Positions 1 through 64,000 of a stretch of 64,000 nt of DNA are shown here, in pieces. This stretch comes from Candidatus Latescibacterota bacterium (lineage in GTDB: Bacteria > Latescibacterota > UBA2968 > GCA-2709665), in contig OZ244744.1 in assembly GCA_965219455.1 (NCBI GenBank), forward strand, positions 1,088,001 through 1,152,000. The letters run 5' to 3'. Every line of letters starts with the position of its first letter. Within the stretch, counting starts at the first letter, position 1. The position numbers and the translations under genes were made by a program. Under the pieces are notes generated by a model. The model was not told the DNA's origin. It searched no databases and saw only the letters and a list, made by a program, of their open reading frames with translations.

Positions 1-2
1 AC

Positions 3-665
3 ATTGTCACCGTCGGCATCCGTCGAATCAACCTGGAGGATCCCTCCGGCGAGAGCCTGATCGATCTGATCGACCGTGAGAGATATACGCTGCTGCCCAA
101 CACCGCCGGATGTTTCACCGCCCGTGACGCCGTGCTCACGGCCAGGCTCGCGCGCGAAGCCCTTGAAACCGACCTGATCAAGCTGGAGGTCATCGGCGAC
201 GAGAACACCCTCTTCCCTGACGTCGCGGGCCTGCTGGAAGCGGCGGACGAACTGATTCGGGACGGCTTTACAGTGTTGCCCTACTGCAACGACGACCCCG
301 TAACGTGCAAGAAACTGGAAGACGCCGGCTGCGCCGCGGTCATGCCGCTCGGCGCGCCCATCGGCTCCGGAATGGGCATTCGCAATCCCTACAATCTCCG
401 CATTATCCTGGACACTGTCGACCTCCCCGTTATCGTCGACGCGGGCGTGGGCACCGCCTCCGATGCCGCTGTCGCGATGGAACTCGGCTGCGACGGCGTG
501 ATGCTGAACACGGCCGTGGCCGGCGCCCGCCACCCCGTACGAATGGCCGAAGCCATGGGGCAGGCCGTCCGTGCGGGCCGCCTCGCGTACGAGGCCGGGC
601 GCATCCCGCAAAAGCTCTACGCCACGGCATCCACGCCCACAGAGGGCGCAGTCCGCCATGAATGA
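3..665 (+). CDS. thiG: Thiazole synthase, 5'-truncated by window edge
   Basis: Frame is open from base 3 ([10 protein letters not shown]...LPNTAGC). Motifs [28 protein letters not shown]. Confidence 0.95.
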
Positions 666-1323
666 GGCAGCGCGCGAACTGAAGTTGCCGCCCCTTTATT
701 TGATCGCGGACCGCGCGACGTGTGCGCCCCGCCCCCTGGAGGACGTGCTCGCGGAGGCGCTGGACGCCGGCGTCCGCCTCGTCCAGCTGAGGGAAAAGGA
801 ACTCGAAATCCACCCGCTCCGTCAACTGGCGGCGCGTCTCCAGCGCCGGGTCGAGCATTACGACGCGCGCCTGCTCGTTAACACGCATGCGGGGCTTGCA
901 CGCGATATCGGCGCGGCGGGCGTCCACCTTCCCGCATCAGGACCCGCCCCATCGAGAATTCGACAACAATTCGGAAACCACCTGCTCATCGGCCGTTCAA
1001 CCCACAACAGAAAGGAATGCGGGGAGGCCTGCGGCGCGGATTTTCTCACGTTCAGCCCGATCCATCGTCCGGGCTCGAAACCCGGATACGGTCCCGGCGC
1101 GGGACCCAGGGCCCTTCACCGCGCCACGGGATACTCATCCCTTCCTGTCTACGCACTGGGCGGCATCACGCCCGGACGGGTTTCCGCGTGCAAAGGAAAT
1201 GGCGCCGCGGGCGTTGCCGTTATGTCGGGTATCCTCGCCGCTGAAAACGTCACAGCCGCCGTCAGGGCCTATCTCAAGGCCTGGTCTTCCACACCCGAAT
1301 CCGTTTGTCCGCAGCCCACATGA
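658..1323 (+). CDS. ThiE-fold protein, probably thiazole tautomerase TenI-like
   Basis: Has QLREK, STH and ALGGI, but NT replaces ND and GVHLPAS replaces HLGQxD. ATG at 658 overlaps the thiG end. Confidence 0.75.
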
Positions 1324-2117
1324 AACAGGTCCTCTCCATTGCCGGTTCCGATTCCGGCGGGGGCGCCGGCATCCAGGCCGACCTCAAATCCTTTCACGCC
1401 AACGGCGTTTACGGCCTGTCGGTCATCACAGCGGTTACCGCCCAGAACACGAGGGAGGTCAGGAGGTCGTTCGACCTGCCCGTGGATCTTATCGAAGCCC
1501 AGATCGACGCGATATTCGATGACTTCGACGTTTCCGCGGTGAAGACCGGCATGCTCTCATCCGGGCAAACGGTCAACGTCGTCGCCGCGAAACTCGCCGA
1601 ACACCAGGTTTCCAATCTGGTGGTGGACCCGGTCATGGTCTCCTCAAGCGGCTTCGACCTGCTTGAACCGGAAGCCGCCGCGAGCGTAAAACAGCACCTC
1701 CTGCCCCTGGCCTCGCTCGTCACGCCCAACCTGCGCGAGGCTCAGGTATTGGCAGGAATGCCCGTCGAAACCCTGGAACATGCGAAGGCGGCGGCGCGTA
1801 TCATCTTCGATGCGGGCCCCGGGGCCGTGCTGGTTAAAGGCGGGCACCTGTTCGATCCCCATGCCGCGGTGGACGTGCTCTTTGACGGATCCCAGGAAAC
1901 CGTTTTTTCCGGCGAACGAATTCCTCACCGGAACACGCACGGCACGGGTTGTACCCTCTCGGCCGCCATCGCGGCAAACCTCGCCAGGGGCCAGGGCCTC
2001 GTATCGGCCGTTGAAAATGCGAAAACGTACGTCACCGAAGCCATTCGCCACGGTCTCTCCATCGGCCGCGGCCACGGCCCCACCCATCATTTCTTCTTCC
2101 TGGACGGCGACAAATGA
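1320..2117 (+). CDS. thiD: Hydroxymethylpyrimidine/phosphomethylpyrimidine kinase
   Basis: IAGSDSGGGAGIQADLK, VDPVM, TPNLREA, HGTGCT. ATGA overlap with the upstream gene. Confidence 0.95.
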   Translation: MKQVLSIAGSDSGGGAGIQADLKSFHANGVYGLSVITAVTAQNTREVRRSFDLPVDLIEAQIDAIFDDFDVSAVKTGMLSSGQTVNVVAAKLAEHQVSNLVVDPVMVSSSGFDLLEPEAAASVKQHLLPLASLVTPNLREAQVLAGMPVETLEHAKAAARIIFDAGPGAVLVKGGHLFDPHAAVDVLFDGSQETVFSGERIPHRNTHGTGCTLSAAIAANLARGQGLVSAVENAKTYVTEAIRHGLSIGRGHGPTHHFFFLDGDK

Positions 2118-2794
2118 AGAAAATCGGCGCCCTCCACATTCTTACGGACACCGATTTACAGACCCGATACACCCACGCCGATCTGGCCAGGCTGGCAGTC
2201 GCGGGCGGCGCCGACACCGTGCAATACCGACAGAAAACCGGCCACACGCGCGATATGATCGAATCCGCTCGAGCCATGCGGGACATCTGCGTCAGTTCGG
2301 GCGTTTCCCTCGTTGTCAACGATAGAGTCGACGTCGCCCTCGCCGCCGAAGCCGACGGCGTACACCTCGGCCAGGACGACTTTCCGGTTGCACTTGCCAG
2401 AAATCTTCTCGGCGCGGATCGGATTGTCGGCGTGTCCGCCGGGAATCCGGACGAAGCCCGGCGTGGCATCGCGGAGGGCGCGGATTACGTGGGATTCGGG
2501 CCCATCTTTCCAACCGGCTCGAAGAGCGACGCTGGCGACGCGCAGGGGCTGGAAAAGCTGGCCGATTTCGCCCGCGCCGTCCGGGCGCCCGTGATTGCCA
2601 TCGGCGGTATCGGCGCAGGAAACGCGGCCGGCGTGGTGACGTCCGGGGCCCACGGCATCGCCGTTATATCAGCCGTCTGCTGCCAGGCCGACCCCGAAGC
2701 CGCCACCCGAAAACTGAGCGACCTCATCCAGGCCGCTCAACCGCTCGCTCATGACCGCCAATATCTACAATCTACCGGCCCGCCTCGGGAATGA
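2114..2794 (+). CDS. thiE: Thiamine-phosphate synthase
   Basis: QYRQK, VND, GVHLGQDD, TGSK, IGGI. Confidence 0.93.
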   Translation: MKKIGALHILTDTDLQTRYTHADLARLAVAGGADTVQYRQKTGHTRDMIESARAMRDICVSSGVSLVVNDRVDVALAAEADGVHLGQDDFPVALARNLLGADRIVGVSAGNPDEARRGIAEGADYVGFGPIFPTGSKSDAGDAQGLEKLADFARAVRAPVIAIGGIGAGNAAGVVTSGAHGIAVISAVCCQADPEAATRKLSDLIQAAQPLAHDRQYLQSTGPPRE

Positions 2795-2870
2795 AGAGCA
2801 GTTCACCCGCCTCATTCCGGACCGGGGTGTGCTCATCGAACGCATCGTCTCCACCGGACAGGCCACCGGG
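2751..2870 (+). pseudogene. N-terminal fragment of a small cupin-domain protein
   Basis: NIYNLP...EEQF..L....GVLIERIVSTGQAT resembles small cupin N-termini. Similarity stops before the expected WYDQ/E-W cupin motifs. Confidence 0.5.
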
Positions 2871-2897
2871 GGCATCGGAAGGATCGGCGTTTTCTCG

Positions 2898-2926
2898 TTG
2901 ACATCCCGTTTTTGCCGGTCTATCTT
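2898..2926 (+). promoter_or_regulatory. Sigma70-type promoter
   Basis: TTGACA-17 nt-TATCTT. Confidence 0.75.
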
Positions 2927-2933
2927 ATCCCGC

Positions 2934-3049
2934 AAGCCATTGCCCAGGCACCAGAGGTAGCCAACCTTTAGCGGCACCTGAGAATCGTGCAATCGATCTT
3001 CAGCCCGCAAATACCACTACCTTGGGGCCTCTGGTAATGGCCTTTTTTT
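2934..3049 (+). ncRNA. Candidate rod-shaped small RNA, 6S-like
   Basis: Follows the promoter. Ends pair (GCCATTGCC/GGTAATGGC, AGGC/GCCT, AGGTAG/CTACCT), with a central A/C-rich bubble, an apical stem and a terminal T7 run. Confidence 0.55.
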
Positions 3050-3097
3050 GTGCGGTTCCGCAATCTGTCATCCCTCGAAAGTGAGCCGAAGGCAACG

Positions 3098-6000
3098 TTA
3101 CCGCACTGCTCTGTGGGCCGATCGCATCACCTCGAACCGATCGCCCGCATTCAGGTCGCACACCAGAAACCGGTCTCCCACCTTCAACGCGGAACCATAG
3201 CGCGGATCCTGGAACCGGAAACAGTTGATCGTACCGGTCGCCGGATCGTCGACGCCTATCGCGCTCGTGAAAGTCCGTTCTTCCGGACCGAGAATATCGG
3301 GCCCCGCCGTCTCGATAGACCCTATGGCTTTGCCTTCCGAGTGGATCGCCTTTCCGTCGAACAGTCCACCCGGGCAGGCTTCCAGCTTGGTCATGCAGGT
3401 GTCGGTCGCGAACAACCCTCTCTCCCGGTCCACGTATCGCACCACGCCCTCGGACAGATTCAGCGACATGTTCAACCGGACCCGGTGCCGGTTTCCATCC
3501 ATCGACTCAACGGAGATGACCTCACAGCTGGAATTACAGATATAGGCCGGATTCCTGAAAACGATCACATCCCCGTTCACAATCTCGTCCCCGGAATCCA
3601 GGGCCACAACGACTGACCGATCTTCCGGATCGACGGCATCCACGCGGCCGGCCGGTAACGCCGCGCCTTCAAGGACCTCGTCTCCAAATCGCAACCGGAC
3701 CCCCTGTAACACATGGAGGTCGCACCCTCCGGACTCATACACGGTAATCCTCGCCACCTCCGCGTCGAACGCCACGGGAATCCCGTCGATCTCCGCTGTA
3801 CAGACCGAACCCTTATCCAACCTGCGGAACACGTAATCGGTTCGTCCATCCAGGCATACCTTCACGCCGATGCCGCCGGAGACGGTCAATGCTTCCACCG
3901 ACCTCACGAACGGACGGCCCTGGTACGGCTCCAGCACGCCTGCGAAAAGCGTCTCGTCTTCGTCGCTCGAATGTTTGACCGCCACGCACGCATCCCAGGG
4001 ACTCTGTCCGAAAAACCCGTATCCCTCGCCCTTCCCGTGGATGATCTCCCGGTTGCGATCTCCCAGCATCGTCAGCCGAATGCCCGTATTCTCCTCATCC
4101 CCCACCCGCCACGTGGCAGACCACAACCCGTCACAGAACGTCCGGCCGACATCTTTGATAAATCCCAATCCGGGTGAGGTCCCGAATGCGACGTCCTCAC
4201 CCGCGGCCGTGCCTCGAGCCTGTCGCACCGTCTCAGTCCCCGCTGGAAATTCCATCCTGAAGTCCTCGCCGTCATCCCCGCTCAAACTCCGGAACATATA
4301 GTCGTGCGTCGCTCCGCCGCGCACGCGGAAGAGGTCAACCACGTACGCGTCGGAACCGGGCGCATCCACCATCACCAGCGTCCGTTCGTACACCTCCGCG
4401 CATCCCGGATACGCCCTTTTTCCGGATGCGCAGACGGCCTGCATTCCGGGCGTCCGCCCGTAGAACCGCAGGCTGCCCGTGGCGAGTTCCTGAGCTTGCC
4501 CGTCGATGCAAACGGTCGCATGGCTGGCGGTGTGCTTCTCCCAACCGTCCACTTTCTTGTGTGTAAACGTCGTTGGATACCCCAGATCGCACGCCAGGTC
4601 GTACCCGAACGTGATAAGGTTGATCGACAGTTTGTCCCGGTGACCGTGCCCGCCGCTGCCCTTTCCGTAATTCAATACCAGGTGCTTCCGTGACGCAATA
4701 TCGTCTCCAGTCCTCAGGATAGCCACGCCGGAATCGTGAAAGAGCGCCGTCCGCGGCACATATTTCTCGGTTTCACCGCGAACCGGATCCGCGTGAAACA
4801 AGAGGTTGGCGTCGGCGTAACGCGCTCTGACCCGGTCCACGTTCCCTTCCGAAAGCGCAAGCAGACGCTTGCGATACCCGGCGTCCCCGGTGTGGATATA
4901 TGCCAGTTCTTCAACATCGCAGTTCGCAAGCGGATCCAGCACCTTCATCCTGGAATCGCCGCCGCCCGTATCGCCGATTGCGGGAATCCGGCCATCGCAG
5001 TAGATGTTGCGGGCGAATTCTATGGACTCCCGGATTCTAAGGCGGGAATCCCGGATCCGGTCCGCGTCCTTCATCGAAAACAGGCGGTCCAGAATCGTCC
5101 GTGTAATTGAACTCACTGTGTAACCGGGTGCATCGTACCACCACTTTCCATCCCGGAACGTGTTGTTGGTCAGATTCACCGCCAACCCGCACCGCCCTTC
5201 GATGGCCTCTTCAACCAGTTCTTCATTGGCAAGCAGGTCGCCCAGCGCCCAGAGCACCAACCCCTCCCGGATGATATAGTCACCCGTCTGGATCGCCATG
5301 GCCCGGTGCAGCCACTCGTACATATATCCGAACAGATTGTGCCGAATATTGTACCGGATGTCCTCCGAATCTAATCGCCCGTCCCCGTTGTAGTCACAGT
5401 CTCCCTTCGACCTGAAGAATGCCAGGAGCGCTTCGTCTTGCAACATTGAGTCCATTACCAGGTCACAGGCCGTCATACAGTTGTAAATCGGCATCTCCTC
5501 CCAACTCACCTGCACCAGATATCCCCGCGTCAGAGGACGTTGCTCGTCCACCGTTCCATTGTAGAACCGGTAGACCTCCGCCAGCCGGTTCAGCATGACA
5601 CCCGCTCTGTGCGCGTACCGCTCGTCTCCTGTAATTGCGTAGGCGCGGGACAACTGTACTACGGCCGTGTCGCCGGTATAGGCATCAGGAGACGCGATTG
5701 TCAACTCGTAAGGATGAAAAAACAACTTTGAGAGTGCGTAATACCGCCACGCGGAATTGAAGTGGTAGATCGTACCGGGGTTGGCGAACCCCTCCGGCGC
5801 GGTCCATCCGTCGTCGTCGTCCCACACCTCCACCGGCTCTCCAGTTGCCGGATTGTGAACAACCGCCCCGTTGTACCACCACTCCCTTCCGATCACGCAT
5901 TGCCACCGGTAATCCAGCGCCGTATTCGTCCGCATGCATTTGCGACCTCCGCCGTGGATCGGACAGCCCCGCTCGTAACTGGGCGATATCGCTCGCGGAT

Positions 6001-6742
6001 TCTGCGTGGGTATCATCCCGTAGATGAACTCATCGTCCTTGTCCAGCCACCATGAGGCGTCCTTCAGAATTTTCTCCGCATGAATCCCGCCCCACGCCGT
6101 CGAAGCCCGGTTCCGCCGCGCCCGCGCGATTTCGTCCGCTCCCACCGGCCCCACCGACTGGCGTTCACCGGGCGACCGATCGATGCGGTCCAACACCTCC
6201 CGCGTGATCTCCTTCCGTGCCGCTTGAAAATTGTGCTCCCATTCCTCCCGCAGTGCATCCCTGATTTTCAGAAAATCCACCGCCGGACCTTCCGCAAACG
6301 AGCCGTATACCTCAAATTGCGCGACATGCATCCGTCCCGGCGTTGATTCCGGGCCTCCGTCCGCGTTCTGCCATATCCGTACCGCCTCGACCTGCACGGG
6401 ATCGAAAACCAGCAGAGTCTTGAACTCGGGTTCCGGGATGTCCCGCGCCACGATGGCAACCCACGCACCGTCAACCCGGCCCTGAACTTCGACCCTGCGG
6501 GAGGACTCGGGCAAACGTCCCTTCCCCCAGTAAATCTCCACCCGGTCAACCCGGGCGAGGCTCGGAAACACAACCGCCGCCCACTGCGGCAGTCGTTCCG
6601 ACGCCGAGGCCCAGGCCGTATCGCTCGTGGAGGGGTCTTCAGTCGGCCTGACACCATCGTTGATCCTGGATGCGTGGTGGTTGTACGAAATGCTGCTCAC
6701 GTACGGCCGGCTGCCATTCCTGTACAATGCCAGATTTAACAT
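3098..6742 (-). CDS. Heparinase II/III-like polysaccharide lyase with N-terminal F5/8 type C (discoidin)-like domain
   Basis: HGHRDKLSI, DLGYP, HTASHATVCIDG, YERTL/VVDLFRVRGG. N-terminal NLAL...INDG...W...VRIW...QFEVYG pattern. Confidence 0.75.
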   Translation of the reverse strand: MLNLALYRNGSRPYVSSISYNHHASRINDGVRPTEDPSTSDTAWASASERLPQWAAVVFPSLARVDRVEIYWGKGRLPESSRRVEVQGRVDGAWVAIVARDIPEPEFKTLLVFDPVQVEAVRIWQNADGGPESTPGRMHVAQFEVYGSFAEGPAVDFLKIRDALREEWEHNFQAARKEITREVLDRIDRSPGERQSVGPVGADEIARARRNRASTAWGGIHAEKILKDASWWLDKDDEFIYGMIPTQNPRAISPSYERGCPIHGGGRKCMRTNTALDYRWQCVIGREWWYNGAVVHNPATGEPVEVWDDDDGWTAPEGFANPGTIYHFNSAWRYYALSKLFFHPYELTIASPDAYTGDTAVVQLSRAYAITGDERYAHRAGVMLNRLAEVYRFYNGTVDEQRPLTRGYLVQVSWEEMPIYNCMTACDLVMDSMLQDEALLAFFRSKGDCDYNGDGRLDSEDIRYNIRHNLFGYMYEWLHRAMAIQTGDYIIREGLVLWALGDLLANEELVEEAIEGRCGLAVNLTNNTFRDGKWWYDAPGYTVSSITRTILDRLFSMKDADRIRDSRLRIRESIEFARNIYCDGRIPAIGDTGGGDSRMKVLDPLANCDVEELAYIHTGDAGYRKRLLALSEGNVDRVRARYADANLLFHADPVRGETEKYVPRTALFHDSGVAILRTGDDIASRKHLVLNYGKGSGGHGHRDKLSINLITFGYDLACDLGYPTTFTHKKVDGWEKHTASHATVCIDGQAQELATGSLRFYGRTPGMQAVCASGKRAYPGCAEVYERTLVMVDAPGSDAYVVDLFRVRGGATHDYMFRSLSGDDGEDFRMEFPAGTETVRQARGTAAGEDVAFGTSPGLGFIKDVGRTFCDGLWSATWRVGDEENTGIRLTMLGDRNREIIHGKGEGYGFFGQSPWDACVAVKHSSDEDETLFAGVLEPYQGRPFVRSVEALTVSGGIGVKVCLDGRTDYVFRRLDKGSVCTAEIDGIPVAFDAEVARITVYESGGCDLHVLQGVRLRFGDEVLEGAALPAGRVDAVDPEDRSVVVALDSGDEIVNGDVIVFRNPAYICNSSCEVISVESMDGNRHRVRLNMSLNLSEGVVRYVDRERGLFATDTCMTKLEACPGGLFDGKAIHSEGKAIGSIETAGPDILGPEERTFTSAIGVDDPATGTINCFRFQDPRYGSALKVGDRFLVCDLNAGDRFEVMRSAHRAVR

Positions 6743-7217
6743 ATCTTACCTCCTGAAGATAGGTCAGGGGTCCTGCGAAAAATTCGGCCTGATTGAATGA
6801 AATCGATCGGCAAGCGTCGAATCCGCCTCCACGACTCGGGGCGGGATCCAACAGGGAGTTTATGCGCGCCACTCGATCCTATCTATTTACCCCGATCTTC
6901 TTACCCCGAAAAAGCGAGATATCGAAACGGTCCGACCTTAAATCGCAAGAAAGTGGAATCCAGGGCAAGTTTTGTACCATTGGACAAGCCTTCAGACTTG
7001 ACATTACAGATATTTTTACGTGATTCTATCCCTGATGAATATATCGGGCTTCGTTTCTCCCAAATGCAAGGGATTTTATTTTGTGGCCTGCTCATCGCCC
7101 ACTCACGTTTCGTCCTTCAAGCTCGCCACGCCCGCGCTACAATGCGCGTTATCGAATCCATTGAAGGTCTCGCTGTCTGCGTCCTCGATCCGGTCGCTTC
7201 CGTCCTGCCCGCGTCCA

Positions 7218-9440
7218 ATGCCAGGAATGCACTCTGGCGCGGCAGTTGTCCGAAGCGTGTTACTATTGTGTTTCGTTCTCGCAATGTTCAGCACGCCACC
7301 TTCGTCTGCAAACCAGAGGCCCCGAGTCGCGGTCGTGCTGAGTGGGGGAGGCGCGCGAGGTGGGGTACATATTGGCGTATTGCGCGTGCTCGAGCGCGAA
7401 GGCATACCCATCGATTTGATCGTGGGCGCGAGTTATGGCGCTTTGGTGGGAGGATTGTATGCTGCCGGATATTCTGTTGATGATCTCGAACGCATTGTTG
7501 TAGAAACAGATTGGTGGGAAATGACCAGCAACAGCCCTGACCGCCGTCTGTTGAATTTGCATCGCAAACCAATAGTCGATCGTCAGATGCTTGCATTGCG
7601 CCTCGATAAATTGGATCTGAAATTGCCTTTCGGGATGTTTGCCGGAAAAAAAATCCAGCATTTTCTCTATCAATTGACAATAGGCGCAACCTACCGGGCG
7701 CGAAACGATTTCGATCGCCTTCCAACGCCTTTTCGCGCAATTGCAACAGATATTGTAGCTGGCGAACAGGTCGTTCTAAAAGACGGCTCGCTCGGCGCGG
7801 CAATCAGAGCGAGTATTTCTATCCCCGGGGTATTTGTGCCTGTGAGTACAGGACAAACCCTTCTTGTGGATGGCGGCATTGTCAACAATCTGCCTGTAGA
7901 CGTCGCATTGGACGCCGGCGCTGATCTGGTTATTGCCGTGGATTGTGCCACCCCTTTGCGCACTCAAATGCACGAATTCGAAAATTTTATCGACGTCATC
8001 GATCAGGCTGTCAGTTTTCGAATCGAAGAAAAGAAAATGGTAAATCGAAAACTTGCCCATGTGTTGATGGTGCCCGATTTAAAAGGATTTGATAGCGGCG
8101 ATTTTAATCGCTCACATACAGTGATCCCGATTGGTGAAGAAGAAGCCGAAAAACATCTGGATGCGATCCGGAAAGCGCTGCAAGAGCTCGGCATTTCAAA
8201 ACGCGCTGGAAAGTCAAGAACGTCGATATTGCCGGATGATTTCGACTTTAGAACCTGGGCCGATATACCATCGGATATTGTCATCGACCGGGTGCGGATT
8301 GAGGGTTTGGAGCGCTACACAAGGGGCATTTCCATTGCAAGGTTGGAAAAGTTCATTAATAAGCCGACATCGTTTCGAGAACTGGAAGGTGAATCCGGCC
8401 GGTTATATGCGACGGGATTATTTCAAACGGTCGATTACCAGGTTATCTATCATGAAGACTATACCGAAGTGGTTTTTCAGGTGCTTGAAAACCCCCCAAG
8501 TGAATTGAAAATGGGACTTCGTTACGACAACGATTTTGGGGTTTCGGCACTGGCCGAGCTTGCACACCAAAATGTCTATGGCCGTGTAGTAGAGTTTTAT
8601 TTGCGCGGTTTATTGGGCTCTACCATGAAGTTTGGTGAATTGGATTTGGTTTTTCGCTCATTCAAGGGGCTGAGTCTTCTCGGGGAGATTCACGGCTGGA
8701 AACAAGAACGGGTGGCATATTATGAAGGAGAACCCCAGCAAACGTATTACGAGAGGCGTCTTCGCGGGCGATTGGGCATGCAGATTCTGTCCCATAGCTG
8801 GGGAGGTATCAACCTGGGGTATCAACTTGAGCATATGCTCATTCGCGATGAGCGCCAGGAATATGAGTCCGACTATCTACCCGCCCTTTGGCTATCTGCA
8901 GGTATCGACACGCGAGACGATGTGTTTGTGCCAAGACAAGGCTTCTATTTTAAAACGCAGGCAAAATGGGTCCATCGGACATTTTCACACAAGCAGGTGC
9001 AGACACGGCTCGCGTACTTCGCCAGCCCCCATCCGCAGCTGAGTGTGGGCTTCTGGTCTCACGGAGGCTACGTGACACAGCCCGCACCGATTGATGAAAA
9101 CTTCCTGCTGGGTGGTGCAGGACACTTGAGCAGCGCAGCATTGCGCGTTGTCGGTCTCCGGCGAGACGAACTTTCAGCTTTCAGGTTCGTATCGGCGCGC
9201 ATTTCTATTTGGAGCCACCTGAGATTCTGGGAATCCATACAGCGCAGCGCTATTGGCGTTTTCTATCAGGGCGGGCGGTACTATTTTCCTGCCTATACGG
9301 ATCAGCCATATACCAACATTCATGGTTTTGGTATCGGGGGTTATATCAACACGAAGATTTTTGGCCCCATTCGCATTGATATTGTGAGCACGAAAAAAAG
9401 GGATGTCCAGGTTTATACCGCAATCGGATTTGCGTTTTAA
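7218..9440 (+). CDS. Patatin-like phospholipase-POTRA-beta-barrel (PlpD-like, type Vd), copy 1
   Basis: Signal peptide, GGGARG, GASYG, DGG, POTRA-like segment (LYATGLFQTV), barrel ending IGFAF. Start uncertain; ORF open from 7020. Confidence 0.88.
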   Translation: MPGMHSGAAVVRSVLLLCFVLAMFSTPPSSANQRPRVAVVLSGGGARGGVHIGVLRVLEREGIPIDLIVGASYGALVGGLYAAGYSVDDLERIVVETDWWEMTSNSPDRRLLNLHRKPIVDRQMLALRLDKLDLKLPFGMFAGKKIQHFLYQLTIGATYRARNDFDRLPTPFRAIATDIVAGEQVVLKDGSLGAAIRASISIPGVFVPVSTGQTLLVDGGIVNNLPVDVALDAGADLVIAVDCATPLRTQMHEFENFIDVIDQAVSFRIEEKKMVNRKLAHVLMVPDLKGFDSGDFNRSHTVIPIGEEEAEKHLDAIRKALQELGISKRAGKSRTSILPDDFDFRTWADIPSDIVIDRVRIEGLERYTRGISIARLEKFINKPTSFRELEGESGRLYATGLFQTVDYQVIYHEDYTEVVFQVLENPPSELKMGLRYDNDFGVSALAELAHQNVYGRVVEFYLRGLLGSTMKFGELDLVFRSFKGLSLLGEIHGWKQERVAYYEGEPQQTYYERRLRGRLGMQILSHSWGGINLGYQLEHMLIRDERQEYESDYLPALWLSAGIDTRDDVFVPRQGFYFKTQAKWVHRTFSHKQVQTRLAYFASPHPQLSVGFWSHGGYVTQPAPIDENFLLGGAGHLSSAALRVVGLRRDELSAFRFVSARISIWSHLRFWESIQRSAIGVFYQGGRYYFPAYTDQPYTNIHGFGIGGYINTKIFGPIRIDIVSTKKRDVQVYTAIGFAF

Positions 9441-9556
9441 CGTATTGGAGATTCCGGGCTTATCGGTCCTCAGACCCCGACGCGCTGAATCATTCAGGTT
9501 GTTTTTCCGATGGGTTACCCAGAAGGCGGTGGAATCCATCTAATGCAGGGAACCAG

Positions 9557-11806
9557 ATGACGGACGAAAAATTCCACCCGAAAAAACGCGTGAGGGTTCA
9601 GCGCCCATTCGTCCGGAGCGTGTTACTATTGTGTTTCGGTCTTGCCGTGTTCAGCACGCTACCTTCGTCTGCGAATCAGAGGCCCCGTGTCGCGGTCGTG
9701 CTGAGTGGGGGCGGCGCACGCGGAGGGGCGCATATCGGCGTGCTGCGCGTACTCGAGCGCGAAGGCGTACCTATAGACATGATTGTGGGGGTGAGTTACG
9801 GCGCCCTGGTCGGGGGATTGTACGCCGCGGGATTTTCCGTTGACGATCTCGAACGCGTCATTCTGGAGACAGACTGGTGGGAGATTACCAGCAACAGCCC
9901 CGACCGCCGTCTGTCCAACATGAATCGCAAACCAATGGCCGACCGTCAGATGTTCGCGTTGCACCTTGAGGAATTGAAACTGAAATTGCCTTATGGCATT
10001 TTTGCCGGACAAAAGATCCATCAGTTCCTCAATCAACTGACCATTGGCGCAACCTTTAGGGCGCGCAACGACTTCGATCAACTACCAACGCCTTTTCGGT
10101 CAATCGCAACCGACATTCTGTCCGGAGAACAGGTCGTGATCGATAGCGGCTCGCTCGGCGCCGCGATCAGGGCCAGTATTTCCGTTCCAGGGGTATTCGC
10201 GCCGCTGAGTACGGAAAATACCCATCTCGTGGATGGCGGCATCGTCAATAACCTGCCGGTGGACGTCGCATTGGACGCAGGCGCCGATTTTGTCATTGCC
10301 GTAGACTGCGCCACGCCCCTGCGTACATTAAAAGAGGAAATTCAGGATATTATCGACGTCATCGACCAGGCCGTCAGTTTTCGGATAGAAGAAAGAAAGA
10401 TCGCAAACCGGAAACGCTCCCACGTGTTGATATTGCCCGAACTGCACAACTTCGATGGAAGCGATTTCAATCGGTCGTATACCCTGATTCCGATTGGTGA
10501 AAAGGCAACTGAAAAGGAATTGGACACGATCTGGACGGCATTGCAGACGCTTGGAGTACCAAGAAGCGTCGGAAAATCAAGAACGTCCAGATTGCCGGAA
10601 GCGTTCGATATCAATACGTGGGTGGATATACCACCGGACGTGGTAATCGACCGGGTTCGGATAGAGGGTGTACAGCGTTATTCCGAGGCCCTGTTCAAGG
10701 TACGGCTGGAAAAGTTCGTCAACAGGCCGATATCCTTCAAGGAACTCGAACGCGAGTGCGGCCGTCTGCATGCGACCGGATTGTTTCAGACGGTCGATTT
10801 CCACGTCTACTATCATGAAGGCGAGACCGAATTGGTCTTTCACGTGCTCGAAAACCCCCCAAGCGAGTTGAAAGTGGGGATTCATTACAACAACGATTAC
10901 CGGGTCTCGGTGCTGGGCGAGATTGCGCACCAAAGTACACTTGGCCGCATATCGGAACTCCATATTCGCGGACTGCTAGGCAATTTGAATTTTGCTGAAC
11001 TGGTCATGATTTTCCGGACCTCCGGGCGTCTCGGTCTGCTGGGGGAGGTCCAGGCCTGGAACCAGGATCGTTTGTATTTTCGAAATCGGCAGCGTGAGGG
11101 TGGGTACGAAGAACGGCGTTTTCGCTCGCGACTTGGATTGCAGGCACTGTTCCACAGCTGGGGTAGTTTCCAGGCAGGGTACCAGGTGGAGCACGCCCGT
11201 ATCCGCTATGCGGCCCGTTCAATAGGCGATGCATCCGAATTCCTGCCCGGCTTATGGTTATCCGCAGGGATTGACACACGAGACGACTCGATGGTGCCAA
11301 CGCAGGGCGTCTATTTTCAGACACGCGCAAAATGGATTCACCGGACGTTTTCACATAAGCAGATTCAAACCCAACTCGAGTTCTTCGCCAGTCCCCGTTC
11401 GCAATGGAGTGTGGGCTTCTCGTCCATCGGAGGCTACGTGACACAGCCAGCTCCTGTATTCGAATTCTTCCCATTGGGCGGCGCGGGACATTTCAGCAGC
11501 GCGGCATTGCCGGTCGTCGGACTCAAGCGGGATGAACTGCGGGTTGCCAGGTTCGCATCGGTAGGCATATCGCTATGGAGACAGGTTAAATTCTGGGAGT
11601 CGGTGCCGCGCAGTGGTATCGGGATTTTCTATCAGGGCGGACTATATGATATGAGTTCAAATCCGAAGCAGGATTATACACCTATCCACGGCTTCGGAGT
11701 TGGGGGCTATATCAACACGACGCTATTGGGACCCATTCGCGTTGAAATTGTGAGCACCCAGAAGAAGGATATCAAGATTAACGCCTCAATCGGTTTCGGA
11801 TTCTAA
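9557..11806 (+). CDS. Patatin-like phospholipase-POTRA-beta-barrel (PlpD-like), copy 2
   Basis: GGGARG, GVSYG, DGG, terminal IGFGF. Collinear paralog of the preceding gene. Confidence 0.88.
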   Translation: MTDEKFHPKKRVRVQRPFVRSVLLLCFGLAVFSTLPSSANQRPRVAVVLSGGGARGGAHIGVLRVLEREGVPIDMIVGVSYGALVGGLYAAGFSVDDLERVILETDWWEITSNSPDRRLSNMNRKPMADRQMFALHLEELKLKLPYGIFAGQKIHQFLNQLTIGATFRARNDFDQLPTPFRSIATDILSGEQVVIDSGSLGAAIRASISVPGVFAPLSTENTHLVDGGIVNNLPVDVALDAGADFVIAVDCATPLRTLKEEIQDIIDVIDQAVSFRIEERKIANRKRSHVLILPELHNFDGSDFNRSYTLIPIGEKATEKELDTIWTALQTLGVPRSVGKSRTSRLPEAFDINTWVDIPPDVVIDRVRIEGVQRYSEALFKVRLEKFVNRPISFKELERECGRLHATGLFQTVDFHVYYHEGETELVFHVLENPPSELKVGIHYNNDYRVSVLGEIAHQSTLGRISELHIRGLLGNLNFAELVMIFRTSGRLGLLGEVQAWNQDRLYFRNRQREGGYEERRFRSRLGLQALFHSWGSFQAGYQVEHARIRYAARSIGDASEFLPGLWLSAGIDTRDDSMVPTQGVYFQTRAKWIHRTFSHKQIQTQLEFFASPRSQWSVGFSSIGGYVTQPAPVFEFFPLGGAGHFSSAALPVVGLKRDELRVARFASVGISLWRQVKFWESVPRSGIGIFYQGGLYDMSSNPKQDYTPIHGFGVGGYINTTLLGPIRVEIVSTQKKDIKINASIGFGF

Positions 11807-12105
11807 CCTTGATTCGACATTTTTCGGGGACGTTAAGTCGCATATACGCAAGTGAATAAAGGCGATTTGACGTCGGATTTCCAGGATACTTAAGGTCACT
11901 GAACGTAAACGGGAAAAACATCCCTTTGGACGACCTTTACGCCCCGTTTCGGAAGGTTTCGTCGCGGTGCCGCGTTGCTGTTTCTTTCGAATTGAAGCTA
12001 ATGTCCAGGGTTATTCCTGGTTGCGGCGCGTTGAAGTGCTGCAGAATCGAATTTAACCGGACAGCGTCAGGTTGTCCGAATCAACCTGAATCACAAAGGA
12101 CAAGA

Positions 12106-14826
12106 ATGTCATTCACCAGGTGGAACCCCCTTTTTTTCATGCTCGTGCTCGCTTTTTCCGTTCCCGCAGAATCCGCCTCTCAGAAGGATTCACCGGCTCC
12201 AGGGTCCAGGATTCATCGATCCGTTCCTCCGCCTGGAGCAAAAACCCATAAGGTGATTCCAGGTGAGAGATTTCGCGCAGACGGATTCAAACGCTGGTTC
12301 TACGGCGACAATTACCGTGATCTCTGGAATACCCCCGTCGAGGTCGCGGTTCTTGACCTGGACAGCGTGGGAGGCGGACTTACGCCCCTTCGCACCGGCG
12401 GATTCGGACAATCCATTTCTCTTCACTTTACAGGCAAAAACGGCCGTCGTTATACAGTGCGTTCGCTGGACAAAGATGCCACCAGGAGGGTCCCCGACGG
12501 AATCGCGGATACGTTCGTAGGCGACGTCCTTCAGGATCTGATCTGCGCGATGCTTCCGACGGGCGCGCTCGTAGTCGATCCGCTGATGAAGGCCGCAGGC
12601 ATCCTCCATTCCAGGCATACGCTCGTCGTCATTCCGGACGACCCCAGGCTTGGGGAATTCCGTGGAGCGTTTGCCGGTCTGATTGGCATGCTGCAGGAAC
12701 ACCCTTCCGAAGGACCGGACGATACGCCCGGCTTCGCAGGTTCCCGGAAGGTCAGCGGCACGGAGAAGGTGATGAAAACCCTGGAAAAAAGCCCGTGTAA
12801 CCGCGTGGATGCCCGCGCCTTTCTGAAAGCGAGACTGATGGATTTCCTCATCAACGACAAGGACCGCCATCACGGGCAGTGGAGATGGGCGCGGTTCCCC
12901 GACGGCGATTGCCATACATGGCTCCCGATACCGGAGGATCGCGATCAGGCATTTATCCATTTCGAAGGGCTTGCCATGGCAATGGCAAGACGACAATTCC
13001 CCATACAGATCCAGTTTCAGAGGACGTATCCCAGTTTAGTCGGTCTCACGCTGACCGGGTGGGAAATAGACCGCGAATTCCTGGTCGAACTCGACAGGGC
13101 TGCGTGGGATTCGGTAGTAACGTCCTTTTGCGCGAGTCTGACCGACCGGGTTATCGACGACGCCGTGAGAGAGTTGCCGCCTCCGTATTACAAGAGGGTT
13201 GGAAAGACCCTGGCCGAAGCCCTCAAATCGAGGCGGAACGCTTTACCGGAGTTTGCCGCCAGTTACTATGAATTGATTTTACACGAGGCCGAAATATGGG
13301 CAACCGACAAAGACGAATACGTCCAGTGTGAGCACCGTCCGAACGGCGATCTCAGAGTCCGAATTGGCCTGATGGAGGGCGTTGGTGGTGAAAGGAAGAC
13401 GCCTTATTTCCAAAGGACGTTTCATCCCGAAGAAACCAGGGAAGTCAGAATACACCTCCGGGGAGGAGAAGACCGCGCCGAAATATCGGGAACGAAAGGG
13501 CGGATTGTCGTTCGCATCGATGGCGGGGGCGGAGATGACACGCTCACGAACTCATCCGTCGCCGGCGCCTCCAAGACGAGGTTTTATGATTCACGTGGAT
13601 CGAACCGGTTCGTCAAGGGCAACGGAGCGAGGATCGACGAGCGTCCTTACCAGCGGCCACATGGATCGCATACGCCGAATGCCAGGTACGCACTGGATTG
13701 GGGAAAGCGCACTGCGAATCTCCCGATTTTTATGATAAATCCGGACCTGCACGTGTACGCGGGAGTGCAGCATATCCGGCAGTATTACGGCTATCGGAAA
13801 GACCCGTTCTCTTCACAACACGATTTTACCGTCGGTCTTGCAGCACTCGACGGTCCCAAAAGCGTCAAGCCGTTTGTTTCCTATATGGGAAACTTTCGCC
13901 AGCCGGTGCGCTCCTTCGATGCCAGGGTCCACGTTGGGTACTCCGGGATCCAGCTGCTCAGATTCAACGGTTTCGGAAACAACACGGAGATTTCGCAACC
14001 GAAGTCCTATTACAAGTTGGAGCAGGGACTCCTCGTTTTCGCACCGGCGCTCGGGTTCCGGGCAAAAGACCATGAAGAAAACGTTCCGAGCGTTGGTATC
14101 GAGTCGCTTCGCTCGAAATTAAACGTTGACTTTGGGCCGATCATAAAGTATTCAAATGTACCGCTCAGTTCCAACAAGGGGAAGTACGTCGGTTCGCTCG
14201 ATCAACCCATGTACGGTACGGGTTCCTTCACTCAGGCAGGCGCACAGGCGGAAGTCATCTGCGATATGCGTGACAATCCGTTGTACTCCACTCAGGGGAT
14301 CTGGGTCAGGGTGGGCGGCGCCGTATACCCTGGGTTCGGGACTGTGGAATCGACATTCGGAAACATAGATCTGGTAGCCAGTACTTACCTGACCGGGCGT
14401 ATGCCGACGAACCCGACACTTGCTCTTCGAGCGGGAGGCAAGAAGGTATGGGGGACTTTCCCCTTCTACGAAAGCGCCTTTCTGGGCGGTCCCGGTGCGC
14501 TTGGCGCCGGCATTTCCAGAGGCAACCTGCGCGGCTTCCGGAAAAACCGGTTCGCCGGAGACGCTTCCCTGTATGGAAATTCGGAGCTTCGGCTGGTTCT
14601 CACAAAAATTGAACTGTTCGTGGAGGGAGAGCTGGGGCTGTTCGGCACCGCGGACGCCGGAAGGGTGTTTTATGACGGAGATCCTGCAAGTGCCGACAGA
14701 TGGCACACCAGTATCGGGGGTGGATTCTGGCTGTCCTTCCTCCAGCGCAGGCACACCTTGAGCGCGGCTGTCGTAAAAGGCGACGATCTGACGGGAGTAT
14801 ATCTGCGCGGCGGTTTCATGTTCTAA
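12106..14826 (+). CDS. BamA/TamA (Omp85)-family barrel protein with N-terminal atypical kinase-like domain, copy 1
   Basis: Signal peptide (MSFTRWNPLFFMLVLAFSVPA), GGFGQS, RSLDKD, DKDRHHGQW, PEDRDQAF; LRGFRKNRFAG Omp85 loop motif; terminal F. Confidence 0.75.
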   Translation: MSFTRWNPLFFMLVLAFSVPAESASQKDSPAPGSRIHRSVPPPGAKTHKVIPGERFRADGFKRWFYGDNYRDLWNTPVEVAVLDLDSVGGGLTPLRTGGFGQSISLHFTGKNGRRYTVRSLDKDATRRVPDGIADTFVGDVLQDLICAMLPTGALVVDPLMKAAGILHSRHTLVVIPDDPRLGEFRGAFAGLIGMLQEHPSEGPDDTPGFAGSRKVSGTEKVMKTLEKSPCNRVDARAFLKARLMDFLINDKDRHHGQWRWARFPDGDCHTWLPIPEDRDQAFIHFEGLAMAMARRQFPIQIQFQRTYPSLVGLTLTGWEIDREFLVELDRAAWDSVVTSFCASLTDRVIDDAVRELPPPYYKRVGKTLAEALKSRRNALPEFAASYYELILHEAEIWATDKDEYVQCEHRPNGDLRVRIGLMEGVGGERKTPYFQRTFHPEETREVRIHLRGGEDRAEISGTKGRIVVRIDGGGGDDTLTNSSVAGASKTRFYDSRGSNRFVKGNGARIDERPYQRPHGSHTPNARYALDWGKRTANLPIFMINPDLHVYAGVQHIRQYYGYRKDPFSSQHDFTVGLAALDGPKSVKPFVSYMGNFRQPVRSFDARVHVGYSGIQLLRFNGFGNNTEISQPKSYYKLEQGLLVFAPALGFRAKDHEENVPSVGIESLRSKLNVDFGPIIKYSNVPLSSNKGKYVGSLDQPMYGTGSFTQAGAQAEVICDMRDNPLYSTQGIWVRVGGAVYPGFGTVESTFGNIDLVASTYLTGRMPTNPTLALRAGGKKVWGTFPFYESAFLGGPGALGAGISRGNLRGFRKNRFAGDASLYGNSELRLVLTKIELFVEGELGLFGTADAGRVFYDGDPASADRWHTSIGGGFWLSFLQRRHTLSAAVVKGDDLTGVYLRGGFMF

Positions 14827-15161
14827 GAGCCTGCCGGAGATCCGCAGTTCTGCCCTTATGCCGTTGTAACTTTACCAGTCTATATTCACTGAGAATAGTG
14901 GGTATTGTCTTCATGCGGTTCCTCCCGGTCCGTCAAGGAACTACCGGACAGGATCCGATTTCTTGTTCACAACGACTCAACCTTAATTCGTCTTATTTCG
15001 GCGAAGTCACGCTATACCTTATATATTGACGTGGCAGTGAAAGACCTCCCCGGATCTCAGTTAACGGGGGTCAACCGGACTTGCGGTCTGACTTATCGCA
15101 GAAATGCATTCATCTGTCCAGTTTCCCGTTGTCAAAGCCACCAAGTAGCCGAAGGGCAATA

Positions 15162-17864
15162 ATGGGTTTATCCAAATGGGGTTTCCTTGCATTCCTGGGG
15201 TTTGCTCTATCTGTTCCGGCAGAATCCACGCCTCAGAAGGATTCACCGGCTCCAGGGCACAGAATTCACCGGTCGATTCCGCCGCCTGGCGCGAAGACCC
15301 ATTTGGTGATTCCTGGTGAGAGATTCCGCGCCGGTTGGTTCCAACGCTGGTTTTACGGCAGCGATTACCGGGATCTCTGGACTACCCCTATCGAGATTGT
15401 GGTCCTCGACCTGGACAGTATTGGAGGTGGCTTGACGCCGCTTCGCACCGGCGGCGCAGGACAATCTATATCTCTGCATTTTAGAGGGCAAGACGGACGC
15501 CGATATACGGTTCGGTCGTTGGATAAAGACCCTACCAAGAGGATATGGGACGAACTCAGGGATACGATCGTGGAGGACGTCCTGCAGGACTTGATCAGTG
15601 CGCTTCTACCCACCGGAGCGCTTGTTGTGGACCCGCTGATGGAAGCCACGGGTATTCTGCACGCGAAGCATACGCTCGTCGTAATCCCCAACGACACCAG
15701 ACTCATGGAGTTCCAAGGGGAGTTTGCTGGCTTAGTAGGACTGCTGCAGGAACACCCTTCCGAAGGGCCCGACGATACGCCCGGTTTTGCCCATTCCCGG
15801 AAGATCAGTGGAACGAAAAAGCTGCGGAAACACCTTGAAAAAGGCCCGTGCAACCGCGTCGATGCACGTGCCTATCTGAAAGCGAGGCTGTTGGATCTTC
15901 TCATCAACGACAAGGACCGTCACTACGATCAGTGGAGGTGGGCGCGGTTTCCCGATGGCGGCTGCTATACCTGGCTTCCAATACCCGAGGACCGGGACCA
16001 GGCATTTATCGACTTGGACGGATTTGCTATGGCATTGGTGCGTAGAGCACACCCCAGGCAAATCGAGTTCGACGACAAATATCCAAGTCTGGTAGGCCTA
16101 TCGACTACCGGCTGGGAAATGGATCGCGAGTTCCTGGTCGAACTCAATTGGACTGCATGGGATTCGGTAATAGCGGAGTTTCGCGGGGACTTGCCGGATT
16201 CGGTCATGGAGAATGCGGTTCGGAAGCTCCCGCAACCGTATTACGAGATCGTTGGAGAATCTCTTGCACAGGCGCTTAAAGCGAGGCGGGACGCATTGCC
16301 TGGATTCGCCCTGAGATACTATAAGTTGATCACCCGAGAAGCCGAAATCCAGGCGACTGATCGGGACGAATACGTCCTGTGTGAGCATCTTCCGAGCGGT
16401 GACCTCGCGGTACGCATTGGCCTAACGGAGGGCGACGAGAGAGAACGGCAGACGGCCTATTTCCGGCGGACCTTCCGCGCCCAGGAAACCAGTGAGGTCC
16501 GAATATACCTGCGTGGAGGAGACGATCAATCGGAGATAGTGGGGAGCGGGGGACGGATTGCCGTTCGCATCGATGGCGGCGGCGGGAACGACTCGTTTAC
16601 AAACGAATCCCGGGCTGGTACTTCAAAGACCCGGTTTTATGATTATCGTGGAAAAAATCGGTTCAGTAAAGGCAGTGGTGCGAAAATCGACGAGCGACCC
16701 TACACACGTCCTCCCGCACGACGCCTTACCGCGCGGTATGCACTCGACTGGGGCATGCAATCAATTACGTTCCCCATTGTCATGGCGGGACCGGACCTGG
16801 GCGTTTTCGTGCGAATGCTCCATAGCCGGCAGTATTTCGGCTATCGAAAAACTCCTTTCTCTTCGCAACTTTTTTTTAACGTGGGGCTGGCGAGAAACAA
16901 CAATCTTCTGCCCTTTGTTTCCTTTACCGGGAACTTCCGCCAACTGTTTCACGACGTCGACATGAAGGTCGACTTCAAGTACTCCGGAATCCAGACGATC
17001 CGGTTCAATGGATTCGGCAACGGAACAGAACTTCGGAATCCATCCTCCTTCTACAATTTACGGCAGAAGCATGTCGTATTTGCACCGGCCATCGAGTTTC
17101 GAACGGATCTGCACAAAGATAACAGGCACGGTGGGATAGCACCGGTTCGCTCGAAACTGAACGTTGGCCTGGGGCCGATCGTCAAGTATTCAAACACACC
17201 TCTGGATACCAATAGGGAGACCTACATAGGTTCGCTCAATCTCCCGCAATACGGTACGGGTTCCTTCGGCCAGGCAGGCGTCCAGGGTGAAATCAGGTTC
17301 GACACGCGTGATAATCCGGGGTTCGCCACCCGGGGATTCCTGGTCAGTGTTTCTGGCGCCGTCTACCCGGGAGTCTGGAACGTGGAATCGGCCTTTGGTA
17401 GAACAAACGGAGCAGCACACATTTACATGACGGCTCGAATGCCGACTGACCCGACCCTTGCCCTAAGAGCCGGTGGCAAGAAGGTGTGGGGACATTTTCC
17501 CTTCCACGAAAGCGCCTTCCTTGGCGGTCCCGGCTTTGCCGGCGGTGGCGCGCACAGTGGCAATTTACGCGGTTTCCGGAAAAACCGGTTCGCCGGAGAT
17601 ACGTCGTTGTATGGAAACTCCGAGCTACGGTTGGTTCTGGCCAAAATCAGGATCCTGGTACCAGGAGAGTTCGGCCTGTTCGGGATGGTGGATACAGGCC
17701 GGGTTTTCTATGACGGAGACCCGCACAATGGGAACACATGGCATACCAGCCTGGGTGGCGGAATATGGTTGTCATTCCTCAGGCGACGGCAGACCTTGAG
17801 CGTCGCAATCGTGAATGGAGACGATTTGACGGGAGTATATCTGCGCTCTGGTTTTTTGTTCTAA
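15162..17864 (+). CDS. BamA/TamA (Omp85)-family barrel protein with N-terminal atypical kinase-like domain, copy 2
   Basis: Paralog of 12106..14826 with DKDRHYDQW, PEDRDQAF, LRGFRKNRFAG and terminal F. Confidence 0.75.
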   Translation: MGLSKWGFLAFLGFALSVPAESTPQKDSPAPGHRIHRSIPPPGAKTHLVIPGERFRAGWFQRWFYGSDYRDLWTTPIEIVVLDLDSIGGGLTPLRTGGAGQSISLHFRGQDGRRYTVRSLDKDPTKRIWDELRDTIVEDVLQDLISALLPTGALVVDPLMEATGILHAKHTLVVIPNDTRLMEFQGEFAGLVGLLQEHPSEGPDDTPGFAHSRKISGTKKLRKHLEKGPCNRVDARAYLKARLLDLLINDKDRHYDQWRWARFPDGGCYTWLPIPEDRDQAFIDLDGFAMALVRRAHPRQIEFDDKYPSLVGLSTTGWEMDREFLVELNWTAWDSVIAEFRGDLPDSVMENAVRKLPQPYYEIVGESLAQALKARRDALPGFALRYYKLITREAEIQATDRDEYVLCEHLPSGDLAVRIGLTEGDERERQTAYFRRTFRAQETSEVRIYLRGGDDQSEIVGSGGRIAVRIDGGGGNDSFTNESRAGTSKTRFYDYRGKNRFSKGSGAKIDERPYTRPPARRLTARYALDWGMQSITFPIVMAGPDLGVFVRMLHSRQYFGYRKTPFSSQLFFNVGLARNNNLLPFVSFTGNFRQLFHDVDMKVDFKYSGIQTIRFNGFGNGTELRNPSSFYNLRQKHVVFAPAIEFRTDLHKDNRHGGIAPVRSKLNVGLGPIVKYSNTPLDTNRETYIGSLNLPQYGTGSFGQAGVQGEIRFDTRDNPGFATRGFLVSVSGAVYPGVWNVESAFGRTNGAAHIYMTARMPTDPTLALRAGGKKVWGHFPFHESAFLGGPGFAGGGAHSGNLRGFRKNRFAGDTSLYGNSELRLVLAKIRILVPGEFGLFGMVDTGRVFYDGDPHNGNTWHTSLGGGIWLSFLRRRQTLSVAIVNGDDLTGVYLRSGFLF

Positions 17865-18158
17865 TGTCTCTCTCGGAAAAGTCGTTGACCAGTTTTTGAA
17901 ATGTCCTATGTTCTCTCATGCGCGCCTGGCGCACCCTTCAACAATTAAGGGCATCATGGGGAGAGCGACCTCGGAAGCCGAGCAATCGCGTAAATCTGTT
18001 TCCGGGCTATAACACCCGTAGCCCGTCAAAATGCCTTTACGTTCGTCTTCGTGAACACAGATGTCGCATTATTGACAGATTAAAACGCCACAGATTTTAC
18101 GAGAGCCGGACAGAATTCGGATTCTCCGTCAGGCTACTAGCCAGTCAAGGAGGATGCT

Positions 18159-19097
18159 GTGTCTAACAACATCATCGTACGTCTGCTCATCTATTATATC
18201 ACCTGGCTTGTGATTCTCAATGTGATCTTTCATGTTTTTCCCGAAATTCTCCATTACGTCGCCAAGGAGCGTGAACGCATATTCGTGGGAAAATCGCTCG
18301 GCTCGGGCGTCGACGCTGCGGTTCCACTGGGAAACATCAAGGAAGGGATAAACCGCCTTCTCGATCCGGCACATACGATTCCGGTTGTGGTCGCGCTGGT
18401 ACTGGCCTTCGGGGTTACCCTCCCGATTACCTGGGTATATGCCTGGACGCATTCGCCCAAGAAATACAGCCAATCCTTTTTACACACGCTGCTCGTGATG
18501 CCAGTCGCCATCGCGCTGGTTGTCTTTCTGGTTAAAGGCAGTCTTGCCCTTGCGTTCAGCCTGGCTGGCATCGTGGCCGCCGTCAGCTTTCGGATCTCGC
18601 TCAGAGCGACTATGGATGCCGTGTACATGTTTATGGTTATAGGGATCGGGCTGGCCGCCGGTACTCAGCTTACGACAGTGGCCTACATCGCATCGTTGGC
18701 TTTTGTCACCATAACGCTGGGCGTCTGGAAGACCAATTATGGAGCACAACCTCCTGTACTTTCCGGCTGGAGAATTGTCTCGCCGAGGAAATCGGTCGAA
18801 ACCTCCGAATCAGAGGATAATGCAGCCGGGAATTCCGTTGATTTCCGGATCGCCGTGCATGCAACGAACGTCAATGCAGCGCAAAAAGCAGCAGGCCCGA
18901 CCCTTGACTCCGATAGCATAAAGTGGAAGGTCGCAGATATGATCGAGAATGAAGATGGAACGGTCGTCGTTATGTATGATGTCTCTTCGAATCAATCCGT
19001 CGCTCTGCCCTCTCTGGTCCGGGATATTGAGAAGAGAGGAAAAAAGCGTATTAAAGGCGTCAAACTGACCGAAGGTGAGACAGATCAGAGTTTATAA
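18159..19097 (+). CDS. DUF4956-family inner-membrane protein
   Basis: Multiple TM helices; VKGSLALAFSLAGIVAAVSFR, MDAVYMF..IGIGLAAG. AGGAGG RBS before a GTG start. Confidence 0.75.
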   Translation: MSNNIIVRLLIYYITWLVILNVIFHVFPEILHYVAKERERIFVGKSLGSGVDAAVPLGNIKEGINRLLDPAHTIPVVVALVLAFGVTLPITWVYAWTHSPKKYSQSFLHTLLVMPVAIALVVFLVKGSLALAFSLAGIVAAVSFRISLRATMDAVYMFMVIGIGLAAGTQLTTVAYIASLAFVTITLGVWKTNYGAQPPVLSGWRIVSPRKSVETSESEDNAAGNSVDFRIAVHATNVNAAQKAAGPTLDSDSIKWKVADMIENEDGTVVVMYDVSSNQSVALPSLVRDIEKRGKKRIKGVKLTEGETDQSL

Positions 19098-19178
19098 CCT
19101 GTAATCTAAAAGCCTCCAGTCAACAGGGAAAATCATGCAGGCAGGAACTGACGGGAATTGATAACGGTATAATTGTAA

Positions 19179-20147
19179 ATGAAGAACTTTAGAGAAAAAT
19201 ACACGCAGGACTACCCTGGTCTCGGCTTTCTTCTCTACATGCTGACGATGGGATCAGGAACGGCCGCAACCGCGGAATTCACTGGAGATGCCTTAAACGC
19301 AAATCCGGAAACTTCAGGTGTCCTCCCTTCCGCGGACACAATGACGGCATCCAAAAGGAAGATATCCCTCGAAAGCTATACCCTGGATCCGGAGACCGCG
19401 ACGCACTGGAAGCTTCCCAGGGATCTCGAGGAGATCTCCGGTCTGGCAATGACCGGAGACGAACGACTCCTGGCGCACAACGATGAGAGAGCGATCATTT
19501 TCGAGATCGATTATCTGCAAGGGTCAATCGTAAAGGCATTCCAACTGGCGGATATGAATCACCCGGTTGCCGGTGATTTCGAGGGCATTGCCGCGACTGA
19601 CGACGGGATCTTCCTGGTCACAAGTACGGGGCGGCTGTACGAGTTTCATGAGGGAATTGCCGGGGAGTCCGTTCTGTTTAACGTCTACACGACCGGGGTT
19701 GGCAGAGATTTCGAAATAGAGGGCCTGACGTATGACCGGGGCCTTCGCGTACTCCTGCTGATGTGCAAGGATGCTCGCAGCCTGGAAACGGAAGGGCAGC
19801 TGGCGATATACCAGTGGTCAGTTGACGAAAAACAGATGAAAGAAAATGGACGCATCCTGATACGAGTGAAAGAATTCGCCCGACACGTCAGTGGACGGAA
19901 ATTCCATCCTTCGGGAATCGAGCGGCATCCGGTTTCCGGGAATTATTTCGTCGTAGCTGGCCGTCAGGGGGCGATCGCCGAAATTACGCCGGCTGGACAG
20001 GTCGTTGCCGTCAGGAAGTTTCCCGCCAGGTGGCATCGTCAGGTTGAAGGTATTACCTTCGCTGCGGACGGCACGCTGATCGTTGCCGATGAAGGCGCGG
20101 GGAGGAAAGGCAGGCTGACCCTCTATCCGGTTTCGGACGGTTGGTAA
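19179..20147 (+). CDS. SdiA-regulated (YjiK)-like exported beta-propeller
   Basis: Repeated EISGL, HNDE, DFEGI, EIEGL, PSGI, QVEGI, ADEG blade motifs; N-terminal hydrophobic stretch. Confidence 0.75.
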   Translation: MKNFREKYTQDYPGLGFLLYMLTMGSGTAATAEFTGDALNANPETSGVLPSADTMTASKRKISLESYTLDPETATHWKLPRDLEEISGLAMTGDERLLAHNDERAIIFEIDYLQGSIVKAFQLADMNHPVAGDFEGIAATDDGIFLVTSTGRLYEFHEGIAGESVLFNVYTTGVGRDFEIEGLTYDRGLRVLLLMCKDARSLETEGQLAIYQWSVDEKQMKENGRILIRVKEFARHVSGRKFHPSGIERHPVSGNYFVVAGRQGAIAEITPAGQVVAVRKFPARWHRQVEGITFAADGTLIVADEGAGRKGRLTLYPVSDGW

Positions 20148-20219
20148 TTGCAACACCTTTATGCGCAGGCATTCGGATCATCAAAAGAATCGGCTTCGCC
20201 TGCGTCCGTCAGTGGGCAT

Positions 20220-20258
20220 AAAAAAAGGCCCCGATTCGATCTTCCCGGGCCCTTGTTT
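20220..20258. terminator. Probable bidirectional intrinsic terminator
   Basis: A7-GGCCCCG...CGGGCCC-TTGTTT between convergent genes. Confidence 0.5.
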
Positions 20259-20278
20259 CATTACTGCGTGTCTCGCCA

Positions 20279-21370
20279 CTATGCGGATATCGGCCTGCGC
20301 TCCATAAACGACCTTGTGATGTCGATAATCAACCTGATATCCTCCCGCGCTTCGGACGCAGGCGTCCGGCAGGCGTCCTGCCCGACAATACATGAATGAA
20401 AGTGGCGCAGTTCGCGCACAAACGGGCTTTCCCACGCCACCGCCGGCCGACGGGTGGACGTCTCGCCCCGGACGTTCATTTCATACACAACAACCGTGGA
20501 CAGAATCCCCCTCGCGAAACCCGTCGGATAGGAAACCAGCACGCGCCGGTCGCCGCCGTACACTTCCAGCGTCTCCTTGAAGTCCCAGAGTTCCGGCAGG
20601 TCGACCCAGGACGCGACGCAACGTGCGCCGTTGCTGTACGACAGCACCGTCGAAATCGCCCGCCCTTCGTTCCACACCTCCGTGCTGATCACCGACTCCG
20701 GCATCCCCAGCATCACACGAAGACAGTACAAATCGTGGATCATGCTTCCCGAAAGCGTGAAGAATGCCCGAACCGCGTCTCCCGGCGCCTCACCGATCGC
20801 CTCAAGTACCGCCGCGGCCCTGGCTGCGTGCGTCTCCGCGACCTGTGCCGCCGGCAAATCGTCAAACCGCATGAGCCTGTATTGGCGCAGATGCAGCCGG
20901 TTGTCCGGGTGCAGATGATTCACCTGAACGAATCGAATATCCGACATCCCGTCCACCTCGGCTTTAGCGGTCTCGAACGCCGGATCGTACACTTTCATAT
21001 ACCCGGCCTGCGCGACCACGCCAGCCCGCTCGGCGGCCTGTGCGATCGTGTCCGCCTCTCTTAGGGAAAAACAGACCGGCTTTTCAATCAACACATGTTT
21101 GCCCGCGTCCATCGCGGCGACGGCCGCTTCGGTCTTCGGGTCTGAATGGCACAGGAGCACCGCCTCCACGTCGTCCGACCTGACAAGCCTGCGGAAATCC
21201 GTCACCGACGCCGGAACATGGAATGACTTCGCCGCCCAGTCAGCCAATCCGGGCGACAGATCGCATACGGTCGTGACCTCGAACTCCTCCCTCAACCCTG
21301 CCAGATTCGGCAGGTGCTGCACCTGCGCGATTGCGCCGCATCCCACCACCCCCAGCTTGACGGGTGCCAT
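20279..21370 (-). CDS. Gfo/Idh/MocA-family oxidoreductase
   Basis: GVVGCGAIA, GKHVLIEKP, MIHDL. Confidence 0.9.
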   Translation of the reverse strand: MAPVKLGVVGCGAIAQVQHLPNLAGLREEFEVTTVCDLSPGLADWAAKSFHVPASVTDFRRLVRSDDVEAVLLCHSDPKTEAAVAAMDAGKHVLIEKPVCFSLREADTIAQAAERAGVVAQAGYMKVYDPAFETAKAEVDGMSDIRFVQVNHLHPDNRLHLRQYRLMRFDDLPAAQVAETHAARAAAVLEAIGEAPGDAVRAFFTLSGSMIHDLYCLRVMLGMPESVISTEVWNEGRAISTVLSYSNGARCVASWVDLPELWDFKETLEVYGGDRRVLVSYPTGFARGILSTVVVYEMNVRGETSTRRPAVAWESPFVRELRHFHSCIVGQDACRTPASEAREDIRLIIDITRSFMERRPISA

Positions 21371-21441
21371 CTGATTCCTCTGTCTACGTGTTCTGGTTCG
21401 GGAGCCCGAAAGAGATCACGGCGAATCCAAATCACCGGTTC

Positions 21442-22074
21442 CTAAGCGGCCGGCATCCGTTCGATACGATCCGCCAGCGCGTTCCATCCGTCCGCGAGAT
21501 CGTACGCCTGTCTGAACACCTTGTATAGGGACCGCCACACCGCCTCCCTCGCTTCGACGGCGGCGTCCTTCCTGTCACCCTGAAGGCGATCCGCCGCGTC
21601 CTCCTGCACCCTCACCAGGGCCGCCGCGTCCTGCGCCAGGACACGAGCCCTCTCCAGGTTCCAGTTGACCAGCTCCCCGATCGACTGCGTGTCGTCCGGC
21701 TCCACGTCGTACGAACTCGAAGGCGCAAAGCGGGTCGGCATCCGCTCGCCACCCGCAGTCCTCCCGGTATGCGTGGGCTGGATGTGCGGGGTGACGGAAA
21801 GGTACATCGTCATCGGCTCATCCCCCACGGTCCGCACGGAGTGGATCTCATCCGCGAGAGCCACGCACAACTGCCCCGGGCCCACCTCCCGGGTTCCGCC
21901 GTTTATCCTGAATTCCGCCCGACCGGCCAGCACAAGAAAGATCTCGTGGCCCAGATCGTGGCTGTGCAACGACGCGGACTCGCCGGGCTGCATGCGCACG
22001 AACCGCGACCGGGTCTGGGGCGTGACGAGCATGTTGCACACATCCGTCCGATAATCATACACCTGAAAACTCAT
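21442..22074 (-). CDS. Cupin-domain protein with helical C-terminus
   Basis: LHSH...EIFLVLAG...EIHSV cupin motif. Confidence 0.8.
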   Translation of the reverse strand: MSFQVYDYRTDVCNMLVTPQTRSRFVRMQPGESASLHSHDLGHEIFLVLAGRAEFRINGGTREVGPGQLCVALADEIHSVRTVGDEPMTMYLSVTPHIQPTHTGRTAGGERMPTRFAPSSSYDVEPDDTQSIGELVNWNLERARVLAQDAAALVRVQEDAADRLQGDRKDAAVEAREAVWRSLYKVFRQAYDLADGWNALADRIERMPAA

Positions 22075-22098
22075 AGGATCCTCCTTGTCGACCCGGGT

Positions 22099-22386
22099 TT
22101 ATCCCACCGCTCGAAGTTTTCGGATTTCCTTGTCGGGTCGACTTTTGGCCAAGTCATGATTTCGTTGTAGATTTAACCATAACTCCGGCGTTGTTCCCAG
22201 AGCTTGAGCAAACAGCCAGGCGGTATTCGGGGTTACGCCTCTTTTGCCACGAATAATCTCGTTGACCCTCTGGAGCGGTACTTCGATATGCCTGGCGAAC
22301 GCCACCTGTGTTATTTCCAGGGGCTTTAGGAATTCTTCCAGAAGAACTTCCCCCGGATGGGTCGGAATTCGGTTTTCCGGCAGCAT
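22099..22386 (-). CDS. higA: HigA antitoxin (XRE HTH)
   Basis: HPGEVLLEEFL, NEIIRGKRGVT, WLNLQ. Confidence 0.93.
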   Translation of the reverse strand: MLPENRIPTHPGEVLLEEFLKPLEITQVAFARHIEVPLQRVNEIIRGKRGVTPNTAWLFAQALGTTPELWLNLQRNHDLAKSRPDKEIRKLRAVG

Positions 22387-22402
22387 TTTGCCTCCAGATT
22401 AA

Positions 22403-22693
22403 TTAGTGATAGTCAGTCAGCGATACCTGATTGGCGGAATTCTCAGACCATCGAAAGATTATTCGCCACTGATCATTGACACGGATCCCATGAAATCCCC
22501 GAAGACCACCCTTCAGAGCTTCCAAATGATTGCCAGGAGGAACCCTCAAGTCTTGCAGGCGATGTGCAGTTGCAAGAACATCCAATTTACGCAAAGCAAT
22601 ACGTGCTACATGCGGGGGAAAGCTGCGGACGCGTCTCGTTTTTCTGTTGTGGTACAAATCCTCAGTTGCGGAGTCTCCAAATGACTCGATCAT
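22403..22693 (-). CDS. higB: HigB (RelE/ParE-family) toxin
   Basis: MIESF, DLRVPPGN.LEAL, IRVNDQWRIIF, terminal DYH; upstream of the antitoxin. Confidence 0.93.
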   Translation of the reverse strand: MIESFGDSATEDLYHNRKTRRVRSFPPHVARIALRKLDVLATAHRLQDLRVPPGNHLEALKGGLRGFHGIRVNDQWRIIFRWSENSANQVSLTDYH

Positions 22694-22719
22694 GAATTCT
22701 TCTTGCTTTCATTTTAATG

Positions 22720-22767
22720 ATTTCACGGTAATCGTGTAAATATAGCCAGTTCCGCTTGACACATCAA
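22720..22767 (-). promoter_or_regulatory. Putative higBA promoter with adjacent operator palindrome
   Basis: Minus strand TTGATG-17 nt-TATATT, followed by the imperfect inverted repeat TTTACACG-ATTAC-CGTGAAA. Confidence 0.5.
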
Positions 22768-22873
22768 TACAAAATTCGTGCCAGTTTGCGTTTTTTAATT
22801 GAGGTGGACGAAACACCGGATGGCTTTGTCTGAGTTGCTCTCTAACCCGATGCTTGTCCGTTTTCGCACGGAC

Positions 22874-23893
22874 TTACCTGCATCTCTCCCCACCGATGGT
22901 CCCGTCTTCCAGCATTGTCAACAGGGCCGAATCCTCCACGTCCAGGGGCAGGCCCACCCTCCCCCGGCGCCGGCTGGATTCATAGGTAGCAAAAATCAGT
23001 TCCGTCGCCTGCAATGCCTTCTGGCCGCTCAACACCGGTTCGCGCCCCGTCTTGACGCAATCCACAAGATCCAGCACCGAGAGCACGCTTGGATTTACCT
23101 GGGGCCCCGGCAGGTCCGGGACCTCCCAGCCGGAGCCGGAGCGCATGATCCGGATCGGGGGCTTGTCACGCCCGCCGCCCACTTCGATAATTCCCTCCGT
23201 CCCAATCAGCCGGTTCGACACGCCGTGCAGTTCGGCGTCACCGGTTGTCAGCAACCCCTCCAGGCCGTTCCGCCAGCGAATCCAGGACAACCCGCCTGCC
23301 TCCACTTCCACGCCGAATATTTCCCGTTTTTCCGACGCGTCGATCTGCCCGAGCACCCACTCCGCGGGTTCGTCGTTATTGTAAAAGAAAAACATGTCGA
23401 ACCAGTGCGTTCCCCAATCGAGCAAATTGGGACACGCCCCCTCCACCCGGAAAAGCTTCCCGATCGAGCCGTCATTCGCAAGCGCCTTCGCCTTAATGAA
23501 AGGCGCCTCGAAGCGCCGCTGGTGGCAGAACGTAATGACGACGTCGCGGTCGACGCACGCCTGGTACATCGCTTTTGCATCGCCCCACGTGGGGGCCATC
23601 GGTTTCTCCGAGTGGATGGCCCGCGCGCCGCTCCCGGCCGCCGCCGTGACCATTTCCCGATGCATTCCGATCCAGGTACATACGCTGACGAAATCGAGAT
23701 CCTCCCGTACCAGCATCTGCCGGTAGTCATCATAGGACCGTACAACGTCGAACTGCTCCGCCAGGTTCTGTCTGGCCCCTTCCATCGGATCCGCGCACGC
23801 CACGATTTCAACCTCGGGCGACGCGGCATAACCCTGCGCGTGCGCGCGCCCCCTGCCTCCGCAGCCGATGATACCCGCCTTGAACCTCGCCAT
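22874..23893 (-). CDS. Gfo/Idh/MocA-family oxidoreductase
   Basis: GIIGCGGRG, SEKPM, DWGTHWFD. Confidence 0.9.
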   Translation of the reverse strand: MARFKAGIIGCGGRGRAHAQGYAASPEVEIVACADPMEGARQNLAEQFDVVRSYDDYRQMLVREDLDFVSVCTWIGMHREMVTAAAGSGARAIHSEKPMAPTWGDAKAMYQACVDRDVVITFCHQRRFEAPFIKAKALANDGSIGKLFRVEGACPNLLDWGTHWFDMFFFYNNDEPAEWVLGQIDASEKREIFGVEVEAGGLSWIRWRNGLEGLLTTGDAELHGVSNRLIGTEGIIEVGGGRDKPPIRIMRSGSGWEVPDLPGPQVNPSVLSVLDLVDCVKTGREPVLSGQKALQATELIFATYESSRRRGRVGLPLDVEDSALLTMLEDGTIGGERCR

Positions 23894-24078
23894 AGACCCT
23901 TCGGCCCTCCTGTTCCGATTCAGCCTGCGATATCCGTTCCGGAATCTTCAACAAACCAGGAACCGGGGTATAACCCCGCGACGTTTCGCTCTCATTCCCC
24001 TCCTGATATCGAACAACGCCGCGTCATTCGACACGGCGTGCTCGGCGATACTGAACTCATCTGGGGCAATCCGTCCAT

Positions 24079-24576
24079 TTATGCGGCAGCCCGTTTCCTA
24101 CCATTTTTTCCAGCCATTCGCTTCGCGGCCTCCTGCACGGCCTCCACGATTTTCGTATACCCCGTGCACCGGCAGAGATTGCCGGCCAGCGCCCGCCGGA
24201 TCTCCTCCTCAGTCGGCGCCGCGGTCTTCTGCAGAAGCCCATAGGACGAGACAATGAACCCTGGCGTACAAAAACCACACTGCAGCCCTCCCAAGCCCAC
24301 CATGGCCTCCTGAACCGGATGCAGAGCGTCAACGTCCGCGATGCCTTCCACCGTTGTAATTTCCCGGCCGGAGGCAGCGACAGCCAGCACCAGGCAGGAC
24401 GTCACGGGCTCACCGTCGAGCAGTACCGTACAGGCGCCGCAGTCGCCCGTTGAACATCCCTCCTTGGTGCCGGTCAGCCCCAGGCGATCCCTCAGCACGG
24501 CCAGCAGCGTCTTGCGCGGCTCCACGGACAATTCATTCAAGGTTCCGTTTACGTTCAACCCGATCTCGTGGTTCAT
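24079..24576 (-). CDS. Xanthine dehydrogenase family (2Fe-2S) small subunit (CoxS-like)
   Basis: GC..GDCGACTV, QCGFCTPG, GNLCRCTGY. Confidence 0.93.
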   Translation of the reverse strand: MNHEIGLNVNGTLNELSVEPRKTLLAVLRDRLGLTGTKEGCSTGDCGACTVLLDGEPVTSCLVLAVAASGREITTVEGIADVDALHPVQEAMVGLGGLQCGFCTPGFIVSSYGLLQKTAAPTEEEIRRALAGNLCRCTGYTKIVEAVQEAAKRMAGKNGRKRAAA

Positions 24577-25469
24577 GCCGCCCTCCTTTTCGATCCCGAC
24601 CGGTGCTGCGTATTCCCGAACGCCGCCGCAACCATCCGCCCGGTCAGTACCCGCACCATCTCCCGTCTGAACTCTGCCGAGCCCCGAACGTCGCTGATCG
24701 GTCTCGCCTCCGCCGCCGCCACGCCCGCCGCCTCCGCGATGACTTCGTCCGTAAGCCGCTGCCCCCTCAGTACGCGTTCCGCGGCCCTTGCTCGCAGGGG
24801 CGTCGGCGCTACGGCGCCCAGCACGATGTGCGCGTCCTGGCAGACGTGAGTACGCAGCGCCAGCGTAACCGCGGCGCCCACGCCCACCATCGCGATATCC
24901 ATCGCGCCCCGGGGCGTATGCCGGGCATAGGCCGATCCGGTTCTCGGGGACGGCACGGGCGCTTGAATGGCGATGACGAACTCGCCGGATTTAAGCGTGG
25001 TCCGACCGGGGCCGGTCATAAAATTCTCCACCAGCATTGACCGCTGTCCGTTCGGACCAGCGATCTTTACCCTGGCGCCGTGGACGATCAATCCCGGCGC
25101 GGTATCCGCGGAGGGGGCCGCATTGCAGATATTGCCCACGATTGTAGCGAGGTTCCGGATCTGGAAGGAGCCCACCACCCGGGCGCCCTCGGCAAGACCC
25201 GTGTAATCCATCTGCGCGGCCGGCATGAGTTCAACCTGGCGCATGGTCACGGCCGCCCCGATCGTGAGTCCGGTTTCCCTGTCGAAGCGCAGTTCATTTG
25301 CACCGGGAATACGCCGGACGTCCACCAGTGTATCGGGGGTTCGCGCCCGTTCCTTCATCTGCACAAGCAGGTCGGTGCCTCCGGCCAGCACCTTCGCCTG
25401 AGGATAGGCCTGCAGCACCTCCGCCGTTTCCCGAACGGTTCCAGGCGCGAAATATTCGAATCGATTCAC
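24573..25469 (-). CDS. Xanthine dehydrogenase family FAD-binding subunit (CoxM-like)
   Basis: AGGTDL, QIRNLATIVGN, PISDVRGSAEFR. Confidence 0.93.
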   Translation of the reverse strand: MNRFEYFAPGTVRETAEVLQAYPQAKVLAGGTDLLVQMKERARTPDTLVDVRRIPGANELRFDRETGLTIGAAVTMRQVELMPAAQMDYTGLAEGARVVGSFQIRNLATIVGNICNAAPSADTAPGLIVHGARVKIAGPNGQRSMLVENFMTGPGRTTLKSGEFVIAIQAPVPSPRTGSAYARHTPRGAMDIAMVGVGAAVTLALRTHVCQDAHIVLGAVAPTPLRARAAERVLRGQRLTDEVIAEAAGVAAAEARPISDVRGSAEFRREMVRVLTGRMVAAAFGNTQHRSGSKRRAA

Positions 25470-25490
25470 AACCTCGACCTCCCTTGCTAA

Positions 25491-27677
25491 TCAATTGTCC
25501 ATTGCCGATAGTGCCGCTACGACCCGCTCCGGGGTCATGGGCAGTTCCCTGACCCTTGCACCCACCGCGTCGTAGATCGCGTTGGCAACCGCAGCGCCCC
25601 CTGGAATGATTGGCGGCTCCCCCACGCCCTTACCCCCGTATGGCCCGTGCTCGCAGGGATCCTCGACCATAACGGTCTTGATATTCGGCACGTCCAGCGC
25701 CGTCGGGATCGCGTAATCCAGCAGGTTGGGATTCAGCATCCTGCCCTGATCGTCATACCGGTAGCCCTCCATCAGGCCGAAACCGATCGACTGGATGGCG
25801 CCACCCTGCATCTGGCCTTCCACCAGCAGGGGATTGAGCGCCCTGCCCACGTCCTGTCCGGCCACCAGATCGATCAGCCGCACCTTCCCCGTGCCCCGAT
25901 CGACTTCCACCGTAGCGACGTTTACCGAATACGAGGGATAGGTGGGTACGCTGCTCAGCACACACCGACCGTTTACGGCGCCATTGGACTCGATCGCCAC
26001 GCCCGCCAACTCGCCGAGGCCGACGGCATGTTCCGGCGAACCGACGATCTGCACCCGTTCATCCGCGATGACCAGGTCGTCCACTGCGGCTTCCAGTTTT
26101 TCCGCGGCCATACGCAACAACTGCTCTCTTGCCTCGCGGGCGGCCTCGCGCGCGGCCGTTCCAGCCGAATAAGCCGCCTTGCTACCCGCGCTCAACGACG
26201 CGTAGGGCACCGTGTCCGTATCCCCGAGCCGAACCGTCACCTTCTCGACCGGCACGCCCAGTTCCTCGGCCACGACCTGCGCCATCACCGTATGCAGTCC
26301 CGTGATGTCCACCTGGCCGGTCACCACGGCCACGGATCCGTCAGCGGACATTGTCACGAACGCGTTGGTCGGACCGGACGCGTTGTGCCAATCCCCCACG
26401 GCGATTCCCATACCCTGGTTGGGTTTCAGTTCGCGGCGGCCCCATCCCGCGGCTTCGGCGGACTTTCGGATGGTGTCTTTCAGCCAGTCGTGCTGTATCA
26501 GTGGCTGATCGCCTTTGCCCAACCCGTTTTTCAAACGGATCTCCACCGGGTCGATTTCCAGCTTCCGGGCCAGCATGTCCAGGTTGGATTCCCTGGCAAG
26601 CGCCGTTTGCGGGCCACCGGGGGCCCGGTACGCGCCCGGCCCCGGCTTGTTGGTGCGCACGGCCATACCTTCCAGCCTGACATTCGGAATCTTGTAGGGC
26701 CCCAGCAGCCGGTTCGCCGCCCCGCCGCTGCCCAGAAAACCGCCGTCCCACACGATTCGCCCTTCAACGGCCGTCAGGGTCCCGTCTTTTCGCGCACCCG
26801 TCTTCAACCGTACCCAGCATCCCGGCCCCGGGCGGCTGTCGCGAAAATCCTCCCCGCGGTTGATCGTCACCTTCACCGGTCGGCCCGTGCGCATCGCCAG
26901 CAGGGCCGTATGCGCTTCAATATTCAGGCGATTCTTCCCGCCGAAACTGCCACCGGTTTCGGTCATAATCACGCGCACGCGCCCCTCGGGCAGGTTCAGC
27001 GCCTCCGCGAGGCCTTCCCTCTTGGTGAAACTGCCCTGCCCCGCCGCCCAGACAGTCAGCCGTCCATCCGCCTCCACGCGCGCCGTGGCCGCATTCGGTT
27101 CCATGTAGGTCTGATTGAAAAAAGGAACCTGATATTCCGCCTCGACAATCGCGTCCGCGTCCGCAAAGCCTCGCTCGACGTCCCCCTCCTCCAGCACATT
27201 GTAGGCCGTCACGTTCCGCAATCTGCGGCCGTCCGAATCCCTCACGTCCTCTGTGGGCGCCCCCAGGACGGCCTCCGGAGCATCCGGATCCATGGCGTCC
27301 ACAGGATCCACAACCGCGGGCAATACTTCATAGTCCACGTCGATCAACGCAAGGGCGTCGTCTGCGATATCCGGATCCACAGCCGCCACGGCCGCCACCT
27401 TCTGCCCCTGGTAACAGACCTCTTCGGATTCGAAAATCGACAGGTCCGGCACGTCCCGGCCGCACACCACGTCGACCACCCCGGGCAGCTTCTTGGCTCG
27501 GGAGGTATCGATCTTCCGAATGCGCGCGTGACCGTGCGGGCTGCGCAGGATGCGGCCGTATAACATGCCAGGAAGCTGGATATCGTCGGCATACTGAATC
27601 CGCCCCGTCACGATATCCGGCCCGTTCAGCCTGGCCACCCGTTTCCCTACGGATTTCAACTCGCCTGGCGCTTGCAT
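25491..27677 (-). CDS. Xanthine dehydrogenase family molybdopterin-binding subunit (CoxL-like)
   Basis: LRSPHGHARI, GGSFGGK, AYRAPG, AGS, EGQMQGG, KGVGEP. Confidence 0.93.
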   Translation of the reverse strand: MQAPGELKSVGKRVARLNGPDIVTGRIQYADDIQLPGMLYGRILRSPHGHARIRKIDTSRAKKLPGVVDVVCGRDVPDLSIFESEEVCYQGQKVAAVAAVDPDIADDALALIDVDYEVLPAVVDPVDAMDPDAPEAVLGAPTEDVRDSDGRRLRNVTAYNVLEEGDVERGFADADAIVEAEYQVPFFNQTYMEPNAATARVEADGRLTVWAAGQGSFTKREGLAEALNLPEGRVRVIMTETGGSFGGKNRLNIEAHTALLAMRTGRPVKVTINRGEDFRDSRPGPGCWVRLKTGARKDGTLTAVEGRIVWDGGFLGSGGAANRLLGPYKIPNVRLEGMAVRTNKPGPGAYRAPGGPQTALARESNLDMLARKLEIDPVEIRLKNGLGKGDQPLIQHDWLKDTIRKSAEAAGWGRRELKPNQGMGIAVGDWHNASGPTNAFVTMSADGSVAVVTGQVDITGLHTVMAQVVAEELGVPVEKVTVRLGDTDTVPYASLSAGSKAAYSAGTAAREAAREAREQLLRMAAEKLEAAVDDLVIADERVQIVGSPEHAVGLGELAGVAIESNGAVNGRCVLSSVPTYPSYSVNVATVEVDRGTGKVRLIDLVAGQDVGRALNPLLVEGQMQGGAIQSIGFGLMEGYRYDDQGRMLNPNLLDYAIPTALDVPNIKTVMVEDPCEHGPYGGKGVGEPPIIPGGAAVANAIYDAVGARVRELPMTPERVVAALSAMDN

Positions 27678-27859
27678 TTCCTGCCCTCCTCATTTTCGAT
27701 TGCGGCGCTGAAAATCGTCAAAAAACGTCTACAAAGTTAATTCCCGCAGGACAAAAGTCAATGAACAAACATCTGCCAGGGGAAAGGGCAAATGAAGTGT
27801 GACAAGATGCACGGTTGCGCTCCGGGCCTATGAGGTCATCTTACTTTCATCTTATTGTT

Positions 27860-28452
27860 TTTTATTTTTTTACGTCCTTTTTCTTTCTCGCCAAAGAAAA
27901 AGGACCAAAAAGAACGGCGCCGCTCAAACGCCGCGGGGCCCGGGGACAAACTTGAAGGGCCACAAGGCGGGCGGTTCGCGAACCGCCCCTACAATATCCG
28001 GGCATCCGCGAATTGATATCGCCAAGCCGTAACGCTAACCGGTCCTGGCTGAATACTGATTGCCAATTGCTGCTCGCATTCAAGGATCCAGGCAAATTTC
28101 GTACGCGCTGCCATTCCAGAGCGAGATCAAAGCAGAGCGCGCGGTTCCGTCCCGCACCGAGGATCATTGTTCTTTTGTCGCTGGCAGGGCAGATATTCCG
28201 GTGCGTCCCGTGAGGTAATTCGCGCTGTGCATATGGCAGGCCCCGCGCCCAGCGGCGACTTTTGGTTCCTTTTGGTCGCTTCAAAAGGAACTCGCCGAAG
28301 GCAGGGAATCTAGGGAGATGTGGATTTTGAATCTCGTTTTGGCCATTAGCTGACCGCTGACTGCTGTTGGTTGAATGACGCACGGTATCCGTAGGGGCGA
28401 CAGGCCAGTCGCCCCTACAAAATCCGGGCATCCGTGAATTGATATCGCCAAG
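27860..28452. repeat. Intergenic mosaic of REP-like palindromes and hairpins
   Basis: GGGCGGTTCGCGAACCGCCCCTAC (27969) and GTAGGGGCGAC..GTCGCCCCTAC (28391) share a ~35-nt tail. Hairpins TCCTTTTTCTTT/AAAGAAAAAGGA and GTTCCTTTTG/CAAAAGGAAC. Confidence 0.8.
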
Positions 28453-28485
28453 GTGTATCGAGGTCCGGTAGGCGCAGGGTCGTCT

Positions 28486-28513
28486 TCTACCGTCTACCGT
28501 CTACCGTCTACCG
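28486..28513 (+). repeat. Heptamer tandem repeat (TCTACCG)x4
   Basis: Read directly from the sequence, immediately after the glcB stop. Confidence 0.9.
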
Positions 28514-28515
28514 TC

Positions 28516-30687
28516 TCACCGTCCTTTCACTTGCCGCCGCCGCTGGTGCAGCACGCGTTCGGTATAGCCGTTCGGCTCGGCCGTACCCTCGAAAACCAGG
28601 TCCAGCGCGGCCTGAAAAGCGACGCTTCGCTCGAAGTCGGGCGCCATGTTCCGATAGTCCGGATCCCCGCTGTTCTGCCCGTCTACCATTCCGGCCATTT
28701 TCTCGAACGCCGCCCGCACCTGTGCTTCGCTCACGATCCCGTGACGCAGCCAGTTGGCAATATGCTGGCTGGAAATCCGCAATGTCGCCCGGTCTTCCAT
28801 CAATCCCACGTCGTTGATATCCGGCACCTTCGAGCAGCCCACGCCCTCGTCCACCCACCGCACCACGTAACCCAGAATACCCTGCGCATTGTTGATCAGT
28901 TCGCGCTGTATCTCGTCCGCCGTCAACTCCCGGTCCAGCAACGGCGGCGTCAGAATTTCGTCCAGGCTCGCCCGCTCCCGCCGGGCAAGTTCCGCCTGCC
29001 TGGCCGCCACGTCCACCCGATGATAGTGCATCGCGTGCAGAACCGCCGCCGTGGGGGACGGCACCCACGCCGTACTCGCCCCCGCCTGGGGGTGTCCGAT
29101 CTTGGTCTCCACCATTTCGCGCATCTCGTCCGGCATCGTCCACATCCCCTTCCCGATCTGCCCCCGTCCGCTGAAACCGGTCTCCACTCCCACGTCCACG
29201 TTCCAGTCCTCGTACGCCGCAAGCCAGGGCTGCGCCCTGATATCCGCCTTCGGAAACATCGGGCCGGCTTCCATGCTCGTGTGGATTTCGTCGCCGGTCC
29301 GGTCCAGAAAGCCGGTATTGATAAACACCACCCGCTCCCTCGCCTCGCGGATCGCCGCTTTCAGATTCACCGTGGTCCTTCGCTCTTCATCCATAATGCC
29401 GATCTTGACGGTATTTCGCTCCAGTCCGAGGGCCGCTTCCACGCGCTCGAACAGATCGATCGTGGCTGCGACCTCCTCGGAGCCATGCAGTTTGGGCTTC
29501 ACAATGTAAATGCTGCCCGTGCGGCTGTTGACGAATCTGCCCTGTCGCTTCAGATCGTGTTTGGCCGCGAGCACGGTAACCATCGCGTCCAGAAACCCCT
29601 CGGGAATCTCCTCCCCGCCGCTGGTGGTCACACAGTCCGTGTACATGTGGATACCCACGTTTCGCACCAGCAGGAGACTGCGTCCCGGCAGGTTCAGGGT
29701 CTCTCCTTCCGGCGCCGTAAACTCCAGGTCCGGATTCAGCCGCCGCGTCACGTCACGCCCGCCCTTCTCAAAGGTCGTCTCCAGCGTGCCCTTCATGATG
29801 CCGTTCCAATTTCCGTATACACTCGCCTTATCCTCGGCGTCGACGGCCGACACCGAGTCTTCGCAATCCTGAATCGTCGTCACCGCCGCCTCCAGCAACA
29901 CATCCTTAACACCGGCAGGATGGACGGCGCCCACCGGATGGTTCCGGTCGATCCGGATCTCGATATGAAGTCCGTTGTTCACCAGCAACACAGCCATGAG
30001 TTCGCCATCCTCCACGCGATATCCGCCCAACTGCCCGGGATTCGCCAGGCCGACCACCCCGCCCCCCTGTAACGTCGCAACGAGTCGCCTGACCCCGTCC
30101 ACGTCCTCCAGCGCAAAGCGCGTCACCTCCGAATATCGACCGGAGGTCAAGCCCGCCACGTCGTCCAGAAACGCCTCGGCCGCCGCAACCACCCTCGCCC
30201 CCCGGGCCGGGTTGTAGGCTTCCCCCTTCTCGGCGCCGGGTTCCTCGGGAATCACGTCCGTTCCGTAAAGGGCGTCGTAAAGACTGCCCCAACGCGCGTT
30301 GGCCGCGTTCAGCGCATACCGGGCATTGTCCACAGGCACCACCAGTTGGGGGCCGGCCACTGCCGCGATCTCCGGATCCACGTGGGCCGTGGTCACTTCA
30401 ATATGGTCCCCCTCAGGCGCCAGGTAGCCAATTTCCGTCAGGAACGCGCGGTAATCCTCCCGGTTGATGGACCGGCCCTTCCGCGCCCGGTACCACCGGT
30501 CCATCTTCTCCTGCATATCGTCCCGCTTTTCCAGCAATTCCCGATTCCCGGGACCCAGATCCCGGACGATCTCCCCCAGCGCCATCCAGAATGTATCCGG
30601 ATCCACCGCCGTACCCGGGGCAATCTCATCTTTGATCAGATTGTACAGAATCTCGTCCACCCTCAAGCCGCCAATCTCAACCGCCAT
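28516..30687 (-). CDS. glcB: Malate synthase G
   Basis: [64 protein letters not shown]. Confidence 0.97.
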
Positions 30688-30811
30688 CGTTTCACTCCTT
30701 TTCTCATAGTATACGGGGTTCCGCCGTCAAGATAATCAGAACGAAAGGGCGGCACAACAGGAAGCCCCGCCCCGGCTTTCGGGTGAACCTCTTACGTTCC
30801 GCGCCGCCGGC

Positions 30812-32254
30812 TCAGCGCCGGGATTTCAACCGAAGCGCCAATTCGCGCGTTCTTCGCTTGTATCCTTCCACCCCGTCCTGAGAATACGTCAGGTCCCCTG
30901 CGGGATCGACTTCCCCGGAATCGCTGGCGTGCAGATCCTGCAACCGCCCCTTCACCGCGACCGTATCCATCAGCACGCGCATCAGCGCGCCCAGATGTCT
31001 CTCGTCCCGTCGGGCAAGGTGCAGGGTCGCGTTCGGAATCCCGCGTGCGGAAAAGTCCCGTGCCGTGCCGAGGTACGACGCCGACTGCGCCTGGCTCATC
31101 CGAAGCCCCCCGAACGCGTCAACCTCGCCTCCTGTCTCCGTTCCTTCCGGAATATGCAGATCGCGCCCAAGGTCCTCCCAATGCACGAACAGAACGGCCC
31201 GGTCCGAACGACCGCCGACAATCCCGTTCAGGACGGAATGGTTGCCGGCGGGTCCGATTGCAGGAACGACGTGGAGACCGCCTCCGCGCTCCTGAAGCGA
31301 CTCGTCGTAAAGCTGCTGGAACCAGTCTCCCGGGCGGCGATTGTCCGCGTAATTGTAGAACACCAGCGCCTGCTTCCCGCCGCACCGCTCCTGGAGATGC
31401 AGCCAACGGGCGAGGCGATAGGCGATGTTTCGCCCGTCCTGCCAGGGCAGGCCCCACCGCACGTCCGCCCAACGTGCCCCGTCCAGCATTTCCCGTACGC
31501 GCGTTCCGGGGGACGTCCCCGTGCCGGCTGTCATCGCCAGAAAGAACGTCCCCACGGGCGAAAACGCCGAAAACCTGCCTCCCACACCCTCCGGCACGGG
31601 CAACAGCGCATCGCCGTAGAAGGCCCTCTGCCTGTGCAATTCATAGAGCGCGCTTCGAGCGTCCGGTCCGGTTGTGGCTACAATGTAGCTACGCCAGTCT
31701 TTCGTGCTGAGAGGCGTGTACCGCGACAACCAGTCCCGCACGACCATCAACGCACTGACGGTTTCGCCCGTGCGCCCGGATTTGCTGATCACGTTAAACA
31801 GGCTCCGGTCCAGTATCCCGCGCCGGGTCAGCATGTCCAGCAGAGCCCGCAGCCGGCGGGGATCGAACGTATCCCCCGCGAAGTAGACTTCCGGCGCCTG
31901 GCCCCGTTCATCCGCGGACAGGAGGTTGTGGTACGCGGGATTGAGCACGTCGTGAAAAACCCGTGCGCTCAGGTCGGACCCCCCGATACCGATCGTGACC
32001 AGCGCGCTGAATTCCTCCCGCGCGCGCTTCGCGAGGCCGACCACCTGTCCGAGATCCCCTTCCTGCAGATGGCTGCGCATCCAGGCGCGCCCGTACCGCG
32101 CCAGGGTATCGGCAGGGAGCGACCCCTCCCTCGAAAACAGGTTCTGGATTGCGCACAGGCGTTTGTCGATATCCCGGTTGGCCGACGAACGGTCGGTCCG
32201 CGACCGCGCCTCATCCGCCACCTCCAACCGAATACCGGTCTCACCATCGTTCAT
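30812..32254 (-). CDS. Glucose-6-phosphate isomerase-family protein (divergent)
   Basis: GIGGS, ISKSG.T.ET, VGGRFS, QLYDES, NHS, VEGYK. Confidence 0.8.
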   Translation of the reverse strand: MNDGETGIRLEVADEARSRTDRSSANRDIDKRLCAIQNLFSREGSLPADTLARYGRAWMRSHLQEGDLGQVVGLAKRAREEFSALVTIGIGGSDLSARVFHDVLNPAYHNLLSADERGQAPEVYFAGDTFDPRRLRALLDMLTRRGILDRSLFNVISKSGRTGETVSALMVVRDWLSRYTPLSTKDWRSYIVATTGPDARSALYELHRQRAFYGDALLPVPEGVGGRFSAFSPVGTFFLAMTAGTGTSPGTRVREMLDGARWADVRWGLPWQDGRNIAYRLARWLHLQERCGGKQALVFYNYADNRRPGDWFQQLYDESLQERGGGLHVVPAIGPAGNHSVLNGIVGGRSDRAVLFVHWEDLGRDLHIPEGTETGGEVDAFGGLRMSQAQSASYLGTARDFSARGIPNATLHLARRDERHLGALMRVLMDTVAVKGRLQDLHASDSGEVDPAGDLTYSQDGVEGYKRRTRELALRLKSRR

Positions 32255-32475
32255 TCATCCTCCCGATCACCTTTGTATCTGACCATTGCCCGGCAATTCC
32301 CATCATACCGTCAAAACCACGTGCGCGAACGATTGCGCTTGACAATGCCCCTGATTTTGGCATGAATACCCATTCGCGAATCCCAGCGTCGGCCCACGGC
32401 GACTGCCCGGATTCGCAGAACCTCGATCCCGGAAATCCGGGACATTCATTACCAATTAACGGGGAACTCGAAACC

Positions 32476-33540
32476 ATGCCACTAAAAGCGGGCGTGTGCG
32501 GCATCGGATCCTTCTACTCGAACGCTTTTGCCCGGTCCGCGAAACGGAACCCCGATATCGAGCTGGCGGCGTACGCGCATCTGGATCAGAGCGACGAAAC
32601 GCTCGGCAGACTCGGCATGAAGTCCAGGGTGGCATTCGGCGCCCAATACGGCATCCCGGCGTATTCCACGGTGCAGGAAATGATTCACGCCGAGTCCCTC
32701 GACCTTGTCTTCGTCACCTGCCGGGACAACCTGAAACCGCAGCAGGCAGCCAGCGCGATGGATGCCGGCGCCCACGCCTTTATCAGCAAACCCATGTGTA
32801 TGACCCTGGCGGGAGCAGACGCCATGATCGCCGCGTCCCGCCGCAACAACGTCTTGCTGTCCGCCCTGCTGCCGGGACGGGAAGACGGCGCCATCCGCGC
32901 GATGGGAACACGGGTACGGGACGGGGCCGTCGGACGCGTCATTTCTTCAAGAGCATGGATTCAACACGGTTGTTTCGGCCCCGGAACGGTCTTCGACGGC
33001 AGCGGTGAATTCGGCCCCGGACAGGGTGGCATCGGGCTTTCACTGGGCGTCTACGCCGCGGATCTGCTGCTCTGGCTCATCGATTCACCGGCGGTCCGCG
33101 CCTATGCCGAATACGACAATCTGGCCACGCCGCACAGCATCTGGATGGATACCGGCAAGGGCACCGTCCGGTTCGAAGACGGCCGCATGGGTTCCATGGA
33201 CATCATCTTCAACGTCAGCTGCGGCGCCCCGGCCTGGGAGATGGAAGTGGTGGGCACCGACGGTATCGCCCGCGCGCATCTGGATGTCATGGAAGGCATC
33301 ATCTGGCACAAAGACGACAGCGGCGCTCCCCGCGTGTTCTACCGCGCACAGAACGACACCATCGACGCCGCCGTGGAACGCTTTGTCCGCGCCGTCCGGG
33401 ACGGCCATCCGCTGGACGTGACCCCGGAACACGCACGAAACGTGCTGGAACTCTGCCTGGCCTGGAATCGCGCCGCCGCGGAACACCGCGCTGTCGACCT
33501 GCCGTTGCCGGAAGGCGGCCGGGAAAAACGCTACTTTTGA
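32476..33540 (+). CDS. Gfo/Idh/MocA-family oxidoreductase
   Basis: AGVCGIG Rossmann start, HAFISKPM, typical C-terminal domain. Confidence 0.85.
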   Translation: MPLKAGVCGIGSFYSNAFARSAKRNPDIELAAYAHLDQSDETLGRLGMKSRVAFGAQYGIPAYSTVQEMIHAESLDLVFVTCRDNLKPQQAASAMDAGAHAFISKPMCMTLAGADAMIAASRRNNVLLSALLPGREDGAIRAMGTRVRDGAVGRVISSRAWIQHGCFGPGTVFDGSGEFGPGQGGIGLSLGVYAADLLLWLIDSPAVRAYAEYDNLATPHSIWMDTGKGTVRFEDGRMGSMDIIFNVSCGAPAWEMEVVGTDGIARAHLDVMEGIIWHKDDSGAPRVFYRAQNDTIDAAVERFVRAVRDGHPLDVTPEHARNVLELCLAWNRAAAEHRAVDLPLPEGGREKRYF

Positions 33541-33621
33541 GGCCCCGCCTCGTTATTGCTTCAAAGAATTCCCGCGGGGACCGCATCCTGCCGGACAACA
33601 CGTTACGCGAGAGGAGTCGAT

Positions 33622-34545
33622 ATGTTAATCGCCACCCGAGACACCATATATGCCCTGAACGGCAAACACACCCCACCGAAACCCGTCTTTGAAGGCGGCA
33701 ACGTCCAGGCGGTTGCGAAAGGGCGGTCCATCGGCCTGGCGGCACTGAAAGACGGGGAGGTCGCCGTCCTGTCGAAAAACGGCTCGCGGACCCTCGGCAC
33801 CGGCATTGAAGATCCCATAGAGTGCCTTCTCATCCTGGAAGAAGAGCCAGTGAGCTTCCTTGTGGGCGTGGAGGCCCCGCACGTCTACGCCGTCACGGAC
33901 GACGGGACCGAACGCCTGGCCTCCTTCGACGGGCTCGAATGCCGCCGGGATTGGTACACTCCCTGGGGAGGCCCCGCGGCCGTCCGAAGCATGGCCCGCA
34001 CCCGGGACGGCTGGGTCTATGCCGACATTCACGTGGGCAGCATTATGAGGTCTCCGGACCAGGGCCGCACATGGGAACCCGTCACCCCGGACCTGCACCA
34101 GGACGTTCACCAGGTGGCCACCTCGCCCCGGGAAGACGACCGGGTTTACGCGAATACGGCCCGTGCCGTGTATCTCAGCCACGACCGGGGGAGATCCTGG
34201 CAGCACCGCCCCGAGGGCTTTCCCTATTCTTACGGCCGGGCTATTGCCGTACACCCGGAAGAACCGGATTGCCTTCTTGCCACGGTCAGCACCGGGCCGC
34301 ACGGAGACGCCCAGGGACAACTCTACCGGACCGACAACGCGGGCGTCGACTGGTCGCACGTCACAGACGGATTCCCCGAAACCACAACGGGCAACATCGA
34401 TACCTTCCACATTGCCTTCACGCCCGACGGCCACGCTTGGGCGGTCGTGGACGCCACCCTTTACGGCAGCCAGGATCGGGGCCTCACCTGGACGTCCGCG
34501 TGGAACGCGCCCGCTGATATCCGGGCGATTGCAGTGCAGCAGTAG
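33622..34545 (+). CDS. BNR/Asp-box beta-propeller protein
   Basis: Repeated SPDQGRTW, SHDRGRSW, TDNAGVDW, SQDRGLTW; GAGGAG RBS. Confidence 0.8.
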   Translation: MLIATRDTIYALNGKHTPPKPVFEGGNVQAVAKGRSIGLAALKDGEVAVLSKNGSRTLGTGIEDPIECLLILEEEPVSFLVGVEAPHVYAVTDDGTERLASFDGLECRRDWYTPWGGPAAVRSMARTRDGWVYADIHVGSIMRSPDQGRTWEPVTPDLHQDVHQVATSPREDDRVYANTARAVYLSHDRGRSWQHRPEGFPYSYGRAIAVHPEEPDCLLATVSTGPHGDAQGQLYRTDNAGVDWSHVTDGFPETTTGNIDTFHIAFTPDGHAWAVVDATLYGSQDRGLTWTSAWNAPADIRAIAVQQ

Positions 34546-34639
34546 CGAAATCGCTGAAACCGGGCGTTTCGCCGGAAGGCCCCGGCTGATTCCGCCGATC
34601 GCCCCGCCACCCACTCGCACCTTCCGTAGAGGAGTATCC

Positions 34640-35572
34640 ATGGCTCACCATCGCTTCGTCCCGGAAACCTTCCACACCGCCATTGGCGCGCACGACCCGG
34701 TGCTGCACGTCGCCAGCGGCGACACCATCACAACAACCACCGTGGACGCAGGCGGAAGTGACGCCACGGGCCAACCGGTCACTCCCGGCGGCAACCCCCA
34801 GACGGGACCCTTCTACCTCGAGGGCGCGGAACCGGGCGACACACTGGCCGTCACCTTCGACAGACTGGCGCCCAACCGCAACGTCGGGTACACGTCGGGC
34901 GTAGTCGCCGCCAACGTGCTGGATTTCGGGTACACGCCCGAATTCAAGGACGACCGGAACCGGCTGGATTGGGAAATCGACTTCGAAAACAACACCGCCA
35001 CCCCCATCGGCTTCGAAGACCTTCCCATCGGCAGGCTCCGGATCCCGCTGAAACCGATGGTGGGCTGCTTCGGCGTGGCGCCGCCCCGGGGCCAGGCCAT
35101 CTCCACCGCCACGTCCGATACCCACGGCGGCAACATGGACTACCGGGAATTCGTCCAGGGCGTAACCGTGTACTTCCCCGTTTTCGTCGAAGGCGGGCTG
35201 TTCCATATCGGCGACGGCCACGCCGTGCAGGGCGACGGCGAAATCGTCGGCACCGGGATCGAAATTTCCTTCGATGTCACCTTCACCCTGCGCCTCTTCA
35301 AGGGCAAGACCATCCAATGGCCCCGGGCGATCAACGAAACCCACGTGATGGCCGTTGGCAACGCCCGCCCGCTGGACCAGGCAACGCAACACGCCACCAC
35401 CGAGTTGATTCGATTTCTCCAGGAGGACTACGGCCTGGACGCCCGATCCATCCACGTCCTCATGGGCCAGGCCGTGGAATACAACGTGGGCAACGTCTAC
35501 GATCCCGCGTACACGATGGTCTGCAAAATGCCCATGAAAATCCTGGAGAGCATCGGCGCAAGCAGGCAATAA
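34640..35572 (+). CDS. Acetamidase/formamidase-family protein
   Basis: NPQTGPFY.EGAEPGD, HGGNMD, GDGHAVQGDGE..GTGIE. Confidence 0.92.
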   Translation: MAHHRFVPETFHTAIGAHDPVLHVASGDTITTTTVDAGGSDATGQPVTPGGNPQTGPFYLEGAEPGDTLAVTFDRLAPNRNVGYTSGVVAANVLDFGYTPEFKDDRNRLDWEIDFENNTATPIGFEDLPIGRLRIPLKPMVGCFGVAPPRGQAISTATSDTHGGNMDYREFVQGVTVYFPVFVEGGLFHIGDGHAVQGDGEIVGTGIEISFDVTFTLRLFKGKTIQWPRAINETHVMAVGNARPLDQATQHATTELIRFLQEDYGLDARSIHVLMGQAVEYNVGNVYDPAYTMVCKMPMKILESIGASRQ

Positions 35573-35766
35573 CCGAAAACCCGGGGGTAATCCGGCCCGG
35601 TGGAAGACCCCGGAACCTTTGCCCCGGGACCCATCGGTGCAGACCCTCGACGCCTGCTGCCAACGAGATGGGGGCGGCGGTTATCCGGCGCCCGGAGCCA
35701 CAGAAGAACGTGGAGATTCCGCGTTTATCCTGTTCTGCCTTTCGCCAACCCCCGATCCCAGCGAAT

Positions 35767-37134
35767 ATGTCCCCTGACGACAAGGCCCGTCTCAAAGACC
35801 TGGACCGGCGCCTGGTTTGGCACCCGTTCACCCAGATGCGCACGTACGCGCGTGAGGACCCCATTGTCATCGCGCGCGCCGACGGCGTCTACCTGGAGGA
35901 CATCGACGGAAACCGGTACCTCGACGGTTACTCCTCCATGTGGTGCAACGTGCACGGTCACCGCGTGGAGGACATCGACGCCGCCATACGCGGGCAACTG
36001 GACCAGGTCGCACACAGCACGCTACTGGGTCTTTCCAACGTACCGGCGATCCGGCTGGCCGAAAAGCTCGTGCAAATCACGCCGCCGGGACTGAACCGCG
36101 TGTTCTACTCGGACACCGGCGCCTGCGCCGTCGAAATCGCCCTTAAAATCGCCTTCCAGTACTGGCGACAGAAACCGGATCCGAAACCGGGGAAAACCAG
36201 CTTTCTCAGCCTGGCGCAGAGCTATCACGGCGACACCATCGGCGCCATGAGCGTCGGCAATATCGATTGCTTCCACAAGACCTACGGGCCGCTCCTCTTC
36301 CCGTCGCTGAACGCGCCGGCGCCCCATCCGTATCGCTGTACGTTCTGCGCCCGCGAAAAGGCGTGCAACCAGGGCTGTCTGCGTGCGGTCGATGGTATCC
36401 TGAGACGAGAGGCGCACCGCATCGCCGCCTTCATTGTTGAACCGCTCATCCAGGGCGCGGGCGGGATGCTGGTTCATCCGGAAGGCTATCTGAAGGGAAT
36501 CGCCGACCTCTGCAGGGCGCACGACGTCCTGCTCATCGCCGATGAAATCGCCACCGGCTTCGGCCGCACCGGCGCCATGTTCGCCTGCGAGAAAGAAAGC
36601 GTCGCGCCGGACATACTCTGCCTGGGCAAGGGCATCACGGGCGGATACCTGCCCGTGGCCGCCACGTTGACCACCAGTGAGATCTTCGACGCCTTTCTGG
36701 GCGAAGACAGCGAAGGCCGGACGTTTTTTCACGGCCACACGTATACAGGCAACCCGCTCGGCTGCGCGGCGGCCCTGGCAACCATCGAGCGCTTCGAAAG
36801 CCACAAGGTACTGGCGTCTCTGCGCCTGAAAATCGAACTTCTCGCGCGCGGACTCCCCCGCTTCAGGACCCTCGCCCACGCGGGCGACGTACGCCAGTGC
36901 GGCTTCATCGCCGGCATCGAACTGGTTGCCGACAGATCCGTCGGCCGACCGTATCCCCCCACGGACAGGATCGGCGTCCGCGTCTGCGGCGAGGCCCGAA
37001 AACGGGGTCTTCTCATCCGGCCGCTGGGCGACACTATCGTCCTTATGCCGCCCCTTGCCATTTCCGACCACGATCTCGAAAAGTTACTGGAAATCGTCCA
37101 CGCGTCCATCATCGCCGTGACGGGCCCGGCCTGA
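35767..37134 (+). CDS. bioA: Adenosylmethionine-8-amino-7-oxononanoate transaminase
   Basis: [50 protein letters not shown]; adjacent to bioD. Confidence 0.95.
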
Positions 37135-37271
37135 CCCCGGCCCGCGCCGTGGTCGCTGCCGCCGGACGCCCACGCGGAAACACCAGATCAAAAGCCGCCA
37201 GACGGCGGCCTGACGGTGAAATCTTGACGCAGTTGAGTGGACTCGTACACGCCACCGGGGCCAATACGACC

Positions 37272-37961
37272 ATGCGATCCAGGGGCGTCTTCGTCACCGC
37301 CACCGACACGGGCGCGGGCAAAACCGCCGTGACCGCCGGGATCGCCGCCGTTCTACGCAGACGCGGCGTCGACGTGGGCGTATTCAAGCCCGTCTCCTCG
37401 GGCGGCGCGGCCGACGCGCGACTCCTGGCAAAAGCCGCGGGCGTCACCCACGCTCTCGAACTCGTCAATCCTGTTCGCCTCGCCGCGCCGCTCTCGCCGA
37501 ACGTGGCCGCCGAAATGGAAGGCCGCCAGGTCCCACTGGAACCCATTCTGGATGCCTATCGCCGCCTGGCAGGCCTTCACGACACCGTTCTCGTGGAGGG
37601 CGTGGGCGGCCTGCTGGTTCCGATTCGGGACGATCTCCTGGTCGCGGACCTCGCCGTCCGTCTGAACCTGCCGCTTCTGGTGGTCGCCCGCGCCGCTCTG
37701 GGCACCATCAATCACACCCTGCTGACGCTCGAGGCCGCGACAAGGCGCAATCTTGAAATCAAGGGCGTCGTCTACAACACGACCACACCCGGAGACCCGA
37801 GGGCAGCCCGCACCAGCCCGGACGTGATCGCCCGCCTCTCCGGGGTCCGCTCCATGGGCATCCTGCCCTACGATTCGGGCGTGGACGTAGACGCCGGTAA
37901 CCTGGGACGCATGCCCGAGTTGATTGAACAACACCTGGACGTGGATGGACTCTTTTCCTGA
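37272..37961 (+). CDS. bioD: Dethiobiotin synthase
   Basis: TDTGAGKT, FKPVSSG, VEGVGGLLVP, LGTINH. Confidence 0.95.
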   Translation: MRSRGVFVTATDTGAGKTAVTAGIAAVLRRRGVDVGVFKPVSSGGAADARLLAKAAGVTHALELVNPVRLAAPLSPNVAAEMEGRQVPLEPILDAYRRLAGLHDTVLVEGVGGLLVPIRDDLLVADLAVRLNLPLLVVARAALGTINHTLLTLEAATRRNLEIKGVVYNTTTPGDPRAARTSPDVIARLSGVRSMGILPYDSGVDVDAGNLGRMPELIEQHLDVDGLFS

Positions 37962-37994
37962 ATCCTGCCCCGCGCTTCCGCCCGCAACCCGCCG

Positions 37995-38801
37995 TTACCT
38001 CTTATCCTGCTTCGCCACCCCGCGCGTTACCAGGTATTCGACGATCTTCGGATTGATCAGATGCAGCCAGGGCAGAAATCTCAACTTGAACGGAATAATC
38101 AACTCCCGTTTCCTTTTCTTCATGGCTTTGATGATGGCCTCGCTCGCGTCCTCCAGCGAAATCGACTGCCTGCTGTGCTTTCGGCTGGACGTGCCCAGGG
38201 AGCCGCCGTCCTTTCCGAAGGCCGCCTTGCGCAAATTGGTCCCGCGCAGCCAGTGGGGCAGCACCGTAAGCACGTCCACGCCAGTGTCGAGCAACTCCGT
38301 CCGTAACGACTCGAAGAATCCCTGCACGGCGTGCTTGGACGCCACGTATCCCGTATGCAGGGGTACGCCGATCTTGCCCTGGATGGAAGAAATCGCCACC
38401 ACCATCCCGTCGCGCGCCTTCAGATGGGGTAGCGCGTAATACACGCAATGCACAATACCCAGATAGTTCGTTTCCATCAATCTGCGGAAAATCGCCAGAT
38501 CCTCCACCTCGTCAAACCGAGCCCACATGCTGATCCCGGCGCAGGCAACCAGGTAGTCCACGGCCCCGAACTCGGACACCGCCGCGTCGATCCAACCCTC
38601 GCAGTCCTCGGGTCTTCCTACGTCGCCCATGGCCGTAATCACGCGGCTGCCCCGCTCACGGCACGCTTCCGCCGTCTCCCGGACACCCTCGTCGAGGGCG
38701 AACAGCGCAAGGTCCGCTCCCTCGTCCGCGAATGCCAGCGCCAGCGTGGCGCCCAGGCCCGACGACGCACCGGTTATGGCGACGATCTTTCCACCAAACA
38801 T
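37995..38801 (-). CDS. SDR oxidoreductase (DHRS7/DHRS7B-like; candidate acyl/alkyl-DHAP reductase)
   Basis: TGASSGLG, METNYLG, ISSIQGKIGVP..TGYVASKHAVQGFFESLRTE. The specific role is inferred from context. Confidence 0.8.
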   Translation of the reverse strand: MFGGKIVAITGASSGLGATLALAFADEGADLALFALDEGVRETAEACRERGSRVITAMGDVGRPEDCEGWIDAAVSEFGAVDYLVACAGISMWARFDEVEDLAIFRRLMETNYLGIVHCVYYALPHLKARDGMVVAISSIQGKIGVPLHTGYVASKHAVQGFFESLRTELLDTGVDVLTVLPHWLRGTNLRKAAFGKDGGSLGTSSRKHSRQSISLEDASEAIIKAMKKRKRELIIPFKLRFLPWLHLINPKIVEYLVTRGVAKQDKR

Positions 38802-38836
38802 AGGCCACCTTTTGTACAATTAGACGGCGTCGATGG

Positions 38837-38862
38837 TGGGGCGACGCATACGTCGCCCCTGC
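38837..38862. repeat. REP-like palindrome
   Basis: GGGGCGACG-CATA-CGTCGCCCC between the AGPS and SDR genes. Confidence 0.7.
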
Positions 38863-38880
38863 GCCGCAAGTACAATGTCC

Positions 38881-40728
38881 TCAGTCAGTCCCCCCGAAAA
38901 CCCCATTCCGGACCCCGAAGATGTTCTTCGGATCCATGGCGTTCTTGGCCTGGCGCATGACCTGGATGCTGTTATCGGTCTGGATCTGGGTCAGAAATTC
39001 CCGCCTCACCTTGCCAACGCCATGGTGGTGCGACAACGACCCCCCGTTGTCCAGGATCACCTGGCGCAGCCGGTGTTCGATCGCGTGAAACGTCCGGCCG
39101 GGCTGTTCCAGGCCCTTGGCGTAGATGCCCATGGTAAAATAGATGCAGACTCCGGTATGATAGGTCTGCGTCACCCTGTACGAGAGATAGGGCTTCCCCG
39201 GTACGCCGTGCCGGCCGGCCTGGGCGACCAGTTCGCCGGATACCGCATCGCACACCTGGTGGATCCGGTCCCAGGGAACCGACGTCTCAAAGGTTTCGCC
39301 CAAGATGCCGTACTGATTCAGGAAGTCTCGAATATAGGCGATGCCGAACGTGAGTGAGTATCCCCGCCTGCCGTTGCTCGCGCCCGCGCTCCTGGCGCCG
39401 TACTTTTTCGCCAGGCTGAAGATCGTACGTTCCTGCTGACGCACTTCGGCGTGCGCGCCCTCCATAACGATGGTACATGCCGCCATCTTCATCGGATCGA
39501 AACCCAGGACCTTCAACAGAACGAACTTCTGAATCCGTTCTTTGACCCCTTTCAGGAACGTCGGCTCCGGCTTCAGGGCCTGACCGAAACGGAATTCGTT
39601 GTTGTTGACCAGGCGGATGCTCGCGGGCAGCATGCCTGTCTGCCGGAGCGCTTTCAAATAGGCAACACCCTTCTCGAAGGCCGGAAAGACAAGCGCCCCG
39701 TACTTGCGCGCCTCGGAGATCGGATGGATCTTCATCACGGCCGTAGTGATTATGCCGAAATTGCCCTCGCTCCCGAACAGCAATCCCCTCGGCTGAACGC
39801 CCGTCGAGTTCCTGGGCGTCACCCGGCGGGTCGCGATTTCCCCGGTGGGCGTCACCAGCGTCGCCTCGAGCACGATGTCTTCGATATTGCCGTATCGGTT
39901 CTTCTTCATCCCGCTCGCGTTTGTCGAAATCCACCCGCCCATCGTGGACAGTTCCACGCTATCCGGGTCGTGACCCGACGTATACCCCCTATCCCCCAGT
40001 ACCTGCTCCAGCCCCTTTCCCGAAATACCCGCCTCGACGCAGGCCTGCAGATTGGCCTCGTCAATCCACAGCACCCGGTTCATCCGACGCATATCCACGG
40101 ACACGATCGTGCGCCGCTCGTCGGCCGGACACGCCAGCGCCCCGCTCACGTTGGTCCCCCCGCCATAGGGCACCAGGCAGACGTCATGCTCGTTGGCCAA
40201 TTCGATCATGGCCTTGACGTCGGCTTCCTCTTCCGGATAGAACACCAGATCGACCAGCCGCGGAAGTGAATCTCCATACATCACGCGATACACTTCTTCA
40301 ACACTCAGTTGTCCGTGGCTGTGCACCAGCCTGGCTTTGGGATCGAACGAAACCTGCCCGTCTCTGAACCGTTCGTTCACCGCGTTCCCGAAAGCTGCTT
40401 CCACGTTCGGCTCAGGCTCTCCGATATCCTCGCGTTCTGCGTACGAGTCTTCCCTTCGTATCGTAATGCCCAGCACGTCCTCCACAAAGTCGACCAGAAA
40501 CGGCATCCGGTATCCCGAAATCGGGTACCTGTTCCCGGTTACCCTCAACGTCCGGTCGTCTACGAACTCGAACCGCGTATCCGTATATCCCCACTTGTGG
40601 GGGAATCGTTCCCCTTCCGAATGATCGAAAAAAGCGTCCGGTTCGTTTCCGGAACGCCTGCGTTTCGCCAGAAACACAATCGCAAGAACAACCGCTGCGG
40701 CAACCGCTGCTATTCCCCACTCTGTCAT
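38881..40728 (-). CDS. Alkyl-dihydroxyacetone-phosphate synthase (AGPS/ADPS), FAD-linked
   Basis: HSHGQ, PYGGGTNVS, GHDPDS.ELST.GGWIST.ASGMKKN.YGNIED, GSEGNFG, ETFETSVPWD, RVTQTY..G.CIYF, SHHHGVGK are all typical of eukaryotic AGPS. N-terminal TM anchor. Confidence 0.92.
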   Translation of the reverse strand: MTEWGIAAVAAAVVLAIVFLAKRRRSGNEPDAFFDHSEGERFPHKWGYTDTRFEFVDDRTLRVTGNRYPISGYRMPFLVDFVEDVLGITIRREDSYAEREDIGEPEPNVEAAFGNAVNERFRDGQVSFDPKARLVHSHGQLSVEEVYRVMYGDSLPRLVDLVFYPEEEADVKAMIELANEHDVCLVPYGGGTNVSGALACPADERRTIVSVDMRRMNRVLWIDEANLQACVEAGISGKGLEQVLGDRGYTSGHDPDSVELSTMGGWISTNASGMKKNRYGNIEDIVLEATLVTPTGEIATRRVTPRNSTGVQPRGLLFGSEGNFGIITTAVMKIHPISEARKYGALVFPAFEKGVAYLKALRQTGMLPASIRLVNNNEFRFGQALKPEPTFLKGVKERIQKFVLLKVLGFDPMKMAACTIVMEGAHAEVRQQERTIFSLAKKYGARSAGASNGRRGYSLTFGIAYIRDFLNQYGILGETFETSVPWDRIHQVCDAVSGELVAQAGRHGVPGKPYLSYRVTQTYHTGVCIYFTMGIYAKGLEQPGRTFHAIEHRLRQVILDNGGSLSHHHGVGKVRREFLTQIQTDNSIQVMRQAKNAMDPKNIFGVRNGVFGGTD

Positions 40729-40818
40729 TACGCACTCCCGATTAACACAACCGGACGGGCCCGGCGAATACGGCCGGGCAACCCTTAAGGATGACCCCGG
40801 ACGTCCCGGCCCGGATTC

Positions 40819-42759
40819 TCATTGCGAGGGTTCCGGATTCAGCAGATTTGAAATATGAACCGCCTGAAGCAGATTGGCGGCCTCCAGCTGGATTCGCAGA
40901 GACCGGCGGCGCGGCAGCAACGTGGTCTCGCCCGGCATAGGTGGCAGGATCACCGCCTCGATCACACCTGGATTTATATTCAGATTACGCGCGGGACACT
41001 TTGGCCAGAGCGCGTGGCTGCCGCGAAAGGCGATGGGAATCATCACGACGTCCTGGGGCAGTTTCGCAAACAGAGCGTGTTGCAGCGGAAACAACTGCAC
41101 GTCGAACGAAGCCGTTGTGCCCATCGGATAAATCAGACCCGGGCGGTGTTCCATCTCCTTCAGGATGCGCGGAATCGTATGGGATGAGATATCCACGCTG
41201 TCTCGAGTGATGAAGCCGTCGACGGTCTCGAACATCCGGTCGAACTTGTCGGGAGACATACCGAAGATACTGATCTCGCGGGATCCGATTTTCACCGACG
41301 TCGACTTCGCCAGTCCCGTGCGGGCCAACTGAACCACCGGTCGGGAACGATCCCATCCCATGGCATCCAGAAACACCGGATCGTTGAACACCGAAAACAC
41401 CACGAAATGCTCCAGCATGCTCTGGTGCGAGGGCAGGAACAGAATCTTCTGACCGCCACCGGAAAGGTCCATTTCCCGGACAAGTGTTCGAAACATCGGG
41501 GCTATCGTCACTTCCAGCCGGATGCCGAACGCATTCATCGTGTCCCGGGACCAGTCCAGCCAGACCTGCCAGGCGCGCTCATGCCGGAGTGGCGGCGTGA
41601 GATCCTCCTCAGCGATGCGGCGCCGGCGTTTCCCAACCCGCCAGCAGCGGCTCGCCCACTTCAACATCCGGAGTTTGCGCTGGAAGGACGTCAGTTCCTG
41701 TGTGACCCCCACGTGGGCGTAGTCCAGAAACCGACCCGTTCGGGAACCTGCCAACAGAGGTGGGAGCGCCATTTCCGCCAACCCGTCCCGGTCCCGTACC
41801 GCCGAATTCACGCCTTCCACAATCCGGGCGCTCAGATCGATCATATCCCGCGTCAGATAACTGTACGGCTGCCCGTACCAGTAGTTCTCCGGCCTGAGCC
41901 GGGAGGGATCCTCCCGGTGCGCCGCCAGGAACTCCACCAGCATACTCCTGCCCAGGTCCACGTCTGACTTCAGCGTCGCCGAGCGCGCGGGATCCGATTC
42001 CTCAATCTGGTACAGCAGGACATCGGCTTCCGCGACCACCTTCCACACCGAACTGCCGAACCATCCCAGGTTATTGTACGTGTTGTAGCGCGTGGCGAAG
42101 AGCTCACCGGCGGCGATGTAGTGCAACGTCCTCTGGGCCACGTCTTCCAGGAGTTCCCGAAGCGATCCCTTCCACGTCTTTCCATCCACCGTACAGTCGT
42201 ATTCGGCCTCCCAGTGCGGGTCGTCGTCCATCGCCACGCGCGAGAGCGCTTCGGCCACGGATCTGGCGTGTGACAGCGGCACCCGGGAGATCCGGGCCCG
42301 CGCCAGGGACGTTTCGGCCGGGTCGGGGGAGAAATCGTCCCCTTTCGCAAGCGCCTCCACGTAGAGAGACTGGTAGCGTTTCAGAAAATCACGCGCCGTA
42401 CCAGCGCCGCTCGCAACAAACTGATTCCGCAGGCGCAGATAGATCCGGCTGCCTTCGTGATACGCGGGCGTCAGTTCATCGAACTGGTCGTGGGCTTCCT
42501 TCAGACGCCTGTCCCGCAGCGCGGGAACGCCGCGATAAATCGCGTCCACAATCCGCGCACGCTTACGCAGGCCCTCGAGGCCGATCTCGTCGGCGGCACC
42601 CTCGGGCCACGTCAGGTCCCCGGTCGCCCACCCCTCGAAATAGCCTTCGGGCCGGACCGCGGCAACCAACTCGGCTGCGGCCTGATCGTAAGCGGCTCCC
42701 AGCCGGGCAGGATCCTGCATCAGGATGCGGTGTACGGGATCTGATTGATTTCGATCCAT
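40819..42759 (-). CDS. Glycerolipid acyltransferase-fold protein with unknown N-terminal domain (candidate DHAP acyltransferase)
   Basis: C-terminal ILFLPSHQSMLE (motif I variant), IYPMGT (motif III variant), MIPIAFRG (motif IV). Confidence 0.65.
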   Translation of the reverse strand: MDRNQSDPVHRILMQDPARLGAAYDQAAAELVAAVRPEGYFEGWATGDLTWPEGAADEIGLEGLRKRARIVDAIYRGVPALRDRRLKEAHDQFDELTPAYHEGSRIYLRLRNQFVASGAGTARDFLKRYQSLYVEALAKGDDFSPDPAETSLARARISRVPLSHARSVAEALSRVAMDDDPHWEAEYDCTVDGKTWKGSLRELLEDVAQRTLHYIAAGELFATRYNTYNNLGWFGSSVWKVVAEADVLLYQIEESDPARSATLKSDVDLGRSMLVEFLAAHREDPSRLRPENYWYGQPYSYLTRDMIDLSARIVEGVNSAVRDRDGLAEMALPPLLAGSRTGRFLDYAHVGVTQELTSFQRKLRMLKWASRCWRVGKRRRRIAEEDLTPPLRHERAWQVWLDWSRDTMNAFGIRLEVTIAPMFRTLVREMDLSGGGQKILFLPSHQSMLEHFVVFSVFNDPVFLDAMGWDRSRPVVQLARTGLAKSTSVKIGSREISIFGMSPDKFDRMFETVDGFITRDSVDISSHTIPRILKEMEHRPGLIYPMGTTASFDVQLFPLQHALFAKLPQDVVMIPIAFRGSHALWPKCPARNLNINPGVIEAVILPPMPGETTLLPRRRSLRIQLEAANLLQAVHISNLLNPEPSQ

Positions 42760-42885
42760 TTGTCCTCAGCCCCACAAAAAGAGCCGAAAGCCCGCCTGCG
42801 CGTGGTTTCGATTCGCCCGGTCGCGTCCCCGTTTCCGGAATCATCGACCGTTGACGGTCTTTAACCTCGAACCCCCGCAAGCCGG

Positions 42886-44520
42886 TCAATCGGCCTCGGC
42901 GGTCAACACGGAAACCGCCCCGTCCCCCTCTTTCAATACATGGTGTTTCAATCCCGGAATGTGGATCTCCTGGATATACTCCCGCCAATCGATGCGCGTC
43001 ACGTCGAAGTTGAACACCTTCCGGTCTTCCGGGTTCAGCGCCTGGAACAGCCGGCGGGTATTCTCCGTTTCGAACTCGCAGTCGAGATGGGTGTACCCGC
43101 AATATATATTGACGAGGGACTCGAGCCTGACCAGCATTGCCTCCATTCCGGAAACCCGTCGCCTGTAACGGGAAAACCACCGGGCAGGCAGATAATCGAC
43201 GGCCGCCTTCAAAAGGCTCAGCGGAAGCTTGTATTTCAATGCAACCAGCCAGCAGAACCGCCGCCTGCTGATGAACTGCCAGGGCCGGACTTCAATGGGC
43301 CGCCCGTACCGGTCCTGCATGGGCGAGGTCTTGAAGTACCCGTAAACCAGTTCGACCATCTCACCCGCCCGCACCGGATTCTGTGAGCCCGACGCCACCT
43401 GGTAGACCTTCATCTCCCGCGACCCATGCACCTGTGGAAGCACCGCCGTGACGGCGTTGTTTAACATGTCCACGGGTATAATATCCAGCACGATCCCCGG
43501 ATCGATGGGGAAATTGGACAGACGACCCTTGCCGTAGTGGACGATCAGCGGGTCGGCGACTTTCAGATCCTCCACCCAGCCCGGCTCCGGGTCCTCGAGG
43601 CTGCTCTCTACGATGGCCGGACGGACGATGGCCGTTGGAAGGTCACCCCTCGACTTTACGATCAACTGCTCACCCATCGCCTTGGTGAGCGTGTAGCTGT
43701 CGTTCCAGCCGAACCTCCGCGCCCGCCGCATCCCGTCGTCCACCAGTTGCTTCCGAATCCAGCGCTGCCGAAGCGCTTCGACCTGGTGCGCTTTCCGGTA
43801 TTCGGTCACACGTTTGCCACGGTCCTGGCGCCTGAGTTGCTTCAGGAATGCCGCCTCCAGGTCGGGCTTTTTGGACGCCGCCTGGACCTCCTGGGCGAAA
43901 GCCCGGATGGCATCGATCTCGCCCTGCAGGTCGAACCCGGCCGGGGTTTCGTTGATGAGATCCGAAGCGCTCCGATCCTGGGGAAACGGGTCCTCGGGAA
44001 TCCGGCCGGTCCGCTGTCCGCTTACGTACGCGGTCGACACGTGAACCAGCGCGGCTTTCCGGCAGGTTTTTGCGAAGGCCACGACCCGCGCCGCCCCCAT
44101 GGTATTCTGTTCGAGCGCACTGTCGATGGGCTCGTCGAAAACCACGGTTCCGGCGAAATTCACCACAAAGTCCGCTTCTTCAATCAGACGCTCGCGCTGT
44201 TCGGAGGAAATTCCCAGTCCTTCTTCGGTCAGGTCTCCGGCGACCGCGACGACCTTCTCTGCCATCACCAACGGAAACGCCGCGCCCCACCTCGTCCTCA
44301 GCCTTGCGAACGCGCGCGACTGAAGGACCTCCGCCTCCAGCCGCTCCGCCTCGGAAACCCGTTGGCCGTTGGAACGCGACCGCGGCCGGATCAGGAGATA
44401 GATCCGCGCCACCTCCGGCGCGGAAAACAGGATCTTCTCCACGAATCCCTTCGCCAGAAACCCAGTCGCGCCGGTTACAAACAGCGTCTTGCCGCTCAGA
44501 AACTCTGAAATGGACTGCAT
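42886..44520 (-). CDS. Alcohol-forming fatty acyl-CoA reductase (FAR/male-sterility family)
   Basis: TGATGFLAK, HVSTAYV, YTLTKAMGE, IVRPAIVES..PEPGW, DIIPVD, C-terminal FNFDVTRIDW..Y...HIPGL. Confidence 0.92.
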   Translation of the reverse strand: MQSISEFLSGKTLFVTGATGFLAKGFVEKILFSAPEVARIYLLIRPRSRSNGQRVSEAERLEAEVLQSRAFARLRTRWGAAFPLVMAEKVVAVAGDLTEEGLGISSEQRERLIEEADFVVNFAGTVVFDEPIDSALEQNTMGAARVVAFAKTCRKAALVHVSTAYVSGQRTGRIPEDPFPQDRSASDLINETPAGFDLQGEIDAIRAFAQEVQAASKKPDLEAAFLKQLRRQDRGKRVTEYRKAHQVEALRQRWIRKQLVDDGMRRARRFGWNDSYTLTKAMGEQLIVKSRGDLPTAIVRPAIVESSLEDPEPGWVEDLKVADPLIVHYGKGRLSNFPIDPGIVLDIIPVDMLNNAVTAVLPQVHGSREMKVYQVASGSQNPVRAGEMVELVYGYFKTSPMQDRYGRPIEVRPWQFISRRRFCWLVALKYKLPLSLLKAAVDYLPARWFSRYRRRVSGMEAMLVRLESLVNIYCGYTHLDCEFETENTRRLFQALNPEDRKVFNFDVTRIDWREYIQEIHIPGLKHHVLKEGDGAVSVLTAEAD

Positions 44521-45013
44521 AACATCCCGACGTGAACAAAAAACCCGTTTCCTCGCCCTCGAAGTACAGACGCCGGATTACTGAAGAGCATCCGACTCTG
44601 CTCCTCCTTCTTAGCGCTGGGAGGTCAAGTAAACGGGGCGACTCAATTTCGCGAAATTGTAATGTGCAATGCCAACTCCAAACTGCACCACCGGAGTTCG
44701 TTTGCCAGATAAAGAAGGAAATTCAAGAACCGCTTCGAGTCAAGGGAAATCTACTTTCGCCAACCTTCTGCCATGTGTCCGGAGGCGGATTGCCGCCGAT
44801 GAAGATATGCGCCACACGCTATAGACCGGATGTACCCGTATCCGCTGGTATTTCTCCTCGAGGCGCCACTAGCGTTGAGATCGGCCATGGGCGCACTTCC
44901 GCACCTTGCAATCCGAAACGATACTGACTATATTACCTCAAAATACGGATTGAAGACCGTGTCTGCACATCGAATATCCCATCCTCCTCTTATCTATATT
45001 TATAAATTATAAT

Positions 45014-46345
45014 ATGTTAAATGCCAATCAGACCGATCGATTGCATCATAAAATGAAGGCGCAGAACAAACTGCGGCCCGAAGACAGAGCGGTTCATGAC
45101 TGGTATCGTTTCATCCTGTCATTCCCGCCTCACCTGGTCCGCGACTATCTCGACCGGTTCGACGTTAGACGGTCCGACACGGTCCTCGACCCATTTTGTG
45201 GGACCGGAACCACGCCCGTAGAGTGCAAAAAGCTCGGCATCGGCAGCGTTGGGATCGAGCCGAACCCCATGGCGTTTTTCGCAAGTTCGGTGAAGGTCGA
45301 CTGGCGTGTAAGTCACGAAGAGTTGCTCGGCTACGCGGAAGAGGTAGCGCTATCGACGAAGAAGACGCTGGAAGAACAGGGCTTTGATGAATGGAAGGAT
45401 CTTCCTCTTTTCGCAGCAAATGGAAATCCGACAACCACGCTGAAGGAACTTCCTGCTGAACGGTCGAAAATACTCTTGAAGGACTCTATCAGCCCGCGTC
45501 CTCTGCACAAGGCACTCGTGCTGCTGGATACAATCGACCGGCACGGAAATCATCAGTTGCAACGTTACGGCCGCCTCTGCTTTGCCAACGCACTGGTACA
45601 CCGCATCAGCAACCTCAAATTCGGGCCGGAGGTCGGGGTCGGGAAAATTAAATACGATGCACCGGTCGTGGACGCCTGGCTTGATTGTATACGGACTGCT
45701 GTCCGGGACGTTCACCTTTATGATGGCCGGGCAAGCATCGCCAGCCGAATCATCAACGCCGACGCTCGCAACGTCGAAAACATCCTGAAACCGGGTTCCG
45801 TCGATTTTGTAATTACCTCCCCGCCATATCCGAACGAGAAGGATTACACGAGAACGACCCGCCTGGAATCTGTTGTTCTCGGCTTGATAAAAAACCGACG
45901 TGAACTGAGGATGCTGAAACAGAATCTGGTCAGGTCCAACACACGCGGCGTCTACAAAGCCGACACCGACGACCGGGAAATCGCGGACAATGTTGCAATA
46001 CGCAGCATCGCGGATGAAATAGAAAAACGGCGTATCGCCCTCGGCAAGACATCGGGTTTCGAGCGCCAGTACGCCCGCGTCACCCTCCTCTATTTCGGGG
46101 GCATGGCAAAGCACCTGGCGTCTCTTCGACCCGCTCTCAAACGGGGGGCAAAGCTCGCGTACGTGGTGGGCGACCAGGCGTCCTATCTGCGGGTGATGAT
46201 CAGAACGGGCGAACTTCTGGCCGGTATCGCGGATACATTGGGTTACACTGTCACCGGGATCGACCTGTTTCGAACCAGGCCTTCTACAGTGACGGGTGAA
46301 CAGCTCAGGGAAGAAGTCGTAAACCTGGAATGGCCCGGCCGTTGA
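45014..46345 (+). CDS. Amino (probably N4-cytosine) DNA methyltransferase
   Basis: Motif I DPFCGTGTT precedes motif IV TSPPY. Confidence 0.88.
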   Translation: MLNANQTDRLHHKMKAQNKLRPEDRAVHDWYRFILSFPPHLVRDYLDRFDVRRSDTVLDPFCGTGTTPVECKKLGIGSVGIEPNPMAFFASSVKVDWRVSHEELLGYAEEVALSTKKTLEEQGFDEWKDLPLFAANGNPTTTLKELPAERSKILLKDSISPRPLHKALVLLDTIDRHGNHQLQRYGRLCFANALVHRISNLKFGPEVGVGKIKYDAPVVDAWLDCIRTAVRDVHLYDGRASIASRIINADARNVENILKPGSVDFVITSPPYPNEKDYTRTTRLESVVLGLIKNRRELRMLKQNLVRSNTRGVYKADTDDREIADNVAIRSIADEIEKRRIALGKTSGFERQYARVTLLYFGGMAKHLASLRPALKRGAKLAYVVGDQASYLRVMIRTGELLAGIADTLGYTVTGIDLFRTRPSTVTGEQLREEVVNLEWPGR

Positions 46346-47175
46346 CGAGCGGAGAGGAGTACCGCATTTCTGCCAAGAATCGCTATTCAGCCATCATAGA
46401 GGCAATCTTCCATGCCAGGTTCCAACCGGGTCAACGTGAAGTTGATTTTGAACGGGAAGACATCGTTACGTTCGCCTCTGAACTCAACATTGGCGTACCA
46501 AGGAATCTCGGCGACGTGATCTACAGTTTCCGCTACAGGACACCGCTTCCCGACAGTATTCGGGAAACGGCGCCAGACAAAGAGACGTGGATCATCAGGG
46601 GCGCTGGCACGAGTCGGTACAGGTTTGTCCTGGTGAGTGATATACCGCTCACGCCGAATCCGAACCTGTCGGTCACAAAGGTCCCGGACTCTACTCCGGG
46701 AATAATTGCCAGGTACTCTTTCAGTGATGAACAGGCTGTACTGGCCCGGGTTCGATACAACCGTTTGATCGACATCTTCCTGGGCATCGCCTGCTACTCG
46801 CTGCAGAACCATCTCTGGACGACCGTGCCGAATATGGGCCAAGTCGAAACCGACGAAATTTACGTGGGTGTTGATAAAAGCGGTTCCCACTATGTGATAC
46901 CGGTCCAGGCCAAGGGTGGCAATGACAGACTCAGCAGGGTTCAGATCGAGCAGGACATTGCGCTTTGCACCGACAAATTACCAGACCTGATTTGCCGCCC
47001 GATTGGTGCGCAAATCATGCGGGACGATGTGATTGCGCTTTTGGAATTCGAGGAGGACGGAAACGATATTCGAATCGTCTCGGAGAAACAGTATCAATTG
47101 GTGCCGCCGGACGCCGTAACTCGGGAGGATTTAAAAAGATACAGGCAGCGATTGTCCGACGGTACGGGGGGTTGA
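46330..47175 (+). CDS. Probable type II restriction endonuclease
   Basis: Overlaps the MTase end; ETDEIY...VQAK is a PD-(D/E)xK-like motif. Confidence 0.7.
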   Translation: MARPLTSGEEYRISAKNRYSAIIEAIFHARFQPGQREVDFEREDIVTFASELNIGVPRNLGDVIYSFRYRTPLPDSIRETAPDKETWIIRGAGTSRYRFVLVSDIPLTPNPNLSVTKVPDSTPGIIARYSFSDEQAVLARVRYNRLIDIFLGIACYSLQNHLWTTVPNMGQVETDEIYVGVDKSGSHYVIPVQAKGGNDRLSRVQIEQDIALCTDKLPDLICRPIGAQIMRDDVIALLEFEEDGNDIRIVSEKQYQLVPPDAVTREDLKRYRQRLSDGTGG

Positions 47176-47213
47176 AGGATGGAAAACAACGGGATCGAGA
47201 TAAACACTTGAAT

Positions 47214-47414
47214 TCACTCGGCGTGTTGCGATAGTAGCGCTCTGACTGAGGGAACCAACGGGTTGGGGATTTGCATCAGCGTGTGCGTTTTGTACTGAAG
47301 AGCCGTCTCATCTTCCACCACTGCCTCTTCCTCTGTCTGTGATTCGTAATGTTGTAGAAGCCGTTGGACACGTTCCTCGTCCCAGCCGTTTGGAAACCTG
47401 GTCATATTCTTCAT
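47214..47414 (-). CDS. Small antitoxin-like hypothetical protein
   Basis: FPNGWDEERVQRLLQHYESQTEEEAV.EDE...IP..LVPSVRALL, recalled as a small TA-associated family. Confidence 0.5.
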   Translation of the reverse strand: MKNMTRFPNGWDEERVQRLLQHYESQTEEEAVVEDETALQYKTHTLMQIPNPLVPSVRALLSQHAE

Positions 47415-47601
47415 CTTTTTCTCGGCCGCGATATGGGGCGGATTGTTTGGCTCTAAGTTCCGGTAACTGAATCTCCTACAAGTAGTCATCCGTCAGAAGC
47501 CATACTTGAAACTGCGCCGGACAAAGAGACGTCGATTATTCACGCTGCAAGAGCGATGTAGTCCATTTACAGTCCTGCGATAATATCATCGAATTTAAAA
47601 C

Positions 47602-48390
47602 TCAACTATTGTGATTCTCCGAGACAAAACGTTCATACGTCTTCCTTAGTTTCTTATACGCCTGCACGAAATTCTGACCTGCTTTTGTCCGCAATTCTGC
47701 ATCCATAAACCTTGCTGTATTTGATTCCAAGAACGACTGTCGTATAAGAATTAGACTACCGTCTTTTCTAAATCCTAATTCCTTAACTTCGGTCTTATTA
47801 TGTCGTGAAACATGGAGGAACCACTCACACCCTCCATAAGCCAAAAGATATACATGCAAACCGTCTAATCTAAGCCGAAACGCCGGAGATACAAGACTGT
47901 GAACAATAGCATCATTGTGGACTAGGAGCTGGCCAATAATCGAATACTCATGTTCTTCGCCAGCATTTTCACTGAGAATCAGTTGAGCAATGCGTCTTTC
48001 GTGAGGCCCCAGACTAACAGTAGCGAATGCTTTGTCTTTAGATACCGAACAACGCCAAAGAACGCTTAAATGAAACAACTTAAACGTAGTATAATCAAAC
48101 CCCTCTAATCTCCAATATTCTTTCGTACATTGCACCGGCAACCGACCCCGGGCATACCAATCAGTTCTAAAACGTCCCTCAATCTTACTCAAATGTTGCT
48201 CACACTTTACACATAACAGAGGTTCGCGAATTCCCTTTTGTACGATGATTCGTGATATTTCGTGAGTATTAAATTTGATCGCCCGGTGCTTCGGATCATA
48301 ACAATACTTATAAAGAAACTCTGGCAATATATGAGAGTTTTGTAGTTTGCTGACACACCCACAAAGTTTGCAAATTTCACCTTGACTCAT
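47602..48390 (-). CDS. HNH/zinc-finger endonuclease-like hypothetical protein
   Basis: CKLC...SHILP...LLCVKCE; AT-rich relative to the flanks. Confidence 0.6.
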   Translation of the reverse strand: MSQGEICKLCGCVSKLQNSHILPEFLYKYCYDPKHRAIKFNTHEISRIIVQKGIREPLLCVKCEQHLSKIEGRFRTDWYARGRLPVQCTKEYWRLEGFDYTTFKLFHLSVLWRCSVSKDKAFATVSLGPHERRIAQLILSENAGEEHEYSIIGQLLVHNDAIVHSLVSPAFRLRLDGLHVYLLAYGGCEWFLHVSRHNKTEVKELGFRKDGSLILIRQSFLESNTARFMDAELRTKAGQNFVQAYKKLRKTYERFVSENHNS

Positions 48391-48541
48391 TTTTTTGGTC
48401 TCAAAAAAAACGCGACTTATACGCGGTAGGTTTTCACGAACAACGATACAAAAGAAAAACCAACAACAACCATCCCATCATATAACATTGAGTTCGGAGA
48501 TTGCGTTGTGTAATGAATGAGTCGCTTGATAACTGTAGCAG

Positions 48542-49627
48542 TCACGGAGCATCGCCGCCAGATCCAGCCAAATGCCGCTGCAGCAGATTGTACGCGGCTC
48601 GAGCATTTGCATACTCACTTTTTATATCGCGATATATCGCGTCGGTTAGGTGACGGGACGGATGCGCCAGGTTCCGCAGGCTTCGCATCATTTCAATGAG
48701 CGATCGTGAACTTATCCGTTGATCCCCAACTACAAATTCAGGTAGCCAACCTGCCGCGGCTGCCACCCGCTCAAGGTCTACCAAGGTCCATCGCTTAGGA
48801 TTCTCTCGTCTCGGCCGCTCGGATTCCGACATTCGATCACGGACGTACTGTACATGGTCAAGGTGCTTCAAACATGCAGATAGGAGGGCAGCCTCCATTG
48901 CGGACCCGATCATGACCGTTGCAGCGTAATATGCTCCCCTTTTGGCACATTTTTCGGCTTCGTCTTCGAATCGTTTCTGAACAGCGTACAACTGTTCTAC
49001 CTCGGATTTTTCCACATGAGCGAGTTGGCGACCTTGCGCTCGTTGCGCGTCGTACGATTTGCGGTCCTGGCAGTATAGATCAGCTATGTCGTCAAGGCCG
49101 TATTCCCGCAGTGCCTCTTCGAACTTCCTCTCTGTTACTTTCTCGTATTGCTGCTCCAATTTCTCCAAATCATCCGGTCCGTCCCCGATGGGCCAGTACT
49201 CGTCATCATCAAGGCCCTCCCGCTTGCGTATGGCCTCCATGCCCGCGTTAATCTCACCGAGGTCAGATTCGTACAAACCGTCCAGCAAGCGTTCTTCGTG
49301 AACACGTTCGATCGGGTACAACCTAAGCAGAAAACGACAGCTCGGGTCTAACCTACCCGCTGCTTCCGCCCATTCAACAGTTTCGAGCCACACTTTCGCT
49401 TCGGCTTCGACGTCGGACAAGCATCGCTGGTTTCTTCTGGGAACCTCGGTTTCCGAGATACGTTGAAGCTCGTGTGCACAACCTTGAAACTGTTCAAAAG
49501 CCCAGAAACTTTTCAGGATTGTCTCAAGGCCTTGAATTTCTTGATCGGTCAGAGACCCGCCGTCTGTCTGGTCTTCCTCGGTCGAATCATCCATTTCGTT
49601 TCTCCGTCTTGCGATATCCACGTTCAA
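48542..49627 (-). CDS. Hypothetical protein with C-terminal HEPN-like domain
   Basis: AATVMIGSAMEAAL...LRNLAH (R-X4-H). Confidence 0.6.
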   Translation of the reverse strand: MNVDIARRRNEMDDSTEEDQTDGGSLTDQEIQGLETILKSFWAFEQFQGCAHELQRISETEVPRRNQRCLSDVEAEAKVWLETVEWAEAAGRLDPSCRFLLRLYPIERVHEERLLDGLYESDLGEINAGMEAIRKREGLDDDEYWPIGDGPDDLEKLEQQYEKVTERKFEEALREYGLDDIADLYCQDRKSYDAQRAQGRQLAHVEKSEVEQLYAVQKRFEDEAEKCAKRGAYYAATVMIGSAMEAALLSACLKHLDHVQYVRDRMSESERPRRENPKRWTLVDLERVAAAAGWLPEFVVGDQRISSRSLIEMMRSLRNLAHPSRHLTDAIYRDIKSEYANARAAYNLLQRHLAGSGGDAP

Positions 49628-49737
49628 TACGGACTGATCGAAAAAAAGAATTCAAAAAAATCGCTTGCTTGTAACCACCCCTCCCAAGCCGATTTCGATC
49701 GTTAGCAAGTTATCGGAACAAAAAGCACTTGGGCGCC

Positions 49738-52700
49738 TCAATCGCCCTTTGCCCCGTAAAAGAGATCGCCTGTCGTTTTTTTGACCTTTGGAGGTTTGCG
49801 CATTTCGTCCGGTACTGGTGGTAATTCGTCGGCTCGGAAGCAGTCGCTTTTGATGATGGCGTCGAGTAGCCGCGCCTGTTCGGGATAGGATTCGACAGTC
49901 GCCTCCAGTACCCAGAGCAAATCAAGTAGCTCGGTGGTGAACTGACTCGTCCAGCGCTTTGGACGAATCTCGTCAAGATCTGAAGATTTCCTGCCCGCTC
50001 GTCTCTTCATGCGGTACTTAAGCCAAGACTGTACGACCTTGAGACCCGAAACCTCAAACTCGTAGACCTCGGGAGGGACAGGCGCAAACTCGCCCTCACC
50101 GACGCGGAGAATTTCCTTCACGTCGCTATAGCTAAATTTGTCTGGGTAGTTCTCCGGATCCCCGGGAACGCCCTTTTCACATTTGGCTGCGCCGCGGGGA
50201 ACGTGACCACGTGGCTGATCTTCAGGAACGAACCGTTCGCCGTACGTGTGTAGCCAGAGCAACCGCACGCCTGTCGTTTTTACCTTTTGAAACAGTGCCG
50301 CGTCCTTCGTTAACGGTACACGTAGTTGGCGCAGGCCAATTGTAATGTTTGTCTCGACAGCATTTGTATTTGAAACGCCCGGTGAATCCTGGATGCGGTA
50401 GAGGGGGATAACTGCTTTAGCGCCAAATGAACCGCGAAAATGGTCGAGGTCAGGAAGATATGCAGCGCACGTCAAGGCAGGCCCAGATCCAAGCGGTTGA
50501 GAGAAGAGGCTCGTAACGTACACTTGCTGTTCGCCGTGAGTCCGCCATAGATCAGGGCGCAGGTAATCTCCCAACCTTGCATCGGCTATCATTAACTGGC
50601 GGTCGAATGAGCGATAGGCATATCGAGTTATTTTCCGGATAGGTGCATCTTTAGAAAGTTCCACCAAAGGTGTTCCCGCATCATCACGATCATATATTGG
50701 AGAGCAATTGGATTGGATTTTTCGATCGCGTGTCTCCTTGAATGATTTCGCCAAATGTTCCCGATTTGGAGACGCGAGCAATGCGCGCCAGCGCCGTTCC
50801 AGCAGCTCGCTATCGGGGGCGATGGGCCATGTCCTCTTGAACTGAACACCCGAATGTTGCCATGGCATAAGATCAGTAAGAAGCGGCCAGGTGAAGTACT
50901 CCCCACTGCCCGCCGGACGAAATGGGGCCTGCCAGTTGTCCGGACAATCCAGCCATTTCAAGCTAGAGTGCGCAAGTCCCTCAACGTCGTCGAGTACGGC
51001 GAGTTTCTCTGCCCGGGTACCCTCCACCAGGGCATAGTGGACGTGTGCGGGCTTGTCAGCGGCAACTTTCTCAGAACGCAGAGCCACGGCAATTGCGACA
51101 GGAGTTTGGATCGCAAAGACATTTTCGCTCCTGTGGGTGCCACGACCTTCGCCACCCAGGTCGATAATCCAAATCTCGTCGCATTGCCGACGCATGTGCT
51201 CACGCATTCCGCAAAAGGCATCACCGTCGAGATAGCTCGACGCACTGATGAAGCTGACAATGCCGGGACCTTTGGCGGCGTTTTTCTCAATGACCTTCCA
51301 CAGCGCCCAGCGCCAAAAATAGACATAAAGGTTGTAGAGGTTCTTGACACGGACACCATGCCCGGACGAACGTGCGGGAGCGATGAAATCCTTAAGAATG
51401 GCAAGTTCCTGTCTCTTCGAGAGCCTGGATTTGGGAGTCTTTAACTCTCTTTCTCTACCCCTTTCATCCTTATATTTATTGCCCGGCAGTGGGTCGGTGA
51501 ATCGAACCCATCCACCATATCGTGAGAGATTTTCTTCACTTTCTTTCAAGACTGCATCGTGCCGGTCGTAGGGTGGATTCCCAATGCAAACGATGACCGG
51601 AACTGAACTCTTAATCTTAAGTGCCTTTTTGTGCTGATCGGCGATAGGCCTCAGAAAAAAAGGCATTTGGGGAGGCTCAGCGTGTGGGCTTTCAAGAGTG
51701 TCGGTCAGATATATGCGGGTACCGCCGTTGGGAAGTGTTGCGCCGTTGTCATGCAGTGCGCGGTTTACCCTAAGTTCGCTGACTGCGAAGGGGCCAACCA
51801 TCAGTTCGAAGCCGTGCAGGTTTTTGGCCAACGTCGTGGCTTGACCAGGGACCGCACCCTTGCCCTGTTCTGCTTTAACCCGGCCGAGGGCGTGTTCGAT
51901 CACGCCGAGGAGATAGGTTCCGGTTCCGACCGCGGGATCGAGCGTGACGACACCTGGGTCGGCGAAACCGAGAGGCTTACCGAGACGCCTTACCAGCAAA
52001 TCGTCAATCAGACGCACCTGAGCGCGAACTACCTCGATGGGCGTGTAATATGCCCCGGCGTCCCTGCGCAGCCCGGGGTCATAGACGGCAAGGAAGTCTT
52101 CGTAGAAATAGAGCCACGGATCCTCAGGACCCGTAAGCGCGGCCGGAGATACGTGATCGATAACCCGTAGCAGCAAGTTAAGTGATGCGGATATCTCGGA
52201 ATGCGCGTTTTCGTCTGTTAAAACTTGGAGGGCTTTCGACAGCAGGCTGTGTTGAACAGCCAAGGCGTCTTGTGCAGTTTTCAGAGTTAGAGGATCAGCC
52301 CCTTCGCTCCGACCCAGCAGCAAGCCAAAGGTCACGGTTTGGGCGTACGCGTCGGCGAACTGCTCGTCCGACGCGTCTGGAAAGAGCAGTTGCCGCCAGT
52401 CTCGTGCAAGCTCCACGAGGGGCGAAGTGGGATTCTTAAGCGCGTCCTTGACGTCATCGCGCAACATCCGGCACAAAGGTGCCAACAGCGAAGCGAATCC
52501 CTTGAGTTCGATCTTTCCATCCTTGCCCCTTGGGATGCTGGGTTTCCACGAGAGAAAATCCCGCAGCACGCGTTCCACTGCGTGGGCGTTCGCCGAAACG
52601 ACGGCCTTCTTGCCATCCGCGGCTATATCACCTTCAAGGTGAACGATACTGCCAACCCGTTCGCCGCTCCGATAGATCGCCCATTCGTTGCCATCGGTGT

Positions 52701-53037
52701 ACAGGATATTCGGAATGGCCGAAAAACGTTTGAATTGATCGCGATTGTGACCCGTGAACCGAGAGGCCGTTGCACCGACGCCGGGTGCCTTTAGCTCGAC
52801 ATAACCGGCGGGAAGTTCTTTTATCAGAACAGCGTAGTCCGGGCGTCCGATGCGGTCAGGCATGGGAGTTTCCCCCCTGCAACTGACCTTCCAACCGAGC
52901 ACACCTGCCGCTTCGACCATAAACGACTTAAATGGAGATCGTAGTTGTTCTTCGGGCTCGCCAGGAGTGAACGGTGTAGAGTCCGCCGCCACCGACGCCG
53001 CGAAGCCTTGTAAAGCCGCGTAAATTGAGGTTTTCAT
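49738..53037 (-). CDS. Single-chain restriction-modification enzyme (type ISP/IIG-like, no helicase)
   Basis: PDY...VELK nuclease, YFYEDFL..YD, GAYYTP, DPAVGTGT, GNPPY, YAYRSFDRQ and VVQSWLKYR C-terminal specificity domain. Confidence 0.88.
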   Translation of the reverse strand: MKTSIYAALQGFAASVAADSTPFTPGEPEEQLRSPFKSFMVEAAGVLGWKVSCRGETPMPDRIGRPDYAVLIKELPAGYVELKAPGVGATASRFTGHNRDQFKRFSAIPNILYTDGNEWAIYRSGERVGSIVHLEGDIAADGKKAVVSANAHAVERVLRDFLSWKPSIPRGKDGKIELKGFASLLAPLCRMLRDDVKDALKNPTSPLVELARDWRQLLFPDASDEQFADAYAQTVTFGLLLGRSEGADPLTLKTAQDALAVQHSLLSKALQVLTDENAHSEISASLNLLLRVIDHVSPAALTGPEDPWLYFYEDFLAVYDPGLRRDAGAYYTPIEVVRAQVRLIDDLLVRRLGKPLGFADPGVVTLDPAVGTGTYLLGVIEHALGRVKAEQGKGAVPGQATTLAKNLHGFELMVGPFAVSELRVNRALHDNGATLPNGGTRIYLTDTLESPHAEPPQMPFFLRPIADQHKKALKIKSSVPVIVCIGNPPYDRHDAVLKESEENLSRYGGWVRFTDPLPGNKYKDERGRERELKTPKSRLSKRQELAILKDFIAPARSSGHGVRVKNLYNLYVYFWRWALWKVIEKNAAKGPGIVSFISASSYLDGDAFCGMREHMRRQCDEIWIIDLGGEGRGTHRSENVFAIQTPVAIAVALRSEKVAADKPAHVHYALVEGTRAEKLAVLDDVEGLAHSSLKWLDCPDNWQAPFRPAGSGEYFTWPLLTDLMPWQHSGVQFKRTWPIAPDSELLERRWRALLASPNREHLAKSFKETRDRKIQSNCSPIYDRDDAGTPLVELSKDAPIRKITRYAYRSFDRQLMIADARLGDYLRPDLWRTHGEQQVYVTSLFSQPLGSGPALTCAAYLPDLDHFRGSFGAKAVIPLYRIQDSPGVSNTNAVETNITIGLRQLRVPLTKDAALFQKVKTTGVRLLWLHTYGERFVPEDQPRGHVPRGAAKCEKGVPGDPENYPDKFSYSDVKEILRVGEGEFAPVPPEVYEFEVSGLKVVQSWLKYRMKRRAGRKSSDLDEIRPKRWTSQFTTELLDLLWVLEATVESYPEQARLLDAIIKSDCFRADELPPVPDEMRKPPKVKKTTGDLFYGAKGD

Positions 53038-53694
53038 TTGCGTTCTTGCCTCACCTAATGCAACGGTTTGCGCACTTACTCAGGTGCCAAACGGATGCAG
53101 TTCCTACGAAAAAATCAGTCGAATGGCGCGAAAACAAGCCACGTATTCGATATTATAGGGATAGTCGCAAATTGCGACAAGCGCAACTTGAAACGCCGGT
53201 AAGTCTCAATGCTGTGTGCATCGAGAGAAACGACACATGGTTGGTTCAACGACCCCAGCGCATCGTACAACCGTATAGTCGGGACGGATACTCGAAAAAC
53301 AGCAGGAAGCTTAGACTGGAAGCGCAATGTGGACGCCAATTTGAAGTACATGGCCCGTCTAGGACCAAGCGGGCCGGAATCCATACGAGGGCGGCGCAGT
53401 CTCCATGCGAAAATTCGGACAAAATACACGCATAACCCCCTGTGTCTCACGCCGATCCAGCGCGGACAGATGACGGACGCGAATCTTGTATTGGTCGCCG
53501 CAATGAATTATATTGGTGTCTGTTTACCCATTACAGAATGGGGCATCCAATGTCAGCTATCTGCGAAGTATTGCTTAGGAAAGCAGGCTGGCTTTGGAGC
53601 ACGAAAATGCGCTATGCGCGTTCGTAAACTGACGTGGGCATTTGCAAGTCTGCGAGAATGACGCCGGGCGTGCTGGTTATCTGGGGAGATATTT

Positions 53695-54756
53695 ATGATA
53701 CGAGAAACTGTTGATCGAATACGCACGTCGCTCAAATCTGGGCAATTTACCAACGAGGCATCGATATCTCAGGGGGTTGTGCTACCTGTATTGCAGGCAC
53801 TCGATTGGCCTGTATTCGATACATCCGTGGTAACCCCCGAATATTCCGTTGAGTCCGGACGGGTCGACTACGCTCTTCGTGAAACAACGGGGCGTCCAAA
53901 AATTTTCGTAGAGGTAAAGAGGCTTGGCCAGACGAATACCGGGGACAGGCAGTTGTTTGAGTACGCTTTCCATCAAGGAGTTCCGATGGCAGTCCTTACG
54001 GACGGTCATGAATGGAGCTTCTATCTACCGGGAGAAGAAGGACAGTACGAAGAGCGGCGTGTGTACAAACTTGATCTCCTCGAAAGATCTCCTGCTGAAT
54101 CCACCGAACGACTGCATCGATATTTGAACTACGGGCGAGTAATTTCGGGTGAGGCATTATCTGCTGCCCGGAACGACTACAGGAATGTTGCACGAGATAG
54201 ACTAATCGGCGACTCCATGCCAAGAGCCTGGCATCAGCTTCTGTCGGGGTCGGACGAAATACTCGTCGAATTGCTTGCTGACAAAGTCGAGGACATTTGC
54301 GGATATAAGCCCGAGCCGGACGTTTGCTCGCAGTTCATCCAAACAAAAGCGGATCCACAACGTGCACACATTGAGAACGGTGGTCGAGAACAGCAAGAGC
54401 CGCCATCACGGCCCTCGCCTCGACAAGACAAAGGCTTCACATATCGCGGTGAATTTCACTCGGCGAATTCAGCGCGGGAGGTCCTTCGAAGGGTCCTGAT
54501 CACATTTGCGGAGGATGATCCAGAGTTCTTGGGAAGGTTTGCCGAGAGGAAACATGGCCGGACGAGAAGATGGATAGCGAGATCCGAGAATGAACTTAAC
54601 CCTGACCGACCGGACTTAGCAGAAAAATCCGTTGAACTGGTACAGGGTTGGTGGATGGGAACCAATTACAGCAGACGACGAATTGAGAAAATAGCCAAAC
54701 TTGCGTGTGAAGTCGCCAATGTTGAGATTGGGAAAGACTTGGTAGTTTCGCTTTAA
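53695..54756 (+). CDS. HsdR-N-like PD-(D/E)xK nuclease fused to a SeqA-C-like domain
   Basis: PEY...RVDYAL...VEVK...QL.EY...LTDG..W; C-terminal HGRTRRWIA...WWMGTNYS. Confidence 0.7.
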   Translation: MIRETVDRIRTSLKSGQFTNEASISQGVVLPVLQALDWPVFDTSVVTPEYSVESGRVDYALRETTGRPKIFVEVKRLGQTNTGDRQLFEYAFHQGVPMAVLTDGHEWSFYLPGEEGQYEERRVYKLDLLERSPAESTERLHRYLNYGRVISGEALSAARNDYRNVARDRLIGDSMPRAWHQLLSGSDEILVELLADKVEDICGYKPEPDVCSQFIQTKADPQRAHIENGGREQQEPPSRPSPRQDKGFTYRGEFHSANSAREVLRRVLITFAEDDPEFLGRFAERKHGRTRRWIARSENELNPDRPDLAEKSVELVQGWWMGTNYSRRRIEKIAKLACEVANVEIGKDLVVSL

Positions 54757-54862
54757 TTGCCCGTGGCATTTTGATTGTACAAAAACCCGCCTATATCACA
54801 ACGCGACCCACTTTAAGTACAAACTGGATTGATCTGCCCTAATAAGGGGGGCGGGAGACTCA

Positions 54863-56687
54863 ATGCTTACCTTGGATGACTTCAATGCTTGCGGCTGGCA
54901 GGCGGCCATCGATGGTGTGGACTGTCCCTATGATTATGGCTCGCTGTCCAGTGCCTTTTCTGACGCTGCAAATCGCGCAGCAAGAAGATCGCCAAACCGA
55001 TTCCAAGGTGTTACGGTTGCTCGCTGATGTTTGTTCGATGCAGTTGTCGACTGACAGTGTTAATGATCCCTACAAGCCTTGTATAGTGTGGACGGACGGC
55101 CAGAGGTCAATGATCCCGAGTGACTTATCCGACGATGAGATACGCTTCTTCGCATCGATCGTCGATTTCATCAACAATGCGTTGCTAAAGGCACGTCTGG
55201 CCGATCTTATATGGCTCTTGCAAAAGCCGAGACAAGTGAAGTTGGCAAGGACGGCGATCGACAGCTACCGGTCAATTCCGTTGGAGCCCAAAATCTGGCA
55301 ACGGGGCGGTCGGAAATGTTGGCAACGTGCTATAAATCTCGCACAAATCCGCGGAATTGGGACTGACGAGCACAAATCTGAAATTGAAGCATCGATCGTT
55401 GCGGCGTTCATGTCTGCCACGGCGGAGGATGGGTCTTTTGGACTGAAATTGGCTAACTTACTTATGTCGAACGCACTTGGAGCGGATGTCTCAGCGTCAA
55501 TCGGGAGTCGGCTTGAGAACCTGGGAAGCGAATTAAAGAGTCAGGGCAAGCTACCGATGGCCCTGGAATACTATCAAGCATCGGCAGACTGGTGCAGGAA
55601 GTCTGACAATGATACCAAATGGGTGGAGATGAAAGCAAAGGTAGCCGCGGGATGGGTGGAACAGGCGTCGTTGCATGAATTGTCTGATCCCCCCAAGCAC
55701 AGCAACGCCGCAGGTTGCTATGATCGTGCAATCCAATCCTACCGGGAAATTCCTGGCACCCAACGTGAGACGTATCACGTTAACGAACGTATTTCAGAAC
55801 TACGGAAACGCCGCCATGAGTCGCTCAAAGAATCGTTGGATCAAATGAGTTCCATCAGGAGTCGTGGAATCGACCTCAGTCAAATTGCCGATAGTGCACG
55901 AAAGGAAGTGATGGGAAAGTCGTCTGCCGATGCTCTGGTGTCGTTCGCCAACATTCGTCCCATAGTAAACGTCAAAACACTACGCGATAGTGTGAGAGAG
56001 CGCCTTACGCAAACCCCGTTAATCTCCATGTTTTCTCGAACGGCGTTGAGCCGTGACGGTCGCGTCATTAAGAACGTACCCGGTGACGACAAAGAAGCAA
56101 TTTATGCAGATGAAATGATCCGCGAATACCGAATGAATGTAGAAGTTGACGTCAGAGGAATAATTGTCCCCGCGCTTGAAGCCTTGCTTCTGGAACACAG
56201 ATTCTGTGTTGAAGACTTCATTGATCTGGCAAAGAGGTCCGCATTTGGACCCGCTGGGCGGGAATTCCTTTTTGGCAGGGGTTTGTACGCCGGTTGCGAC
56301 TACGATTTCGCCACGGCCGTCCACATTCTCACGCCTCAAATTGAGCACGTGATACGCCTTATCCTGAAACAAGAGGGAGTATCAACAACGCATTTAGACC
56401 AGAAGAACGGTGTGGAGACTGAAAAAAGCCTCGCATCGCTGATTTGCGAATCCGCGGCCGAAGAGATATTGGGGCCAGACCTTAGTTTCGAAATAAGGAC
56501 GCTTTTCTGTGAACCCACCGGACCGAATTTACGAAACCTGCTGGCACACGGGATGCTAAATGACATTGCTTCTCAGTCAATCTTCGCGATTTATGCGTGG
56601 TGGCTTACATTGATGCTCGTGGTCAACTCTAATGGGGATGCCTCAGACATTGACACCGAGACATGCGAGCACGAATCTGGCGAATAG
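54863..56687 (+). pseudogene. DUF4209-like HEPN protein, apparently frameshifted near 54980
   Basis: C-terminal GPNLRNLLAHG. The RBS-preceded ATG at 54863 is out of frame with the long ORF 54876..56687. Confidence 0.6.
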
Positions 56688-56848
56688 ATGAGGTCTGCGA
56701 TCAGTTCGCCATAGTGCGACTCAATTACCGCACCTGTAACCGTCCACACGTCTTCAAGCCTATTTTTGTACCGTTACTGGATCAGGCACACTACCTTACA
56801 AAGAGACAGTCGTGGTCCATTTGTAACATCGATATTAAGCAAGAAACC

Positions 56849-57301
56849 ATGCAAGAACGCACTTTCAATCTCTCTGTCCCTCTATCCCGTCTATTTGTTG
56901 TGGGTTGTATTCTTGGGGGTGTTATTGAGATTGCCGGTAGCTTCTTCAGTATACGGTCGGGCGACAGTATTTTCGGCGTCGCGCAGTTGGTTTTCGGATT
57001 GTTTTTGCTGCTTTTCGTTAGTCTCACGCCCCGTATACACAGATATATCATCACGTTTGACGATTCGTATCTGACGTTGGATAAATCTCTCTTTAAACCG
57101 CGAAAAATCCCCTGGGCGTCTATCTCTGAAGTAGAAATACAACTGATGAAATTGGAAATAGCGCTCAAGGAGGGGAAAAACGTGAAGTGGAACTTCAATA
57201 TGAGCTATACGGACAACCAGTTTGTTAAACCACAAATCATCTCGGCGCTGACCGAATTCGCGGGAGCGAAGGGGATTCCCATCCGAGATAGTCGAAGTTG
57301 A
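56849..57301 (+). CDS. Hypothetical membrane protein (2 TM plus soluble PH-like domain)
   Basis: Two hydrophobic helices, then RKIPWASISEV; paralog of 62651..63106. Confidence 0.7.
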   Translation: MQERTFNLSVPLSRLFVVGCILGGVIEIAGSFFSIRSGDSIFGVAQLVFGLFLLLFVSLTPRIHRYIITFDDSYLTLDKSLFKPRKIPWASISEVEIQLMKLEIALKEGKNVKWNFNMSYTDNQFVKPQIISALTEFAGAKGIPIRDSRS

Positions 57302-57354
57302 TGACTCCGCGCCGCATATCCATGCGGCATCCCAATCGCGCACACCCGCACCCT

Positions 57355-58474
57355 GACGAAGTCCCCGCGCAAATGTGATTAGCGCGTATTTGGCGTTAAG
57401 GACAGCCGAACAGACGGGAGATTCTTCGGCTGCGCTCAGAATGACATGCTTTGCAATAGCCATCGTCGAAATGTATCCGTCATTCGTTAGCCCGTACTGT
57501 CATCCTGAGGAAGACGTCCGGCCTGCCAGAGAATCATCGGCAGGCCGGCTGACGAAGGATCTACTGCGGCATCGGTTGATCCCCAGGCTCCTGGCACTCA
57601 ATCGACGCAACAGGCGGCACGTTTACGCACACACGGTCAGGCCGAGGTGGCGCGTGTGTTGATGGGATTCCGAAATACGGGCATTTCGACATTTCGACAA
57701 GCTCAATGCAGGCAATGACCACGATTCGAAAGGGACTCGTTGACGTCGCTCAGAATGACAGGTTGCGCGATCATTTTCGTCGCGGGAGACCGGGCGCCCA
57801 CAAGGGACGCCCCTACGACGGCCAGGGGGAGTCGCGGCAAGGTGGAGACGATGAGGAAGCCGTTATGAGGGTGGGGCAGACATCCCTGTCTGCCGGCGTC
57901 AATGCCGACGAAGTCCCCGCGCAAATGTGATTGGCGCGGTTTTGGCATCAAAGACAGCCGAGAAGACGGGAGATTCTTCGCTGCGCTCAGAATGACATGC
58001 TTTGCAATAGCCATCGTCGAAATGTATCCGTCATTCGATAGCCCGTACTGTCATCCTGAGGAAGACGTCCGGCCTGCCAGAGAATCATCGGCAGGCCGGC
58101 TGACGAAGGATCTACTGCGGCATCGGTTGATCCCCAGTCTCCTGGCACTCAATCGACGCAACAGGCGGCACGTTTGCGCACACACGGTCAGGCTGAGGTG
58201 GCGCGTGTGTCGAGGGGATTCCGAAGCGCGGGCATTTCGACATTTCGACAAGCTCAATGCAGGCAAGCTTGCTTCGACAAGCTCAGCACAGGCAATGACC
58301 ACGCTTCGAAAGGGACTCGTTGACGTCGCTCAGAATGACAAGTTGCGCGATCATTTTCGTCGCGGGAGACCGGGCGCCCACAAGGGACGCCCCTACGACG
58401 GCCAGGGGGAGTCGCGGCAAGGTGGAGACGATGAGGAAGCCGTTATGAGGGTGGGGCAGACATTCCTGTCTGCC
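57355..58474. repeat. Tandem duplication of a ~550-bp mosaic of REP-like elements
   Basis: Copy 1 is 57355..57894 and copy 2 is 57907..58474. They are near identical; copy 2 has an extra TTCGACAAGCTCA module. Confidence 0.92.
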
Positions 58475-58552
58475 CACGTCTAAAGTGGCATTGCTCACTG
58501 TCGTGCGGTCGCGCGTTTGATTTGTTTATCCTGTTTATCCTGTATATCCATG

Positions 58553-60531
<1,979 letters not shown>

Positions 60532-60558
60532 TAAGTTCCTGTTTCTGAACTAATAAGG

Positions 60559-61317
60559 CTACTTACCCTCCCCTACGAATTCCAGCCAGTTTCTGAATTC
60601 GACCTTCCTCAGGCTTTCTTCTTGCTTCTCTTTTTTCTTCAAGCCCGCCAGCAGACTCTGAAACGCTTCCTCCGTGAACATCGACGTGTAATTCGGCGCC
60701 CAGTGCATAAGCAGCTTTCCGATGTAGTCGTACGGCAGTTCGGGATGGTATTGCGTACATGTGACGCGCCGGTCCTTCGATACAACGGCCTGCAGCGTAA
60801 CAGCGTTTTCGGCGATAATGTCAAACCCGCGTGGCAGTTGTGCGATCTCATCGAAATGATGAGCGGGCGCATCGAACGTGGGCGGTTTGCCTCGATAAAT
60901 GGCCTGAGCGTAATCCACTGTTCTGGCCGTAAGACCGGTTGCGATGCCGATTTCCGGTGTGCGAGCCGGCGCCACCTCCCCGCCGCAGACGGTCACGATG
61001 ACCTGAAACCCCCAGCAACTGCCCCAGACATGAGGGACATCCGCAAGCACGCGCTCGCCCAACTCGAGTTGGCGCCGATTAAATGGGTCGTCTTCGTAGA
61101 TATTGCCGCCCCCGCCGGTCCAGATCGCGGCATCGTACTCGCTGAAATCCAGGTCCGGCGGTCCGGCGTCGCTGTGCGTGTGGACGATCCGGATGTCCGC
61201 TTCAGGCAGGCATTCCCGGACGAGTGACTCGAAGACGCATGCCTGCTTCTCCACCCCGGCAAGCGCATGGGACCGGTTTCCTTCCCGGGTCCAACCGTCG
61301 ACGATCAATAGCCGCAT
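60559..61317 (-). CDS. Type 1 glutamine amidotransferase
   Basis: GSCWG nucleophile elbow and QYHPE. Confidence 0.85.
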   Translation of the reverse strand: MRLLIVDGWTREGNRSHALAGVEKQACVFESLVRECLPEADIRIVHTHSDAGPPDLDFSEYDAAIWTGGGGNIYEDDPFNRRQLELGERVLADVPHVWGSCWGFQVIVTVCGGEVAPARTPEIGIATGLTARTVDYAQAIYRGKPPTFDAPAHHFDEIAQLPRGFDIIAENAVTLQAVVSKDRRVTCTQYHPELPYDYIGKLLMHWAPNYTSMFTEEAFQSLLAGLKKKEKQEESLRKVEFRNWLEFVGEGK

Positions 61318-61324
61318 TTCCTCG

Positions 61325-62230
61325 TCACCTCTCGTCTTCAAACCAGTCGTCGCCGACCTCAATCTCGCCCGTCGCGGTTAAAACGGCAGGGCCGCCCACG
61401 TCGACCGAAACGACCTTCCCGTCCCGCAATCGAGCCGCCGCGTCCATCTTGCTGGTGCGGCCGATTTTCACTCCCTGTGTCACCACAAGTTCCACCCTGC
61501 CCGATCGAATTCCGCTTCTCAGCCCCGCGACGCCGACAAGCGCGGCGACAGCGCTGCCCGTTGCCGGATCTTCTTCGATGCCGTGGGCGGGCGCGAACAT
61601 CCGCGCGTAGATCTCCGCGCCGGAATTTAATTCACCCGAAAAGAAAAAGAGTTCCGGCGACCATGCATCGGAGAGCAATCCGACCCACGCCTGTTTGTCC
61701 ATCGATGCACGGTCAACAGCCGCTTTCGACGCCAGGTGGGTGAAGCAGAAGTTCAGTCCCGCACCGGCGAAGAATCCGTCCAGGACGTCGTCCCGGTCGA
61801 GGGAAAGGACTGCCGAAAGCGACGCGATCGGCGGTTTGTCCGAAGGGTGTTCCAGAGGAGCATCACTGGTCAGCGTACCATACAATACGCCCTCGTCGCT
61901 CGAAATCCTCACCGGGATGCGGCCGACGTTCTCTTCGAGAATAACGCAATCCGAATCCGTGTGCCCGCCATAGCGAAGGGCGCACGCCGTTCCAACCGTG
62001 GGATGGCCGGCGAAGTCCACCTCGGCGTTCGGTGTGAAGATTCGCACCCGGGCCGTGGCGGTCTCGTTTGTCGGCGGAAATACGTAGGTGGTTTCGGAGA
62101 AATTGAACTCGCGAGCGACCTTCTGCATGCCATCCGTGCTGAGGCCCCTCGCATCCGGTAAGACCGCCAGTTGATTTCCCCCGAAGGCCGTGCGGGTGAA
62201 GACATCGAGGATATAGAATCGATATTTCAT
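61325..62230 (-). CDS. PhzF-family isomerase
   Basis: DVFT..FGGNQLAV, NFSET, RIFTP..E..FAGHPT, EDPATGSA. Confidence 0.92.
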   Translation of the reverse strand: MKYRFYILDVFTRTAFGGNQLAVLPDARGLSTDGMQKVAREFNFSETTYVFPPTNETATARVRIFTPNAEVDFAGHPTVGTACALRYGGHTDSDCVILEENVGRIPVRISSDEGVLYGTLTSDAPLEHPSDKPPIASLSAVLSLDRDDVLDGFFAGAGLNFCFTHLASKAAVDRASMDKQAWVGLLSDAWSPELFFFSGELNSGAEIYARMFAPAHGIEEDPATGSAVAALVGVAGLRSGIRSGRVELVVTQGVKIGRTSKMDAAARLRDGKVVSVDVGGPAVLTATGEIEVGDDWFEDER

Positions 62231-62650
62231 GGGTGTCTCTCGAGATCGGTCATGGCCCGGTTCCGGGCGACGGCTTCCTTTTCCACAATATAGGGACAGA
62301 GCGTGGATGAAAAAAGACAACCCGCACGCAGCAGGTCGTCATTTTGTGTCGGATGCCCGCCGACATAGAGCAGTCGCACCACTTCGGATTGATCCGTGTG
62401 CCTTCCAGCGTCGCGTGTCCCTATTCACCTCTCTCCCGTTGTTGCAAGCCGGTTCTTCTCGTGTCGGGGCCGCTTCAACTTTGGTTCTTTTTTCGAAGGT
62501 CAAGAATATATATTGAGTTATCGATGATACCACATGTCCGCCACTGAAATCAATCACTGGTCCTGGACCTGCTGGCCGATACGCTCAGTACGTTGTCACG
62601 CCGCTTCCGGTTAACTGCTCTGTGCCCGCGAGGAAAAGGAGATCAATGCC

Positions 62651-63106
62651 ATGGAAGAACGGACTTTCGATCTCACCGTACCGGTAACCCGGCCGTTTCG
62701 GGTGATCTGGACAGGGTTGGGCGTCATATGGATCTTTCTTGGCTTCGTAAATTTTCAGGAAAATACAATACTGGGCGTCGTCCAGTTGGTGGCAGGTCTG
62801 ATTATCTTGCCGTTCATTGGTCTCCTGCACCGCTTAAACAGATACATAATTGCGTTTAACGATACGAGGCTGGAGATTGAAAGAGGATTGTTCAGGCACC
62901 GGAGAATATCCTGGACGTCAGTCTCGGAGATCGACATCGAGTTGATGAAAGTCGTGTTCAAGCTGGACAACGGAAAAAGCGTAAAGATTGACTTCACCGC
63001 ATTGAGTTATAATGACAACCAGACCATCAAACCCGAAATGATCGCTACGGCTACCGCATTCGCGGAGGATAACGGGATTGCGGTTAATGACAGCCGGTCG
63101 ACTTGA
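62651..63106 (+). CDS. Hypothetical membrane protein, paralog of 56849..57301
   Basis: Shared M.ERTF.L.VP, RYII.F.D, I.W.S.SE, LMK, SY.DNQ..KP; AAGGAG RBS. Confidence 0.7.
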   Translation: MEERTFDLTVPVTRPFRVIWTGLGVIWIFLGFVNFQENTILGVVQLVAGLIILPFIGLLHRLNRYIIAFNDTRLEIERGLFRHRRISWTSVSEIDIELMKVVFKLDNGKSVKIDFTALSYNDNQTIKPEMIATATAFAEDNGIAVNDSRST

Positions 63107-63285
63107 GCGGTCAAGAGGCACGAAAAACAAAACGGAAAAGCGCGGAAAAACCCCACTCCGCCGCCGGGTGGCCATGAGGTATCCCGCGAAGGCGTTTTGA
63201 ACGTGTTTTCGGTCTTGCCGCCAGTCCATATCCAAATCTATAGGTAGTAACGTATCGTAATCATACCGGACGGATTAACGCTTGT

Positions 63286-63640
63286 CTCCCCCTTTCCTTT
63301 AGGAGAGGGGGCCGGGGGGAGAGGTCACGGCACTGACGTCAACTGATCGGGTTTTTGATTCAAGCTGATGGCTGAGAGCTGAAAGCTGTTTTTGCTGATG
63401 TTCACGACAACAGGGGACGCCTGGTTTTGGCGTTAGAGGCTGATGGTGAGCGGCACGTCTTATGCCGCGAACAACAACCCCCTCACCTCTACCGGATGGC
63501 CTGGTTATAGATCGTGAGGGGCCACAAGGCGGGCGGTTCGCGAACCGCCCCTACAAAAATCCGGACATCGGTAAATTGACATCGCCGGTCCGTATCGCCA
63601 ACCGGTTTTAGCTGATGGCTGACTGCTGAGAGCTGATAGC
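63286..63640. repeat. REP-like palindromes and GCTGANN heptamer runs
   Basis: CTCCCCCTTTCCT..AGGAGAGGGGG hairpin. 63519..63606 repeats 27957..28045. GCTGA heptamers at 63364 and 63611. Confidence 0.8.
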
Positions 63641-63643
63641 TTT

Positions 63644-64000
63644 ATGCCTTTAACCAAATTCATCGCTTCGGCTGGCATTACCGTAATCGTCGTTCTTGTT
63701 CTGGATACCCGAATGGGCGGATTTCCAGCCGCGGGGAAATTCCTGAGTCCCTTTCACGGTTTCTGGCAGAATGCCGAAACAGGATCCCCGCCTGAAGACG
63801 GCAAATTGCGGCTCAAGGGACTGCTCGAGCCGGTAACGGTCGTGTACGATCATCGTCGCGTGCCGCATATCTTCGCGAAGAACGACCGGGACCTGTTTTT
63901 CGCGCAGGGATACGTAACGGCCCGGGACCGCCTTTGGCAGATGGAGTTTCAGACTGCCGCGACGGCCGGACGCCTTGCGGAAATCCTGGGATCCGGCGCA
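63644..64000 (+). CDS. Penicillin acylase family protein, 3'-truncated by window edge
   Basis: Translated by hand (absent from the ORF track): MPLTKF...GFWQNAE...VTVVYD...VPHIFAKNDRDLFFAQGYVTARDRLWQMEF...AGRLAEILG. Confidence 0.92.
   Translation, partial: MPLTKFIASAGITVIVVLVLDTRMGGFPAAGKFLSPFHGFWQNAETGSPPEDGKLRLKGLLEPVTVVYDHRRVPHIFAKNDRDLFFAQGYVTARDRLWQMEFQTAATAGRLAEILGSGA

Follow-up and report, generated by a model that had tools for sequence, protein, structure and literature searches.

Six co-oriented genes were found between positions 7218 and 20147 of the window (the whole 64,000-nucleotide stretch of Latescibacterota DNA that was analysed), and open reading frames are present on the plus strand at all the positions that the initial annotation had claimed for them. 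These are the PlpD-like lipase genes patA (7218..9440) and patB (9557..11806), two genes whose predicted products join a kinase-like domain to an Omp85 barrel, kB1 (12106..14826) and kB2 (15162..17864), a DUF4956 gene (18159..19097) and a gene for a YjiK-like propeller (19179..20147); a GC-rich hairpin (20220..20262, no strand assigned) follows. The intergenic gaps are, in order, 116, 299, 335, 294 and 81 bp, and as four of the genes are separated by about 300 bp, co-transcription can be regarded only as possible. The locus is indeed lower in GC than its flanks (0.537, against 0.611 on the left and 0.583 on the right), with values per kb of 0.48-0.57 within it and mostly 0.58-0.66 outside. This dip is common to the closest relatives (loci L004, L005, L006 and L010) and absent from the other lineages. 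Recent horizontal transfer was rejected as its source, since the cluster and its flanking genes are syntenic with the window in L004 and L005, the two loci checked; any transfer should therefore be old.

The lipases resemble the type Vd autotransporter PlpD of P. aeruginosa (5fqu), in which a patatin passenger and an Omp85 barrel are combined as in patA and patB. The patA protein (740 aa) has a signal peptide, the Pfam domains Patatin (PF01734, 4.1e-33) and Omp85 (6e-8) and the motifs GGGARG, GASYG (GxSxG) and DGG, and its patatin domain matched PlpD with an E value of 2.2e-63. The patB protein (749 aa), which shares 67% identity with patA, has shown a patatin domain (PF01734, 1.1e-32) with the motifs GVSYG and DGG. 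In both proteins PF01103 and PF19143 of the Omp85 barrel scored above cut-off and the C-terminal residue is Phe. Residues 395-635 of patA aligned to residues 363-622 of BamA in the NCBIfam BamA model, reaching into the last POTRA, and Pfam gave no POTRA match in either lipase. These were the only two PlpD-like genes found in the search of their own genome.

The kB1 and kB2 proteins (906 and 900 aa) share 67% identity, the same domains and the same motifs; their likely starts are the ATG at 12106, in an open reading frame running from 11926, and position 15162, in the frame 15081-17864. kB1 is composed of a signal peptide, a kinase-like domain (residues 47-392; 12244..13281, plus strand), an all-beta domain (394-511; 13285..13638, plus strand) and a 16-strand Omp85 barrel (534-902), and its full-length AF2 model has a pLDDT of 90.4 and a pTM of 0.89. 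The C-terminal halves of kB1 and kB2 scored 73 and 76 bits against NF047779 (family cut-off 200) and 18.9 and 23.1 bits against Pfam Omp85, slightly under the cut-off of 24. NCBIfam returned a partial Omp85 model only, and the family profile gave barrel matches only among the PDB sequences. Foldseek matched the modelled barrel to Sam50, BamA and TamA at E values of about 1e-9 and with TM-scores, normalised to the target, of up to 0.70. By structure prediction, the C-terminal half is confirmed as an Omp85-superfamily barrel. The barrel Phe signals described earlier were also observed, as all four barrel proteins of the locus end in Phe (...GFAF, ...GFGF, ...GFMF and ...GFLF). The linker of kB1 occupies the place expected of POTRA and consists of strands only in the DSSP assignment of the model, and the fold searches barely probed it. 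In a FastTree phylogeny kB1 falls together with the L004 and L005 genes, each a single copy, and the branch of kB2 lies deeper; judged by sequence, kB2 is an older paralogue of kB1 and not a recent tandem copy.

The assignment of the N-terminal domain as a kinase was borne out as a predicted fold. The model of this domain in kB1 (pLDDT 93.4) gave 51 Foldseek matches at E<=1e-3, and all the matches listed are kinase-fold, with CtkA, HipA and CotH leading. In a structure search of the whole PDB (48,161 chains), the best scores were obtained for CotH (Z 14.3; 249 residues, 4.0 A), PI4KIIalpha (14.3) and CtkA (13.1), the tier below them reached at most 11.1, and the top 50 rows were almost all kinases. 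Over the different structure searches the Z scores ranged from 14.3 to 14.5 for CotH, 14.2 to 15.1 for PI4KII and 13.1 to 14.0 for CtkA, in alignments of 218-267 residues with a sequence identity of 8-12%. Hence, the modelled kB domain has the same atypical kinase fold as Bacillus CotH (5jd9/5jda), human PI4KII alpha/beta and H. pylori CtkA; it differs from these in having Gln for the loop Asn and in being, as modelled, tethered to an outer-membrane barrel. At the sequence level, Pfam gave no match for the domain at E<=10, including CotH (PF08757), PI3_PI4_kinase and HipA_C, and hhalign against 12 CotH domains found no significant kinship (probability 1.5%, E 0.033). Its alignment with the CotH profile was confined to the catalytic core, where the two are in register and D253 pairs with the loop Asp, Q258 with Asn and D278-x-D280 with D-x-D. 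The core of kB1 reads D251-K-D253-R-H-H-G-Q258 ... D278-R-D280-Q-A-F283 (12856-12954, with K123 at 12472-12474), and has the same order as in CotH, D-x4-(N/Q) followed by D-x-D-x2-F. Among 83 kinase-barrel sequences of 37-72% identity, there is no variation at K123, D251, R254, D278 and D280, and conservation at D253 and Q258 is at least 90%. The position of the catalytic-loop Asn is Gln throughout the family, the residue roles being set by motif order and not by superposition.

The DUF4956 protein (312 aa; PF16316, 37.3 bits against a cut-off of 30.6) is encoded by a single copy in its genome. It has about six hydrophobic segments followed by some 110 aa that form a soluble C-terminal domain, and from its sequence it is predicted to be an inner-membrane protein with the C-terminal domain in the cytoplasm. 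R145 and D153 are invariant in the family alignment. Its neighbours in the ESM Atlas are DUF4956 clusters, the profile retrieved no meaningful sequence relative among the solved structures of the PDB, and the C-terminal part had no Pfam match at E<=10. The propeller protein (322 aa) begins with a hydrophobic signal that lacks Cys and matched the Pfam families Phytase-like (PF13449, 35.1 bits against 27.6) and SdiA-regulated (PF06977, 31.3 against 21). Its family profile matched E. coli YjiK (3qqz) with an E value of 7.4e-9, and it is of the same family. In 34 sequences E85, D102, D133, E135, E181, H286, E290 and E305 are invariant, and these acidic and His residues recur once per blade. The propeller is probably an exported metal-dependent hydrolase.

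The gene neighbourhoods were compared in the best 80 of at least 598 loci related to the kinase-barrel, with partners counted within 10 kb. DUF4956 was found in 40 of these loci, the propeller in 37 and PPK1 in 26, the partner genes and PPK1 being verified by Pfam. One or more of these three partners occur in 57/80 loci and in 29 of the 35 with full flanks; the 23 loci having none comprise 17 on short contigs and 6 with full flanks. The gap between DUF4956 and kB has a median of 73 bp (in the window, DUF4956 starts 294 bp from the kB2 stop), and gene order and strand differ among the loci. The long PPK1 forms of L056 and L039, the two tested, carry an N-terminal CYTH domain. Patatin-Omp85 genes lie near the kinase-barrel in four loci only (L004, L005, L006 and L010), all of them close relatives. 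The co-occurrence proposed for six genes therefore stands for four of them (kB1, kB2, DUF4956 and the propeller gene) and fails for the two lipases beyond the near clade. Hence, the conserved unit is kinase-barrel, DUF4956 and propeller, and patA and patB are a lineage-specific addition in this Latescibacterota clade, outside the conserved core. They are probably co-expressed neighbours and not parts of the mechanism, and the proposal that lipid hydrolysis coupled to phosphate transfer forms the essence of the system found no support.

The suggested link to polyphosphate is visible in the relatives, in the 26 loci with PPK1 nearby; PPK1 is missing from the other 54, and the cluster of the window has no polyphosphate synthase gene. 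In the search of its own genome for ppk and VTC genes, PPK1 and PPK2 were present, the only ppk1 lying about 365 kb from the locus, and neither VTC nor CotH was found. In a sample of 81 genomes of the phylum Latescibacterota, the kinase-barrel was found in 19, DUF4956 in 37, VTC in 19 and CotH in 26. The 37 DUF4956 genomes are the exact union of the kinase-barrel and VTC sets, which overlap in one genome only (G079). All 19 kinase-barrel genomes have DUF4956, in 18 of them as a form of about 310 aa within 3 kb, and CotH occurs in one of them. In the VTC genomes the distance from DUF4956 to VTC is no more than 4 kb in 19/19, and CotH is present in 17/19. A gene set of cotH, a polyphosphate polymerase and DUF4956, located beside pel operons of Gram-positives, is described in the accessible part of PMC7112168. 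The association of DUF4956 with CotH and VTC, which had been pointed out in the initial annotation, thus agrees with that part of the paper and with the counts in the phylum. The further idea of the kinase-barrel as a substitute for CotH gains support from the tie in fold (Z 14.3) and from the presence of either kinase-barrel or VTC in 37/37 DUF4956 genomes.

From these results, the core of the locus is read as a polyphosphate-linked envelope phosphotransfer module that would be the counterpart of the CotH/VTC/DUF4956 set, and we give this reading a probability of roughly 0.55. Both systems would unite DUF4956, an atypical kinase of the CotH/PI4KII type that is exported and a polyphosphate-making enzyme, and within the phylum they replace each other genome by genome. 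In the kB module, the kinase comes from a family without annotation and is joined to an Omp85 barrel, the enzyme of the relatives is PPK1 and not VTC (with ppk1 unlinked in the own genome), DUF4956 is longer (about 310 aa) and a YjiK-like propeller is added, which is tied to kB in 37/80 loci. According to the proposed working, kB1 and kB2 would be outer-membrane Omp85 barrels, each bearing an exported CotH/PI4KII/CtkA-like kinase domain; the kinase-barrel would replace the secreted CotH, and PPK1 would replace VTC as the source of polyphosphate. PPK1 would make polyphosphate in the cytoplasm and DUF4956 would pass it to the envelope. The barrel-tethered kinase domain, using polyphosphate or another donor, may then transfer phosphate to a lipid, glycan or protein of the envelope, with the propeller acting as an opposing or processing phosphoesterase. 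In the eukaryotic (yeast) VTC complex, a polyphosphate polymerase is coupled to a membrane channel. The idea shared with the kB module would be the coupling of cytoplasmic polyphosphate synthesis to membrane passage, and by this analogy transport of polyphosphate by DUF4956 is a conjecture.

To our knowledge, there is no ATP in the periplasm or outer membrane. An ATP-free envelope containing a conserved, anchored kinase-fold protein raises the question of the phosphoryl donor, and the genetic tie of a polyphosphate enzyme and DUF4956, with its exact either/or relation to the VTC module, offers an answer that can be tested. A bolder form, that in several phyla polyphosphate from PPK1 (or VTC), threaded through the inner membrane by DUF4956, and not ATP, feeds a barrel kinase outside the cytoplasm that modifies a lipid, glycan or protein of the envelope, with the propeller as the matching phosphoesterase, is put forward only tentatively. 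If true, the Gram-negative envelope would have its first kinase system independent of ATP, the kinase-barrel family, DUF4956 and the YjiK-like propellers (three large uncharacterised families) would gain a first role, and the Omp85-fused enzymes would include a new enzyme class. It would also bear on gene retention in polyphosphate-accumulating groups, e.g. Gemmatimonadota. Literature searches on CotH with VTC and polyphosphate, on Omp85 kinase-like proteins with polyphosphate (among the papers listed, judged by title or abstract) and on Omp85 with CotH gave no account of a kinase-barrel module, and none was found for DUF4956 function in main texts, to which the search extended. The accessible portion of a preprint on new kinase-like families (10.64898/2026.09.18.752743) has no mention of Omp85, CotH or polyphosphate.

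The kB proteins may instead be type Vd-like autotransporters, whose surface or released kinase acts on molecules of a host or competitor with the ATP of that host or competitor, the polyphosphate link being regulatory and DUF4956 and the propeller accessories. PlpD and kB do share the plan of an exported enzyme domain before an Omp85 barrel, and kB repeats the layout of the adjacent PlpD-like genes from signal peptide to C-terminal Phe. Moreover, CtkA, which is a secreted kinase, is among the best structural matches, the linker of kB1 contains one RTX-like nonapeptide with a Ca-binding type of motif (GGGGDDTLT, residues 473-481), and the closest relatives of kB in the tree form a clade of several mixed phyla. 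However, the places of patatin and POTRA in PlpD are taken in kB by a kinase-like domain followed by an all-beta linker; Pfam matched no POTRA in kB1 or kB2, and residues 394-511 of the model contain no beta-alpha-alpha-beta-beta unit between enzyme and barrel. The family (3030 clusters at 50% identity and E<=1e-3, most of about 860 aa) is found in soil Gemmatimonadota, Ignavibacteria and Chlorobium MAGs, a spread which argues against a general host-directed effector. The strict pairing with the inner-membrane DUF4956 (19/19 genomes) and the often adjacent PPK1 also speak against this explanation, which is considered unlikely.

It is likewise improbable that the kinase-like domain is a non-catalytic binder of polyphosphate or nucleotide, or a gate, with the barrel as an outer-membrane conduit by which polyphosphate or phosphate is exported or taken up and the propeller degrading phosphate esters for scavenging. 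The invariant Arg residues of the family (R119, R243, R254, R376 and R377) would suit a polyanion ligand, and the Gln in place of the catalytic-loop Asn, the failure to find a Ppx-GppA exopolyphosphatase in the own genome and the HlyD-like export adaptor in the sister module (encoded with a signal-peptide CotH, VTC and DUF4956 in a genome of the same phylum) are in line with such a role. Pseudokinases, however, usually lose the Lys and Asp motifs of active kinases, and here the Lys and both Asp motifs are invariant or nearly so across the 83 sequences.

That all six genes form one system of PlpD-like lipid hydrolysis and phosphate transfer or scavenging, e.g. for outer-membrane lipid remodelling, is very doubtful, because in spite of their common orientation, the patatin-Omp85 genes beside kB in the four close relatives (L004 and L005 also having the flanking genes of the window), the tie of the PI4KII lipid kinases as best structural match and the PAP2 lipid-phosphatase genes near kB in 6/80 loci, 76 of the 80 loci have no patatin-Omp85 and the number of lipase genes (one in L004, two in L005) varies independently of the kB number.

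The terminator said to close the locus was only partly recovered. The consensus scan found no plus-strand terminator after 20147, and the fold energy at the hairpin is ordinary (z -0.89); Rfam families had no match in positions 1-30000 of the window. Read by eye, the hairpin is plausible, with the stem GGCCC...GGGCC about 80 nt 3' of the propeller gene, A7 before it and the T-rich tract CTTGTTTC after it. The position of the T-run beside it suits the convergent minus-strand gene (20279-21370) better, and the hairpin is possibly a bidirectional terminator common to this gene and the locus.

The region 7218-20147 of the window comprises six genes, all lying on the + strand. The first two, patA (7218-9440) and patB (9557-11806), are PlpD-like lipase genes with 67% identity, each combining a patatin domain (E 4.1e-33 and 1.1e-32, respectively) having GxSxG and DGG motifs with an Omp85 barrel; the patatin part of patA matched P. 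aeruginosa PlpD (5fqu) at E 2.2e-63, and the two are the sole genes of their kind in the 5.84 Mb of their own genome. They are followed by kB1 (likely start 12106, end 14826) and kB2 (15162-17864), again 67% identical, whose C-terminal halves are Omp85-like and whose first ~520 residues gave no Pfam or NCBIfam match even at E<=10. The locus is completed by a DUF4956 membrane protein gene (18159-19097; PF16316, 37.3 bits), the single one in this genome, and by a SdiA-regulated, phytase-like propeller gene (19179-20147), related to E. coli YjiK (3qqz) at E 7.4e-9 with a family profile. The initial annotation of six co-oriented genes with four Phe-ended barrels was found to be correct, as all four barrel proteins have a C-terminal Phe, and the GC profile agreed with the low GC content claimed for the locus (0.537, against 0.611 in the left and 0.583 in the right flank). 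The terminator said to close the locus stood only in part: a GC hairpin with A7 on one side and a T-rich stretch on the other is present ~80 nt past the propeller stop, but it was not reported by the terminator scan, its folding energy is ordinary and its T-run is better suited to the convergent gene. Due to the gaps of 116, 299, 335, 294 and 81 bp between the genes, a single transcript is plausible only.

The structure of kB1 residues 25-520 was predicted by AlphaFold from 83 aligned sequences of the family (37-72% identity to kB1), with pLDDT of 93.4 and pTM of 0.93. Foldseek comparison of this model with the PDB gave 51 matches at E<=1e-3, the best being the atypical kinases CtkA, HipA, CotH, HipT, PI4KIIalpha and Fam20C, and re-alignment of the matches gave Z scores of 15.1 for PI4KIIbeta, 14.7 for PI4KIIalpha, 14.5 for CotH and 14.0 for CtkA. 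A second, independent fold search over 48,161 representative chains returned CotH (Z 14.3; 249 residues, 4.0 A), PI4KIIalpha (14.3 and 14.2) and CtkA (13.1), after which the scores dropped to 11.1 or lower. In the family K123, D251, R254, D278, D280, R119, R243, R376 and R377 are invariant, and D253, Q258, W259 and R279 reach a conservation of 90% or more; the catalytic set is nearly complete, with Gln in place of Asn. Profile-profile comparison of the domain with 12 CotH domains of the same phylum was not significant (probability 1.5%, E 0.033), and the lone stretch aligned in this overall non-significant match is the catalytic core, in register, where D253 corresponds to the loop Asp of CotH, Q258 to its Asn, D278-x-D280 to its D-x-D and F283 to its Phe. 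The fold matches, the catalytic residues and the non-significant CotH profile together identify the modelled domain as a new family within the kinase fold, whose predicted structure is closest to CotH and PI4KII, and which may possess kinase activity.

The full-length kB1 model (pLDDT 90.4, pTM 0.89) consists of an N-terminal signal-peptide helix (8-16), the kinase-like domain (47-392), an all-beta domain (394-511) with one RTX-like nonapeptide (GGGGDDTLT), a short linker (512-533), in which confidence is low over residues 522-526 (pLDDT <50), and a 16-strand barrel (534-902) matching Sam50, BamA and TamA at E ~1e-9. The fold searches hardly covered the beta domain. No POTRA-type unit was seen in this model, a feature which sets the kinase-barrel proteins apart from PlpD-type autotransporters.

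The family is large: at a cut-off of E<=1e-3 a search with the N-terminal domain gave 3030 clusters (50% identity), of which 1382 also pass E<=1e-30. Lengths are mostly ~860 aa, i.e. barrel-fused, and relatives are named in the databases only as 'BamA/TamA family' or 'hypothetical'. Scanning for the family pattern in a single genome of each species detected at least 598 loci, of which the best 80 were kept; these come from MAGs of Latescibacterota, Poribacteria, Gemmatimonadota, Acidobacteriota, KSB1, Ignavibacteria, Bacteroidota, Chlorobium and Calditrichaceae. In a FastTree phylogeny of 87 kinase-barrel proteins, a fully supported clade of 26 rows with 58-82% identity (the window's proteins and loci L004-L023) mixes Latescibacterota (10), Poribacteria (6), Gemmatimonadota (4), Acidobacteriota (1), KSB1 and unlabelled rows, and sits nested among Gemmatimonadota rows at ~40-47%; this branching hints at module transfer between phyla or at mislabelled bins. 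Two loci differ in layout. In L041 of a Bacteroidota MAG (9902-13876) the Omp85 part forms an ORF of its own (383 aa) downstream of a kinase-like ORF (537 aa), with a calcineurin-like phosphoesterase ORF between the two, and this may represent a split or alternative enzyme and barrel arrangement. In L048 (9920-14203) the kinase-barrel match opens a 1427-aa ORF whose residues 1108-1377 form a Hanks-type Pkinase domain, which may reflect a gene fusion or read-through from one gene into another.

For neighbourhood analysis of the 80 loci, six-frame ORFs were called and clustered, own profiles were built and partners were counted within 10 kb of the kinase-barrel gene. DUF4956 was present in 40 loci, the propeller in 37 and PPK1 in 26; at least one of the three was found in 57/80 (29 of the 35 loci with full flanks), DUF4956 together with the propeller in 29 and all three in 6. 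Of the 23 loci having no partner, 17 lie on short contigs. At least two kinase-barrel copies occur in 17 loci. Pfam confirmed the identities of PPK1, DUF4956 and propeller in distant loci. The median gap between DUF4956 and the kinase-barrel gene is 73 bp, and the partners share its strand in 33/43 cases for DUF4956 and 29/38 for the propeller. Partners stand either before or after it, and this variable order and strand argues for proximity being kept by selection rather than by inherited order. The conserved module is a barrel-tethered kinase-fold domain with DUF4956 and often the YjiK-like propeller, and its genetic link to polyphosphate synthesis holds, as had been proposed. In the window's own genome the module has the propeller, its kinase-barrels are duplicated beside the PlpD-like genes and PPK1 is unlinked: one PPK1 gene lies ~365 kb away, a two-domain PPK2 is present, and no VTC, CotH or Ppx-GppA exopolyphosphatase was found in this genome, rated 100% complete.

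Other genes also recur near the kinase-barrels, namely PAP2 phosphatases in 6/80 loci and, within 10 kb in 7/80 (L047, L059, L061, L076, L077, L080 and L082), an HD domain fused to a PycTM (Pycsar effector-type) membrane domain. PPK1 carries a ~380-aa N-terminal extension in L056 (7121-10345) and L039 (12115-15636), and in both of these long forms the extension holds a CYTH domain, scoring 24.7 and 23.9 bits against a cut-off of 23.2. The catalytic domain of VTC belongs to this superfamily too.

The distribution of the module was analysed in one set of 81 genomes of the phylum. The kinase-barrel profile matched 53 of them, 33 by the barrel part only (other Omp85 proteins), one by a fragment (G013) and 19 with the kinase domain included. 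DUF4956 was found in 37 genomes, CotH in 26 and VTC in 19. Every one of the 19 kinase-barrel genomes has DUF4956: 18 carry a ~310-aa form no more than 3 kb from the kinase-barrel, and G047, whose kinase-barrel is at the edge of its contig, gave a weak DUF4956 match on another contig. DUF4956 lies within 4 kb of VTC in 19/19 VTC genomes, and none of the 37 DUF4956 genomes lacks both kinase-barrel and VTC. CotH is present in 17/19 VTC genomes and in 1/19 kinase-barrel genomes, in agreement with the earlier idea that the kinase-barrel takes the place of CotH. The kinase-barrel/DUF4956 and CotH/VTC/DUF4956 modules are mutually exclusive in the sampled genomes save G079, the only one with both kinase-barrel and VTC; the genomes are kin, and this either/or is a pattern and not a statistic. 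G079 has kinase-barrel and DUF4956 alongside VTC, DUF4956 and CotH, and its second kinase-barrel copy is split into two ORFs. The VTC module of G008 runs in the order signal-peptide CotH with lamin-tail domains, HlyD-like adaptor, VTC and DUF4956, so that an exported kinase accompanies a cytoplasmic polymerase, as in the kinase-barrel module. The same cotH / polyphosphate polymerase / DUF4956 grouping adjoins pel operons of Gram-positives, according to PMC7112168.

The DUF4956 sequence suggests about six membrane segments with both termini inside (positive-inside reading), and the protein may connect the cytoplasmic polyphosphate enzyme with the envelope. The kinase domain would act in the periplasm or at the cell surface; as ATP is lacking there, polyphosphate stands out as the candidate donor. 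The propeller, in which invariant Glu, Asp and His residues repeat at intervals of one blade, may be a metal-dependent phosphoesterase which reverses or processes the kinase product. The resemblance to PI4KII and the nearby PAP2 genes suggest a lipid substrate, the pel association of the sister module a glycan, and the likeness to CotH and CtkA a protein. Two improbable alternatives, a type Vd-like secreted kinase effector and, equally doubtful, a kinase-like domain serving as a non-catalytic gate of a polyphosphate conduit, depart from the polyphosphate-fed kinase chiefly in domain location and turnover. Literature searches turned up no study that describes a kinase-Omp85 fusion or assigns DUF4956 a function.

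The lipase pair is part of the cluster in the window's clade only, with patatin-Omp85 near the kinase-barrel in 4/80 loci (L004, L005, L006 and L010), so the lipases are probably not integral to the system as first claimed, and one coupling lipid hydrolysis to phosphate transfer is the least likely reading. Copy numbers also vary, from one lipase and one kinase-barrel in L004 and two and one in L005 to two and two in the window. Synteny with L004 and L005 extends to the flanks: one flank carries thiD, thiE and a heparinase-like gene, and the opposite flank GFO, cupin, GFO and a xanthine-dehydrogenase-like gene set. The 1214-aa heparinase II/III-like protein with F5/8 type C domain (3098-6742, - strand) is divergent from patA and is encoded at the same position in L004 and L005. 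Between cupin and GFO, a HigB-like toxin (PF05015, 4.6e-21) with HTH antitoxin (22099-22693, - strand) occupies a spot of low GC (0.502); this pair looks inserted in the window's genome, since the gap between the two neighbours, 800 bp in the window, measures ~440 bp in L004 and ~390 bp in L005.

Follow-up and report, generated by a model that had tools for sequence, protein, structure and literature searches.

Tandem Omp85 proteins with an exported domain of predicted kinase-like fold, and their genomic partners, in a Latescibacterota bacterium

The locus and the architecture of the two paralogs

Within the window, the whole 64,000-nt stretch of DNA that was analyzed and to which all coordinates refer, two paralogous genes are located on the plus strand directly downstream of a pair of PlpD-like patatin-Omp85 genes and are followed, on the same strand, by the genes for a long-form DUF4956 membrane protein and an exported beta-propeller. 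The first paralog (P0001, 12106..14826) encodes 906 aa from an ATG at 12106 within an ORF spanning 11926-14826, and the second (P0002, 15162..17864) encodes 900 aa from an ATG at 15162 within an ORF spanning 15081-17864; both start codons are supported because most of the close homologs are 895-906 aa long. The tandem of exported domains joined to Omp85 barrels that was put forward in a preliminary description of this DNA is real: both ORFs are present, their products share 608 of 906 positions (67%, with 6 gaps), and each consists of a signal peptide, a domain of approximately 350 residues (hereafter N-domain), a linker of beta strands rich in GGxD and an Omp85 barrel of 16 strands. All of the motifs listed in that description occur in both copies (GGFGQS/GGAGQS, RSLDK, DKDRHHGQW/DKDRHYDQW, DRDQAF, RIDGGGGDD/RIDGGGGND, LRGFRKNRF and a C-terminal Phe), with the catalytic motifs fully intact in paralog 2. 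Purifying selection acts on both genes, with a Ka of 0.22 and a Ks of 1.18 over the whole gene, and Ka between the paralogs is 0.17 for the N-domain vs 0.27 for the barrel.

The G+C content of the region (51-56%) is lower than that of its flanks (60-65%). Short stretches nearly identical to the locus occur in two metatranscriptome runs labelled as sponge metagenome; these contigs from two RNA libraries (158-233 nt, 1-7 mismatches) cover PlpD-like gene 1, both paralogs, and the DUF4956 and propeller genes but are no proof of transcription because such libraries can contain DNA. Some DNA contigs link homologous spots of the two paralogs, with sides of just 23-37 letters that are not interpretable. 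Neither the promoter-like sites (15 observed vs 9.1 +/- 2.9 expected) nor the terminator-like sites (22 observed vs 16.4 +/- 3.8 expected) were informative.

The predicted Sec signal peptide of paralog 1 (12106..12174, plus strand, approximately residues 1-23, MSFTRWNPLFFMLVLAFSVPAES) was read from the sequence; the full-length AF2 model of this protein (pLDDT 84.9, pTM 0.82) has a helix at residues 7-17 at low pLDDT, and the hydrophobic N-terminal signal sequences of both paralogs end in VPAES. The linker (13285..13638, plus strand, residues 394-511), rich in GGxD and GGGGDD, consists of strands only according to DSSP, with neither POTRA-type helices in the full-length model nor a POTRA match in Pfam. 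Omp85 subfamilies without POTRA domains exist, according to the available text of Heinz and Lithgow 2014 (PMC4104836).

The C-terminal part of paralog 1 (13705..14826, plus strand, residues 534-906) is modelled as a 16-strand barrel with strands at 534-902, the loop-6 LRGF motif and a C-terminal Phe. A (V/I/L)RG(F/Y) motif in loop 6 together with a C-terminal aromatic residue is the signature of Omp85 proteins; NLRGFRKNRF and the terminal Phe are found in both paralogs, and R809, R815 and G818 are invariant in 37 full-length homologs. The Omp85 assignment made from the letters alone is borne out by these 16 model strands and by structure comparison with VIA, in which the barrel matched BamA of D. 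radiodurans (Z 24.5, 323 aligned, rmsd 3.8), TamA (Z 24.2) and Sam50 (Z 24.1). Among profile libraries, NCBIfam Omp85_fam gave E 2.8e-20 for paralog 1 (below the curated cut-off) and 3.6e-21 for paralog 2, and Pfam Omp85 gave 19 and 23.1 bits, below the cut-off of 24 (E 6e-5 for paralog 2).

Both upstream PlpD-like genes (7020..9440 and 9557..11806, plus strand) match Pfam Patatin (E 4.9e-33 and 1.1e-32), Omp85 and Omp85_2, and gene 2 additionally matches a BamA model at residues 355-643. The paralogs share with the 'type Vd' proteins PlpD and FplA the succession of signal peptide, enzyme and 16-strand Omp85 barrel, but the enzyme has a kinase-like rather than a patatin fold; Pfam detects Patatin in neither P0001 nor P0002, compared with E values of the order of 1e-32 for the upstream genes. 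The earlier label 'type Vd-like' thus stands for the order of the domains, enzyme before barrel, and is limited to that order because no POTRA domain is predicted; the expectation of a patatin passenger that the label carries does not apply. Linkage to PlpD-like genes is moderate: of 20 related loci, 8 have one upstream.

A predicted kinase-like fold with conserved catalytic motifs

The N-domain of paralog 1 (12244..13281, plus strand, residues 47-392) yielded a confident AF2 model (pLDDT 94.0, pTM 0.93). A Foldseek search of the PDB with this model returned 25 matches at E<=0.001, headed by CtkA (5.1e-6) and followed by HipA (1.2e-4), Fam20C, PI4KIIa and CotH, and re-comparison of the matches with VIA placed PI4KIIb on top (Z 14.9, 248 aligned, rmsd 4.2), followed by CotH (14.4) and CtkA (14.0). 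In an unbiased VIA search of 48,161 representative chains, carried out without Foldseek preselection, the best match was CotH (Z 14.4, 247 aligned, rmsd 4.1), ahead of PI4KIIa (14.1) and CtkA (12.9); 38 chains reached Z>=8, and kinases occupied rows 1-44 among the best 50. The AlphaFold/Foldseek check proposed beforehand thus came out with kinases on top, and the suspected fold of the PI3/4K, HipA, Fam20 and CotH kind is upheld by AF2, Foldseek and VIA alike: the N-domain is predicted to adopt a bilobal protein-kinase-like (PKL) fold.

At the sequence level, the domain stands apart. Pfam gave no match for it at E<=10, including CotH (PF08757), PI3K/PI4K (PF00454) and HipA_C (PF07804), and searches of PDB sequences with a single sequence and two profiles produced only barrel matches or chance matches; in particular, no kinase came up among them with a profile built from 48 N-domains. 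No kinship with CotH in sequence was found in an hhalign comparison of the family alignment with one CotH sequence (2% probability), and the Atlas leads for the domain (CotH, HipA_C and HipA_2 at 0.76) are weak. The searched domain libraries hold no annotation for the N-domain, and our literature search found no paper describing a kinase-fold/Omp85 family. The N-domain appears to form a sequence family of its own that is, in its model, nearest in shape to CotH and to the type II PI4-kinases.

Each of the structural neighbors differs from the N-domain in some respect. CotH (PF08757; B. cereus, PDB 5JD9/5JDA), the top unbiased structure match, shares with it two catalytic Asp residues about 23-27 positions apart, but the N-domain has no sequence match to CotH, is fused to an Omp85 barrel and has a DRH-type catalytic loop. 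In PI4K-type kinases, too, a DRH-like loop is characteristically followed by a polar residue and, further along, by an Asp motif. The type II PI4-kinases (PDB 4PLA, 4HND, 9HHM) and the wider PI3K/PI4K group were the top or tied match (Z 14.1-14.9), although at 8-10% identity and with no match to PF00454, and in contrast to them, the kinase-Omp85 proteins are bacterial, exported and barrel-anchored. CtkA of H. pylori and the HipA/HipT toxin kinases gave the best Foldseek E values and VIA Z scores of 11-14; unlike the barrel-anchored N-domain, which has no HipA_C match in Pfam, CtkA and HipA are soluble proteins, cytoplasmic or secreted.

Conservation was followed in domain numbering, which covers residues 30-440 (29 is added for whole-protein numbering). 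The conservation exceeds what chance would give: 48 N-domains from several phyla, with 32-77% identity to the query, show no exception at G61, G62, R90, K94, D115, D217, D222, D224, R225, D249 or D251, and at least 90% of them retain H226, R250, G69 and G70. The 43 cluster representatives of an independent set agree: R90, K94, D115, D222, D224, R225, D249 and D251 are invariant, G69, G70 and Q73 are found in 40, 42 and 39 sequences, respectively, H226 in 37 (the His of DRH is replaced in the other 6) and Q229 in 38, with Asn in the remaining 5. The domain contains many invariant Arg residues (R42, R90, R214, R225, R250, R294 and R347). In whole-protein numbering of paralog 1, the motifs are GGFGQS, R119/K123, D144, D251-x-D253-R-H..Q258 and D278-R-D280. 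In the model they follow the canonical kinase order: GGxxQ(S/T) sits in a strand-loop-strand unit, the next strand closes with the invariant Arg, the invariant Lys comes four residues later, one helix carries the invariant Asp, another runs up to D-x-D-R-H-x-x-Q, and D-R-D follows a beta hairpin; the roles of the residues were assigned by their position in the predicted secondary structure and not by superposition. On this assignment, the domain has the PKL features of a catalytic-loop Asp with an Asn/Gln downstream and of a metal-binding Asp equivalent to that of DFG, and R90 and K94 are both candidates for the nucleotide contact. DRH and DRD lie 25-27 residues apart, compared with 23 between the catalytic D228 and D251 of CotH, as given in the available text on that kinase (PMC7821199).

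The preliminary description hinged on a kinase-like fold and on Lys and Asp residues conserved in homologs, and it survives on both counts because the predicted fold is kinase-like and R90, K94, D115, D222, D224, D249 and D251 are invariant in the 43 and the 48 sequences. Pseudoenzymes usually lose the full set of catalytic residues.

Genomic partners and spread of the family

The gene downstream of paralog 2 (18159..19097, plus strand) encodes a multi-pass membrane protein of 312 aa with a DUF4956 domain (Pfam PF16316, E 3e-9) and an extra C-terminal domain of about 100 residues, for which the best named Atlas lead, MgtC_SapB_C at 0.80, is too weak for use. It is the sole DUF4956 gene in the genome, and searches of the same genome gave no match for CotH or for VTC. 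Among 20 related loci, DUF4956 is present in 19, downstream within 500 nt in 17 and within 110 nt in 14. Across the phylum, 56 of the 58 genomes with a kinase-Omp85 gene encode DUF4956 vs 29 of the 110 without; carriers were defined as rows with a best E <= 1e-100, leaving out the partial match in G090, and the raw tally of 129 of 168 genomes is inflated by barrel-only matches because the search alignment includes the barrel. In one genus, DUF4956 is encoded in 15 of 15 carriers vs 0 of 6 non-carriers; such counts overstate independence because the compared genomes are related. A kinase-Omp85 gene lacking DUF4956 was encountered in locus L047 and in genomes G041 and G142. The co-occurrence of kinase-Omp85 and DUF4956 genes, usually side by side, is new here.

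DUF4956 has a published kinase-fold neighbor: a gene group of CotH, a polyphosphate polymerase and DUF4956 is described in the available text of a preprint (10.1101/768473). Other DUF4956 genes of the phylum adjoin CotH genes (e.g., in G143, G128, G133, G134, G106 and G018), and CotH was found in 0 of the 21 genomes of the organism's family. The kinase-Omp85 locus resembles CotH loci in having DUF4956 as a genomic partner and, like the Gram-positive CotH-VTC-DUF4956 group as far as it is described in that preprint (10.1101/768473), pairs DUF4956 with a kinase-fold protein outside the cytoplasm. It differs from them in that the DUF4956 partner is the long form with the extra C-terminal domain, no VTC polymerase is detected at the locus or in the genome searched, and the kinase is anchored in the outer membrane. 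An HD-PycTM membrane protein adjoins the kinase-Omp85 gene in Bacteroidota and Ignavibacteria; homology of DUF4956 with this protein was rejected (hhalign, 0.2% probability).

The next gene (19179..20147, plus strand) encodes an exported YjiK-like (SdiA-regulated/phytase-like) beta-propeller that matches Pfam PF13449 and PF06977 and E. coli YjiK (3qqz) at E 3.3e-11, with the acidic residues E85, D102, E103, D133, E135, E181, E290 and E305 invariant. Of 20 related loci, 14 have a linked propeller gene, which also adjoins the kinase-Omp85 gene in 12 of 22 loci of Ignavibacteria and Bacteroidota; the linkage in Gemmatimonadota, Ignavibacteria and Bacteroidota persists through differing gene order. 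A role in anti-phage defense was considered and rejected: in PADLOC, neither the paralogs nor DUF4956 nor the propeller had a hit, and the PlpD-like proteins had only weak, generic phospholipase ones.

Phosphate enzymes recur around the more distant relatives. Of 80 distant loci, 21 include a PPK1 gene; the linked polyphosphate enzyme in these relatives is PPK1 vs VTC in the Gram-positive group. The polyphosphate link is indirect here because 0 of 20 close-lineage loci include PPK1, which lies approximately 365 kb away in this genome. PAP2 and histidine phosphatase are each neighbors in 3 of 22 loci of Ignavibacteria and Bacteroidota. The N-terminal metallophosphoesterase that the preliminary description mentions for Bacteroidota relatives does exist: 9 of the 11 long copies from Bacteroidota carry it, as does representative P0237, but 0 of 5 short copies and neither of the two paralogs do. 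With their Metallophos, kinase-fold domain and barrel, these relatives resemble the 'Metallo' Omp85 subfamily (PF00149 plus Omp85), of which they are probably members; the two paralogs differ from that subfamily in having no metallophosphoesterase. The available text of Heinz and Lithgow 2014 mentions 'kinase' 0 times and terms PF00149 a metalloprotease (PMC4104836).

The TLC (PF03219) ATP/ADP transporter found no match in the genome, a weak negative given that the control genomes likewise had none; none of the 14 genomes in the genus has TLC, compared with 32 of 168 in the phylum, and where it and the kinase-Omp85 gene are both listed (G164, G102 and G041), the two are unlinked. The family comprises 2,767 cluster representatives at E<=0.001, and a search with a 10-sequence alignment found at least 595 stretches of species-level genomes with relatives. 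It is distributed widely among soil and sediment Gemmatimonadota, Ignavibacteria and Bacteroidota rather than among pathogens.

A putative phosphotransfer module of the envelope

We favor, with a little more than even confidence, the reading that the kinase-Omp85 proteins, DUF4956 and the YjiK-like propeller make up a putative phosphotransfer module of the envelope that faces the periplasm. The paralogs would be anchored in the outer membrane by the 16-strand Omp85-type barrel, and their N-terminal part, exported via the Sec signal peptide, is predicted to be a probably active enzyme of the PKL superfamily. The first strand of an Omp85 barrel begins on the periplasmic side, and the enzyme domain would most likely remain there, tethered beneath the outer membrane by the small all-beta linker. 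Together with its presumed partners, the long-form DUF4956 protein of the inner membrane and the exported propeller, it may transfer a phosphoryl group, or one like it, to an anionic substrate in the envelope, and the module could be the diderm counterpart of the CotH-DUF4956 modules of other bacteria.

The periplasm is generally held to lack ATP, which makes an exported kinase-like domain that probably faces this compartment puzzling. The phosphoryl donor might, speculatively, be polyphosphate or another non-ATP compound; we know of no kinase of the PKL fold that uses polyphosphate. A more far-reaching version, possible but in our estimate rather unlikely, is that the three proteins constitute a trans-envelope phosphoryl-transfer system with a non-ATP carrier: DUF4956 would move a high-energy phosphate carrier made in the cytoplasm, with PPK1 polyphosphate as the leading candidate, across the inner membrane, and the barrel-anchored enzyme would draw on it, rather than on ATP, in phosphorylating a substrate of the outer membrane or the periplasm.

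The ATP problem would vanish if the domain were threaded through or released from the barrel along the type V route first proposed for PlpD, to act at the surface or on a host or neighboring cell where ATP, including host ATP, would be at hand. The order of enzyme and barrel matches that of PlpD, two PlpD-like genes lie directly upstream, one of the closest structures, CtkA, is titled in the PDB a proinflammatory kinase of H. pylori, the sponge-metagenome runs with pieces of the locus make a host-associated life possible, and the G+C content of the region departs from that of its flanks. We nevertheless consider this unlikely: in the available text on PlpD and FplA, the enzyme domain of PlpD is shown to remain periplasmic, FplA was not detected on the surface, and whether the passenger is translocated or released is a matter of dispute for PlpD itself (PMC11116518). 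In the text available to us, Omp85 barrels are portrayed as sealed toward the exterior (PMC4104836). Furthermore, the conserved partners, an inner-membrane protein and a protein with a signal sequence, fit a system within the envelope, and the family is found in soil and sediment Gemmatimonadota, Ignavibacteria and Bacteroidota rather than in pathogens.

Another way around the absence of an obvious periplasmic source of ATP is that the kinase fold has been kept for other chemistry, be it nucleotidyl transfer, an ATP-independent reaction, phosphoester hydrolysis, or service as a sensor of anionic ligands or a scaffold. Kinase-fold proteins with other chemistries, such as SelO and SidJ, provide precedents, the many invariant Arg residues would suit a polyanionic ligand, and phosphoesterases are fused or adjacent in relatives. 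A recent preprint, in its available text, adds a non-catalytic use of the kinase fold in SrfA (10.64898/2026.09.18.752743). Against this, the full catalytic set that a phosphotransferase should have, from the Gly-rich loop, the basic residue following strand 3 and the acidic residue of the next helix to D-x-D-R-H..Q and D-R-D, is invariant or nearly so across phyla, and elsewhere DUF4956 pairs with CotH, a proven kinase, which makes a change of chemistry improbable. That the barrel is instead the working part, in BamA/TamA-like assembly or transport of proteins or lipids, with the kinase-like domain a regulatory or docking element in place of POTRA, is suggested by the typical Omp85 barrel with its loop-6 RGF motif, by assembly being the default role for uncharacterized subfamilies in the available text of Heinz and Lithgow (PMC4104836) and by the effect of the PlpD neighbors on membrane lipid levels reported in the text available (PMC11116518), but it is very improbable given that the N-domain is more constrained than the barrel, its catalytic motifs are invariant, and the genes linked to kinase-Omp85 encode DUF4956, the propeller and phosphate enzymes rather than Bam or Tam components.

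If the trans-envelope carrier system were real, the N-domain would be the first known example of a kinase-fold enzyme at work in the ATP-free periplasm, and the general role of CotH-DUF4956 modules would be explained. Under the favored reading of a periplasm-facing module, an active, periplasmic domain would pose the sharp and testable question of where phosphoryl groups come from without ATP and would give a function to DUF4956 and the YjiK-like propellers. It would also add an enzyme class to the Omp85 superfamily, next to the patatin lipases, and the 'Metallo' Omp85 subfamily would have to be re-read as a two-enzyme protein that combines a phosphoesterase with a kinase-fold domain.

Paralogous Omp85 proteins with a kinase-like domain

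An ORF scan of the window delineated the two tandem kinase-Omp85 genes on the forward strand, paralog 1 at 11926-14826 and paralog 2 at 15081-17864. Translation from ATG codons at 12106 and 15162 yields proteins of 906 aa (12106-14826) and 900 aa (15162-17864), respectively, and these starts fit because close homologs are mostly 895-906 aa long. The two proteins share 608/906 identities (67 %) with 6 gaps; their translations and pairwise alignment contain, in both copies, each of the motifs listed in the preliminary description. Codon comparison over the whole gene gave Ka 0.22 and Ks 1.18, with a lower Ka for the N-domain (0.17) than for the barrel (0.27); therefore, the duplication is old, purifying selection acts on both copies, and the N-domain is their most constrained portion. 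In DNA sequencing runs, some contigs bridge homologous spots of the paralogs (window 13650-14500 and 16720-17570), skipping approximately 3,065-3,170 bases; their sides are very short (23-37 letters) with differing letters between, and they may derive from related single-copy strains or from assembly across the repeat.

The only Pfam match in both paralogs is to the C-terminal Omp85 domain (19 and 23.1 bits, under the cut-off of 24), and the NCBIfam Omp85_fam matches (E = 2.8e-20 for paralog 1 and 3.6e-21 for paralog 2) also fall under the curated cut-off of that model. Residues 30-440 produced no Pfam match at E ≤ 10, the whole protein produced none against PDB sequences at the same threshold, and a profile of 48 N-domains retrieved no solved kinase from the PDB sequences. 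An AlphaFold2 model of residues 30-440, built from a 43-sequence alignment (pLDDT 94.0, pTM 0.93), gave 25 Foldseek matches in the PDB at E ≤ 0.001, led by CtkA (5.1e-6) and followed by HipA, Fam20C, PI4KIIa, CotH and HipT. When the structures in this list were aligned with VIA, PI4KIIb scored highest (Z 14.9, 248 aligned residues, rmsd 4.2), followed by PI4KIIa (14.7), CotH (14.4) and CtkA (14.0), with PI3K-related kinases, HipA and Fam20 at Z of about 11. A Foldseek-independent search of 48,161 representative chains placed CotH at the top (Z 14.4, 247 aligned, rmsd 4.1), followed by PI4KIIa (14.1 and 14.0) and CtkA (12.9); 38 chains reached Z ≥ 8, and kinases filled rows 1-44 of the best 50. 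The kinase-like fold, originally proposed from motifs, is thus borne out by the model and by the Foldseek and VIA matches. We regard the N-domain as a new sequence family within the kinase-like superfamily, and kinase-Omp85 as an Omp85 protein carrying a previously unannotated enzyme domain.

The full-length model (pLDDT 84.9, pTM 0.82) consists of an N-terminal signal helix, the kinase-fold domain (residues 47-392), a GGxD-rich segment composed of strands only (394-511) and 16 barrel strands (534-902). The barrel aligns with those of BamA, TamA and Sam50 at Z 24.5-24.1 and, together with the loop-6 RGF motif and the terminal Phe, identifies these proteins as members of the Omp85 superfamily. 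No POTRA-type beta-alpha-alpha-beta-beta unit was found in the full-length model. Of the earlier label "type Vd-like", the order of enzyme domain followed by barrel stands, whereas two of the features that define type Vd proteins, a patatin passenger and a POTRA domain, are missing. An Omp85 barrel starts from the periplasmic side, and for this reason the kinase-fold domain that precedes it would be expected to face the periplasm. For PlpD, the type Vd prototype, the enzyme domain is likewise reported to remain in the periplasm (PMC11116518).

Conserved residues of the kinase-like domain

Conservation was assessed in two independent sets, namely 43 cluster representatives (36-73 % identity) and 48 N-domains from genome loci of several phyla (32-77 % identity). 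In domain numbering (residues 30-440 as the construct; adding 29 gives the whole-protein position), G62, R90, K94, D115, D217, D222, D224, R225, D249 and D251 are invariant in both sets. RSLDK contributes R90 and K94 as its Arg and Lys, the DRH loop contributes D222, D224 and R225 (DxDR), and DRD contributes D249 and D251. The Lys and Asp residues of the originally described motifs (K94, D222, D224, D249, D251) are accordingly conserved throughout. G61 is invariant among the 48 N-domains and present in 42/43 cluster representatives, which also retain G69 (40/43) and G70 (42/43) of the Gly-rich loop, H226 (37/43) and Q229 (38/43, with Asn in the remainder).

The motifs are arranged in the model in the canonical kinase order: the Gly-rich loop lies on a strand-loop-strand, strand three ends at R90 with K94 shortly after, D115 is on a helix, and a later helix ends in the DxDRH..Q loop, followed by a beta hairpin and DRD. 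The roles that we assign to these residues are predictions from motif order in the model and from the motifs of PI3K/PI4K and HipA kinases. DRH and DRD are separated by 25-27 residues, resembling the 23 residues reported between the catalytic D228 and D251 of CotH (PMC7821199). The many invariant arginines of the N-domain, along with the acidic propeller encoded nearby, would suit a phosphate-rich ligand.

Genetic coupling to DUF4956 and proposed relationship to CotH

Downstream of the paralogs, the window encodes a DUF4956 membrane protein (18159-19097) and an SdiA-regulated/phytase-like propeller (19179-20147). Upstream lie two PlpD-like patatin-Omp85 genes (7020-9440 and 9557-11806), so that four Omp85-anchored enzymes are encoded in a row (PlpD-like pair at 7020-11806, directly upstream of the kinase-Omp85 pair); the same-genus locus L051 has two PlpD-like copies and a single kinase-Omp85 gene. 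The G+C content is 51-56 % across approximately 8-20 kb of the window versus 60-65 % in both flanks; despite this, the block order and the flanking heparinase-like and GFO/cupin genes are kept in the same-genus loci L043, L051 and L052. The gene at 3098-6742 on the reverse strand adjoins the locus in same-genus genomes as well; its product of 1,214 aa combines F5/8 type C (discoidin) and heparinase II/III C-terminal domains.

When 20 loci of approximately 19.7 kb, taken from the phylum's other genomes, were searched with the window proteins, a DUF4956 homolog was found in 19. In 17/20 it lies no more than 500 nt downstream in the same orientation, and in 14/20 no more than 110 nt. The propeller was detected in 14 loci and an upstream PlpD-like gene in 8, one of them merely fragments; no DUF4956, propeller or PlpD-like gene was found in one locus, L047. 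Among the 168 sampled genomes of the phylum, 58 have a best match that includes the N-domain (best E ≤ 1e-100; a partial match in G090 was excluded). DUF4956 is encoded in 56 of these 58 versus 29/110 of the others, a comparison that overstates independence because the genomes are interrelated; in one of the 56 (G078), the protein falls under the family cut-off, and in G041 and G142 kinase-Omp85 is present and DUF4956 was not found. Within one genus, DUF4956 accompanies kinase-Omp85 in 15/15 genomes and is present in 0/6 that lack it, and the sole genome of the organism's own genus without kinase-Omp85 (G050) likewise lacks DUF4956. This within-genus split implies that the two genes have been repeatedly lost or gained together.

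For Gram-positive Pel loci, a preprint reports that a CotH kinase, a polyphosphate polymerase, DUF4956 and DUF4832 make up a contiguous accessory group (10.1101/768473). In our control genomes, DUF4956 and VTC matched in the same three, and CotH in those three and in B. subtilis. The source genome encodes exactly one DUF4956, and a search of it for CotH and VTC found neither. CotH is present in 72/168 genomes of the phylum, including 0/21 in the organism's family and 2/31 in the neighbouring family. Other DUF4956 genes of the phylum adjoin CotH genes (e.g., in genomes G143, G128, G133, G134, G106 and G018) and are mostly short open frames of 219-268 aa; those adjoining kinase-Omp85 represent a long form (306-356 aa; e.g., G088, G164). 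Mainly because DUF4956 is paired with one or the other kinase-fold protein in every case compared in the phylum, we read kinase-Omp85 as probably filling the role of CotH in these diderms.

The long DUF4956 forms adjoining kinase-Omp85 are characterized by an extra C-terminal region of about 100 residues (window 18780-19097), in which L249 and W256 are invariant; this domain has no Pfam match, and among named Atlas entries its sole lead is MgtC_SapB_C (0.80). In two Larkinella genomes (loci L123, at 13062-14561, and L124), a canonical CotH gene lies approximately 1.5 kb from a metallophosphoesterase-kinase-Omp85 gene; therefore, both kinase-fold types can share one locus.

Family distribution and a putative periplasmic phosphotransfer module

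A word-based search scored 8,000 candidates, of which 2,041 reached E ≤ 0.001. In an exhaustive search of 50 %-identity representatives, 2,767 matched at E ≤ 0.001, of which 1,299 reached E ≤ 1e-30; the matches are mostly 820-940 aa long. With each species represented by a single genome, at least 595 stretches encode relatives, with record titles including Gemmatimonadales, Longimicrobiales, Ignavibacteria, Melioribacteraceae, Calditrichaceae, a Myxococcales MAG, Chlorobiaceae-labelled MAGs and many Bacteroidota (among them Pedobacter alpinus, Larkinella, Hufsiella and Flectobacillus). The previously mentioned N-terminal metallophosphoesterase of Bacteroidota relatives does exist: the Metallophos domain is present in 9/11 long copies (1,198-1,301 aa) and in representative P0237, and in 0/5 shorter copies. 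The long copies probably correspond to the Omp85 subfamily that Heinz and Lithgow termed "Metallo"; these authors label PF00149 a metalloprotease and, in the available portion of their article, do not mention a kinase domain (PMC4104836). We found no paper joining Omp85 with a kinase-like domain and none on periplasmic or secreted kinases with polyphosphate; a preprint from 2026 on novel kinase-like families of the oral microbiome does not use the term BamA, and its accessible passages describe no outer-membrane barrel protein with a kinase-like domain (10.64898/2026.09.18.752743).

Among 80 distant loci from the species-level scan, many of which are short contigs, custom HMMs detected the propeller in 28 (adjacent in 24) and DUF4956, whose model may miss distant forms, in 18; where at least 3 kb was available on each side (43 loci), the propeller was detected in 19 and DUF4956 in 12. 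For 22 Ignavibacteria, Bacteroidota and other loci, a Pfam run on their 87 nearest-neighbour ORFs identified the propeller in 12/22, immediately upstream and in the same orientation, an HD + PycTM membrane protein in 10, a Class III nucleotide cyclase in 5, PPK1, PAP2 and histidine phosphatase in 3 each, and CotH in 1. By tblastn, PPK1 lies inside 21/80 distant loci, and none was detected in the window or in the 20 close-lineage loci. The propeller has a homolog in E. coli YjiK (3qqz, E = 3.3e-11), and its eight invariant acidic residues suggest metal binding.

The HD phosphohydrolase-PycTM (Pycsar effector) fusion adjoins kinase-Omp85 in L079, L085, L089, L115, L120, L123, L125, L128, L129 and L131; it is often found in Ignavibacteria and Bacteroidota loci, where Class III nucleotide cyclases are frequent too, pointing tentatively to control of the module by cyclic nucleotides. 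The HD-PycTM protein was considered as a DUF4956 homolog and rejected, the two not being homologous. Public sequencing runs (21 rows, 8 studies) hold the stretch or part of it, and two RNA libraries labelled sponge metagenome include contigs that map, with 1-7 mismatches, to PlpD-like gene 1, the two paralogs, DUF4956 and the propeller, a weak hint that the locus is expressed.

In the kinase-Omp85 proteins, an Omp85 barrel bears an exported kinase-fold domain whose motif set is intact, and these proteins are genetically coupled to DUF4956 and an exported propeller. The periplasm is generally considered devoid of ATP, and ATP would therefore not be an obvious phosphoryl donor. A lead to an ATP/ADP transporter found no support in this lineage. 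Because PPK1, VTC and phosphatase genes neighbour the relatives, and in view of the CotH-VTC-DUF4956 precedent, polyphosphate could, speculatively, be the leading candidate donor; kinases of this fold are not known to use polyphosphate, and in the source genome, whose sole PPK1 gene is approximately 365 kb from the locus, we found nothing linking PPK1 to it. In the mechanism that we propose, the kinase-fold domain would be catalytically active, facing the periplasm, and kinase-Omp85, the inner-membrane DUF4956 protein and the propeller would act together.

Follow-up and report, generated by a model that had tools for sequence, protein, structure and literature searches.

The window analysed here, a 64,000-nucleotide stretch of DNA from an uncultured Latescibacterota bacterium, contained an operon at positions 37995-44520 that we read, with moderate confidence, as a complete acyl/alkyl-DHAP pathway serving as the main de novo entry into glycerolipids and not as an accessory, because the genome and its whole class were without GpsA, PlsY, PlsX, and PlsB. 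The interval was filled exactly by four co-oriented ORFs on the minus strand, FAR, AT, AGPS, and SDR, with a GC content of 0.595-0.617 and gaps of 126, 90, and 61 bp in that order, so that the short-gapped cluster of the original prediction was borne out. FAR (42886-44520, 544 aa) was assigned as an alcohol-forming fatty acyl-CoA/ACP reductase, AT (P0003; 40819-42759, 646 aa) as an acyltransferase with DHAP as the proposed acceptor, AGPS (38881-40728, 615 aa) as an alkyl-DHAP synthase (EC 2.5.1.26), and SDR (P0001; 37995-38819, 274 aa, TTG start) as a proposed acyl/alkyl-DHAP reductase (EC 1.1.1.101-like). The 493-bp intergenic region 5' of FAR (44521-45013), common to FAR and a divergent DNA methylase gene, was the presumed promoter region; a promoter consensus scan gave matches at the chance level (3 versus 2.3 expected), with no site on the minus strand of this region.

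AGPS was a two-domain VAO/PCMH-type flavoprotein, with PF01565 matched at residues 160-299 (1.6e-38) and PF02913 at residues 338-604 (1.3e-35). Its residues 45-608 matched the guinea-pig AGPS structure 4bby with 503 bits (9.6e-150) at about 43% identity (242/564 alignment columns, counted by hand), and Dictyostelium AGPS 2uuu was matched at 5.7e-87. The best non-AGPS match in the PDB, a D-lactate dehydrogenase/glycolate oxidase, reached only 3.2e-24; the grouping with lactate/glycolate oxidases that had been named as a refutation of the original prediction was thus not seen. The motifs quoted there, ASGMKKNRYGNIED at residue 271, RVTQTY at 518, and SHHHGVGK at 566, were all present together with ASIRL at 369, and the SHHHGVGK, RVTQTY, and ASIRL blocks aligned identically with the mammalian enzyme. 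Following the structural literature on AGPS, the catalytic residues are taken to be the His-His-His loop, the RVTQTY tyrosine, and the ASIRL arginine. At the N-terminus, residues ~5-21 formed a hydrophobic stretch with KRRR after it, and the paralogues of AGPS in the same genome were 31-32% identical over part of their length only. The AGPS assignment is secure, and the exchange of an acyl chain for a fatty alcohol is its predicted activity. FAR matched PF07993 NAD_binding_4 (7.8e-64), PF03015 Sterile, the FAR C-terminal domain (3.7e-16), and the solved FAR 7eoz (3.4e-89), with GATGFL at residue 17 and YTLTK at 276 as motifs of the GxxGxxG and YxxxK type. It was the only strong PF07993 match in the genome (217 bits, the next best being 46.7), and as a member of the alcohol-forming "male sterility" family it is predicted to carry out the four-electron reduction to the alcohol.

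The acyltransferase was present in a single copy in the genome and belonged to a family of its own. P0003 matched nothing in Pfam or NCBIfam, and PF01553 was not detected in it even at E <= 1; nine of 24 family members, P0003 not among them, did match PF01553, at best with 8.9e-08. In the AlphaFold2 model (pLDDT 85.3, pTM 0.88), the N-terminal ~400 residues (41560-42759) formed an almost entirely helical domain of unknown function, conserved in the family with many invariant residues, such as YSYLTRD at 299-305, and giving no credible match to the PDB by Foldseek, to Pfam, or to the Atlas. The fold match to PlsC and GPATs came from the C-terminal ~245 residues of the model only (40819-41559), read as a GPAT/PlsC-fold catalytic domain and a proposed DHAP (glycerone-phosphate) O-acyltransferase; the best Foldseek match was Thermotoga maritima PlsC 5kym (E 6.7e-4, prob 1.00, TM 0.58-0.61 on the target), followed by the plastidial GPATs 8ia1 and 1k30 (prob 0.98-0.99). 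The HX4D/E motif was HQSMLE at 445-450, with H445 invariant and position 450 acidic in all 24 members (E in 8, D in 16). The conserved blocks ARTGL at 479, YPMGTT at 544 (YP-x-[GA]-TT), and IPIAFRG at 574 (IP-x-x-x-RG) may correspond, in our reading, to acyltransferase motifs II-IV. A search of the PDB by sequence with the family profile found nothing, hhalign against the PlsC of the genome was not significant (prob 0.33), and phmmer against 1.84 billion cluster representatives returned only 50 matches, all from the family itself. AT is therefore best described as a small, isolated family whose acyltransferase nature is supported by the predicted fold and by the PF01553 matches of the nine members, and it is not a recognisable GNPAT orthologue; by sequence it appears to be a separate family, kept provisionally apart from GNPAT and from the acyltransferase module of the myxobacterial FARAT. 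The sequence does not discriminate between DHAP and G3P as acceptor, and DHAP is our proposal, drawn from the adjacency of AGPS and from the lack of GpsA in genomes that carry the family (counts below).

SDR was a classical SDR (PF00106, 1.1e-42) with TGASSGLG at residue 16 and YVASK at 158, corresponding to TGxxxGxG and YxxxK. It passed the cut-off of NF004825 (286.6 bits versus 215), an NCBIfam model that has no functional name; its PDB neighbours were generic (clavaldehyde dehydrogenase, 3-hydroxybutyrate dehydrogenase, and 11-beta-HSD1, 1e-24 to 1e-21), and its Atlas matches were generically named SDR clusters only. The evidence for its role came from its position. The order FAR-AT-AGPS-SDR, co-oriented and with SDR directly after AGPS, recurred at 37 of the 80 related loci that had been collected through the AT family, seven of the remaining 43 being cut by a contig end that possibly hides a gene. 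The arrangement is more than chance, and with the class-wide presence described below it showed that the four genes do co-occur elsewhere. In families f1-f3 AT sat between FAR and AGPS, and at one f3 locus (L027) the slot after AGPS was held by a different SDR, only 26% identical. A role as keto-reductase, with the acyl/alkyl-DHAP as substrate, was proposed for SDR from the conserved adjacency to AGPS and from the L027 case, in which another SDR takes its place. Genomes of family f4 had a split operon, with AT far from the AGPS-SDR pair, although AGPS and SDR were within 2 kb of each other in 51 of the 57 SDR-bearing f4 genomes (coordinates compared by eye). Extra ORFs in the clusters of relatives encoded DUF6036 and Fic/DOC proteins. 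Contigs from four sponge metatranscriptome runs of one study, mostly at least 99% identical, covered parts of all four genes, which is weak support for expression; carry-over of DNA into the libraries is possible.

In the proposed mechanism, FAR would make a fatty alcohol from an activated fatty acid, AT would place an acyl chain onto DHAP to give 1-acyl-DHAP, AGPS would swap the acyl chain for the fatty alcohol to give 1-O-alkyl-DHAP, and SDR would reduce the C2 keto group to yield 1-O-alkyl-, and probably also 1-acyl-, sn-glycerol-3-phosphate. The single conventional PlsC of the genome would then acylate the product of SDR at sn-2. We infer the acyl donor and the stereochemistry of the product in this scheme. 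Much of the membrane would probably consist of 1-O-alkyl (plasmanyl) lipids. The four-step pathway of the original prediction was thereby retained in each assignment at the genome level, except that AT could not be recognised as a GNPAT orthologue and that the reductase identity of SDR was proposed from synteny.

The canonical entry enzymes were missing from the source genome, which consisted of one contig with no N and was rated 100% complete. No match was found in it for PlsY (PF02660, positive in 8 of 14 control genomes), PlsX (PF02504, positive in 9 of 14), or GpsA (PF07479, positive in 10 of 14, which were all of the bacterial controls). The single PF01553 match was a protein of 224 aa whose gene lay in the arrangement cmk-plsC-rpsA; by size and neighbourhood it was PlsC, which leaves no PlsB in the genome. 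The plsY and gpsA frames of four phylum relatives gave no tblastn match in the genome at 1e-3, and the genes flanking them were matched at 1e-112 and 9e-91. The searches covered GpsA, PlsX, PlsY, and PlsB, and the lack of any other route, for instance through an alternative glycerol-phosphate dehydrogenase such as the archaeal G1P dehydrogenase type, is presumed in our reading. A bona fide glycerol kinase was encoded (TIGR01311, 672.9 bits, cut-off 590.35); glycerol-3-phosphate could therefore be made from free glycerol, and AT could use it. The original prediction had noted no plasmalogen (vinyl-ether) desaturase in the window, and a search of the whole genome for CarF/PEDS1 (PF10520) likewise found none, a soft negative since the PF10520 control was positive in no genome; the Ger/PlsR domain (PF09989) was also not found in the whole genome. 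The absence of GpsA, PlsX, PlsY, and PlsB had been missed in the original prediction and was the more surprising side of the context.

The same pattern extended through the class in a phylum survey of 140 genomes that were at least 85% complete, 116 from the class of the window and 24 from other families. The AT family was present in 116/116 genomes of the class and in 2/24 of the others, whereas PlsY and GpsA were each found in 0/116 and in 21/24, the latter being the same 21 genomes. FAR (114/116 versus 3/24), AGPS (110/116 versus 1/24), and an SDR orthologue of at least 51% identity (106/116 versus 1/24) followed AT, the SDR orthologue being missing in f3 (0/3) and in genus g24 (0/4). Many of the 116 were closed chromosomes; the surveyed genomes are related and not independent, and the class-level pattern may represent one or few evolutionary events. 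A second, sister clade with AT also had neither PlsY nor GpsA (each 0/11). True AGPS was absent there (0/11), the best match being 30-32% identical in the FAD domain only, and the closest SDR, 32-35% identical, passed the NF004825 cut-off (230.9 bits) and sat among non-lipid genes. Since AT was kept in these 11 genomes without AGPS, it cannot be dedicated to ether lipids. Twelve further AT-bearing genomes with varied phylum labels had GpsA in 1/12 and PlsY in 4/12. Our judgement is evenly balanced on the wider proposal that the whole class and at least one sister clade dropped the phospholipid entry through GpsA together with PlsX/PlsY or PlsB, which is otherwise almost universal in bacteria, and make all glycerolipids through a peroxisome-like acyl/alkyl-DHAP route with a hitherto unrecognised AT family, the backbone being acylated as a ketone, the stereocentre being set by SDR on the lipid, and the membranes being rich in 1-O-alkyl ether lipids.

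The lack of AGPS and of a close SDR orthologue in the second clade, the presence of glycerol kinase, the missing SDR orthologue in f3 and g24, the failure of P0003 to match any acyltransferase model, and a sequence that does not settle the acceptor all speak against the main-entry reading, and four other explanations of the cluster were weighed. The same chemistry might serve an accessory ether-lipid pathway, with the bulk ester phospholipids made by unrecognised enzymes or from glycerol through GlpK. One genome (G027, the same assembly as G161) had PlsY and GpsA beside the cluster, which can therefore also occur as an addition, and a Trueperaceae-labelled genome with the full cluster retained two copies of PlsY. 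Myxococcus xanthus has two non-essential routes to ether lipids, one of them the AGPS operon (bioRxiv 10.1101/2025.10.10.681575), and PF01553, which misses P0003, could miss further divergent acyltransferases as well. We nevertheless regard this explanation as rather unlikely, because PlsY and GpsA were missing throughout the class, closed chromosomes included, the sole other PF01553 protein was PlsC by size and context, and AT was universal and strictly single copy, as a housekeeping gene would be, and was kept where AGPS was not. It is less probable still that AT is a G3P acyltransferase replacing PlsB/PlsY, with acyl-DHAP arising from another source or as a side activity and with another substrate for SDR. 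The fold and motifs of AT are those of G3P/LPA acyltransferases, in the second clade AT is found where AGPS and a close SDR orthologue are missing, and in f4 AT lies far from the AGPS-SDR pair; on the other hand, with GpsA lost from genomes with AT (0/116, 0/11, and 1/12) no G3P is available de novo, AT is flanked by FAR and AGPS in f1-f3, and the source genome has no other candidate for making acyl-DHAP. It is very improbable that the cluster serves products outside the membrane, whether free fatty alcohols, wax esters, neutral alkyl-glycerols, or a lipid signal like the developmental ether lipid TG-1 of M. xanthus. FARs also serve wax and alcohol production, and M. xanthus employs ether lipids in development (PMC9131029), but no wax synthase or other tailoring gene was conserved in the clusters of relatives, where the inserted ORFs were those named above, and universality in the class together with the loss of canonical lipid entry points to a core membrane role. 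Finally, the idea that the AGPS-like protein is an ordinary flavoprotein of the GlcD/D-lactate dehydrogenase type in a coincidental neighbourhood, suggested by the PF01565/PF02913 architecture common to GlcD and by a score of 157 bits to TIGR00387 glcD, far short of the 567.9-bit cut-off, was effectively refuted by the 503 bits to mammalian AGPS as compared with at most 89 to other solved flavoproteins, the identical active-site blocks, and the synteny at 37/80 loci.

The pathway itself is of a known type, since AGPS in Latescibacterota has been published and a comparable operon exists in M. xanthus; what is new is the genomic context, in which the canonical entry enzymes are absent. The remark of the original prediction that AGPS-type genes of bacteria are mainly discussed for myxobacteria needs correction, as homologues had already been reported far more widely, including 67 of 92 Latescibacterota MAGs (PMC11868695), and AGPS was also reported in sponge Latescibacterota MAGs (bioRxiv 10.64898/2026.06.23.733905). 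Like the present cluster, the M. xanthus operon combines AGPS, FAR, an acyltransferase, and a nucleotide-dependent reductase-type protein, and MXAN_1676 was experimentally implicated in ether-lipid synthesis; the M. xanthus AGPS is about 42% identical to human AGPS (bioRxiv 10.1101/2025.10.10.681575). Here, however, FAR and the acyltransferase were separate genes in a different gene order, AT was apparently of a different, Pfam-invisible family with the ~400-aa helical N-terminal domain, the reductase was a classical SDR instead of an epimerase/dehydratase-type protein, and no CarF/PEDS1 was found (a soft negative). The absence of GpsA, PlsX, PlsY, and PlsB is a statement about the Latescibacterota host alone. 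In the elbA-E route of myxobacteria, ElbD likewise combines a FAR module and an acyltransferase module, and that route has no AGPS that is known. The source genome had no ElbD-like multidomain protein, its one strong PF07993 match being the 544-aa FAR, whereas f4 had FAR-containing frames of ~1400 aa; the published "elbD hits" in Latescibacterota (PMC11868695) probably include both.

The mammalian peroxisomal pathway consists of FAR1, GNPAT, AGPS, and an acyl/alkyl-DHAP reductase (PexRAP/AGNPR, EC 1.1.1.101) (PMC9131029). The same four chemical steps, here read from the genes, the identical active-site blocks of AGPS, and a FAR with the eukaryote-type FAR_C "Sterile" domain were shared with it, and FAR and the acyltransferase were separate proteins, as in Holozoa. 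AT had no detectable orthologue in GNPAT, and where mammalian AGPS carries a peroxisomal targeting signal, the bacterial protein had an N-terminal hydrophobic anchor. In animals the pathway is a side branch beside G3P acylation, while here it may be the trunk. Like the canonical entry through GpsA and PlsB or PlsX/PlsY, the proposed route would deliver a 1-substituted sn-glycerol-3-phosphate to PlsC, but it would acylate at the ketone (DHAP) stage and reduce afterwards, so that the stereocentre of glycerol would be set by SDR on a lipid substrate. In yeast (Gat1/Gat2 with Ayr1) and trypanosomatids, DHAP is also acylated first and then reduced by an SDR-type enzyme to lysophosphatidic acid; these organisms possess G3P dehydrogenases and acylate G3P as well, and their enzymes belong to recognised GPAT/GNPAT families. 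No mention of a loss of GpsA/PlsY in Latescibacterota or of a bacterial acyl-DHAP trunk pathway was found in the literature, the supplementary tables of the surveys lying outside the scope.

If the main-entry reading is true, a free-living bacterial lineage would start its membrane lipids from DHAP and not from glycerol-3-phosphate, unlike the textbook pathway of bacteria. The stereochemistry of the backbone would be decided by a reductase at the lipid stage, not by GpsA, which is relevant to the "lipid divide", and a new acyltransferase family with a large unknown domain would join PlsB, PlsY, and GPAT/GNPAT as starters of glycerolipids. The reading would also point to bacteria that are likely to make the alkyl ether lipids known from sponges and marine sediments, and the presence of the AT family with the absence of GpsA and PlsY would be a simple genomic marker. 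The cluster would also be a second bacterial module of FAR, acyltransferase, AGPS, and reductase, with unfused genes and with the reductase as part of the operon, which would be relevant to the proposed eukaryotic acquisition of the pathway from myxobacteria.

The four minus-strand open reading frames of the operon filled exactly positions 37995-44520, in the order FAR (P0004, 42886-44520, 544 aa), acyltransferase or AT (P0003, 40819-42759, 646 aa), AGPS (P0002, 38881-40728, 615 aa), and SDR (P0001, 37995-38819, 274 aa), with intergenic gaps of 126, 90, and 61 bp and a GC content of 0.60-0.62. P0002 matched the solved guinea-pig AGPS with an E-value of 9.6e-150 over residues 45-608 and the Dictyostelium AGPS at 5.7e-87, while its best match outside AGPS among the flavoproteins was a D-lactate dehydrogenase at only 3.2e-24; on these matches it was assigned as a predicted AGPS. 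It was approximately 43% identical to the guinea-pig enzyme (242 of 564 columns, hand count of the alignment), and the AGPS motif blocks picked out in the original prediction were present and aligned identically with the mammalian enzyme. The idea that P0002 is nearer to animal AGPS than the myxobacterial AGPS is was dropped, with about 43% identity here and about 42% reported between M. xanthus and human. Residues 1-21 contained a hydrophobic segment, then KRRR, and this N-terminal sequence suggests a membrane anchor. P0004 had the NAD_binding_4 domain as well as the "Sterile" domain of the FAR C-terminus, matched a solved FAR at 3.4e-89, and was annotated as a predicted FAR. P0001 scored above the cut-off of the NCBIfam equivalog NF004825, a family without a functional name, and was classified from its sequence as a classical SDR.

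The acyltransferase P0003 had no sequence match in Pfam, NCBIfam, or the PDB. Its family was small and isolated: a word-indexed search gave 74 clusters, and an exhaustive phmmer search through 1.84 billion representatives found 50 members, about 8 of them full-length. Alignment of 24 members revealed an invariant His 445, an acidic residue at position 450 (E in 8/24 and D in 16/24), and, downstream of His 445, the conserved blocks ARTGL, YP-x-G/A-TT, and IP-x-x-x-RG. PF01553 was matched by 9 of these 24 members, at best with 8.9e-08. The AlphaFold2 model of P0003 was confident (pLDDT 85.3, pTM 0.88), and its best structural matches were the T. maritima PlsC and plastidial GPATs, which covered the C-terminal ~245 residues only. 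The N-terminal ~400 residues formed an all-helical domain that was conserved in the family and gave no match in the Atlas and no credible match with Foldseek. Comparison of the family profile with the genome's own PlsC by hhalign was not significant (prob 0.33), and a profile search of the PDB returned nothing meaningful, the best hit being an unrelated 87-aa protein with an E-value of 0.083. Based on the motifs, the PF01553 matches in relatives, the modelled fold, and the negative profile comparisons, P0003 was placed as a putative divergent member in the GPAT/PlsC fold class and not filed under GNPAT. The single longer relative, of 1250 aa and from one metagenome contig (P0247), was an apparent AT-AGPS fusion. 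Similarity in its AT part was lost ~80 residues before the end and was followed by Pro/Arg/Gly-rich sequence and then the AGPS part. P0247 was rejected as a Rosetta-stone fusion, since its two adjacent genes were most probably joined by a frameshift or an assembly error, and it shows AT-AGPS adjacency only.

The genome consisted of one 5.84-Mb contig with no N and a completeness rating of 100%. The closest related records were labelled Candidatus Latescibacterota MAGs, and a few were labelled Gemmatimonadota. Below the operon, bioD and bioA lay on the plus strand, convergent with it. Above the operon, a 493-bp spacer led into a lower-GC region (44500-57300, GC 0.49-0.55 versus 0.60-0.65 around), which started directly upstream and contained restriction-related genes; its genes included a DNA methylase (45014-46345), a Type ISP restriction-modification enzyme (49738-53037), an HSDR_N protein (53695-54756), and a DUF7380/DUF4209 protein (54876-56687). 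The region looks like a defence island. A second low-GC stretch (0.51-0.56) at positions 6000-20000 had a positive GC skew and differed from its flanks. The promoter and terminator scan was at chance level (3 versus 2.3 and 10 versus 7.0). Sponge metatranscriptome contigs from four runs of one study, mostly at least 99% identical, covered parts of all four genes and also parts of bioD/bioA; the lack of cover at 44100-45500 and over most of the AGPS middle is not interpretable in contig data. These contigs are compatible with expression of the operon and also allow DNA carry-over or separate transcripts.

For gene linkage, the best 80 of 150 confirmed AT-family loci were fetched. The order FAR-AT-AGPS-SDR, co-oriented, was found in 37 of the 80. 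Five loci had FAR-AT-AGPS without an SDR orthologue; four of them were cut by a contig end, and in the fifth (L027) a different SDR, 26% identical, occupied the same slot. FAR-AT only was present at nine loci, three of them cut, and AT alone at 29. A tree built from 81 AT sequences placed the AT-alone genes in one supported clade (29 rows, SH-aLRT 97), which divided into two groups. The neighbours of the stand-alone AT (M81 peptidase, NfeD/Band 7, ABC permease) included none related to lipids. Genes not related to lipids were also seen inside the clusters of some f2 relatives, where small genes for DUF6036 nucleotidyltransferases and one Fic/DOC gene (L026:11758-12351, L040:13428-13973, and L040:9808-10899) sat between AT and AGPS or between AGPS and SDR, resembling insertions of the toxin-antitoxin type into the operon. 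Two loci with non-FCB phylum labels had long branches on the AT tree: L069, labelled Trueperaceae, carried a complete FAR-AT-AGPS-SDR cluster on a 3.15-Mb chromosome with two PlsY and no GpsA, and L061, labelled Gammaproteobacteria, carried a FAR-AT pair. These clusters could reflect horizontal transfer or mislabelled MAGs.

Analysis of the window's genome showed that PlsY (PF02660), PlsX (PF02504), and GpsA (PF07479) were all absent, with controls positive in 8/14, 9/14, and 10/14 genomes, respectively. In an independent test, all frames of at least 150 aa from the plsY-gpsA loci of four phylum relatives were compared with this genome by tblastn; the plsY and gpsA frames gave no match at 1e-3, while flanking genes matched at 1e-112 and 9e-91. 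The sole PF01553 protein was of 224 aa and lay in a cmk-plsC-rpsA context, which argues that the genome has no PlsB. P0003 was single-copy, and since there was just one strong FAR-type match, the genome has no ElbD-like protein. A true glycerol kinase was encoded at G000:C1:2860395-2861861 (L091:6396-7886) next to a metallophosphoesterase gene, with neither a glycerol facilitator nor GlpD adjacent.

The survey of the phylum took in 140 genomes with a completeness of 85% or more; 116 of them, including the window's, belonged to the four families of its class (f1-f4) and 24 to other families. The AT family was found in 116/116 genomes of the class, in single copy, versus 2/24 of the others, while PlsY was found in 0/116 versus 21/24, and GpsA in 0/116 versus the same 21/24, adjoining plsY. 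AGPS was present in 110/116 versus 1/24, FAR in 114/116 versus 3/24, and the SDR orthologue (at least 51% identity) in 106/116 versus 1/24, with 0/3 in family f3 and 0/4 in genus g24. Because genomes within the class are not independent, a single ancestral event, or a few, may lie behind these class-wide counts. In f4, FAR matches were just 37-46% identical and mostly lay within ~1400-aa ElbD-like frames, and AT was far from AGPS, with the SDR no more than 2 kb away from AGPS in 51 of 57 SDR-bearing genomes (by eye). The best FAR match of G118 (G118:C1:2280878-2282476) and of ~45 other f4 genomes fell inside open frames of ~1400-1480 aa, which presumably encode multidomain proteins of the ElbD type and are probably what was published as Latescibacterota 'elbD hits'. 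In 12 genomes of genus g10 (G061, G062, G063, G064, G065, G066, G069, G073, G075, G076, G078, and G080), the FAR match crossed one TAG close to its C-terminal end, probably where the alignment ran beyond the stop of a shorter protein.

Several genomes departed from this pattern. G027 combined the whole cluster with PlsY and GpsA, and G010 had FAR-AT with no AGPS, SDR orthologue, PlsY, or GpsA. Outside the class, G025 (f12, 96% complete) and G021 (f10, 93% complete) were without AT, PlsY, and GpsA, and G025 had an ElbD-like 1449-aa frame containing FAR. None of PlsY, GpsA, and true AGPS was found in the second AT-alone clade (eleven genomes, 0/11 each); the closest SDR of these genomes was 32-35% identical to P0001 in an end-to-end alignment and above the NF004825 cut-off, and its neighbours (Gfo/Idh/MocA oxidoreductase, aminotransferase) included none related to lipids. 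Of twelve further genomes that bore the AT under varied phylum labels, one had GpsA (G161, which is the same assembly as G027) and four had PlsY, among them a Trueperaceae-labelled genome at chromosome level that contained the full cluster. Together with the other sets, these counts indicate that the presence of the AT family goes more closely with missing GpsA than with missing PlsY.

The original prediction had also said that bacterial AGPS-type genes are discussed mainly for myxobacteria; their reported range is much wider. Of 4102 AGPS-like proteins found, the best 120 were all bacterial, with sources including Poribacteria, Marinimicrobia, Gammaproteobacteria, Gemmatimonadota, and Latescibacteria. 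Published reports describe Agps homologues across many phyla, including 67/92 Black Sea Latescibacterota MAGs (PMC11868695), and in sponge Latescibacterota MAGs (bioRxiv 10.64898/2026.06.23.733905), so the presence of AGPS here is not new. For M. xanthus, a preprint describes an operon in which AGPS stands with a FAR-GNPAT fusion and an NAD-dependent epimerase-family protein, and in which AGPS is required for ether lipids; its authors propose a myxobacterial origin for the FAR-GNPAT and PEDS1 of eukaryotes and judge AGPS phylogenetically uninformative (bioRxiv 10.1101/2025.10.10.681575). FAR and the acyltransferase are unfused here, the AT family is a new one, and the SDR lies within the operon; these three features mark the cluster as a variation on an operon type already described.

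AGPS acts on 1-acyl-DHAP and a fatty alcohol, and its product is a ketone that calls for a reductase. P0003 and P0004, flanking AGPS, were the only candidates in the genome to supply these substrates, and the SDR was conserved beside AGPS; the four-step ether-lipid pathway originally proposed, whose FAR, AT, AGPS, and SDR were found linked, is therefore supported at the computational level. No plasmalogen desaturase had been seen in the window, and the genome search for CarF/PEDS1 (PF10520) was negative too, though unvalidated with a control positive in 0/14; the Ger/PlsR domain was not found either. On this basis, with the CarF control failing, the predicted ether lipids would be alkyl (plasmanyl) and not vinyl-ether. 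In the main rival reading, which is rather improbable, the chemistry is the same and the operon would be accessory, with bulk synthesis fed by unrecognised enzymes or by GlpK-derived glycerol-3-phosphate. The true glycerol kinase, in a genome where no GlpD-type C-terminal domain was found, speaks for this, and both the AGPS-less clade, with just a distant candidate SDR for its reductase step, and the two systems side by side in G027 also count against a strict "sole route". The absence of GpsA leaves no evident de novo glycerol-3-phosphate, and with PlsB and PlsX/PlsY absent the first acylation has no conventional enzyme. The simplest account, which we favour with some reserve, is that the operon serves as the main entry into glycerolipids: AT would acylate DHAP for all glycerolipids of this organism, and reduction would follow at the lipid stage, ahead of PlsC.
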